Assembly (NCBI GenBank): GCA_041498975.1 | Contig: JBGQJI010000026.1 | Coordinates: forward strand, 1 to 25,037 | DNA length: 25,037 nt | From: Candidatus Methylomirabilis sp. | Lineage (GTDB): Bacteria; Methylomirabilota; Methylomirabilia; Methylomirabilales; Methylomirabilaceae | Reading direction: 5' to 3' | Part shown: positions 1 to 25,037 of the stretch, piece by piece | How positions within the stretch are numbered: the first letter of the stretch is position 1 | Layout of the letters: each line of letters starts with the position of its first letter | Notes under the pieces: generated by a model | What the model was told of the DNA's origin: nothing | The model's database searches: none | Seen by the model: only the letters and a program-made list of their open reading frames with translations | Translations under genes and position numbers: made by a program

Positions 1-30
1 GACTCACTTGCCCCGCAGGCACGCTCCAAT

Positions 31-66
31 AAAAAAAGAAGCGGGGCTCTTCAGCCCTCCGCCTCT
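31..66 (-). terminator. Intrinsic terminator after rsfS
   Basis: Minus strand reads AGAGGCG(GA)GGGCT-GAAG-AGCCCCGCTTCT followed by a T run, about 27 nt after the rsfS stop. Confidence 0.75.
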
Positions 67-92
67 CGCGTGTCCGCTCTGTTTCTGGGCCT

Positions 93-509
93 TCATCTTA
101 AAGGGCCTTCAGGTCCATGTCGGACCAACTCCTGTTTCGGAGCGTCAGCCCACAGGCCCTCCAGATCATAGTACAGCCGGGTCTCTTCGTCGAAAATATG
201 AATGATGACGTCACTGTAGTCAAGCAAAATCCAACGGGCTTCCAGGTAGCCCTCTCGGTGGAGCATCCGCACCCGTTCCTCCAGAAGCCGTTCCTCGATC
301 CGTTCGGCGATGGCGCGGACCTGCCTGATCGATGGGACGCTCGCGATGAGGAAATGATCGGTGAAGGAGCAAAGCCCTCGCAGGTCCAAATGGACCAGAG
401 AGGTCGGCTTCACCTCAGAGGCCGCCGCCGCCGCAAGCATCAACAGTTTTTCGGTGTCGATCTTCCCTCTCCCTCCTCCTGACAAGGCGCTTCTTTTGGC
501 TGAGCTCAC
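93..509 (-). CDS. rsfS: Ribosome silencing factor RsfS (Iojap family)
   Basis: Motifs LDLRG...TDHFLIAS, RQVRAIA and WILLDYSDVIIHIF...RLYYDLEGLWADA; canonical position after nadD. GTG start uncertain. Confidence 0.93.
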   Translation of the reverse strand: MSSAKRSALSGGGRGKIDTEKLLMLAAAAASEVKPTSLVHLDLRGLCSFTDHFLIASVPSIRQVRAIAERIEERLLEERVRMLHREGYLEARWILLDYSDVIIHIFDEETRLYYDLEGLWADAPKQELVRHGPEGPLR

Positions 510-518
510 GCCGACGCC

Positions 519-1223
519 TCACCCCAGCGCTTCGGCCACCTTACGCTCCGGTTGATACAGGCGGTTCTTGCTCATATAAGCGGCCACCGTGTCGGGAACC
601 AGATAACGGATGCTCCTTCCCTCCTTCACGAGTTGCCGGATCTCACTGGAAGAGATATCCAGGGAGACGACCTCTACCAGCAGAACCAGGCGAGGTTCAT
701 GGCGTTGTCTTGAGGTCTGAGACGTGATTTCGGAGATCTTCAGATACTTGAATCGGGGGCTGCCAAGGAGCTGGCGCTGCTCCGGTGTCATCGAGCGTTC
801 CACCTCGTCGAGCCGCCAGCCGGGTCGGGCGGTGACGATGACCTGGGCAAGCGACAGCAGCTCTCTTGCTTCCCTCCAGGTCGCAATGTCCAGGAAGGCG
901 TCCACCCCCATGATGAAGTAGATAGTGGCCTCCTCTCCGTAGAGCTTCCGGAATTCCCGGAGCGTCTCAACCGAGTAGGAGCGGCCGGGCCTGTTGAGCT
1001 CAATCGGGGAGACGCCGAAATAGGGCGTGTAGATCGTCGCCAGCGACACCATCTCGTAGCGATCCATGGCCGACGCTCCGATCTCCTCCCCTTTGTGGGG
1101 GGGCCTGGCGGCCGGCACAAAGATGATCCTATCCAGCTCGAAGGCCCAGTAGATTTCCTCAGCGGCTCGCAGGTGGCCGAGGTGGATCGGATCGAAGGTC
1201 CCCCCCATCACGCCGATGCGCAT
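519..1223 (-). CDS. nadD: Nicotinate-nucleotide adenylyltransferase
   Basis: MRIGVMGGTFDPIHLGH (HxGH), PPHK and ISSSEIR motifs. Start moved to ATG 1223 because the 30-aa upstream extension largely translates the heptamer repeat region. Confidence 0.96.
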   Translation of the reverse strand: MRIGVMGGTFDPIHLGHLRAAEEIYWAFELDRIIFVPAARPPHKGEEIGASAMDRYEMVSLATIYTPYFGVSPIELNRPGRSYSVETLREFRKLYGEEATIYFIMGVDAFLDIATWREARELLSLAQVIVTARPGWRLDEVERSMTPEQRQLLGSPRFKYLKISEITSQTSRQRHEPRLVLLVEVVSLDISSSEIRQLVKEGRSIRYLVPDTVAAYMSKNRLYQPERKVAEALG

Positions 1224-1239
1224 GATCAATACCAAAAAT

Positions 1240-1348
1240 GTGCGAGGTGCGAGGTGCGAGGTCCGAGGTGCAAGATTTGAATTAGCCTGTCCGCTGTCCT
1301 TCGCACCTTGCACTTCGCACTTCGCACTCGTTTCATTGCACTTCGCAC
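1240..1348. repeat. Heptamer tandem array with inverted arms, (GTGCGAG)x5 / (TTCGCAC)x~6
   Basis: Units read directly at 1240-1274 and 1300-1348, in the proA-nadD intergenic region. Confidence 0.9.
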
Positions 1349-1349
1349 A

Positions 1350-2606
1350 CTATTTGCTTGAGTCCCGGATCTGGCCATCGCCGAGCACGATGAATTTCTG
1401 ACAGGTCAGCTCCGTGAGGCCAACCGGGCCTCGGGCGTGCAGCTTCTGGGTGCTGATCCCCATCTCCGCGCCCATCCCGAACTCACCGCCGTCGGTGAAA
1501 CGCGTGGAGGCGTTGACGAACACGGCGCCAGCGTCCACTTCCCGGAGGAATCGCATGGCACGAGTATGATTCATCGTCACGATCGCCTCGGCCAAGCCGG
1601 AGCCATGTTCTGCGATGTGGGCCACCGCCTCCTCGAAGGAGCCGACAACCTTAACAGACAGGATCAGGTCCAGGTACTCGGTATCCCAGTCGGACTCGGT
1701 CGCAGCCGCGATACCCGGGACGAGCGCCCGGGTTCGAGGGCAGCCCCTCACCTCGACCCCCGACTCACGCAACCGCCGGACCATGCTCGGAAGGAAAACC
1801 GGGGCAACCTGGTCATGGACCAGCAGGGTCTCCATGGCGTTGCAGACGCCCGGCCGCTCCACCTTGGCGTTGAAGACGATCTCCCCCGCCATGGCGAGAT
1901 CCGCGCCCTCATCGACGTAGGTGTGACAGAGCCCCTTGTCGTGGGCCAGGACCGGTATGGCGGACGTCCGCTGCACCGTCCGGATTAGATCTTCGCCGCC
2001 TCGAGGGATGATCAGGTCCACGAGCCCGGTGAGCGAAAGCAGGTGTGTCACCGCCTCTCGGTCCACCGAATCGATGAACGCGACGCACCCTTTGGGCAGG
2101 CCGGTCGCGGCGGCGGCTTCAGCCAGCAGACCGCCGATGATTCGGTTGGTGCGGATCGCCTCTCGACCGCCTTTCAGGATCACGGCGTTCCCCGACTTCA
2201 GGCAGAGGGCTGCGGCGTCAGCCGTTACGCCCGGCCTCGCCTCGTAGATCACGCCGATGACCCCGAGCGGCACCCGCATCCGGCCGATGAGAAGCCCATT
2301 CGGGCGACGCCACATCCCCGTGATCTCCCCGACAGGATCGGGCAGTCCCGCCACCTGCCGCACACCGGCCACTATCTTTTCGATACGCCTCTCGTCCAGT
2401 GCCAGCCGATCGAGAAACGCAGGCGTATGGCGCTTCGCCTCCGCCAGATCGAGGGCGTTGGCGGAGAGGATCGTTGCCCGTGCGCTCCAGAGCGCGTCAG
2501 CCATCGCGGCCAACGCCCGGTTCTTCACCTCGGAAGAAACCACGGCCAGGGCTCGAGCCGCCGGCCGTGAGGCCGTCGCAAGCTCCCGGACCATATTCGC
2601 AATCAC
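1350..2606 (-). CDS. proA: Gamma-glutamyl phosphate reductase
   Basis: RVPLGVIGVIYEARP, catalytic GVCNAMETLLVH, NASTRFTDGGEFGMGAEMGISTQKLHARGP. Confidence 0.97.
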   Translation of the reverse strand: MIANMVRELATASRPAARALAVVSSEVKNRALAAMADALWSARATILSANALDLAEAKRHTPAFLDRLALDERRIEKIVAGVRQVAGLPDPVGEITGMWRRPNGLLIGRMRVPLGVIGVIYEARPGVTADAAALCLKSGNAVILKGGREAIRTNRIIGGLLAEAAAATGLPKGCVAFIDSVDREAVTHLLSLTGLVDLIIPRGGEDLIRTVQRTSAIPVLAHDKGLCHTYVDEGADLAMAGEIVFNAKVERPGVCNAMETLLVHDQVAPVFLPSMVRRLRESGVEVRGCPRTRALVPGIAAATESDWDTEYLDLILSVKVVGSFEEAVAHIAEHGSGLAEAIVTMNHTRAMRFLREVDAGAVFVNASTRFTDGGEFGMGAEMGISTQKLHARGPVGLTELTCQKFIVLGDGQIRDSSK

Positions 2607-2624
2607 GCCTTCATCCCTCTAGGG

Positions 2625-2752
2625 GTTCCAAGTGCCAAGTTCCAGGTTCGCCTTCGCAGTTCCAGATTTCCAGTCCCAGGCTCTAGGTTTGTTAAAGCGC
2701 AACTTGTTGGCACTCTCTTCAACCAGGAACCCGGAACTTGGAACCTGGAACC
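2625..2752. repeat. Heptamer tandem array with inverted arms, (GTTCCAR)n / (YYGGAAC)x4
   Basis: GTTCCAA GTGCCAA GTTCCAG ... CAGGAAC CCGGAAC TTGGAAC CTGGAAC between proB and proA. Confidence 0.85.
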
Positions 2753-2756
2753 ATAT

Positions 2757-3911
2757 TTAATCCAGAATCACCAGGTTATCCCGGTGAACCACCTCGTCGA
2801 ATGGCTTGGCGCCCAACACCCCTTCGATCTGGTTGCTCTTGAGGCCCTTGATCCGCTCCACCTGCCCGGCGTCGTAGTTCGCAACGCCCCGGGAGAATTC
2901 TTCCCCGGCGGGATCGCACAGGCTGACCACCTCGCCGCCCTCGAACTCGCCACTGGCGGACACGACCCCGGAGGGCAGGAGGCTCCGGCCCCCACTGGTC
3001 AGCGCCTCCTTCGCCCCGATATCCACAGTAATTCGCCCCCGTGGCTGGCTTGCAAATGCCAGCCAGCGTTTCCGGCTCCGCATTCGAGACGACGACCCCT
3101 GAAAGAGCGTGCCGACCGCCTCCCCCCGGAGGATCCGCGCCAGGATCCCTTCGACAAGGCCGTTCGCGATGATAGTGGGAATCCCGGAGGCAGCGGCGCG
3201 GCGGGCCGCCCCCACCTTTGTGACCATCCCCCCGGTGCCAAGGCCGGTCCCCGAATCGGCCGCCCAGAAGGAGACGTCCGCTGACCTGCGGGGAACCTGC
3301 GTGATAAGGCTGGCGTGGGGGTCTCTTTTCGGATCGGCGGTGTACAGGCCGTCCAGGTCGGTCAGGATCACCAGCAGGTCCGCCCCGACCAGCGTCGCCA
3401 CCAGCGCCGAAAGATTGTCGTTATCCCCGAACCTGATCTCCTCTACCGAGACCGTGTCGTTCTCGTTGATGATCGGCAGCACCCCCAAATGGAGAAGGGT
3501 GAAAAGGGTGTTGCGCGCATTGAGGTAACGAGGCCGGGACCGGAAATCCTCCTGGGTCAGCAGGAGCTGCGCGACCCTCTGCCCATACGGATCGAATGCC
3601 TCCTCATAATGGCGCATCAGCAGGCTCTGGCCGACGGCGGCGGCGGCCTGCTTCAATGGGATGCTGCCGGGTCGCTCTCCAAGCCCAAGCCGACCCATCC
3701 CGGCCAGGATCGCGCCCGAGGAGACCAGGACGATCTGCCGTCCCTCTTCTCTCAGCGAAGAAAGTTCGCGGCAGATCCGCTCCAGCGTTGCCCGGTGCAA
3801 GCCGATATCCCCTTTTGAGAGGACGGCCGATCCGACCTTCACCACAAGCCGCTTCGCATCCTTCACGGCAGCCGCTCTGGAGTCCGCAAATGATGCGTCT
3901 GCACGACTCAT
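2757..3911 (-). CDS. proB: Glutamate 5-kinase with PUA domain
   Basis: VVKVGS, VSSGA, PIINENDTV, FGDNDNLSA, GTGGMVTK and C-terminal VVHRDNLV; adjacent to proA. Confidence 0.97.
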   Translation of the reverse strand: MSRADASFADSRAAAVKDAKRLVVKVGSAVLSKGDIGLHRATLERICRELSSLREEGRQIVLVSSGAILAGMGRLGLGERPGSIPLKQAAAAVGQSLLMRHYEEAFDPYGQRVAQLLLTQEDFRSRPRYLNARNTLFTLLHLGVLPIINENDTVSVEEIRFGDNDNLSALVATLVGADLLVILTDLDGLYTADPKRDPHASLITQVPRRSADVSFWAADSGTGLGTGGMVTKVGAARRAAASGIPTIIANGLVEGILARILRGEAVGTLFQGSSSRMRSRKRWLAFASQPRGRITVDIGAKEALTSGGRSLLPSGVVSASGEFEGGEVVSLCDPAGEEFSRGVANYDAGQVERIKGLKSNQIEGVLGAKPFDEVVHRDNLVILD

Positions 3912-3920
3912 GAGATTCCC

Positions 3921-4012
3921 CAGTTCATCGTTCGCAGTTCATAGTTCACAGTTTTTTGAACCCGAGCTCTGGAGTTCTGGACCCTGAACTATGAACTCTG
4001 AACCCCGAACTG
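3921..4012. repeat. Heptamer tandem array with inverted arms, (AGTTCAY)n / (MTGAACY)n, overlapping the obgE 3' end
   Basis: AGTTCAT CGTTCGC AGTTCAT AGTTCAC ... CTGAACT ATGAACT CTGAACC CCGAACT. Confidence 0.85.
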
Positions 4013-4997
4013 TCTGGAGCTGTTCGGCCAGATACCGGACGAGGGCCTCGACCCCTTCGCCTGTCACGGCCGACATCGGGAAGAGGGGGATGGCCCGCTC
4101 TGCACAGAGGGCCCTAAGCGCGGGCAGGTAGGTAGCGTGGGGAAGATCGATCTTGTTGGCGGCAATCACGCGCGGCCGCCGGAGAAGCGCAGGATTGTAG
4201 GCTTCAAGCTCTGCCTCGACCACTGACAGGGCGTCCAGCGGATCCCTCGCGTCGTCGGACACATCGATAACATGCACCAACAGACGAGTCCGTTCAACAT
4301 GGCGGAGAAAGCGAACGCCGAGCCCCGCCCCGGCAGCCGCTCCCTTGATCAGTCCAGGAATGTCAGCGACCACCATGGCGCCAAGCGGGTCGATCTCGAT
4401 GGTTCCCAGGTGTGGAGTGAGAGTTGTAAAGGGGTAATCCGCGACCTTCGAATGGGCGGCCGAGATGCGGCAGAGGAGCGCAGATTTTCCGGCGTTGGGG
4501 AGGCCGACTAGGCCGACGTCGGCCAAGAGTTTCAAGGTGAGGTCAAGCAGCCGCTGCTCTCCCTGTTGGCCTGGTTGAGCAATGCGGGGCGCCTGGCGAA
4601 CCGCGGTGGCGAATCGGGCATTGCCTCGGCCGCCCTTCCCTCCTCGGGCGACCAGCACCTGCTCTCCGTCGTGGATCAGGTCTGCTATGAGCACACCCGT
4701 CTCCGCATCCACGACAACGGTACCAAGGGGTACAGGGATGATCAGGTCGGCGCCTCGCCTGCCGTGCATCGTTTTGCCTCGGCCATGCGCGCCGTTTTCC
4801 GCCCGATACTGCCGTTGGTATTTCTGGTCGCTGAGGGTCCGATAAGAACGACTGGCGACGAAAGAGACGCTCCCGCCGTCGCCCCCATCGCCACCGTCTG
4901 GGCCGCCTCGTGGCACATACGCTTCTCGCCGGAAGCTGATGCAGCCGCGGCCGCCGTCCCCTGCCTTGACCTGAATGCGGCCCTCATCGACGAACAT
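3939..4997 (-). CDS. obgE: GTPase Obg/CgtA
   Basis: MFVDE start, Gly-rich Obg fold, G1 GLPNAGKS, G2 YPFTT, G3 DIPG, G4 NKID; follows rpmA. Confidence 0.97.
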
Positions 4998-5009
4998 CGA
5001 GGTAAGGCG

Positions 5010-5264
5010 TCAGACACCCGTAATACTGATGAAGCGACCCTGTCCCCCGCGCCGCTCGATCGTCACGACCCCGGACACCTTGGCGAAAAGGGTGTCGTCC
5101 GAACCGATCCCGACGTTCTTGCCTGGCCTGAAGCGGGTGCCGCGCTGCCGGATCAGAATGCTGCCCGCTGGCACCGTCTGCCCCGCCCCAGCCTTCATGC
5201 CCAACCGCTGACCGGCGCTATCCCGGCCATTGCGGGAACTCCCCATTCCTTTCTTGTGTGCCAT
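5010..5264 (-). CDS. rpmA: 50S ribosomal protein L27
   Basis: [16 protein letters not shown]...IRQRGT...[14 protein letters not shown]. Confidence 0.98.
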
Positions 5265-5278
5265 CGCCTACCTCCAAG

Positions 5279-5347
5279 AGTTGATAGTTCGGAGTTCGGG
5301 GTTCAGAGTTTCCTGTCTATGAACCCTGAACACTGAACCCTGAACCT
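5279..5347. repeat. Heptamer tandem array with inverted arms, (AGTTCGG)n / (CTGAACC)n
   Basis: Occupies most of the rplU-rpmA intergenic region. Confidence 0.85.
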
Positions 5348-5353
5348 TGTCCC

Positions 5354-5665
5354 CTATACCCTGATCTCTGTGATTCGGACTGTCGTTTGCGCCTGTCGGT
5401 GCCCCTGGGTGCGTCGATACCGCTTCCGCCGCTTGAACTTGAAGACGGTGATCTTCGGCCCGCGCCCCTGGCGGACGATCTCGGTCAATACACTGGCGCC
5501 CTGCAGGTACGGGTTCCCTACCTTCACCTGGTCCCCGTCAGCCACCAGCAACACTTTCGAGAGCTCGACCTGGCTCCCGGCCTCCCCCTCGATCCGCTCG
5601 AGCACCACCAGGCCCCCAGGGGCGACCCGACGCTGCTTCCCTCCCGATTCGATTATGGCATACAC
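5354..5665 (-). CDS. rplU: 50S ribosomal protein L21
   Basis: YAIIESGGKQ...KFKRRKRYRRTQGHRQ; GTG start at 5665 with GGAGGGG RBS upstream. Confidence 0.97.
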   Translation of the reverse strand: MYAIIESGGKQRRVAPGGLVVLERIEGEAGSQVELSKVLLVADGDQVKVGNPYLQGASVLTEIVRQGRGPKITVFKFKRRKRYRRTQGHRQAQTTVRITEIRV

Positions 5666-5757
5666 CGTTCGCCCCTCCGGCACTAAGACCAACAAACACG
5701 GAGAGGAGGCTTATGGCCTCCTTCTCCTGTTAAAGAATGACATCGCTATTGAATGAC

Positions 5758-5786
5758 ATTTTAGGCGGCTGCCATCGCTCTGTCAA
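5758..5786 (-). promoter_or_regulatory. Sigma70-type promoter for the rplU operon
   Basis: Minus strand TTGACA-17 nt-TAAAAT, about 90 nt upstream of the rplU start. Confidence 0.8.
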
Positions 5787-5797
5787 GCAGTAAGACA

Positions 5798-5863
5798 TAG
5801 GGTATAGGGTAGAGCGTATAGGGTGTAGAGAGGACCCCCCTGAACCCTACACCCTAAACCCTG
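5798..5863. repeat. Heptamer tandem array with inverted arms, (TAGGGTA)n / (MACCCTA)n
   Basis: TAGGGTA TAGGGTA GAGCGTA TAGGGTG ... AACCCTA CACCCTA AACCCTG. Confidence 0.85.
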
Positions 5864-6089
5864 CTCTCTTCTTGGGGAGCTTTCTCTCCAGGAACAGCGC
5901 TCCCTTGATGACACGGCCATTCGGGGCAATACTCCAGGTGCCGTGTCCCGTGACGGTAAGCTGGATCGGGACCCCGTATCGCTTGGCCTTCTCGAGCAGG
6001 CGTCGGACCAGCGTGTCTGGCCCGTCGTCCGCCTGCCACTCCCCAGAGTATGCCAGGCCGGGCTCGGAACAGAGGATCTCGACCTTCAA
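5847..6089 (-). CDS. Hypothetical protein, 80 aa
   Basis: TTG start directly after the rng stop with a GGAGGGG RBS; no family recognised. Confidence 0.6.
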   Translation of the reverse strand: MKVEILCSEPGLAYSGEWQADDGPDTLVRRLLEKAKRYGVPIQLTVTGHGTWSIAPNGRVIKGALFLERKLPKKRAGFRV

Positions 6090-6090
6090 T

Positions 6091-7626
6091 CTACCCCTCC
6101 AACAACTGATATTTCCCATGCGCCAGAGATTCTTCCGGAACCAGGACGATCTCCCCGCCGTAGGTCTGCTGGAGCGTTTCGATCACTTCGCCATCCTCCG
6201 CCTGGATCCAACTGATCAGGTCGGGGTGGGCCTTGATGCGAACCCGCGGGACCCGCTTGCGGAACAGCCGCCACTCCGCCTCCCGAAGGACCTGATGAGC
6301 GATCGAGGGGGTCGAACGGACGTGGCCGAGTCCACCGCAGGCTGGGCAGGAGGCGCTCAAGGCCTTGTTGAGCCCCTGGCGGACCCGCTTCCGCGTCATC
6401 TCGACCAGGCCTAGTTCCGACAGGAGAGACACATTGGTGGGAGAGCGGTCGGGCTTCAGCGCCTCCTTGAGTTCCTGAAGGACGCGATCCCGACTCTCCT
6501 GCCGAGCCATATCAATGAAGTCGATGATGATGATGCCGCCCAGGTCTCGCAGGCGCACCTGGCGCGCGATCTCCCTGGCCGCTTCCAGGTTGGTTTTGAG
6601 GACCGTCTCCTCAAAATCGTGTTTGCCGACGTACTTCCCCGTGTTGATGTCGATGGAGACCAGCGCCTCCGTCTCCTCCAACACGATGTAGCCCCCTGAT
6701 CTGAGCCAGACCTTGTGTCGCAGCGCCTTCTCGACCTCCCGCTCGATGCCGAACGACTTGTAGATCGGCTCGTCCTCGGTGTAGAGAAACAAGTGGGACT
6801 TCAGGTCCGGGTGCAGCGATTCGGCGTACTCCAGACACCGCTCGTACTCGGTCGGGCTGTCCACCACCAAACGCACCACCTCTTTCGTGAAGAGGTCGCG
6901 AAAGATCCGGAAGATCAGGTCCAGGTCCTTCTGGACCAATGCCGGAGCGGTGTGGGTTTCGGCCTTGCTCTTGATTTTCTTCCAGAGGGATCGGAGAAAC
7001 TCCAGATCAGCCCCGATCTCCGCCTTCCCCTTGCCGATACCGGCGGTCCTGACGATGACCCCCTCGCGCTGCGGATTGATCTCCTCGACGATCTGTTTCA
7101 ACCGTGATCGCTCGCCCTCGTTCTCGATTTTCCGGGAGACGCCGATGTGCTGCTCAGTGGGCATGTACACGAGGTAGCGGCCGGGCAGGGTGATGTGGGA
7201 GGTGATGCGGGCCCCCTTGGTCCCGAGAGGTTCCCGGGCCACCTGAGCCAGGACCTCCTGGCCCTCCTTCAAGAGCTCCTCGATCGCCGCCTGGGGGCGC
7301 CGGCCTCGGCTGAAGCTGGGCCGTGGCTCTTCGGGGGGCGGTTCGCCGCCGGGCTCGCCGTCTTCGCCGAGGTTCAGGAGGCGCTCGTACTCCTCCAGAT
7401 CCTCGAAGATGTCCCGGACGTACAAGAAGGCATCCTTCGCCAGGCCCAGGTCCACGAAGGCGGCCTGCATCCCCGGGAGGATCTTCAGGACGCGCCCCTT
7501 ATAGATGTTGCCGGCGATGCTCTTGTTCTTCGAGTCGTCGATGAGAAGCTCAACCAGGACGCCGTCTTCCAGGACGGCCACCCGGGTTTCCACCATGGAG
7601 GAATTGACGATGATCTCTCGCTTCAT
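6091..7626 (-). CDS. rng: Ribonuclease G (Rne/Rng family)
   Basis: GNIYKGRV..ILPGMQAAFVD S1 domain, catalytic IDINTG and IIIDFIDM, CPACGG Zn-link; 511 aa without a long C-terminal scaffold. Confidence 0.92.
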   Translation of the reverse strand: MKREIIVNSSMVETRVAVLEDGVLVELLIDDSKNKSIAGNIYKGRVLKILPGMQAAFVDLGLAKDAFLYVRDIFEDLEEYERLLNLGEDGEPGGEPPPEEPRPSFSRGRRPQAAIEELLKEGQEVLAQVAREPLGTKGARITSHITLPGRYLVYMPTEQHIGVSRKIENEGERSRLKQIVEEINPQREGVIVRTAGIGKGKAEIGADLEFLRSLWKKIKSKAETHTAPALVQKDLDLIFRIFRDLFTKEVVRLVVDSPTEYERCLEYAESLHPDLKSHLFLYTEDEPIYKSFGIEREVEKALRHKVWLRSGGYIVLEETEALVSIDINTGKYVGKHDFEETVLKTNLEAAREIARQVRLRDLGGIIIIDFIDMARQESRDRVLQELKEALKPDRSPTNVSLLSELGLVEMTRKRVRQGLNKALSASCPACGGLGHVRSTPSIAHQVLREAEWRLFRKRVPRVRIKAHPDLISWIQAEDGEVIETLQQTYGGEIVLVPEESLAHGKYQLLEG

Positions 7627-7693
7627 CGACCGATATTCGCTTTCTCCTCAAATGGGTGGGCTCCCACGCTGTTGCTCGGAAGGCGCAGAAAGC

Positions 7694-10345
7694 TCACATC
7701 GCGCCCTCCAGGACCAGCGCGGTTCTCGCCACACGCAACTTCGTTTCCAATCCATCGACATGACCGTTGAGGGTATCCTTCAGCAGACAAGCCATAATCA
7801 CCTGCGGTCGCACACTGCCGCCCTGTCCCGTTATCAGACGGAGACCCCACCGCAGCGCCCCACCGTCCTCTTGCAAGGTCAGCAGCTCCCGGATCTGCGG
7901 ACGGACATCGACTTCTACGAGCTTGTCCTTCCGCTGAACGCTCACTGGGATGCTGCGCCGGCTCAGCCACTCGTCGCAGACGGACGGGGAATTGAGTCTG
8001 GCTCTGATCTCCGGGGCCGACCCGTTCAGAGACAGCGAGACCTGATAGACGGCCTCCCGAACCGACGATGTCAGAGATGGGGCGGTCACTGCAACCTCCC
8101 ACGCGCGGAGTAACTGCAACTCTGAAGCCATATGCCGATTGACCCGTGCCACAAGCTCCTCAGGGGCTATCGCCAGGCTCAGCTCGATGTCCGCCAGCTC
8201 CTGCCATCCCTCGACGCCCACCGGAAGCGCCAGGGCAAACGAGAGTTTCGGCTGCGGGTTGTACCCTTGAGAGTAGGCGATCGGAACCTGCGCCCGTCGC
8301 AGTGCGCGGCTAACCGCCTTCATCACCTCGAGGTGTGAGAGGAACCGGAGATCGCCCGTCTTTTGGAAAACAAAGCGAATCCGCTGTACCGGAGCTTCGC
8401 TCCGGGTTTCGGGTTTGGGGTTTCGGGTTTCGGGTTCAGCGTTGCAGTTCTGCGTTTCGGGTTTGGGGTTTCGGGTTTCGGGTTTAAGGTTTGGGACTTG
8501 GCACTTGGAACTCGAAACTCCAAACTCGAAACTCGAAACTTTTATTCCCACCTTTTCGGCCCAGGTCGGCCAGTTGGGCATGCAGATCTCGCCGCAGGCC
8601 GAGCAAGGAGCCACGTGGCAGTCTGGCGTCCCCCGGACCTCGAGCGCTTTCTTGTACTCCCGCTGCAAGAACTTCTTGCTGACCCCGATGTCGATGTGAT
8701 CCCAGGGAAGCGGCTCCTCCAAACCGCGGGTCCGATTCGCGATCGCGGCCGGATCGATCCCCGTCTCCTCGAACGCCCGCATCCACCGGTCGAATTTGAG
8801 ATGTTCGGTCCAACCGTCGAACCGGCACCCCAGCTCATACCCCCGATGGATGGCTCGGCCCAGGGAGCGGTCACCCAGGGAGAAGACCGCCTCCAGGAAG
8901 GACGACTGGACATCGTGCCACTTGTACGACACGTTCACCTCTCGCAGCTTTCGTCTCAGGTAGTGTTGCTTCTCCTTGAGAAGGGCCATCGGCTCCTGGG
9001 CGAACCACTGAAACGGCGTGTGCGGCTTGGGAACGAACGAGGACGTGCTGACAGTCAGGCCGAAGCCCCTGACCGCCTCCGCTCGCGCGATGCGCGCCGA
9101 TTCACGCGCGACCCGGACCATCTCGTCCAGATCCTCCTGCGTCTCGGTCGGCAGCCCGATCATGAAGTAGAATTTCACCGACTCCCACCCCGACCTGGCG
9201 GCGTTCCTGACCGCGGTGAAGATCTGCTCCTCGTCAAACCCCTCTTTGTTGATCACCTTTCGAAGCCGTTTGCTCCCGGCCTCGGGCGCGATGGTAAAGC
9301 CGGTCTTCCGGACCCGGCCGATCTCGTCAGCGACCTGCGGGTACCGGTTCAACGCCTCAACGCGGAGCGAGGGGAGCGACAGCGAGATCTTCTCTGGCAG
9401 CAGCTCGTCCATCAAGGGGCGGACCAGGTCGGGAAGGACCGTCAGGTCGGCGATACTCAACGAGGCGAGCGAGACCTCTTCGTACCCCGTCCCCCGAATC
9501 GCCTGCCGGGTCATCTGCCGGATCTCCTCGGCCGATCGCTCCCGCAACGGGCGGTAGAGGTAGCCAGCCTGGCAGAAGCGACATCCCTGCGTGCAGCCCC
9601 GCATCACCTCGATATTGGCCCGGTCGTGGACGATCTCCATGAACGGGACCGGGAAGGCGCCGTAGTCGATCCCGCCGAGCAGGATCGCCGTCCGCTTGCG
9701 GATCGTCTCGCCACGGTGTCGCGCCGGGACATAGCAGCCCTGGATCTTCGTCCAGGCCTCAAGCAGCTCTTCGCGCCGGCCGCCGGATTCCTTCCATCGC
9801 ACGAATGCCTCACAGATCTCGAGGATCGCCTCCTCGGCATCACCGAGCAGGAAGAGGTCGATGAAATCGGCGATCGGCTCGGGATTGAAGGCGACGGGAC
9901 CACCCGCGATGACGAAGGGATCCCCTTCGCGCCGCTGCTCGCTCCTCAACGGGATGCCGGCCAAGTCCAGCATATTGAGGATGGTCGTGTAGGAGAGTTC
10001 GTACTGCAGCGTGAAGCCGATCAGGTCGAAATCGGCGAGGCTGTAGCCGGACTCCTGGCTGCACAGTGGAATTCCCCGGTCCCGAAGCAACTTTTCGGCA
10101 TCCACCCATGGCGCATAGACCCGCTCCGCCAGAAACTCAGGCCGCCGGTTCAGGATCTGATAGAGGATCTTCAGCCCCAAATGGGACATGCCGATTTCGT
10201 AGGTATCGGGAAACGCGAGGGCGATCCTGACCTTCGCGCGGGATGGGTCCTTCCTGATGGCGTTCCACTCCATCCCGATGTATCGGGACGGCTTACCGAC
10301 CAAAGGGAGGATCTCATCCACGATCGCTTGCCGATAGCTCTGCAT
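7694..10345 (-). CDS. TIGR03960-type B12-binding radical SAM protein fused to a TIGR03936/DUF2344-type C-terminal domain
   Basis: KPSRYIG.E.N, FPDTYEIGMSHLG, CTQGCRFC (CxxxCxxC), FVPKPHTPFQW; C-terminal LRFLSHLE...YSQGYNPQPK. Usual position upstream of rne/rng. Start set to ATG 10345 (GGAG RBS). Confidence 0.88.
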   Translation of the reverse strand: MQSYRQAIVDEILPLVGKPSRYIGMEWNAIRKDPSRAKVRIALAFPDTYEIGMSHLGLKILYQILNRRPEFLAERVYAPWVDAEKLLRDRGIPLCSQESGYSLADFDLIGFTLQYELSYTTILNMLDLAGIPLRSEQRREGDPFVIAGGPVAFNPEPIADFIDLFLLGDAEEAILEICEAFVRWKESGGRREELLEAWTKIQGCYVPARHRGETIRKRTAILLGGIDYGAFPVPFMEIVHDRANIEVMRGCTQGCRFCQAGYLYRPLRERSAEEIRQMTRQAIRGTGYEEVSLASLSIADLTVLPDLVRPLMDELLPEKISLSLPSLRVEALNRYPQVADEIGRVRKTGFTIAPEAGSKRLRKVINKEGFDEEQIFTAVRNAARSGWESVKFYFMIGLPTETQEDLDEMVRVARESARIARAEAVRGFGLTVSTSSFVPKPHTPFQWFAQEPMALLKEKQHYLRRKLREVNVSYKWHDVQSSFLEAVFSLGDRSLGRAIHRGYELGCRFDGWTEHLKFDRWMRAFEETGIDPAAIANRTRGLEEPLPWDHIDIGVSKKFLQREYKKALEVRGTPDCHVAPCSACGEICMPNWPTWAEKVGIKVSSFEFGVSSSKCQVPNLKPETRNPKPETQNCNAEPETRNPKPETRSEAPVQRIRFVFQKTGDLRFLSHLEVMKAVSRALRRAQVPIAYSQGYNPQPKLSFALALPVGVEGWQELADIELSLAIAPEELVARVNRHMASELQLLRAWEVAVTAPSLTSSVREAVYQVSLSLNGSAPEIRARLNSPSVCDEWLSRRSIPVSVQRKDKLVEVDVRPQIRELLTLQEDGGALRWGLRLITGQGGSVRPQVIMACLLKDTLNGHVDGLETKLRVARTALVLEGAM
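8403..8541. repeat. Intragenic heptamer array with inverted arms, (GGGTTTC)x~10 / (AAACTCG)n
   Basis: Lies in-frame in the radical SAM gene and encodes VSSFEFGVSS...PETRNPKPET...PETRNPKPETR. Confidence 0.92.
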
Positions 10346-10580
10346 CGGGGACTCCGTATTCGCGGAAGGGCCACACAGCATCGGGCAGATCATACACCAT
10401 GGCCGACTGCAACGCAATCCCAACGCCCCTCAGCATAAGTGGCTCTCAGCCCGTATGAAACTCCGCTGGGAATCCCCTCCGGTGCGCTCAAGGGGGCAAT
10501 GGGGCGGACGATCACAGCAAGCCGGCAGGTCTCTAAGAGCTTGGTTGAAGAGGACGGGTCAGCGTCCGCTGAACCCGCGC

Positions 10581-11804
10581 CTACCGAGCGGATAACTCAG
10601 CGACACGCAGGTCGCTGAACACCGCTTCCATTCCTTTCATGTCGAGATACAGTCCGACGTTGCCCCTCACCTCTGAGGTATCCTCGTAGGAACCGACATA
10701 CTTTCCGTTGACGTAGCACTCGATGGTGCGGCCCCGGATCTCCACTGCGAGGCGGTTCGTCGCGCCGTAACCCTGCTTGACAATGGGGTCGCTGGTCCAG
10801 TCAATCGGATAGATCCAGCTTCCATTCCGTTTCGCCAGCCTGTACGCCCCATTCGCGGACACCGCAAATGTGTAGAAGCGCTCACCCTTGGCCGGGCGGC
10901 CGAACTTCAGCCCAACAGCGCCCGCCTGATCGCCCTTTCGGAGTCGCACCGATACCTCGATCTGGACCCGGTCATGAAGATAGCCCACCTTTAAGAGGTT
11001 GAACTCGCACGTGCCCCGCGGCGCCACGTTTTCAACGCTCAGACCCCCTTCGCTGTACGCCGCTTTGCACGCCCCGCTGGTTCCCTCTTCCCAGTTTCGC
11101 CGCGATCGGAAATCGTCTTCGAAAAGCACCTTTCCTGATCTGGTGGCCTCCCTGGTGATGGCCTTGTCTGCCGGCGCGGCGGGGGGTTGTCCGTTGACGC
11201 GGGTCCAGCGGGAGGTGCCCCACGGACCTGTCGTCTCGATCGAGTGAGAACCAAGAATCCGATAGGTCCCCCCCTCGACCTGATGCGCCATTGTGGTCCA
11301 AGTCCATTGACCGCCCTTCGCTTGGAACCGACCCTTCTCTGACCGCCGACCGTCCGGCGATGACACGCTCAGCCAGTAGTCGCCGGCCGCGCTGATCCCC
11401 CAGAGGAGGTCCGACGTCACGCCCTTGGCCGGGTCGGTGATGCTGGTCCTCCAAGTCCCGACCAGCACAGGATCTACGGTGGCCGGGCCAGACTCGCGCG
11501 CCATTCGGCTCCGGTCGGCGACCGCACGATTGCGATCATTCGCTAGCGGTACGCTCGACGGGTCGATGGCAAATGAGCGGCGCGCCCCCTCCAGATCGCT
11601 CCGCAACCATGGGCCCTTCTTCTCGAGCAGGCCAAGGTCGAAGCGAATGTCGGCACCACTCTGTCCCGGCAGCGGCAGCAATGCCCCAAAGGTCCTGCCA
11701 TGGTCGACCCGTTCGAAGGCAGGCGCCCTCCCCCAAAAGTTCCCGGACCTCGGAGCCACCAGCGCAAGGAGGAAGGTTACACCAACAACCAGGTTCGCAA
11801 TCAT
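10581..11804 (-). CDS. Exported hypothetical protein with a beta-rich middle domain and a C-terminal DUF1080/concanavalin-like domain
   Basis: Hydrophobic N-terminus; LVGTWRTS strand motif; VLFEDDF...NRLAVEIRG..I..YVNGK.V...GNVGL...FSDLRV pattern. Confidence 0.7.
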   Translation of the reverse strand: MIANLVVGVTFLLALVAPRSGNFWGRAPAFERVDHGRTFGALLPLPGQSGADIRFDLGLLEKKGPWLRSDLEGARRSFAIDPSSVPLANDRNRAVADRSRMARESGPATVDPVLVGTWRTSITDPAKGVTSDLLWGISAAGDYWLSVSSPDGRRSEKGRFQAKGGQWTWTTMAHQVEGGTYRILGSHSIETTGPWGTSRWTRVNGQPPAAPADKAITREATRSGKVLFEDDFRSRRNWEEGTSGACKAAYSEGGLSVENVAPRGTCEFNLLKVGYLHDRVQIEVSVRLRKGDQAGAVGLKFGRPAKGERFYTFAVSANGAYRLAKRNGSWIYPIDWTSDPIVKQGYGATNRLAVEIRGRTIECYVNGKYVGSYEDTSEVRGNVGLYLDMKGMEAVFSDLRVAELSAR

Positions 11805-11976
11805 CGGACCCTCCGTGTCAGCTCCCGACGCCTCGAAATCCCAACCCTCGGGTCAGGCCAGTCGTGTCCACCGGTTACGCGATCGCCGCTCATCCCTCCG
11901 CTGTACCCAGCCATAGACTTTTCACGTCCCACCGCCGAAAGGCCGGGCAGACCAGGGGGCGCGGCATATCGGCGGA

Positions 11977-12063
11977 ATCACCACTCTTCCCTGGACAGTC
12001 CCGCGGCCACTGGCGCCAAGCCTTTCAACAATCGCCACCTTTATCCCAGGACAGTCCCGCAGC
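11977..12063. repeat. Imperfect ~32-bp direct repeat with a palindromic GGACnGTCC core
   Basis: ATCACCACTCTTCCCTGGACAGTCCCGCGGC versus ATCGCCACCTTTATCCCAGGACAGTCCCGCAGC; cores start at 11993 and 12049. Confidence 0.6.
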
Positions 12064-12129
12064 TTCCTGCAGATCGTACACCAAGGTGGGCCTGGAGGCA
12101 ATTCTTTAGCGGTTCCGCCCTGATTCGAC

Positions 12130-12159
12130 TTGACAGGCATTGAGGCTTTCTGCTATACA
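12130..12159 (+). promoter_or_regulatory. Sigma70-type promoter upstream of riboswitch 1
   Basis: TTGACA (12130-12135), 18-nt spacer, extended -10 TGcTATACA; the predicted start site falls just before the aptamer. Confidence 0.65.
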
Positions 12160-12169
12160 GGCTGGTAGA

Positions 12170-12235
12170 TAGAGGCGATGGAGTTCGTCGCGTAAACTAT
12201 CCCGACGTGATACTCGGGATTGATAACTCCTACTG
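12170..12235 (+). ncRNA. Fluoride riboswitch (crcB motif) 1
   Basis: GGCGATGGAGTTCGTC-gcgTAAACt-ATCCCGA/TCGGGAT-TGATAACTCCTAC. P1 GGCG/CGTC, P2 of 7 bp, pseudoknot GGAGTT(12180-85)/AACTCC(12225-30). Fits the known consensus. Confidence 0.93.
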
Positions 12236-12266
12236 AAGCGTTCCTTTGGTAGGAGTTTTTGTTTTT
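12225..12266 (+). terminator. Riboswitch 1 expression-platform terminator
   Basis: 14-bp stem AACTCCTACTGAAG/CTTTGGTAGGAGTT (2 G-U pairs), 5-nt loop, then TTTGTTTTT; its 5' arm is the pseudoknot strand. Confidence 0.9.
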
Positions 12267-12282
12267 CGAGGGGTTGGTCAGA

Positions 12283-13191
12283 ATGGATGGCGGTGCCAAG
12301 GCAGCTCGTTCCAAATCCGTGAGCTACTTCGAGCTGCTGGACGCGTTCAAGGAGGAAGGCTGCCCGGTCTGCCGACTCCTGCTCAAGTGGAGTCGCTTAT
12401 ACCTAGACTCGCTCTTTTACGAATACGTCAATGACGTCGGGGTCCGCAGCCGCCTTCGTGATTCTCATGGCTTCTGCAACTGGCACACCTGGATGGCTGC
12501 CAGCATTGACAACAGCCAGTCGGGGATCGCCATCATCTACGAACACCTGCTCAAGGATCAAATTGAGAGGTTTCAGGACGCACTGAGGTTCATCAAGCCT
12601 AGGTATTGGTGGGGGCGACTCAGGGGAAAGTGGTTCCGAGTCAAGGGCAAGCCACCGATTTTCGCTCAACGGAATCAAAGATCACCATGCCCGGCATGCG
12701 AGCGCCTGGATCAGTTCTTTGAACCTGACCTGACCGACACGCTCCTGTCCTCTTTGGCCGACCCGGAGTTCGCCGACGGCTTCGTCGTTTCCTTCGGCCT
12801 CTGCCTGCCTCACCTCTACAACACCATGGTCACAGGCCAAGAGCATCCCAATCTTCCCCTTCTCATGGAGCTTCAACTGAAGAAATTGGGAACGCTTCGC
12901 GGTGAACTCGGTGAATACATCCGGAAATTAGATTACCGGTTCATGGCCGAACCGCGCGGAGAAGAGGCCACTTCCTGGCGACGCGTCATGGAGCTATTCG
13001 TCGGCAAGCCAGAGGTTTTTGGCTCGGACCGCCGGACGTGGGACACGACAGCGGGCCGACAGCCAACGCCATCATCCACAACGCCCCTCCAAGGTCAGGG
13101 TCTGGGACCGGCCAAGAGGAAGGGGGAAAAGGCTGAACAGTTCCGCAAGGACCTTCTGCCCCCGCGCAAAGGGATGTGGGAGGGTTCTTGA
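12283..13191 (+). CDS. DUF6062-like protein 1
   Basis: CPVC...YEYVND..VR..LR.S.GFCNWH, CPAC...GLCLPH, EL.EYIRKLDYRF..EP.GEE..SW.R. ATG 12283 follows GAGGGG; the track's TTG start lies inside the terminator tail. Confidence 0.8.
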   Translation: MDGGAKAARSKSVSYFELLDAFKEEGCPVCRLLLKWSRLYLDSLFYEYVNDVGVRSRLRDSHGFCNWHTWMAASIDNSQSGIAIIYEHLLKDQIERFQDALRFIKPRYWWGRLRGKWFRVKGKPPIFAQRNQRSPCPACERLDQFFEPDLTDTLLSSLADPEFADGFVVSFGLCLPHLYNTMVTGQEHPNLPLLMELQLKKLGTLRGELGEYIRKLDYRFMAEPRGEEATSWRRVMELFVGKPEVFGSDRRTWDTTAGRQPTPSSTTPLQGQGLGPAKRKGEKAEQFRKDLLPPRKGMWEGS

Positions 13192-13227
13192 AAGTGCCTT
13201 CCTTCACACCGACAACAAGGAGCTCCT

Positions 13228-14409
13228 GTGGAGAACGCATGGATTGGAATGGTGATGGGCCTGCTGATCCTTCTGGCAAGCATGGCCTCGGTGGAACTGG
13301 GGATCTCGGTCGCCCTGATCGAGATCGGTTTTGGCATCGTCGCCGGGAACTTTTTGGGTCTGCACTCCACCCCATGGATCGACTTTCTGGCCAGCTTCGC
13401 CAGCATCGTGCTGACCTTCCTGGCCGGCGCCGAGGTCGATCCCGACCTCATGCGGGAGAAGCTGAAAGAAAGCGCCCTTATCGGTGGACTCTCCTTCCTT
13501 CTGCCGTTCTTTGGAACGTGGGCCTTTTGCTACCTCGTTGTGGGCTGGACCAAGGCGGCATCGCAAATCGCTGGCACCGCACTTTCGACCACCTCGCTCG
13601 CCGTGGTCTATGCCGTGCTGGTCGAGACGGGACTCACCAACGCGCCGATTGGCAAACTGATCATGGCATCAACGTTCGTAACAGACTTTGGAACCGCGCT
13701 CGCCTTGAGCCTCCTGTTCATCCGGCCTACCTGGTGGATCGTCCCATTCATCCTAGTCTCTGCAGCGTTGATCGTCATCATGCCCCGAATGAAACCCTGG
13801 TTCTTTTCGCGCTACGGCAAACGAGTCATCGAGCCCGAAATTAAAGGCGCCTTTGCCGCGCTTCTTGTCTTGATGTACTTCGCTCATCTGGCTGAAAGCC
13901 ATGCTGTCCTGCCGGCCTTCATCCTCGGCCTGGCGGTCGCGAAGATTTTTCACAGCCACAGAGAGGAACAACGGCGCTTCCGAATCGTGACCTTTGCCAT
14001 GCTGACGCCGTTCTTTTTTACCAAGTCCGGGATGAACGTGTCATTGGGTCTCGTGTGGGCCAACACCGGGCTACTGCTGATGCTACTTGCAGTGAAGCAA
14101 ATCACGAAGTTCATCGGCGTTTACCCGTTTGCGAAACGTTATGTCGCGGAACACGCGATGTACACCACCCTCCTGATGAGCACGGGCCTAACCTTTGGCA
14201 CCATCGCTTCGCTTTTCGGGCTGAACGCCGGCATCCTCACCAAAGCACAGTTCTCAGTTCTGGTCACGGTCGTCATCCTGAGCGCCATTATTCCCACAAT
14301 GATTGCCCAGCGCTATTTCGATCCCAGACGTCCCCTCAAACGGGCCGAGGAAGCGCCAAGGGCTGCTATGATTAGGCCCCCTCAACTGCTCGAGGAAAAA
14401 GGGGCGTAA
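13228..14409 (+). CDS. Cation:proton antiporter (CPA2 / Na_H_Exchanger family)
   Basis: About 12-13 hydrophobic segments; FLAGAEVD, LSTTSLAVV, FVTD, PFFF..SGM motifs; AAGGAG RBS with GTG start. Confidence 0.88.
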   Translation: MENAWIGMVMGLLILLASMASVELGISVALIEIGFGIVAGNFLGLHSTPWIDFLASFASIVLTFLAGAEVDPDLMREKLKESALIGGLSFLLPFFGTWAFCYLVVGWTKAASQIAGTALSTTSLAVVYAVLVETGLTNAPIGKLIMASTFVTDFGTALALSLLFIRPTWWIVPFILVSAALIVIMPRMKPWFFSRYGKRVIEPEIKGAFAALLVLMYFAHLAESHAVLPAFILGLAVAKIFHSHREEQRRFRIVTFAMLTPFFFTKSGMNVSLGLVWANTGLLLMLLAVKQITKFIGVYPFAKRYVAEHAMYTTLLMSTGLTFGTIASLFGLNAGILTKAQFSVLVTVVILSAIIPTMIAQRYFDPRRPLKRAEEAPRAAMIRPPQLLEEKGA

Positions 14410-14832
14410 ATGTACCAGAGGATCCTCGTCGCCTACGACGGCTCCGAGGGCTCGAAGAAGGCCCTTCGAGCCGGCATTAAGCTGGCCAAGCTGCTGGAGG
14501 TGGACTTGTATTCGATTTCTGTAGCGGAGGGGCTTCCCTACTTTGCCGCGACCGTGGGCGAGGTCGAAGAGGTCAAGGACGACGTCGAGGCGTTTTTCAA
14601 GAAGATCACCAAGGAGGCCTGGGACGAGGCAGCGCTTCAGGGCGTGAACCTCCACACAACGGTCCTCCCCGGCCACGAGGTGGAGACCATCATCACCTTC
14701 GCGAAGGAAGGCCGGTTTGATCTATTGATCGTCGGATTCGTGGGTCATTCCAATGTGTTCGGGCGCATTATGGGAGGCACCACCCAAAACCTGAGCCGAC
14801 TGTCTCCCTGCACGGTGATGATCGTCAAATAG
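14410..14832 (+). CDS. Universal stress protein (UspA family)
   Basis: MYQRILVAYDGSEGS..AL, DLLIVG..G......IMGGTT..L....PCTVMIVK; starts immediately after the antiporter stop. Confidence 0.93.
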   Translation: MYQRILVAYDGSEGSKKALRAGIKLAKLLEVDLYSISVAEGLPYFAATVGEVEEVKDDVEAFFKKITKEAWDEAALQGVNLHTTVLPGHEVETIITFAKEGRFDLLIVGFVGHSNVFGRIMGGTTQNLSRLSPCTVMIVK

Positions 14833-14886
14833 AACCGATCCAGGGAACACCTCATGCTGATGTGGGTGAAGAATGAGGGGAGATAG

Positions 14887-15234
14887 ATGCCAATTGATAG
14901 GCCATGGCTGCTATTTTCCGAGATTGCTATCAATCTTGAGCAAGACGAATCGGGTGTCTACGAGTTAGGGAACAGGACTGGCAGTGTCATATACCTAGGG
15001 AGTTCAAGCAGAGTGCGCCAACGGCTGAAAGAACACCTGAATGCTTGGAGCACGACGTGTCTCAAAAAGCACACAGCGAAGTACCGGGTAGAATACACGT
15101 CAAAGTTCAAGGCTAGAGAATGGGAGTTATATGACCAGCACGTGAGGTCACATAGCAAACCTCCTAGATGTAATGCCGCGCGCGAATTTCCGTCCTCCAG
15201 ACTTTCTGAAGCTGAAATCAAATCAGGACACTAG
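14887..15234 (+). CDS. Stand-alone GIY-YIG nuclease-like protein
   Basis: GVY-x10-YLG, then VRQRLKEH and a downstream ARE.EL helix. Confidence 0.7.
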   Translation: MPIDRPWLLFSEIAINLEQDESGVYELGNRTGSVIYLGSSSRVRQRLKEHLNAWSTTCLKKHTAKYRVEYTSKFKAREWELYDQHVRSHSKPPRCNAAREFPSSRLSEAEIKSGH

Positions 15235-15248
15235 CCGATTAAGACATC

Positions 15249-15800
15249 ATGGAAACCTCGCAGCAAGCCCGGGCCGTGGCGATCACGCTGCAGCCCTGTA
15301 TCTATCGGGCCGAACGTCCCTCTCAAAGTGCTGACGGCGGTTCCGGAGGAGTCGCTCTGACCTGCAAGGCCATGGGAGGGAAGAGCCTCGGCCGAAAAGG
15401 CCAGGACGATGTCCGGATCGCCGAGATCTGTAACCCTTGTACCATCCCTCAGGAGGCCGCGTTCCGGCCTTGCCTTTTCCTGGTCCCGATCAAAGTAGAA
15501 CGGAAACGGGTTCTCAAAGACTACTTTACTTGCCGCTGGTTGTACCGGCTTCGTCCCGACCGACCGGATGAGAAGACCCGATACATGTGCGCCGGCTGCC
15601 CTTTCTGGTTCCCAATGCCACCGGTCTCGCTGGTCCGCGACTTGGAGCAGGCTGCGAAGAAGATGATCGACTACCATGCACAAATCTGGGAGAACCCTCC
15701 GCCCCCGCCACCCAAGCTCATCTGGATTCAGAGGCCGCCGGCACCGAGAACGCTATGGCAACGGACACGCGATTCGCTGATTCGGTGGTGGGGATGGTGA
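15249..15800 (+). CDS. Hypothetical Cys-rich protein (8 Cys)
   Basis: Co-oriented with short gaps to both neighbours; two C..C..CxxC modules and a Pro-rich then Trp-rich C-terminus. Confidence 0.65.
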   Translation: METSQQARAVAITLQPCIYRAERPSQSADGGSGGVALTCKAMGGKSLGRKGQDDVRIAEICNPCTIPQEAAFRPCLFLVPIKVERKRVLKDYFTCRWLYRLRPDRPDEKTRYMCAGCPFWFPMPPVSLVRDLEQAAKKMIDYHAQIWENPPPPPPKLIWIQRPPAPRTLWQRTRDSLIRWWGW

Positions 15801-15831
15801 CCCACCGGGAAAGCGAGAGGGAGTGGGAGGT

Positions 15832-16584
15832 ATGAGCTTTGCCCTGCTTTCCATCGAGCTGGAGGACGCGCTCCAAAGCCAGGGGTGCGCCGTTTGCCGC
15901 CTCGTCCAGGAGGGTGACCAGCGTTACATTCGTCACTTCCTCTGGGAAGGGAAAAACGAGGGCCATATGCTCCTCAGGCTCAAACGCTCGCTCGGCCTCT
16001 GCCACCATCATGCTTGGTTGCTGGCCGATACCGAAGACCTGGAGTTCAAGGATGGGTTGGGAACAGCGACCCTGTACGATTGGCTGCTTGACATCGCGCA
16101 TGAGACCCTCCGGAAGGCGCGGGAGACCCGCACCATCGAGGCGGCGAAACGACTGGCTACATCGTTGCACCCACAACCCCCCTGCCCTGCATGCGCCATC
16201 CGCCGCGAGTTTGCGGAGACGGTCCTGTGGGGCCTGCAGCAATTTCTCGCGCCCGTGGGAGGTCATGAGACGATCAGGAACCTGTATGCCAAGTCAGGCG
16301 GCCTTTGCTTGCCTCATCTCCTGGCTCTCCTCCGGATGACCTCCTTCCCGGAGGTCGTGCAGCTATTGCTGGAGGTGCAGGAGCGGACGCTGGCATCCCT
16401 CCTCGCGGAACTGGAACTGTTCCAGCGCAAGCACCGGGTCGGCGAGCAAGCACCGATCGGCAAGGAACAGGACGCGTGGAACCGCGCCCTCGATCTGCTC
16501 GCTGGACGCCTAAACGGCGCCCGACCACCGGGTGTTGCGAACTCACAGGTGAATCGCACATCGAGGATGGTGGCTGAAGGCTGA
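15832..16584 (+). CDS. DUF6062-like protein 2
   Basis: CAVC...GLCHHH, CPAC...GLCLPH, EL..F.RKH...E.DAW.RA; GGAGG RBS just before ATG 15832. Confidence 0.8.
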   Translation: MSFALLSIELEDALQSQGCAVCRLVQEGDQRYIRHFLWEGKNEGHMLLRLKRSLGLCHHHAWLLADTEDLEFKDGLGTATLYDWLLDIAHETLRKARETRTIEAAKRLATSLHPQPPCPACAIRREFAETVLWGLQQFLAPVGGHETIRNLYAKSGGLCLPHLLALLRMTSFPEVVQLLLEVQERTLASLLAELELFQRKHRVGEQAPIGKEQDAWNRALDLLAGRLNGARPPGVANSQVNRTSRMVAEG

Positions 16585-16616
16585 AGTGCCGGTGCCCGCA
16601 TCTCGCCGGTATCCTG

Positions 16617-17354
16617 ATGTCGCTGCACTTACTCTATAGCCGCTGGAGAGCGGCACTCACCCAGGCGGGGTGTCCGGCCTGCCGGATCATGGAGGCTGTG
16701 GCCCGGAGGTACATGATCACGCTCGTCCGTGAAGGGAAAAGCCACGACGAGGTGTACATACGGATTCAGAGGGCGTGGGGCTTTTGTGAGGGGCACGGCC
16801 GAATGCTGAAAGGGATCAGCCCGGCGAAGCTTGGTGATGGGATGAGTCCGGCGCGACTGTGCTCCTGGCTATTAGGGGCCCTGAGTATGCGGCTGTCCAA
16901 GGCGTTGCAGTCCACCAGGACCTCGTTGTCGCCGAGGATTCAAGGGCGCCGATGGCTCAGGAGAAAGAGACCTCCTGGCGAAGGAATCGCCAAACAGCTC
17001 GAAGTCGAAGGGCGCTGCCCGGCTTGTGAAGATCTCACCAGGTATGAGCGAAGCCTGTTATGGGGCCTTCAGCGCCTTCTTTCAGAGACCAAAGGGGAAG
17101 AGACGATCCGACACTTATATCATGCCTCTCATGGTCTCTGCTTCCCGCACCTCCGCCTCGCTCTCGAAGAGGCGGAGGAACCGTCGTCGGTCGATCTGCT
17201 CCTCCAGGTTCAAGAGCAGGCACTCTCCGACCTTTCCTGGAACCTGAAGGAGTATCTTCGGAAGCATGATTACCGCTACAGGCTTGAGCCGATGACGCAG
17301 GCAGAAGCCACGAGTTGCCTTCGGGCAATCGCCTTGTTCGCGGGGGAGCGATAG
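16617..17354 (+). CDS. DUF6062-like protein 3
   Basis: CPAC...GFCEGH, CPAC...GLCFPH, LKEYLRKHDYRY..EP. Confidence 0.8.
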   Translation: MSLHLLYSRWRAALTQAGCPACRIMEAVARRYMITLVREGKSHDEVYIRIQRAWGFCEGHGRMLKGISPAKLGDGMSPARLCSWLLGALSMRLSKALQSTRTSLSPRIQGRRWLRRKRPPGEGIAKQLEVEGRCPACEDLTRYERSLLWGLQRLLSETKGEETIRHLYHASHGLCFPHLRLALEEAEEPSSVDLLLQVQEQALSDLSWNLKEYLRKHDYRYRLEPMTQAEATSCLRAIALFAGER

Positions 17355-17483
17355 GTGAGCCTCCGCGTGATCGCCGACCCGCGCATCATTCCGGCGGCGC
17401 TGGAGATTGTCACACGGAAGCCTTTGGACCACCCAATCTGTGAGTGTAGTGGTTGTTGTGCGGCGAGGGTTGTTTGCGGATGA
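17355..17483 (+). CDS. Possible 42-aa Cys-rich small protein (below the ORF-track cutoff)
   Basis: GTG directly after the upstream TAG, with a GGGGAG RBS; MSLRVIADPRIIPAALEIVTRKPLDHPICECSGCCAARVVCG; its stop overlaps the next start as ATGA. Confidence 0.35.
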   Translation: MSLRVIADPRIIPAALEIVTRKPLDHPICECSGCCAARVVCG

Positions 17484-17956
17484 ACGCGCAAGATGGTCAG
17501 CCGGTGCTGCTCAATCCCTCGCAGAAGAATTCACTTCGCATCAGCTTGCTGCTGGTGGAGAGGGGGATGCTCGAAATGGAGCGCCTCCTGTCCGCTGGCG
17601 AATACCATGGGATCCTGTTCCGGATTACGGATGATCTTGGTGACGACACGAAGACAGCCATTGGGCAGCTTATCCACGAGGTTCGGGGGGTCATCCGGGA
17701 GCTGAGGGACCGGTTTCAACTTGACCTGGAGGCTGAAAGAACGAGTCGCGCCATCTTCGGGAAGGCTCCTTTGCTCTGGGAGATCGTGACAGATAGCGAC
17801 ACCAGCCGCCTGCGAGGATACGGACAGGTCCAGCCAGGTTTGAAAGAGATCCTGGACCCCTCAATCGAGCGACTGAGTCAATCCTTGCTGAGAATGCATG
17901 GCTTGGTTTCTAACAACGATAGAGCGTTCACGCGGGATCGGGGCGGTGAACAGTAG
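17480..17956 (+). CDS. Hypothetical all-helical protein with an RLRGYG motif
   Basis: LN.SQKNSLRISL...RLRGYG; amphipathic helices; ATG at 17480. Confidence 0.7.
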   Translation: MNAQDGQPVLLNPSQKNSLRISLLLVERGMLEMERLLSAGEYHGILFRITDDLGDDTKTAIGQLIHEVRGVIRELRDRFQLDLEAERTSRAIFGKAPLLWEIVTDSDTSRLRGYGQVQPGLKEILDPSIERLSQSLLRMHGLVSNNDRAFTRDRGGEQ

Positions 17957-17974
17957 AATTCTCTCGGTGAGCAG

Positions 17975-18037
17975 ATTAGGCGATGGGGTTCGCCATTAAC
18001 CATCCCGATGGCCACGTCGGGATTAATGACCCCTATC
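17975..18037 (+). ncRNA. Fluoride riboswitch (crcB motif) 2
   Basis: GGCGATGGGGTTCGCC-ATTAACC-ATCCCGA/TCGGGAT-TAATGACCCCTAT. P1 GGCG/CGCC, pseudoknot GGGGTT(17985-90)/GACCCC(18028-33). Confidence 0.94.
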
Positions 18038-18070
18038 AAAGGTTCCAGCCCTTGATAGGGGTTTTCTTTT
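18028..18070 (+). terminator. Riboswitch 2 expression-platform terminator
   Basis: Perfect 11-bp stem ACCCCTATCAA/TTGATAGGGGT followed by TTTCTTTT; overlaps the pseudoknot strand. Confidence 0.9.
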
Positions 18071-18084
18071 GAGAGGTTTTGGCC

Positions 18085-18474
18085 GTGAGCAGGAGGCGTC
18101 CAACTGCCGACGAGCGCAACGCCATTGGGGTGTACCTCAGCGGTCGCGGGGCGCATGATCTCGCCATCAGCGAACTGAAGAAAGCAAGGCGGCTAGCTCC
18201 AGGGTCGCCAACCGTCCACTACAACTTGGCGGCCGCCTACTTCGGGAAGAGGGATTTCGATCAAGCCTTCTCGGCTCTCAAGGTGGCCCTGGACCGGGAT
18301 CCCCAACATCTGAATGCCCACCTCCTGCTCGGGCTCGTGCTTGAGGCCAAGGGGTTGTACGATGAGAGCCGCCGGGAGCTTCAATGGGTCGTCGAGCAAG
18401 ACCCCGTGAGCAGAAGCGGCCAAGAAGCTAAGGAAGCGCTGGTCAATCTTGAATCGAGAATGGCCAGACGGTAA
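18085..18474 (+). CDS. Tetratricopeptide repeat protein
   Basis: Three TPR-like units (NAIGV..., VHYNLAAAYF....FDQA, AHLLLGLVL...G.YDES); GAGAGG RBS 8 nt before GTG 18085. Confidence 0.85.
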   Translation: MSRRRPTADERNAIGVYLSGRGAHDLAISELKKARRLAPGSPTVHYNLAAAYFGKRDFDQAFSALKVALDRDPQHLNAHLLLGLVLEAKGLYDESRRELQWVVEQDPVSRSGQEAKEALVNLESRMARR

Positions 18475-18670
18475 GGGGAGATCCCCAACGAACACGAGCT
18501 GTCCCGTGAGCAGATGCTGCCGAAGAGGTGCTTGTTATGTGCACCTGCCGCCGCGTTGCGCTCACCCTCCGCTCGGCCTCGACAACTGGAGAAAGGAATG
18601 TGATAGTCGATCATCAAACCGATCCGGCTGCACGTAGATCGACGGAACCTGACATGATAATGAGGCCAGG

Positions 18671-19960
18671 ATGGCACTAATTTCCAAGATTAGTGCGCGT
18701 GAGGTGCTCGATTCCCGCGGGTACCCCACCATCGAAGTCGAGGTTGTGCTCGAGGACGGTGCGCTTGGCAGAGCTTCGATTCCCGCAGGAGCCTCCACCG
18801 GCAAAATGGAAGCCATGGAGCTTCGCGACGGTGAGAAAGGACGATATCTAGGCAAAGGTGTCAGACGAGCGGTCACGATCGTGACCGAGGTTCTGGCCCT
18901 GAAACTCCTGGGGCTGGAGGCGCACGATCAACCGCTCATCGACAGAACGATGATCGACCTGGATGGGACTCCAAACAAATCGAGATTGGGGGCCAATTCG
19001 ATCCTGGGGATTTCCCTTGCGGTCTCAAAGGCCGCTGCCACGTCTGACGGCGTTCCCCTCTTCAAATACCTCGGAGGTCCGGACGCAAAGGTCATGCCGG
19101 TCCCGATGATGAACGTGATCAATGGGGGACGACACGCTGATAATACCCTGGACTTTCAAGAGTTCATGATTGTCCCACTTGGGGCGCCTCGGTTTTCGGA
19201 CGCCTTGCGGGCAGCGGTTGAGACCTTCCACTCCTTAAAGGAGGTTCTGAAGAGTGCGGGATACGGGACGACAGTCGGCGATGAAGGTGGATTCGCACCG
19301 CGCCTCCGAACGCACGATGAGGCCATCGAATTGATCCTCGCTGCGATCACGAAGGCCGGATTCAAGGCGCCAGGCGAGGTAGCCATTGCCCTCGATCCAG
19401 CCGCCAGCGAATTTTTCAACGACGGTGTGTACAGATTCGAGAAGTCCGACCGATCGAGAAGAGACGCCGAGGGCATGGTAAGGCTGTATGATGACCTCGT
19501 TCGCCAGTATCCGATCGTCTCCCTTGAAGACGGGCTGGCAGAGACCGATTGGCGGGGGTGGGAGATCTTAACGAGGGAGCTTGGGGACAGGCTTCAACTG
19601 GTGGGGGATGACATTTTTGTCACCAACCCCGCCCTCATCGCTGAAGGCATCCGGAAAAAGGTCGCCACTGCGGTCCTCATCAAATTGAACCAGGTTGGGA
19701 CCGTGACGGAAACCCTGCAAGCCGTGCGAGTTGCCCAAGGCGCCGGATATGGGGTCGTGATCTCCCACCGCTCGGGCGAGACCGAGGATACCGCCATCGC
19801 GGACTTCGCGGTGGCCTGCCAAAGCGGACAGATCAAGGCAGGGTCTGCATGTCGTACAGACCGCGTCGCCAAATACAATCAACTGCTCCGCATCGAGGAG
19901 CAGTTGGGACCGGAAGCGGTGTTCCTTGGGCCCAGGATATTCTCCAGGTATGTTGCCTGA
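18671..19960 (+). CDS. eno: Enolase (phosphopyruvate hydratase)
   Basis: [62 protein letters not shown] all present. Confidence 0.97.
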
Positions 19961-19974
19961 GAGGATGATGGTGC

Positions 19975-21675
19975 ATGATCTTCTACTGTCCCTCGTGTTG
20001 GCGTGAGGTGCCCGAAACTGTCCGGGTGTGTCCACATTGCATGGTGGATGTGGAGCGCCTCACCCAAGAACAAGATTACGTCCAGAAGCTGATCGCTGCC
20101 CTTGACCATCCCGAGCCCCAGACACCCATCCGGGTGGCCTGGATTCTCGGCTTCCGGAAGGAAACGCACGCGGTCGCCGATTTAGCCCGGCTCGTCCGTG
20201 AATCAGATGATCCATATATCGTCGAGGCAGCCGTGGAGGCGCTCGGGAGGATCGGGGATCCGGCGGGCCTGGCGGCCGTCCGATTTGCCTCGCAGCACGG
20301 GGGGGTGAGGGTCCGCGAGAGGGCCAAGTATGCCATCGATCTCATTGAGGGGATACCATCCGTCCCTCACGAGGAGCCGACCTCAAAGCGGGAGCAATCA
20401 ACCAACCGAACTAGCGATCCCCTCCCACCCGTACGACTTGATCCGACGGAGTCGGCCCGATCCGAAGGGTGGCTGAACCGGAACGTTGTGGGGATGGGGG
20501 TGACCAGCCTTCTGTCCGATGCATGCCACGAGATGGCCACCGCTGTCCTTCCAAGCTTCCTGACGAGCATCGGTGCGCCGGCGGCGGCTCTTGGCGTGAT
20601 TGAGGGCGTGGCGGACGCCACCAGCAGCTTCGTCAAGTTGGGGGCCGGCTGGTACTCTGACCGAATCGGCCATCGCAAGGGGATCTGCATCCTAGGCTAC
20701 TTCCTGACCGGCGTCTCCAAGGCGCTGTTCGCGTTCGCTATCACCTGGCCCTTGGTGCTCGTCGGCCGAGTCATCGGCTGGTTCGGCCGCGGCATTCGCG
20801 GGCCCCTGCGGGATGCCATGCTAGCGGAGTCTGTCCCGCCGGAAGCGAGGGGAAAAGCCTTCGGATTCCACAGGGCCGGCGACACGTTGGGCGCCATCAT
20901 CGGCCCGCTCCTTGCGGTCGGAGTCATCGAAATGCTCCAGGCCCGTGGTGTGCAGGACTCGTCGGCCCCGTTTCGGACGGTCTTCCTCCTCACGCTGATT
21001 CCGGGGTTGGCCTCGGTTCTCACGATGGCAAGCCTGGTCCGGGAACGGCGCCGCCTGCCCAATCACGACCTTCGGTTCTGGGCCTCGCTCAGGGAACTCC
21101 CAAAGAGGTTCCGCCGCTTCCTTCTGGGCGTCGGCCTCTTCGGCCTCGGCGATTATGCCCACACTTTCTTGATCCTCGCCGCCACCACCCTCCTTACCCC
21201 TGCATACGGGCTCGTCGAAGCCGCGCAGATCGCCGCGCTCCTCTATGTGTGGCGGAACGTCCTCTATGCCGCCGCCTCTTATCCGGTGGGCGCCCTGAGC
21301 GACCGTGTGGGACGACGAGGTCTGCTCGCTCTCGGCTATCTCCTTGGGGCCGTGACCGCCGGCGGCTTCGGGCTTGCGTTTCTCATCCCTCTTCCCGCTC
21401 TCTCGAAACTGGCCGTGCTGGTTTGCCTCTTTGCGACGGCAGGCATCTATATTGCCATGGAGGACACGCTTGAAGGAACGCTGACAGCCGACCTGACTCC
21501 ACGAGAAACCTGGGGTCTCTCGCAAGGCGTCCTCGGCACGATCAATGGGGTCGGCGACTTCGTTGCCAGCCTTGTTGTTGGGATCTTGTGGTCTGCCGTC
21601 TCTCCCATGGCGGCCTTTGGCTACGCTGCCCTTCTCTCTCTCCTCGGCACCGCGCTCATCTATCGACTACGATGA
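19975..21675 (+). CDS. MFS transporter with N-terminal Zn-ribbon and HEAT-repeat domains
   Basis: CPSC-x10-CPHC, then HEAT units (VEAAVEALGRIGD), then an MFS body from about residue 165 with motif A twice (GWYSDRIGHRK, GALSDRVGRR) and RGKAFGFHRAGD. Confidence 0.88.
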   Translation: MIFYCPSCWREVPETVRVCPHCMVDVERLTQEQDYVQKLIAALDHPEPQTPIRVAWILGFRKETHAVADLARLVRESDDPYIVEAAVEALGRIGDPAGLAAVRFASQHGGVRVRERAKYAIDLIEGIPSVPHEEPTSKREQSTNRTSDPLPPVRLDPTESARSEGWLNRNVVGMGVTSLLSDACHEMATAVLPSFLTSIGAPAAALGVIEGVADATSSFVKLGAGWYSDRIGHRKGICILGYFLTGVSKALFAFAITWPLVLVGRVIGWFGRGIRGPLRDAMLAESVPPEARGKAFGFHRAGDTLGAIIGPLLAVGVIEMLQARGVQDSSAPFRTVFLLTLIPGLASVLTMASLVRERRRLPNHDLRFWASLRELPKRFRRFLLGVGLFGLGDYAHTFLILAATTLLTPAYGLVEAAQIAALLYVWRNVLYAAASYPVGALSDRVGRRGLLALGYLLGAVTAGGFGLAFLIPLPALSKLAVLVCLFATAGIYIAMEDTLEGTLTADLTPRETWGLSQGVLGTINGVGDFVASLVVGILWSAVSPMAAFGYAALLSLLGTALIYRLR

Positions 21676-21724
21676 GGTCCTCCGAAGGGGTCAACAGGCA
21701 GCGCGCTCGATACGGACCACTGCG

Positions 21725-22747
21725 ATGAACCCGAGAAAACTTGTCAAGAAGCTTGACGACCTTCGCCAGAATCTGGATGCTCAGCTTCAACTCATCATGC
21801 TAGGCGAGAAGGCAGTGGAACCACTGGTCGAGTTCCTGCTGTCAGCGCCAGCGCTTCACGCGGAACCACGATGCCTGGCGGCCGAGGCACTGGGTGCCAT
21901 CGGCGGGGAGAGGGCAATTGACGGCCTGATCAAAGCGTTGACTATCAATGATGTCCATGCCTGCGACCCAAGTATCCGCCTCTCGGAGGAAGTGGTCCGC
22001 AGTTGCGCGGCCGCGCAGCTCGGGCGATTGGGCGCCCGGAGAGCCATTGAGCCTTTGCTGGACGCGCTGGAGCGGCTTCATCTCGTTGGAGCGGCCGAGG
22101 CACTCGCCAGGCTCGGGGAGACACGAGGCATCCCCTTGATGATCGATCGACTCGAGGATCCATTTATCAGGGTGAGGATCGGCCAAGCGCTTCTGGCCTT
22201 CGGCCAAGAGGGGCAGATTCCGTTGATCGAAACCCTGTCAGTTAGGCGCTACGTCCAGGAAGAGGAATCGAGAGGCAGCCGAGAGCGACGGGCGGAGGCC
22301 ACGCGGTTGCTGGGTCTCCTGAAATCACAAAAGACTATCGAGCCTCTCATGGAGCTGCTTGTCGATGAGGCTCGGGAGGTTCGGCTGCACGCGGCGCTGT
22401 CACTTTGCGACCTTATGAGTACCGATGACCACCGGCTCGAGCAGGCGCTGCCAGTCCTGGTCAGGGACTCGGAGTGCGGCGGGCTTGCCACAAGGGACCG
22501 GGTGTTCGACGCGCTGATCAAAATGGCTTCCAAGGCGCTCCCGCATCTCCTCGAAGCTCTGGAAGATTCAGACCTTTCCGGCGACACGAAAGACTTGATG
22601 ATCGAGGTCCTGGCTCACATCCCGGATCCTCGTGTTCCCGGCGCATTGCTCTCTCTGCTCTCAGGCCGACAGAGATCACTTCATTGGAAGGCCCGATGGG
22701 CTCTGCAGCGGCTGGGACGAACCTTCGAACCTTATCGCCCTCATTGA
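21725..22747 (+). CDS. HEAT-repeat (PBS lyase-like) protein
   Basis: Repeated AAEALGAIG, AAAQLGRLG..RAIEPLL and VRLHAALSL units. Start ATG 21725 chosen to avoid a 130-nt overlap with the MFS gene. Confidence 0.85.
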   Translation: MNPRKLVKKLDDLRQNLDAQLQLIMLGEKAVEPLVEFLLSAPALHAEPRCLAAEALGAIGGERAIDGLIKALTINDVHACDPSIRLSEEVVRSCAAAQLGRLGARRAIEPLLDALERLHLVGAAEALARLGETRGIPLMIDRLEDPFIRVRIGQALLAFGQEGQIPLIETLSVRRYVQEEESRGSRERRAEATRLLGLLKSQKTIEPLMELLVDEAREVRLHAALSLCDLMSTDDHRLEQALPVLVRDSECGGLATRDRVFDALIKMASKALPHLLEALEDSDLSGDTKDLMIEVLAHIPDPRVPGALLSLLSGRQRSLHWKARWALQRLGRTFEPYRPH

Positions 22748-22781
22748 TGAACACACTGAACCGCGCCTGAGATAAGGGGAC

Positions 22782-23360
22782 GTGAATCCTACGCCGCTGA
22801 TCCAACTCGCTTCAGATCTCGACACTTGGTTCTTTATGGGTGTGAATGTGGGGCTCTCTAACCCGTTCCTGGACAAGGTCATGCCGTGGGTAACGGAAAA
22901 ACACCACTTCGTCGCGCCCCTGGTCATTCTATTGCTCGCGTTATTGTTGTGGGGAGGACAACACGGCAGGCAGACGCTTCTCCTTGCCCTGATCCTCGTG
23001 ATCCTGACAGATCAGACTGGAAACCTCCTGAAACTCTTGCTGGCGCGAGTGCGCCCCTGTCACGTGGTACCGACAGCCCATCTCCTCGTAGGCTGCACGG
23101 CATCGGGCTCGTTCCCCTCCAACCATGTGTTGAATCTGTTTGCCCAATCCACGCTCCTGGCACTTCAGTGGGGATGGCCTGCGAGCCCCGCTTTCCTCGT
23201 CGCGGCGATCGTGGCTTATTCGCGCGTCTATGTAGGAGTCCATTATCCGGGCGACGTCATCGGAAGCGCCGGGATCGGGATAGTGTGGGGTTGGCTAGTA
23301 TCTCGTGGCGCCCTGGAGGTCAATCGTCGCTGGGTGAAATCCACGGTGAGAGACCCATGA
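22782..23360 (+). CDS. PAP2-family membrane phosphatase
   Basis: C1 K-x6-RP, C2 PSNH, C3 SRVYVGVHYPGD; hydrophobic segments. Confidence 0.92.
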   Translation: MNPTPLIQLASDLDTWFFMGVNVGLSNPFLDKVMPWVTEKHHFVAPLVILLLALLLWGGQHGRQTLLLALILVILTDQTGNLLKLLLARVRPCHVVPTAHLLVGCTASGSFPSNHVLNLFAQSTLLALQWGWPASPAFLVAAIVAYSRVYVGVHYPGDVIGSAGIGIVWGWLVSRGALEVNRRWVKSTVRDP

Positions 23361-24169
23361 TCAATGACACCACCTACTGGACACAGCTTGGCGAGAGTAT
23401 CAAGCTGAACAGGAATGCCGGGTACGATCCCTCCACAATCCTGATCTTTCTCATGGAGACGAACCGGGCCTGTCCCGTCTGTTTTATCCTGCGGGACCGA
23501 GAGTTCTACGTGCTCTGTCAGTTTCAGTACGACGTCATTCATCAGTCGGAAATAAGAGACGCATTTCGATACGAGGGCACCCTCTGTAACCACCATGCCT
23601 GGTTCATGAAAGCGCTAGCGACCCCTGTGACGAGTGGTGGACTCTTCCATGCTTTGATCACCGAGACCATGGGCCGACTCGACGAGAGTTCAGCCATCGT
23701 CCGAAATATCGTATACGATCGCCAACAGCCAGAAGTCATCGCAAAGCTCCTAGAGGGTGAACGCCGCTGCGTCGCGTGCGAAGACCATGCAGCAATGGAA
23801 ACTCATTTGATACAGGAAATGAGCAGGCTCTTAGGAGATCCTTCGTTTCGAACCACGTATCGGACCTCCTGGGGGATCTGCCGGCCACACGTAGCGAGTG
23901 TTCTTGCGCGGGTTGAGGATCCGCACCTCAAGGCTTTCGTACTCCAGGCCTACCTAGCACAGCTCAGGCGCCAAGCACATGAACTGGAGGAGCTTGAACG
24001 GCAGACTGCCGCGAAGGTGCGCGATCTGGGGGAGCTTGCCCAGGCTCACGCGCGGGCTGTCGAGCGCTGGGCGGGCATGCGCGGTTTGGCATTGCCGCGA
24101 GAAGAGCCACCCCCTCCCCTTCGAAGCCGGCTCTTGAAGTCCCCTGAGCGTGGTGAGGGCAACCATTGA
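23357..24169 (+). CDS. DUF6062-like protein 4 (divergent)
   Basis: CPVC...LCNHHAW and CVAC...GICRPH; ATGA overlap with the PAP2 stop fixes the start at 23357. Confidence 0.72.
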   Translation: MINDTTYWTQLGESIKLNRNAGYDPSTILIFLMETNRACPVCFILRDREFYVLCQFQYDVIHQSEIRDAFRYEGTLCNHHAWFMKALATPVTSGGLFHALITETMGRLDESSAIVRNIVYDRQQPEVIAKLLEGERRCVACEDHAAMETHLIQEMSRLLGDPSFRTTYRTSWGICRPHVASVLARVEDPHLKAFVLQAYLAQLRRQAHELEELERQTAAKVRDLGELAQAHARAVERWAGMRGLALPREEPPPPLRSRLLKSPERGEGNH

Positions 24170-25037
24170 TGGGGAGGATGATGGAATTCACCAATCATCA
24201 TAGTGTAGGTAGCGGGGCGGACTTGCAAGACCGTTTGGGACGAACCCGTGATGAGCTACTTAATATTCTCGACACTATCGGATCATTGGTCGATAAGGCG
24301 GGATTGCCGCCCTACCCAGCTTTAGCGGCTGCGGATCGACTCCGCCACAACAGGTTCGACATCGTCGTCCTGGGCCAGTACAAACGGGGGAAGACGACCT
24401 TCATCAATGCCCTCCTTGGTGAGGACCTCCTTCCCACCGCCATCGTCCCATTGACCAATATCGCCACGCGGGTGCGCCACGCGACCCTCCCGTCTGCGCG
24501 CGTGACCTTTCTGGACGGGCGGTTTCAGGAGATCTCACTTCAAGAGCTAGCGCTCTACACCACGGAGAAAGGCAACCCCGGTAACGCCAAGAGGGTGCTC
24601 CTGGTGGAGGTCGAGTTCCCCGCGACCGCCCTTCGGGACGGGACGATGGTCACGGACACGCCCGGAATCGCCTCGATCTTCGAGCAGAACACCCGGGCGG
24701 CGATGGAGTATATCCCCCAGGCAGACGCCGCGATCTTCCTGGTGAATGCGGACCCGCCGATCAGCGAGGCGGAACGGGCCTTCCTCAAAGAGGTTCGCCC
24801 GTATGTGGCAAAGCTCTTCTTTGTGCAAAACAAGATCGACCAGGTGAGTCCGGAGGATCAAGAAGAGTCCCTTGCTTTTACGCGTACCGTAATCGAAGAG
24901 ACAATGGGCGAAGGCGAGATCGTCATCTACCCCGTCTCGGCTCGCTTGGCCCTGGAAGCCAAGCTGGCACAAGACGCGACAAAGCTTGGCCTAAGCCGAT
25001 TCGACCAGTTCGAGCGGGATCTCCATGGTTTTCTCCA
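24169..25037 (+). CDS. Bacterial dynamin-like GTPase, 3'-truncated at the window edge
   Basis: Hand-translated open frame not in the ORF track: G1 VVLGQYKRGKTTFINALLG, G2 LPTAIVPLT, TEKGNPGN, G3 DTPG, G4 NKID, PVSAR. Start at 24169 (TGATG overlap), 24178 or 24181. Confidence 0.92.
   Translation, partial: MGRMMEFTNHHSVGSGADLQDRLGRTRDELLNILDTIGSLVDKAGLPPYPALAAADRLRHNRFDIVVLGQYKRGKTTFINALLGEDLLPTAIVPLTNIATRVRHATLPSARVTFLDGRFQEISLQELALYTTEKGNPGNAKRVLLVEVEFPATALRDGTMVTDTPGIASIFEQNTRAAMEYIPQADAAIFLVNADPPISEAERAFLKEVRPYVAKLFFVQNKIDQVSPEDQEESLAFTRTVIEETMGEGEIVIYPVSARLALEAKLAQDATKLGLSRFDQFERDLHGFL

Follow-up and report, generated by a model that had tools for sequence, protein, structure and literature searches.

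Described Fluoride-Responsive Systems and the Present Cluster

Classical fluoride-riboswitch operons carry crcB/Fluc, eriC-F/CLC-F, Na+/H+ antiporter, enolase and pyrophosphatase genes, and a 2012 study by Baker is reportedly a further source on them. The crcB motif and these operons are treated in the accessible portion of Weinberg 2010 (PMC2864571), and that of a 2024 review (PMC11139923) names Na+/H+ antiporters and enolase among the common switch cargo, the rationale being acidification and enolase inhibition. Neither "dynamin" nor "MFS", "universal stress" or "unknown function" appears as a term in this review. In Enterobacter cloacae FRM, a multi-gene fluoride-resistance operon has been described, and the accessible part of the report mentions a fluoride riboswitch, enolase and universal stress protein (PMC5533749). 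Our literature searches found no mention of DUF6062 or dynamin in work on fluoride-resistance operons, no description of a link of either to fluoride riboswitches, and no paper on PF19538 (DUF6062), a family with no assigned function. Among bacterial dynamin-like proteins (DLPs), IniA (6j72), Nostoc BDLP (2j68) and the Campylobacter DLP pair (5owv) take part in stress-linked membrane remodelling or repair.

The stretch analysed here, called the window, is a whole contig of 25,037 nucleotides from Candidatus Methylomirabilis sp. (JBGQJI010000026.1, assembly GCA_041498975.1). As in classical operons, its gene row is preceded by an ON-switch of the RF01734 class working through an overlapping terminator, and the antiporter and enolase cargo classes are present. 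Unlike classical operons, the cluster and the assembly lack an exporter gene, two switches stand in series inside one gene row, and most of the cargo (four DUF6062 proteins, a dynamin-like GTPase, HEAT/TPR proteins, g05 and g08) lies outside the cargo named in the accessible parts of those sources. The operon of E. cloacae FRM, which reportedly includes crcB, is, as far as its published account was available, likewise a multi-gene fluoride-resistance operon, but an enterobacterial one. The literature searches found no description of the present combination, in agreement with the preliminary description.

Two Fluoride Riboswitches With Overlapping Terminators

An Rfam 15 cmscan of the window at the gathering threshold (34 bits for RF01734, Fluoride) returned exactly two matches, both on the + strand and covering the full model (1-64/64): aptamer 1 at 12165..12239 (38.3 bits, E 1.9e-7) and aptamer 2 at 17970..18042 (43.3 bits, E 4.3e-9), a variant with a GGGG/CCCC pseudoknot. 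The whole 2.68-Mb assembly has no RF01734 site beyond these two. The 3' part of each aptamer doubles as the 5' arm of a terminator on the same strand, and both hairpins are followed by a T-run. The terminator of riboswitch 1 (12225..12267; -18.6 kcal/mol, z -4.43) consists of a hairpin with a 14-bp stem (12225-12257), in which the strand that pairs in the pseudoknot of aptamer 1 forms the 5' arm, and then the T-run (TTTGTTTTT). That of riboswitch 2 (18029..18071; -22.7 kcal/mol, z -4.73) has its hairpin at about 18029-18062, again with a T-run behind it (TTTTCTTTT). Both energies are those of the terminators folded alone, and none of 200 shuffles folded as well.

The pairs of P1, the pseudoknot and P3 were further inspected in an alignment of 48 fluoride aptamers of the phylum, where 98.0% of the cells are pair-forming and 7 of the 14 pairs show double changes, a level reached by 0 of 500 shuffles. 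Riboswitch 1 retains the P1, P3 and pseudoknot pairs. For one pair of the pseudoknot, 27 sequences have AU and 19 have GC, and precisely such a compensated change at this pair distinguishes the two aptamers of the window (GGAG/CUCC versus GGGG/CCCC). Both RNAs are confirmed as fluoride riboswitches with terminator platforms, so that the two aptamers and overlapping terminators of the preliminary description stand.

The promoter proposed there is a candidate that can be read from the letters at 12130..12159 (+ strand), ending 5 nt before aptamer 1, as TTGACA, an 18-nt spacer and TGcTATACA (extended -10 type), but a consensus scan does not list this promoter-like site because the last -10 base is A. 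The second switch starts 13 nt past the stop codon of g08, and 36 nt separate its end from the TPR gene g09.

Organization and Content of the Gene Row

The row comprises 15 closely spaced genes, all on the + strand, which extend over about 13 kb to the contig end, as had been noted from the open reading frames; since the window is the entire contig, nothing lies beyond 25037. The gaps from g01 to g08 are, in order, 36, 0, 54, 14, 22, 32 and 98 nt, and those from g09 on are 196, 14, 49 and 34 nt, after which g13/g14 and g14/g15 each overlap by 4 nt when the ATG at 23357 is taken as the start of g14. The same arrangement was found at 95-100% identity in contigs of four other sediment metagenome runs, with bridging pieces at 10197-12066, 10986-13137, 16729-19786 and 22671-24938, and window DNA is present in 24 runs, every one a DNA run.

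Between the two switches lie eight genes. DUF6062a (g01, 12283..13191; PF19538 69.2 bits) begins at the ATG at 12283, as it does in public collections (P0001), and is 302 aa long. It is followed by a cation/proton antiporter (g02, 13228..14409; Na_H_Exchanger, PF00999 130.6 bits), CPA2-like and with the membrane domain only, whose nearest solved chains, 4bwz and 5bz2 (E about 1e-16), are those of Na+/H+ antiporters and whose score against TIGR00932, 86.3, is under the model cut-off. Then come a universal stress protein (Usp; g03, 14410..14832; PF00582 91.8 bits), a small GIY-YIG/DUF7508-like protein of 115 aa assigned by domain match (g04, 14887..15234), a Cys-rich protein of 183 aa with 8 Cys and no family (g05, 15249..15800), DUF6062b (g06, 15823..16584; 43.4 bits), DUF6062c (g07, 16617..17354; 53.1 bits) and a helical protein of 167 aa from a widespread family with no Pfam model (g08, 17453..17956), which has 614 cluster representatives at E<=1e-3 and no consistent Pfam or PDB match.

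Past the second switch, the row encodes a small protein matching TPR families (g09, 18079..18474), a second enolase copy (g10, 18671..19960; TIGR01060 630 bits), 65.6% identical to the other copy on contig C6, and a protein of 566 aa that joins, by domain matches, a zinc ribbon, HEAT repeats and an MFS transporter in one open frame (g11, 19975..21675). The last four genes encode a HEAT-repeat protein (g12, 21725..22747; HEAT match; 340 aa with the ATG at 21725 as start), an undecaprenyl-diphosphatase-like PAP2 lipid phosphatase (g13, 22782..23360; PF01569 72.1 bits; NF047884 and NF008813 scores both under the model cut-offs), DUF6062d (g14, 23357..24169; 38.7 bits), whose start overlaps the g13 stop (ATGA), and a dynamin-like GTPase (g15, 24166..25037; Dynamin_N 87.8 bits), whose start overlaps the g14 stop and of which only the N-terminal 290 aa precede the contig end. 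The antiporter, Usp, enolase and MFS listed previously as known riboswitch associates are all four present by domain match.

DUF6062 and Dynamin-Like Genes Behind Fluoride Riboswitches

The four DUF6062 paralogues all score above the PF19538 cut-off of 27 bits. DUF6062a contains two CxxC...CxxH modules, and C27, C30, C65, H68, C136, C139, C174 and H177 are invariant or near-invariant in 57 sequences. Its AF2 model (pLDDT 79.9) is all-alpha, and no informative structural neighbour was found for it (best Foldseek E 0.94, best VIA Z 5.0). DUF6062 is an all-helical double Cys3His protein that has no solved relative and a biochemical role that we can only infer.

In a sample of 150 genomes of Methylomirabilota/NC10, DUF6062 occurs in 32 (42 matches) and the fluoride switch in 40 (51 sites). 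Twenty of the 42 matches, from 17 genomes, have a same-strand switch 87-2483 nt upstream, and an eighteenth linked genome, G133, has a sub-threshold aptamer in the same place (24.7 bits, E 0.004), so that DUF6062 is found just downstream of a fluoride riboswitch in 18 of the 32 genomes when that one is included. In G133, the four DUF6062 paralogues of the window are each matched best by a different protein, with identities of 45% (a), 39% (b; 38.7%), 38% (c; 38.1%) and 34% (d). Among GTDB species genomes, a model built in this analysis placed a same-strand upstream aptamer at 30 of 49 DUF6062 loci, 9 of these 30 having served to build it, and the Rfam model at its cut-off confirmed the aptamer in 12 of 13 re-tested loci, those whose record titles lack Methylomirabilota, NC10 or Rokubacteria. 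Switch-linked loci were also found in Nitrospinota, Thermodesulfobacteriota, Acidobacteriota and Binatia, and the linkage spans at least five phylum-level groups. No switch was detected at 19 of the 49 loci, nor in 14 of the 32 genomes, and therefore DUF6062 is not tied to fluoride everywhere.

The GTPase shares the Dynamin_N domain with IniA, Nostoc BDLP and the Campylobacter DLP pair; unlike those, it is encoded behind a fluoride riboswitch, both in the window and in 8 of 12 relatives of the phylum sample (strong Dynamin_N matches, >=75 bits), which sit 0.15-3.5 kb downstream of the switch, and it is usually partnered with DUF6062, present in 6 of these 8 operons. A homologue in the same-genus genome G015 is 81% identical, and the rest of g15 is absent from every other contig of the assembly. 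In contrast to the truncated window copy, the relative in G101 is full length (581 aa) and its sequence matches 5owv, 2j68 and 6j72 (E 1.7e-10 to 1.5e-19). None of the 7 full-length dynamins of the phylum carries a DUF6062-like Cys/His tail. DUF6062 and dynamin are thus recurrently linked to the fluoride switch, and the neighbourhood survey bears out the upstream aptamers anticipated in the preliminary description.

Recurrence of the Remaining Cargo

G133, which belongs to another family of the same order, has 9 of the 15 window genes in common (DUF6062a, Usp, g05, DUF6062b, DUF6062c, g08, TPR, enolase and DUF6062d). The claim that all the remaining cargo forms a fluoride module holds in part. 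Besides DUF6062 and dynamin, related clusters repeatedly contain the 8-Cys protein g05, the TPR protein, g08 and the zinc-ribbon/HEAT piece, but no counterpart of the PAP2, GIY-YIG (g04, by tblastn) or 340-aa HEAT protein was found at any related locus examined, so that these three are connected to fluoride by position alone. For g05, which has a C-terminal RWWGW, 18 homologues were found at 60-74% identity, and 6 of its Cys and 1 His are conserved. The clusters of G133, G101, G015 and L063 hold homologues of g05; g08 has homologues in those of G133, G015 and L063. Homologues of g09 (70%) stand beside enolase or dynamin in the same-genus genomes G001 and G015, and the N-terminal 137 aa of g11 is a separate gene beside dynamin in G015. 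The row of G015 reads g05-metallophosphoesterase-g08-TPR-zinc-ribbon/HEAT-dynamin.

The MFS transporter, also cited as a switch associate, is present in the window and switch-linked in some genomes (G044, G126, G075 and G096), but its subfamily mostly is not, given that only 2 of 50 matches (E<=1e-25) lie downstream of a switch, with 5 more ending just upstream of one. The closest homologues (64%, 57% and 53% identity) show no visible switch linkage.

A Probable Fluoride-Inducible Row Behind Two Switches

With the identity of the RNAs, their terminators and the gene content as observed, the row is probably a stress regulon controlled by two fluoride riboswitches that stand in series and act by transcription termination. 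It would be co-transcribed as a whole and induced by fluoride in the source organism. Without fluoride, the terminator of each leader would fold and transcription would stop; with fluoride, the aptamer pseudoknot would keep the strand of the terminator 5' arm and RNA polymerase would read on, through a first block from DUF6062a to g08 and, past the second checkpoint, through a second one from the TPR gene to the dynamin-like GTPase. That checkpoint stands so close behind g08 that no separate promoter would fit in between. The antiporter and Usp may act against cytoplasmic acidification, and the extra enolase against enolase inhibition. The conserved core would consist of DUF6062 and the dynamin-like GTPase, with zinc-ribbon/HEAT, TPR and g05 proteins and, in relatives, a metallophosphoesterase, and would presumably act at the cytoplasmic membrane, where the GTPase may serve in membrane remodelling or repair under fluoride/HF stress. 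The double Cys3His paralogues could bind metal and act as adaptors or regulators for the GTPase as well as for the adjoining transporters.

The 196-nt gap that precedes the enolase gene contains a promoter-like site (18579-18607), and thus enolase and all genes after it could also be expressed independently of the switches. This would suit a mosaic row, in which fluoride regulation is limited to the genes that directly follow each switch, and enolase, MFS, HEAT, PAP2, DUF6062d and dynamin are expressed from their own fluoride-blind promoter as a product of gene accretion. The shorter row of G015, without switch 2, enolase, MFS, HEAT, PAP2 and DUF6062d, would then make the window version an expanded mosaic, and the non-recurrent PAP2 and long HEAT proteins, the lower G+C of the cluster (mostly 0.55-0.60, against 0.60-0.65 in the flank) and its position past about 10420, where synteny within the genus ends, point the same way. 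We nevertheless regard such a mosaic as unlikely, since 15 co-directed genes follow each other with gaps of 0-98 nt, save the one of 196 nt, and two 4-nt overlaps; since enolase, MFS, DUF6062 and dynamin each lie behind switches in other genomes too, as in the switch-metallophosphoesterase-TPR-enolase row of G001; and since the region has fewer promoter-like sites (2) than the shuffle mean (3.5). It is also possible, at a rather low probability, that DUF6062 and dynamin form a module for envelope, metal or redox stress in general, with nothing fluoride-specific, the switch being one of several inputs attached by lineage. The DUF6062 loci and genomes without a detectable switch, the 4 of 12 strong dynamin matches that are not switch-linked, and Cys3His sites suggestive of zinc or redox chemistry rather than fluoride chemistry speak for it, as do the matches of the G101 homologue to solved bacterial dynamins, which, such as IniA and DynA, are tied to antibiotic or membrane stress. 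Against it, the DUF6062 linkage is far above chance, which we estimate at ~4e-4 per random gene (for a position <=2.5 kb behind a switch, given a 4-Mb genome with 1-2 switches), against 20 of the 42 matches observed, it extends over all the phylum-level groups mentioned, and every match to the partners among the 49 loci (antiporter 12/12, Usp 11/11, dynamin 9/9) is at a switch-bearing one.

The lack of Fluc and CLC-F invites the idea that the switch-controlled MFS, or the CPA2 protein, exports fluoride with support from the other proteins, which we consider quite improbable. As observed previously for the sequence in view, neither CRCB nor Voltage_CLC was found on the contig or, beyond it, in the assembly by profile search, and tblastn of the assembly with proteins of relatives (four CrcB, one CLC) gave nothing at E<1. 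Moreover, G023 (96% complete) has a switch-DUF6062-antiporter-Usp row with neither CrcB nor CLC, the homologous MFS of G096 is fused to DUF190, which otherwise adjoins crcB in these loci, and the switch-MFS rows noted above fit the idea. The genome is, on the other side, 84.9% complete and crcB occurs in 10 of 19 same-genus genomes, behind a switch in two of these, so that the missing Fluc may be an assembly gap. The MFS subfamily seldom follows a switch, the antiporter of G103 is placed with CLC, and the accessible text of the review (PMC11139923) names no MFS or CPA2 fluoride exporter. In G127, CrcB is in one operon with the same module, which therefore supplements the known response without having to stand in for it.

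For PF19538, the linkage to the switch, the signature of two Cys3His sites and the existence of four old paralogue types are new. In the row, genes already known from fluoride tolerance stand beside those for an uncharacterised zinc-type family and for a dynamin-like membrane GTPase, the latter two being switch-linked in many other bacteria too.

Genetic organization and genomic setting of the cluster

The assembly that holds the window comprises 2.68 Mb in 241 contigs (84.9% complete, G+C 61.8%), of which the window is contig C26. The cluster consists of 15 genes, g01 to g15 (12283-25037), all on the + strand, in a row that runs to the contig end. The first block encodes a DUF6062 protein (g01, DUF6062a), a CPA2-like Na_H_Exchanger protein (g02), a Usp protein (g03), a GIY-YIG/DUF7508-like protein (g04), a 183-aa protein with 8 Cys (g05), two further DUF6062 proteins (g06 and g07, DUF6062b and DUF6062c) and a 167-aa protein (g08). 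The second block, located after the second riboswitch, encodes a TPR protein (g09), an enolase (g10), a zinc-ribbon, HEAT and MFS protein in one frame (g11), a HEAT protein (g12), a PAP2 protein (g13), a fourth DUF6062 protein (g14, DUF6062d) and a dynamin-like GTPase (g15). The intergenic gaps measure 0-98 nt, except for 196 nt ahead of the enolase gene, and the g13/g14 and g14/g15 pairs overlap by 4 nt. This arrangement is repeated in contigs of four other sediment metagenome runs, which cover the junction with the housekeeping flank as well as the stretch from g08 through the second riboswitch to the TPR and enolase genes.

The flank encodes an RNase E/G and a radical-SAM fusion protein and, farther upstream, L21, Obg, ProB, ProA, a NadD-like protein and RsfS. 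Between 6000 and 10420 it is 79-85% identical to four genomes of the same genus, and the synteny stops at about 10420. This break, together with the somewhat lower G+C of the cluster, would fit a recent foreign insertion, a possibility that we have considered; the related gene groups found in two genomes of the same genus (G015 and G001, described below) make it less likely. The stretch just past the end of the genus synteny is filled by a 407-aa ORF divergent from the cluster (10581-11804, - strand), which gave only faint matches to concanavalin-A-like lectins (E 0.0013). Within the radical-SAM/DUF2344 fusion gene (7694-10423, - strand) there is also a repeat of about 85-130 nt (8399-8545). 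An alignment gap falls at the same place in three genomes of the genus (G008, G007 and G010), and about 40 matching places exist in G012. The metagenome depth at the repeat is 124-411x, versus 5-35x alongside, and loose ends are numerous at 8539-8541. The repeat resembles a miniature element, present in multiple copies, that has entered the linker of the fused gene without breaking the frame.

Two fluoride riboswitches head the two blocks of the cluster

Two aptamers matched the Rfam fluoride riboswitch model (RF01734, crcB motif; gathering cut-off 34 bits) over all of its 64 positions, the first at 12165-12239 (+ strand, 38.3 bits) and the second at 17970-18042 (+ strand, 43.3 bits), and they are the only matches in the whole 2.68-Mb assembly. 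The assignment of both RNAs to the crcB class in the preliminary description is thus upheld. Each aptamer overlaps a terminator hairpin on the same strand with a T-run after it, at 12225-12257 for switch 1 (-18.6 kcal/mol folded alone, z -4.4) and at about 18029-18062 for switch 2 (-22.7 kcal/mol folded alone, z -4.7). In both cases the 5' arm of the hairpin is the 3' strand of the aptamer, constituting a competing expression platform. A promoter-like TTGACA-18 nt-TGcTATACA (+ strand), read from the sequence and absent from the list of a consensus scan, ends 5 nt before the first aptamer.

The aptamers were further analyzed in an alignment of 48 sequences from the phylum, both window aptamers included, in which the textbook P1, pseudoknot and P3 pairs were counted. 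Pairing was found in 98.0% of the cells, and fell to 39-62% when the partner columns were slid by 1-3 positions. Two-sided changes occur in 7 of the 14 pairs, a figure that none of 500 shuffles matched. At one pseudoknot pair, 27 aptamers have A-U and 19 have G-C, and it is exactly by this compensated change that the two aptamers of the window differ. Both RNAs are, as judged from these sequence data, genuine fluoride riboswitches, for which fluoride binding and induction are predicted. The 24 sequencing runs listed as holding the locus include no RNA run.

Switch 2 starts 13 nt past the stop codon of g08, too close for a separate promoter to fit in between. It most likely re-gates transcripts begun at 12.16 kb. 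Repeated switches are common in the phylum: two other genomes (G007 and G036) carry two switches each within 1-1.5 kb, and G044 carries four within 4.3 kb. In this last locus (L029, G044:C6, 13048-17358), the four switches head separate units, namely DUF6062, an antiporter, an MFS gene and a divergent Usp gene. In five genomes (G142:C191, G099:C20, G113:C101, G085:C129 and G139:C181), a switch follows about 60 nt behind the end of a same-strand MFS gene of the g11 subfamily. These junctions resemble that between g08 and switch 2, suggesting that re-gating by internal switches is customary in the phylum.

Altogether, the results on switches, terminators, promoter, genes, spacing and metagenome contigs show that the preliminary description was right in every item on the parts of the locus. 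The cluster is probably a genuine, unusually large and serially gated fluoride regulon.

DUF6062 and dynamin-like genes are linked to the riboswitch in other genomes

A survey of gene neighbourhoods for upstream aptamers, proposed in the preliminary description as a check, gave a positive answer at two scales. Among 150 other genomes sampled evenly across the phylum (counts include G056, with a switch and no DUF6062), there are 42 DUF6062 matches in 32 genomes and 51 fluoride switches in 40 genomes, and for 20 of the 42 DUF6062 matches, from 17 genomes, a same-strand switch is located 87-2483 nt upstream. G133 can be added as an eighteenth linked genome, its aptamer at the same position scoring below the threshold (24.7 bits). 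The other 14 DUF6062 genomes have no linked switch, several of their matches being at contig ends. The dynamin-like genes behave similarly, since 8 of 12 strong Dynamin_N matches (>=75 bits) are located 0.15-3.5 kb downstream of a switch (G096, G099, G126, G113, G070, G127, G110 and G101, the last with a sub-threshold aptamer); two of the remaining four (G103, G142, G015 and G128) are at contig ends.

On a wider scale, a GTDB survey with one genome per species and the pattern G[FL]CNWH[AT]W yielded 49 DUF6062 loci. A covariance model from the 48-aptamer alignment detected a same-strand upstream aptamer in 30 of them, 9 of these being sites from which the model itself was built. When 13 switch-bearing loci with record titles not naming the phylum were re-tested, the Rfam model confirmed 12 at its cut-off, under the labels Nitrospinota, Thermodesulfobacteriota/Syntrophaceae, Acidiferrales, Binatia and unclassified. 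All the antiporter (12), Usp (11) and dynamin (9) homologues found among the 49 loci are in switch-bearing ones.

A typical operon, switch-DUF6062-antiporter-Usp, was found in G023, G126, G151, G117, G075 and G028, with a Pup gene between switch and DUF6062 in G117. Dynamin genes are included in switch-DUF6062-antiporter-dynamin (G113), switch-DUF6062-antiporter-Usp-CrcB-DUF190-dynamin (G127), switch-DUF6062-MFS::DUF190-dynamin (G096) and switch-dynamin-DUF6062-antiporter-Usp-g05-TPR (G101). G133, from another family of the same order, has 9 of the 15 genes of the window in common. In the same genus, G015 carries g05-metallophosphoesterase-g08-TPR-zinc-ribbon/HEAT-dynamin on a 3.4-kb contig, and G001 carries switch-metallophosphoesterase-TPR-enolase.

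Several observations accompany these loci. The aptamers of family f6 (L040 in G101, L041 in G028 and L028 in G133) score only 23.5-25.6 bits because their P3 is without the usual AACC lead-in. No invariant nucleotide is lost, the pseudoknot is retained, and the position is exactly upstream of DUF6062 or dynamin. These aptamers probably represent a divergent form, specific to the lineage, that is missed by standard thresholds. The Pup gene of G117 (L032, G117:C11, 9388-9693, - strand) is the first behind its riboswitch; the Pup gene of the window's own assembly (L113, contig C209, 666-863, - strand) has no switch and is placed next to MoCF_biosynth, ParA/NUBPL and MerR-type genes. In a Syntrophaceae MAG (L077, 3173-6708), a group II intron (D1-D4, 186 bits) lies between the riboswitch and a DUF6062 gene 2.8 kb downstream.

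Proteins encoded in the cluster

The four DUF6062 proteins of the window, a to d, pass the PF19538 cut-off of 27 bits (69.2, 43.4, 53.1 and 38.7 bits, respectively). All of them keep two CxxC...CxxH modules with 37-41 residues from CxxC to CxxH, a signature derived in this analysis and outside the Pfam definition. An alignment of 57 DUF6062 sequences shows no variation at C65, H68, C136, C139, C174 and H177, and conservation of at least 90% at C27 and C30. The AlphaFold model of DUF6062a (pLDDT 79.9, pTM 0.72) is all-helical, with two alike halves and a disordered tail. It has no solved structural relative by Foldseek against the PDB (best E 0.94), VIA-align against 48,161 chains gave only generic helical repeats (best Z 5.0) and no assignment, and a profile search of PDB sequences assigned no fold (best E 0.25). 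A search for longer fused forms (530-2000 aa), which is weak evidence, found none. A complex prediction of the antiporter with DUF6062a scored 0.00 in two runs without controls, and counts for neither side. The best counterpart in G133 differs for each paralogue (45, 39, 38 and 34% identity for a to d), indicating that the four are old types and not recent copies.

The g15 protein matches Dynamin_N with 87.8 bits (cut-off 27). The contig ends at its residue 290, relatives having 564-722 aa, and the remainder was not found on other contigs of the assembly. The nearest solved chains of a full-length relative are bacterial dynamin-like proteins, IniA among them. None of seven full-length dynamins of the phylum has a DUF6062-like CxxC/CxxH tail.

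The g02 protein matches PF00999 (130.6 bits, cut-off 26.2), and stays below the cut-off of TIGR00932 (86.3 versus 238.3 bits); its nearest solved chains are Na+/H+ antiporters, and no KTN/RCK domain was found in it. The g10 enolase (TIGR01060, 630.2 bits, cut-off 300) is a second copy that shares 65.6% identity with that on contig C6. The g05 family is small, narrow and well conserved (18 proteins), with six Cys, one His and an invariant C-terminal RWWGW; nothing was found in the ESM Atlas (best score 0.76), and its AF2 model (pLDDT 55.6) is too poor for structure searching. The g08 family is widespread (614 clusters) and has no Pfam model: 42 of its members gave no consistent Pfam family (six families, one member each, E above 1e-3), and g08 has no PDB match.

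The MFS subfamily of g11 is large, 44 other genomes giving 50 matches at E<=1e-25. For this subfamily the link to the switch is mostly not borne out: only 2 of the 50 have a switch upstream, another 5 stop about 60 nt short of one, and the closest homologues (64, 57 and 53% identity) have no visible switch link. A g11-homologous MFS fused to a C-terminal DUF190 is encoded between DUF6062 and dynamin, behind a switch, in G096 (L031, G096:C104, 11994-13982, - strand); DUF190 otherwise accompanies crcB in the loci compared. On a 3.1-kb contig of the window's assembly (L112, C214, 2023-3119), a second metallophosphoesterase, sharing 75% identity with its switch-linked counterpart in G001, precedes the start of a g11-like MFS gene, with no riboswitch detected.

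No known fluoride exporter found in the assembly

The preliminary description had noted no Fluc or CLC-F gene in view, and this holds for the contig and for the 84.9%-complete assembly, where a profile search found no gene with a CRCB or Voltage_CLC domain, the cluster included. Searching the assembly by tblastn with four CrcB and one CLC protein from relatives gave nothing at E<1, and DUF190 was not found on its other contigs. Since crcB is present in 10 of 19 genomes of the same genus (behind a switch in G007 and G010), this absence may be an assembly gap. G023, which is 96% complete and has the core operon, lacks both CrcB and CLC.

Discussion

According to the passages considered of a 2024 review (PMC11139923), HF that enters the cell makes the cytoplasm more acidic, Na+/H+ antiporters rank second in frequency among the cargo of fluoride switches, and enolase is fluoride-sensitive and often under switch control. 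These points account for g02, g03 and g10. The preliminary description had joined the remaining cargo into one fluoride-inducible module. This finds support for DUF6062 and dynamin, which are recurrently switch-linked, but not for PAP2, GIY-YIG and the 340-aa HEAT protein, without counterpart in any related locus examined.

The conserved adjacency, the overlapping stop and start codons and the paralogue types travelling with different partners suggest that the remaining cargo could be a membrane-directed stress module. In such a module the dynamin-like GTPase would act in membrane remodelling or repair, and the DUF6062 paralogues may bind metal and serve the GTPase and the transporters encoded nearby as adaptors or regulators. 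A broader proposal, that we consider possible although rather unlikely, is that DUF6062 and the dynamin-like GTPase provide a widespread, export-independent fluoride tolerance. Induced by fluoride and dependent on metal, this machinery for remodelling or repairing membrane would limit the damage done there by HF/F- or control the co-encoded transporters and, together with the CPA2 and MFS transporters, would be the main defence in Methylomirabilales without Fluc and CLC-F, as this genome and G023 (96% complete) seem to be.

A full-text literature search found no previous description of this gene combination, in agreement with the preliminary description, and no paper on DUF6062/PF19538 or on fluoride riboswitches in Methylomirabilis. 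Neither did it find, in full texts, a paper tying a fluoride riboswitch to a dynamin, the supplementary cargo tables, which may list hypothetical proteins, being outside its coverage. The crcB-motif cargo named in the part considered of Weinberg 2010 (PMC2864571) includes mutS, K+/Cl- transport and formate hydrogen lyase.

Microbial fluoride tolerance has been put down, in the passages considered of the review, almost wholly to two exporter families and a few compensating enzymes (PMC11139923). In the loci compared here, this RNA sensor is placed ahead of DUF6062, a large uncharacterised family, and of a dynamin-like membrane GTPase, which it would control, in at least five phylum-level groups. 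DUF6062, a family without function, thereby gains a specific, probable inducer and an easy assay, NaF tolerance in E. coli delta-crcB, and the conserved unknown core of the regulon deserves experiments. These findings raise the questions of whether membrane remodelling is part of the fluoride response and of how organisms seemingly without both exporters cope with fluoride, and the answers would bear on the engineering of microbes that release fluoride during organofluorine degradation.

Follow-up and report, generated by a model that had tools for sequence, protein, structure and literature searches.

A DUF6062 protein is the first gene behind a fluoride riboswitch in the window, the 25,037-nucleotide stretch of Candidatus Methylomirabilis sp. 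that we analyzed, and this arrangement of switch and first gene recurs in genomes from several phyla. DUF6062 in first place is a recurrent pattern, more general than this locus. It is this position of DUF6062 that is new, as the switch itself and a cargo of antiporter, enolase, phosphatase, and universal stress protein (USP) are already known. We consider it very probable, from comparative sequence analysis, that DUF6062 belongs to the fluoride response, and the explanation that we favor as a whole, with good but lesser confidence, is that a read-through switch leads to production of DUF6062 as an accessory protein of membrane machinery. Features of the switches and of the genes behind them are all on the plus strand.

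The Rfam covariance model for fluoride riboswitches (RF01734) places an aptamer at 12165-12239, with its core at 12174-12233, and switch 1 matches the whole model (model positions 1-64) at 38.3 bits (E 1.9e-7), above the gathering score of 34. A second aptamer at 17970-18042 scores 43.3 bits, also above the cut-off of 34, and a search of the genome found no fluoride aptamers beyond these two. From the sequence, the Rfam model, and the aptamer alignment, canonical P1 of switch 1 (region 12174-12189) would be formed by 12174-12177 with 12186-12189, where four pairs are possible, the second being G-U, and its loop carries the 5' pseudoknot strand (12180-12185). Folding gives a second aptamer stem of 7 pairs (12199-12205 with 12214-12220, -9.6 kcal/mol). 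The conserved 3' tract at 12221-12233, seen in the sequence and the alignment, contains the 3' pseudoknot strand (12225-12230), which makes six Watson-Crick pairs with 12180-12185, and also A12223 and U12231 at the linchpin positions. Both linchpin columns are invariant across 27 aptamers, and as we mapped the positions here, A12223-U12231 would correspond to the A40-U48 linchpin in B. cereus numbering.

An intrinsic terminator at 12225-12266 was found by terminator scan, folding, and the comparison of 7 aligned leaders. It has a 14-pair stem (12225-12238 with 12244-12257, 2 of the pairs G-U, -17.1 kcal/mol), a 5-nt loop, and a U-tract running to 12266. Its 5' arm holds all six bases of the 3' pseudoknot strand plus the linchpin-position U12231. 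The initial annotation had proposed that the pseudoknot strand AACTCC doubles as the 5' arm of a 14-bp terminator and that the two structures are mutually exclusive, as in characterized switches; 12225-12230 do open the 14-pair stem, and the shared bases 12225-12231 match the overlap described in the sections covered of 10.1101/2023.12.05.570056. The hairpin region has a fold z-score of -4.59, and 0 of 200 shuffles were as stable. In the 7 close aligned leaders 99% of terminator cells are paired, with modest covariation (24 of 500 shuffles were equally high). A simple terminator scan performed about at chance, with 13 found versus 11.1 expected, and the case for this terminator stands on the fold z-score, the overlap, and conservation, not on that scan. 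We have hardly any doubt about the aptamer-terminator architecture as described.

Between the terminator and the gene lies a ribosome-binding-like GAGGGG (12268-12273), and the DUF6062 ATG is at 12283, 16 nt after the end of the U-tract, which is the distance that the initial annotation had given. Upstream of the aptamer, a putative sigma-70-like promoter can be read at 12130-12159, consisting of TTGACA, an 18-nt spacer, and TATACA with a preceding TG of the extended -10 type. Promoter-like elements are similarly placed in six related aligned leaders. Our consensus promoter scan, which demands T as the last -10 base, did not report TTGACA-18-TATACA. The promoter-like elements of the window (12130-12159) and of loci L031, L036, L038, L040, and L207-L212 mostly lack the final -10 T, and TG often stands just 5' of the -10 in these same leaders.

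The design of switch 1 is well conserved in its order. The order gave 29 aptamer hits, of which 27 were aligned and two, weak or partial, were omitted. In this alignment 97.4% of the P1 and pseudoknot cells are paired, versus 42-57% in every slid control, and 5 of these pairs show changes on both sides. For the pseudoknot alone, 100% of the cells are paired across the 27 aptamers and 2 pairs changed on both sides. A terminator arm matching the pseudoknot strand before a U-rich tail was found in 99 of 120 distinct aptamers, among which the three segments (the two pseudoknot strands and the terminator arm) change together across sequence variants. Fifteen of the 29 order hits score under the Rfam cut-off, and because so many aptamers fall below it, the link with DUF6062 would be hidden from routine annotation.

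Switch 1 is an ordinary member of a well-studied class, with a textbook design. The six-pair pseudoknot strand forms the terminator base in tested switches (as described in part of 10.1101/2023.12.05.570056), an A-U linchpin locks the fluoride-bound state (in the part of PMC8752731 that treats it), and terminators overlapping the motif were already noted in the available part of PMC2864571. Like the switches of B. cereus and Thermotoga petrophila, switch 1 has the P1 segments, a second stem, a six-pair pseudoknot, the linchpin positions, and a terminator base made of the 3' pseudoknot strand. Unlike them, it carries a G-U pair in P1 with a competing register, has U-A rather than G-U at pseudoknot position 1, and is followed by DUF6062 as first gene; also in contrast to those systems, neither CrcB nor CLC was found in the window's genome (85% complete, with the contig ending inside the gene block).

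The weak point of this copy is P1. With U at 12188, the second P1 pair is a G-U wobble and a shifted hairpin of six pairs becomes possible, which by folding would pair 12175-12180 with 12186-12191. This predicted competitor has -8.4 kcal/mol, versus -3.8 (4 pairs) or -6.0 (5 pairs) for canonical P1, and would bury the conserved loop bases A12178, U12179, and G12180. In local nested folds of short windows, which take in neither the pseudoknot nor Mg2+, the canonical P1 probability of switch 1 is 0.004-0.01, joint lowest of the 120 aptamers (median 0.99), and that of the second switch (17970) is 0.98. A rough estimate for the pseudoknotted switch 1 aptamer, ignoring Mg2+ and tertiary contacts, comes to -5.2 kcal/mol, about 3 kcal/mol behind the competing hairpin. 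Because of the G-U wobble and the competing hairpin, switching of switch 1 may be weak. The wobble, the competing hairpin, and the antiporter as next gene are points that the initial annotation did not contain.

One reading of these values is that switch 1 is a weakened or mostly OFF copy, in which the shifted hairpin beats P1 and the terminator wins at most fluoride levels, so that the genes behind it are little expressed or are transcribed from another promoter. The energy of the competing hairpin and the low canonical P1 probability speak for this, as do relatives at 60-67% protein identity, which keep the canonical C at the wobble position. Nested folding, however, cannot score the pseudoknot or Mg2+, and the nearest relative (75% protein identity; L207 and L208, with identical leaders) shares the wobble yet has its promoter, pseudoknot, linchpin, and terminator intact, with a changed loop in the second stem, which fits continued selection. 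We regard a mostly OFF copy as unlikely, both in its switching and in its consequence for expression, and expect that this copy probably switches usefully, if with less assurance than we hold for the explanation as a whole. Pseudoknot position 1 of switch 1 is U-A, the commonest pair at that position (65 of 120 aptamers). Hertz et al. found that a G-U wobble was needed there and that G-C failed; U-A is not among the pairs tested in the sections covered (10.1101/2023.12.05.570056). In a screen of 1901 variants, most transcriptional variants scored nonfunctional with E. coli polymerase, according to the available part of PMC12667848.

The first gene (12283-13191) encodes a protein of 302 aa. The initial annotation had called it a DUF6062-like protein of unknown function rather than a transporter. 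It is in fact a full member of PF19538 (DUF6062), with 69.3 bits, E 4.4e-19, and a match to profile positions 8-238 of 243 (cut-off 27 bits). The rest of the description stands for this gene but not for the second, which is an antiporter beginning 36 nt past the DUF6062 stop. The protein is a tandem repeat, each half with a CxxC...CxxH core that we defined from the present alignment and not from the Pfam description (C27, C30, C65, and H68; C136, C139, C174, and H177). These eight Cys/His positions are kept in 101-102 of 102 homologs and suggest two zinc sites. Also conserved, beside the Cys/His sets, are E47, R55, E211, R214, K215, D217, Y218, R219, and R234 (93-102 of 102), and a basic conserved helix lies near the C-terminus. 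The repeats are joined by a Trp/Arg-rich linker with a median net charge of +5.5 and 5.1% Trp, versus 1.8% elsewhere; as a basic Trp-rich element it belongs to the near subfamily, with Trp in 65 of 102 homologs. Such a linker suggests a helix at the membrane surface. Sequence analysis found no transmembrane-like segment in DUF6062.

DUF6062 models as an all-helical protein with good confidence (pLDDT 85 for the whole protein, 93 for one repeat). Neither the whole model nor one repeat had a Foldseek match at E <= 0.001, and VIA-align gave no Z >= 5 among 48,161 chains, its best being Z 4.3 for the whole model (rmsd 6.1, 100 aligned) and Z 4.5 for one repeat (rmsd 4.4, 71 aligned). These fold searches without a match do not show a new fold. 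A profile search of PDB sequences turned up nothing beyond a CxxC coincidence (E 1.8). DUF6062 had no match in PHROGs or PADLOC, and no DNA-binding family match in Pfam or NCBIfam. In the ESM Atlas there was no usable match to the window protein outside DUF6062, and for a homolog all rows shown were DUF6062 clusters. Prediction of a complex between a DUF6062 homolog and the adjacent dynamin-like GTPase (L030) returned "no answer" with a score of 0.00, which is evidence neither way.

Since the covariance model built from the order's aptamers missed most Chloroflexota variants, aptamers near DUF6062 genes were instead detected by a pairing-rule scan with shuffled and opposite-strand controls. 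In the best 80 of 488 genome loci, chosen by likeness to the window DUF6062 protein, an aptamer lies within 170 nt upstream of DUF6062 in 28, a number that rises to 31 within 330 nt, and a compact aptamer occurs within 8 kb on the same strand in 43. The titles of these genome loci include Methylomirabilota, Thermodesulfobacteriota, Nitrospinota, Verrucomicrobia, Chloroflexota, and Spirochaetota. Among 80 of 84 metagenome loci an aptamer was found within 300 nt upstream in 29, and 41 aptamer hits were on the strand of the gene versus 1 on the opposite strand. Shuffled DNA yielded 0-1 compact hits per 969 kb, or about 1 motif per megabase. The locus sets overlap, are partly redundant, and contain kin, and the counts are not independent events. 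One spirochaete aptamer directly before DUF6062 (L059:7793-7969) has a 149-nt middle region, with pseudoknot and terminator kept.

When genes were sampled by Pfam match only, an aptamer stood near 8 of 23 in Spirochaetota, near 5 of 7 in a small phylum, and near 3 of 30 in Chloroflexota, for which the 30 top scorers out of 58 genomes were used. As so few of these Chloroflexota genes have an aptamer, part of the DUF6062 family is unswitched. All four DUF6062 proteins of the window pass the curated Pfam cut-off. The five spirochaete members with the best Pfam scores make up a branch of their own, none of them with an aptamer within 0.9-1.5 kb. A quick tree, from which four duplicates had been dropped, has 137 rows (44 switched, 86 unswitched, seven unlabeled), and on it the switch-first label requires 23 changes by raw count. 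Switched and unswitched branches both occur in DUF6062, with switched members widely spread. The window DUF6062 groups nearer to Nitrospinota and Thermodesulfobacteriota homologs than to those of its own order, with weak support, and a bin titled "Clostridia" groups with Aerophobota.

Within the window's order (61 genomes), an aptamer is present in 15 of the 16 genomes with DUF6062 versus 4 of the 45 without, and 3 of these 4 have CrcB. DUF6062 (16 genomes) and CrcB (11) never occur together in the order, a split that largely follows genus. We reject a strict replacement of CrcB by DUF6062, as 2 of 5 outside genomes with DUF6062 also have CrcB; CrcB moreover directly follows DUF6062 in 4 of 29 metagenome loci. 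CLC proteins at the top 20 order loci have GREGP wherever the scan matched (18 of 20 loci), a sequence that we take to differ from the CLC-F motif. The gene next after DUF6062 varies and may be another DUF6062, an antiporter, CrcB, enolase, a phosphoesterase, or MoxR. Among the aptamer-bearing loci, whose flanks are often short, a dynamin-like gene is found in 6 of 46 and an antiporter in 10 of 46, and with so few dynamin-like genes we reject an obligate partnership of DUF6062 with dynamin. DUF6062 is also found second or later, as tandem pairs, and as two-domain fusions. It is likely to be a true fluoride-response member, given its first place after such switches in many separate branches, with a varying set of later genes. 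MoxR AAA ATPase cassettes adjoin DUF6062 behind fluoride switches in Chloroflexota and Thermotogota (L065, L073, L080, and L102). L043:5409-6941, L046:3189-4808, L051:259-1896, and L060:8593-10863 comprise fusions of two DUF6062 domains (511-546 aa) and one DUF6062-enolase single ORF. The fusions hint at pairing of paralogs, although single cases could be assembly errors.

In the window, the genes behind the switches look like an island, because in four genus relatives the similarity ends at position 10420. Before this point lies what we take to be a minus-strand housekeeping block (93-10423: rsfS, nadD, proA, proB, obg, rpmA, rplU, Rne/Rng, and a radical SAM protein), and the gene of a 407-aa lectin-like protein follows at the island edge. 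A genus relative has a short, roughly 70-nt repeat (L205:91-174) that matches at least 12 contigs of the window's genome. The limits of promoter and operon given here are those that we infer from the sequence. The presumed first unit starts with DUF6062 and continues with the antiporter (13228-14409, CPA2-like, PF00999 by Pfam/NCBIfam), a USP found by domain search (14410-14832), and a further stretch (14887-17956, gaps of 14-122 nt) with a small GIY-YIG protein, two further DUF6062 paralogs matched by Pfam (15823-16584 and 16617-17354), and two unknown proteins with no Pfam match, of 183 aa (15249-15800) and 159 aa (17477-17956). Homologs of both of the latter recur in other fluoride loci.

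The second riboswitch, with its own overlapping terminator (17970-18070; Rfam, terminator scan, and fold), starts 14 nt past the preceding stop codon. It has a stronger canonical fold than switch 1 and G-U at pseudoknot position 1. TAGAAT occurs at 17954-17959 with no clear -35, and this switch may have its own promoter or may gate read-through in series with switch 1. Behind it (18079-25037) follow a TPR protein, a second enolase, a Zn-ribbon/HEAT module joined to an MFS transporter in one ORF (19975-21675, by domain search), a HEAT protein, a PAP2 phosphatase, the fourth DUF6062 (23357-24169, by Pfam), and, directly after it, a dynamin-like GTPase truncated at the contig end (24178-25037). 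The genome's four DUF6062 genes all lie inside the island, and its enolase is a second copy, 66% identical to the enolase on another contig. The GTPase has a weak likeness to LeoA/LeoBC models, and in 5 of 55 genome cases an aptamer is followed first by a dynamin-like GTPase. In other fluoride loci (L043, L051, and L092) the Zn-ribbon/HEAT protein has a small gene of its own; it occurs in 9 of 46 aptamer-bearing loci, fusions counted, and is a candidate for another unnamed member of the fluoride regulon. An antiporter of the type at 13228-14409 is the leading gene after the aptamer in 4 of 55 cases from genomes and 7 of 41 from metagenomes, and this type is a candidate fluoride exporter in genomes in which no CrcB was detected.

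Antiporters, enolase, and phosphatases are known classes of the fluoride regulon (PMC11139923, in part), and USP, enolase, and phosphoglycerate mutase are known cargo as well (PMC5533749, in part). The closest parallel is the fluoride operon of Enterobacter cloacae FRM, given as ppaC-uspA-eno-gpmA-crcB-orf5249 in the available part of PMC5533749. There, too, as far as that part describes it, a fluoride riboswitch governs a genomic island whose first gene is not for a transporter and which includes a USP and an enolase. The window island differs from the operon so described in having two switches in series, four DUF6062 paralogs, an antiporter, an MFS transporter, and a dynamin-like GTPase, and in that crcB was not found.

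We propose that switch 1 works as a transcriptional ON switch, by analogy with characterized members of its class. In the absence of fluoride, the terminator would start to form in its upper stem and advance through U12231 into the pseudoknot, so that the transcript would end near 12266. When fluoride and Mg2+ are present, the pseudoknot would be held in place by the A12223-U12231 linchpin, as in the tested B. cereus switch, and a rise in fluoride would lead to read-through into DUF6062, the antiporter, and the genes beyond. Fluoride binding and read-through at switch 1 are thus expected from kinship with such switches. DUF6062 would be a non-transport member of the fluoride response, a two-zinc helical protein that docks on the inner face of the membrane by its basic Trp-rich linker and there supports membrane machinery stressed by fluoride, namely the antiporter and the dynamin-like GTPase. 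This accessory role at the membrane, suggested by linker composition and gene neighborhood, is tentative, though it is the role that we prefer.

Slightly less likely, and doubtful in our view, is a soluble DUF6062 that senses metals or thiols or acts as an enzyme, has no membrane partner, and is over-produced because fluoride disturbs the metal balance or poisons DUF6062 itself, as it does enolase. The charged residues conserved near the Cys/His sets would suit such a protein, as would the variable next gene and the stand-alone unswitched copies common in Chloroflexota, but sequence and fold searches found no likeness to a known enzyme, and the presence of four paralogs in one island is easier to reconcile with a structural or partner role than with a single activity. 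Its first position before varying cargo, the basic helix near the C-terminus, and the predicted zinc sites could also be those of a regulator at the head of the operon that acts on the genes downstream or on the transcript itself. We think this improbable, given that no DNA-binding family was matched in Pfam or NCBIfam, that the riboswitch already supplies control, and that DUF6062 occurs in later positions, in tandem, and fused. Least probable of all is that DUF6062 is a passenger in a mobile cassette for fluoride, in which the antiporter and enolase do the useful work. The island is indeed absent from this site in the four genus relatives, DUF6062 is found in 0 of 19 other genus members, and the weakly supported placement of the window protein outside its own order would fit transfer with such a cassette; against this, the junction of switch and DUF6062 is kept across phyla despite different pseudoknot sequences and cargo.

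In a literature search that reached few subscription papers, we found no paper on DUF6062 (PF19538), and hence no published function, fold, or regulon, and none on DUF6062 as cargo of a fluoride switch. The searched literature likewise held no paper on a fluoride riboswitch with dynamin or on one in Methylomirabilis. The gene tables of Baker et al. 2012 may contain proteins of this kind as hypothetical entries. Eight supplements of PMC2864571, which predate the family name, contain neither "dynamin" nor "DUF6062".

Fluoride riboswitches have pointed before to unknown genes of fluoride protection, and here they point to a widespread family without a name, fold, or function. The copy at switch 1 offers a natural test of whether a shifted P1 register tunes the sensitivity of a switch. 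A defense that does not depend on an exporter, if true, would bear on the engineering of fluoride-tolerant hosts for organofluorine degradation, which the available part of PMC11139923 lists as a need. More speculatively, and unlikely as we rate it from sequence comparison, DUF6062 may head a so far undescribed branch of fluoride defense, as a zinc protein of unsolved fold that would organize the antiporter and the dynamin-like GTPase at the membrane and so give resistance without Fluc or CLC-F.

Follow-up and report, generated by a model that had tools for sequence, protein, structure and literature searches.

The window analyzed here, i.e., the whole stretch of 25,037 nucleotides of Candidatus Methylomirabilis sp. 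DNA, carries a fluoride riboswitch (switch 2) inside a gene array that already has one (switch 1) upstream. This raises the question of whether transcripts that have passed switch 1 are gated a second time by switch 2, or whether switch 2 heads a transcription unit of its own. All features assigned below lie on the + strand.

With the gathering score of the Rfam family RF01734 (34 bits) as the criterion for a fluoride riboswitch call, the aptamer of switch 2 is recognized at 17970–18042 with 43.3 bits (E 4.3e-9, model positions 1–64 of 64) and that of switch 1 at 12165–12239 with 38.3 bits (E 1.9e-7, full model 1–64); switch 2 is thus the higher scoring of the two, and the second riboswitch proposed by the first-pass annotation is real. 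These are the only RF01734 matches in the whole 2.68-Mb, 84.9%-complete, 241-contig assembly, and a looser RF01734 scan of 11500–25037 at E values up to 1 gave no third switch. In the alignment to the model, helix P1 of switch 2 is formed by 17979–82 and 17991–94, P2 by 18002–08 and 18017–23, and the GGGGTT/GACCCC pseudoknot by the 5′ strand 17985–90 and the 3′ strand 18028–33; the pseudoknot of switch 1 is GGAGTT/AACTCC at 12180–85/12225–30. P1, P2, the conserved GAUGG.GUU loop and the UGAUGAC.CCUA 3′ tail are all present in the consensus alignment, and switch 2 shares the invariant columns common to 12 switches of relatives, with every invariant position of the lineage kept. As an RNA, switch 2 is unexceptional within the well-known RF01734 family.

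Switch 2 is combined with an intrinsic terminator at 18029–18070, composed of the stem 18029–39/18052–62 with an inner 3-bp hairpin and a U-tract at 18062–70, such that 18029–18062 is followed by UUUCUUUU. Its folding energy is −22.7 kcal/mol (z = −4.8), and none of 200 shuffled sequences folds equally well; a general terminator scan recovered it as a partial match. The corresponding element of switch 1, terminator and U-tract, spans 12225–12267 and has a 14-bp stem at 12225–12257 (−18.6 kcal/mol, z = −4.4). In both switches the 3′ strand of the pseudoknot is also the 5′ arm of the terminator (in switch 2, 18029–33 lies inside the terminator stem), as is typical of fluoride switches of the transcriptional ON type. 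Sequence and predicted structure thereby support switch 2 as a genuine second fluoride switch of the terminator ON type. Computed side by side, the terminator energies are −22.0 kcal/mol for switch 2 versus −17.1 kcal/mol for switch 1, and the pseudoknot energies −8.8 versus −6.3 kcal/mol, while the stretch from pseudoknot to U-tract is similar in both. Given that the decision windows are similar, and both pseudoknot and terminator are stronger in switch 2, no difference in threshold between the two switches is predicted from their structures, and the steeper or higher threshold suggested in the first-pass annotation is conjectural.

Comparison of the two aptamers reveals where they have been allowed to differ. 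The P2 stem reads ATCCCGA/TCGGGAT without any difference between them, as had been noted in the first-pass annotation, which had also claimed that the pseudoknot covaries, that the 3′ arm of the terminator tracks the change, and that the structure is therefore selected. All three points are borne out. The changed pseudoknot pair is A12182–T12228 in switch 1 versus G17987–C18031 in switch 2, and the pairing position in the terminator 3′ arm is altered accordingly, being A12254 in switch 1 versus G18060 in switch 2, so that all three positions change together in a three-way compensatory manner (A/U/A versus G/C/G). Among 38 distinct switches of the phylum, the variable pair is A–U in 31, G–C in 5 and G–U in 2, with A–C never observed; hence, the G–C pair of switch 2 is a recurrent state that preserves pairing, and the wobble intermediate is also represented. 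The latter is found in the switches of loci L061 and L062 (genomes G058 and G053), where a GGGG loop is combined with an ACUCC tail, as expected for an intermediate of the compensatory path. The pattern supports selection on the switch 2 sequence for both alternative structures.

The description of switch 2 as a sister copy of switch 1 is not supported; each of the two resembles switches from other genomes of the genus as much as, or more than, it resembles its partner. The switch 1 aptamer core is 75% identical to that of switch 2 and 82, 81, 81 and 79% identical to those of four same-genus switches, all of which sit in an ARD-crcB/DUF190 locus; the best matches of the switch 2 core are G001 (77%), L064_2 (76%) and switch 1 (75%). 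With compared cores of about 55 nt, these percentages differ by 2–4 positions and constitute weak evidence either way, such that sisterhood of the two switches is still possible from their sequences. The shared P2 stem does not distinguish them, as ATCCCG..CGGGAT is a trait of the genus type and only the seventh pair (A–T) is private to the two switches of the window. A pair of evident common origin is found in the same genus: genome G007 has two fluoride switches 1.5 kb apart (L015, 8372–8445 and 9892–9965) with 93% core identity and nearly identical promoters; here, a promoter–switch unit ahead of a VTT-domain gene and crcB has recently been duplicated. Also in this genus, G007 and G010 have switches at the ARD locus, with crcB (G007) or DUF190 (G010) downstream.

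All 14 genes between 12259 and the window end point in the same direction as the switches and are separated by short gaps, those between the eight proximal genes measuring 0–98 nt. The proximal genes encode DUF6062-a (12259/12292–13191), a CPA2-type cation/H+ antiporter (13228–14409), Usp (14410–14832), a GIY-YIG-like protein (14887–15234), hyp183 (15249–15800), DUF6062-b (15823–16584), DUF6062-c (16617–17354) and hyp167 (17453–17956); six are assigned to families by Pfam and NCBIfam, and the two hypothetical proteins have conserved homologues in related islands. Alignment of hyp167 with homologues of 164–193 aa from four related islands gives 21 invariant columns, identifying a conserved protein family and, hence, coding sequence immediately upstream of switch 2. 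The possibility of a tandem riboswitch, i.e., two aptamers in one 5′ UTR, is ruled out by the eight ORFs and 5.8 kb between the switches. Behind switch 2, a Shine–Dalgarno sequence (GAGAGG, 18071–76) precedes the gene for a TPR protein, which starts at GTG 18085 or TTG 18079 and runs to 18474, and this gene is followed by those for a second enolase (18671–19960), a HEAT-MFS transporter (19975–21675), a HEAT-repeat protein (21545–22747), DUF6062-d (22886–24169, with the true start probably later) and a dynamin-like GTPase (24166 to the window end), the distal genes together spanning 18671–25035. The Pfam assignments agree with the distal gene set, enolase to dynamin, that had been named in the first-pass annotation.

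Several of the island's products merit comment. The genome encodes another enolase on contig C6, with which the one in the window shares 66% identity, and all four DUF6062 genes of the genome fall in the window. DUF6062 (PF19538) proteins share invariant CxxC...C..H...CxxC...GxCxPH motifs, which suggest metal binding; a search of the DUF6062 profile against the PDB gave no significant match (best E 0.073), and a full-text search returned no paper naming the family. The GIY-YIG/DUF7508 protein between Usp and hyp183 (14887–15234, 115 aa) shows weak similarity to group-I-intron endonucleases and may be a mobile insertion, since it has no counterpart in the related islands compared. No gene for CrcB (PF02537) or CLC (PF00654) was found in the 84.9%-complete assembly, which does not imply absence from the genome; the organism may rely on the antiporter and MFS transporter of the island, or its channel gene may just have escaped assembly.

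The two switches differ in their promoters. Promoter 1 (12130–12159) consists of a −35 box TTGACA (12130–35), an 18-nt spacer and a −10 box TATACA (12154–59), scores 10/12, and stands at the same place relative to P1 as in 31 of the 38 phylum switches. At switch 2, a −10-like TAGAAT (17954–17959) overlaps the TAG stop codon of hyp167 (17954–17956), and 22 nt lie between this stop and the first G of P1 (17979), the spacing originally reported. The hexamers 16–18 nt upstream of TAGAAT match TTGACA at one of six positions at most, which confirms the earlier remark that a well-spaced −35 is missing; neither a −35 box at 16–19-nt spacing nor a TG extension is present, and the best promoter-like combination in the zone upstream of switch 2 scores 7/12. 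The hexamer itself matches TATAAT at five of six positions and is the same as the −10 of G036_B. The distance from its end to the aptamer core motif GCGATGG, which begins one base inside P1, is 20 nt, compared with 15 nt in switch 1 and 8–27 nt in relatives. When the region upstream of switch 2 was aligned with those of switch 1 and the four genus switches, homology was confined to the sequence starting at the leader AGAT(T)AG, and none was seen for a switch 2 promoter. TAGAAT is possibly the relic of a former promoter.

How unusual such a promoter region is was assessed in a census of the 38 distinct phylum switches, collected from the loci of relatives with the Rfam model and a motif regular expression. 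Three spurious matches to the expression (window minus strand 20920, L063 4341 and the overlapping L057 6567) were excluded, as were the duplicate locus L072, which is on the same contig as L064, and G030, whose 22-bit match is not switch-like and fails the motif pattern. Scoring a single hexamer under one sigma-factor model, TTGAC starts 36–62 nt upstream of GCGATGG in 31 of 38 switches versus 1.7% of 20,000 positions drawn at random from these loci, and these boxes stand 16–19 nt from a −10-like hexamer. TTGAC is absent in seven, three of which have near-consensus boxes and a good −10 (TTGTCC-17-CATAAT, TTGCTC-17-TAGTTT and GTGACC-18-TATACT). A recognizable −35 is lacking in switch 2 of the window, G052 (L053 6580), G044 (L055 4606) and L074 2115. 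The switches of G052 and G044 are orthologous, each immediately follows a DUF6062 gene of the same orientation (with 2 nt between stop codon and P1 in G052), and the islands that contain them begin with a promoter and switch. These internal switches (L053 6570–6659, L055 1–82), placed between DUF6062-a and the antiporter gene, are a structural variant with a much longer, apparently branched P2 insert and a core of about 71 nt; no run of at least four T follows the variant in G052, and the G044 contig ends within the switch.

Whether transcripts from promoter 1 can reach switch 2 depends on what lies between them. A terminator scan found no convincing terminator from promoter 1 to switch 2; the + strand terminator-like matches within 12259–17956 have stems of 5–7 bp and poor tails and lie inside genes, the count for the scanned region being 17 versus 11.2 ± 3.0 in shuffles. 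With no recognizable sigma-70 −35 box, no convincing terminator and a co-directional array, polymerases that get past switch 1 should meet switch 2. Judged from these features, it is rather probable that switch 2 acts as a fluoride-sensitive second checkpoint, within the transcription unit, on transcripts that have passed switch 1. Transcription would start at promoter 1 and pass switch 1 only when fluoride stabilizes the aptamer pseudoknot; the polymerase would then run through eight genes and meet switch 2 just after the hyp167 stop. In the absence of fluoride, 18028–33 would be taken into the terminator hairpin and the transcript would end at the U-tract, at about 18065–18070, while in its presence transcription would read on into the genes for the TPR protein, enolase, HEAT-MFS transporter, HEAT-repeat protein, DUF6062-d and dynamin-like GTPase. 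Distal expression would be the product of two ON probabilities, which would make the distal genes less leaky and their response steeper compared with the proximal ones. Here, we infer the read-through from promoter 1, the ligand response and the dose-response consequence. The arrangement probably originated when two modules of promoter plus switch were fused and the second promoter subsequently lost its −35 box.

A competing assignment is that switch 2 heads its own transcription unit, with a weak or non-canonical promoter in the 3′ end of hyp167, based on the −10 TAGAAT or on another sigma factor, and a start near 17966; there would then be two operons in one regulon, with little added by read-through from promoter 1. 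We consider this doubtful, although it is not without backing: TAGAAT has the five matches to TATAAT and the precedent in G036_B described above, its distance to the core falls within the range of relatives, eight of the 11 downstream switches in serial pairs have an own or near-consensus promoter, and in G054 a switch-TPR-hyp167 operon is headed by a TTGACT promoter. Against it stand the missing −35 at 16–19 nt and TG extension in a phylum where TTGAC accompanies 31 of 38 switches over a background of 1.7%, and the lack of a terminator ahead of switch 2, by which read-through would arrive even if a promoter exists. The double-checkpoint and own-promoter readings are not mutually exclusive. 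It is improbable that switch 2 is the relic of a rearranged module that still folds but no longer regulates, e.g., because its terminator is efficiently read through. Island modules are indeed shuffled between genomes and the −35 box seems lost; however, switch 2 has the higher Rfam score of the two and keeps all invariant lineage positions, the terminator 3′ arm has the G that corresponds to the G–C pair of its pseudoknot, and its terminator is strong (−22 kcal/mol) and carries a U-tract.

Least credible, and very nearly dismissible, is a misassembly in which two separate fluoride operons were joined at the junction hyp167–switch 2–TPR. The assembly is metagenomic and split into 241 contigs, and a 583-nt contig (record 7 of run X5) matches the window only at 18051–18537, with 18 differences and with its first 96 nt unlike the window; this contig may come from a related strain that diverges ahead of the terminator 3′ arm, or its end may be chimeric. 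The junction is, however, reproduced in a different sample, where a contig of 1389 nt (record 16 of run X6, not marked as a possible source) spans 17623–19000 with 0 differences, and record 31 of X8 covers 17510–17986. With respect to entry of polymerases further downstream, the gap between the TPR and enolase genes (18475–18670) is unusually long at 196 nt and contains, besides two short hairpins that lack U-tracts, a promoter-like site at 18579–18607 (TCGACA, 17 nt, TG-GATAGT), which is a consensus match only. Promoter-like sites number 2 versus 3.5 expected in shuffles; in related islands, the enolase gene closely follows its upstream gene. Based on its sequence, the site at 18579–18607 could bypass both gates for enolase and the genes beyond.

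The organization of related islands sets these readings in context. RF01734 is found in 41 of 151 genomes of the phylum (a tally that includes G216), and a sister family carries this gene set in rearranged order under one to four switches: dynamin, DUF6062-a to -d, the antiporter (72% identity), Usp, hyp183, TPR, hyp167, HEAT-MFS, HEAT and enolase. In G057, a single promoter and switch head the series from DUF6062-a through TPR, hyp167, DUF6062-d, -b and -c to enolase, demonstrating that one switch can serve the whole set, and in G054 (L056) promoter and switch head TPR-hyp167-DUF6062-d-HEAT-MFS-HEAT. Serial switches on the same strand within 12 kb occur in nine genomes (G000, G007, G036, G052, G055, G044, G054, G198 and G211), and the related islands, G000 aside, have 2–4 switches on one strand within 1–12 kb. 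The 11 downstream switches in these pairs comprise seven with TTGAC, one with TTGTCC and three without a −35 (switch 2 of the window, G052_2 and G044_2); the eight with TTGAC or a near-consensus box define a second transcription unit as the lineage norm. Several fluoride switches per island are common in the phylum, and most have their own promoters.

The crcB fluoride riboswitch (crcB motif) of Bacillus cereus is reportedly of the transcriptional ON type. Switch 2 resembles it in having P1, P2, a pseudoknot and a terminator that competes for the 3′ strand of the pseudoknot, and the cargo in the window is of kinds known for the RF01734 class (enolase, cation/H+ antiporter and Usp). Unlike a crcB-type switch, it stands 22 nt downstream of a gene, 5.8 kb within an array and without a −35, and unlike in a crcB-type system neither crcB nor CLC is present in the 85% of the genome that is assembled. 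The novelty of switch 2 is its arrangement and not the type of element. Tandem riboswitches for the same ligand occur in one leader for glycine and, in Bacillus anthracis, for TPP; the window would have in common with them two same-ligand sensors in series, for which a more switch-like response is expected if read-through takes place as proposed. In contrast to a tandem leader, the switches of the window are complete, each has its own terminator, and they are eight genes apart, by which proximal and distal genes would receive different input functions.

The closest known counterpart in terms of output is the operon of Enterobacter cloacae FRM, in which one fluoride riboswitch controls ppaC, uspA, eno, gpmA and crcB, according to the portion of the report consulted (PMC5533749). 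As described there, the operon gives two mRNAs, with induction of 120–177-fold for proximal and 8–16-fold for distal genes. The output proposed for the window is likewise two-tiered within one fluoride operon; however, tiering in E. cloacae FRM is attributed to a shorter second transcript, that portion of PMC5533749 reporting no second riboswitch, whereas the internal stop in the window would itself sense fluoride. No description of serial fluoride riboswitches was found in open-access papers and bioRxiv. What would matter is the wiring, i.e., two complete terminator switches for the same ligand on one polycistronic transcript; if they are serial, proximal and distal genes would obtain different dose-responses from one signal without a protein regulator. 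Furthermore, the switches constitute a natural related pair, with an A–U versus a G–C pseudoknot pair and a weaker versus a stronger terminator, for comparing kinetic thresholds.

A more elaborate interpretation, which we regard as unlikely but worth stating, is that of a fluoride defense island that works without CrcB or CLC-F and is wired as a two-checkpoint hierarchy, built around the four DUF6062 Cys/His-motif proteins and the dynamin-like GTPase. Switch 1 alone would admit the CPA2 antiporter, Usp and DUF6062-a, -b and -c at first fluoride, and switch 2 would re-test fluoride about 5.8 kb further on, such that the costly second tier, i.e., the replacement enolase, the HEAT-MFS transporter and the dynamin-like GTPase, would be made only at high or persistent fluoride. 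If true, a single operon would contain a naturally occurring riboswitch cascade with two checkpoints for one ligand.

The island connects DUF6062 with fluoride stress in a lineage whose present assembly yielded no gene for a fluoride channel. The family is present in 60 of 251 genomes of the phylum and in 0 of 19 other genomes of the genus. A search with a single DUF6062 protein yielded eight loci, of which only L064 has fluoride switches at the gathering score; a motif search of L063 and L065–L070 gave no credible switch (one pattern match in L063 was judged spurious). As DUF6062 occurs without a switch in the Rokubacteria loci L065, L066, L067 and L070, the family is not always switch-linked. 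Among the loci fetched, from about 20 genomes, DUF6062 is a frequent cargo of fluoride riboswitches in the phylum (L016, L053–L059, L064, L071 and L073–L075), with the switch directly upstream or one gene away, this gene being the dynamin-like GTPase; additional pairs of neighboring coordinates in the phylum-wide DUF6062 and RF01734 searches show the association as well. The closest database records of DUF6062-a belong to metagenome-assembled genomes named Methylomirabilota or Rokubacteria, together with two labeled Baltobacteraceae and Acidoferrum.
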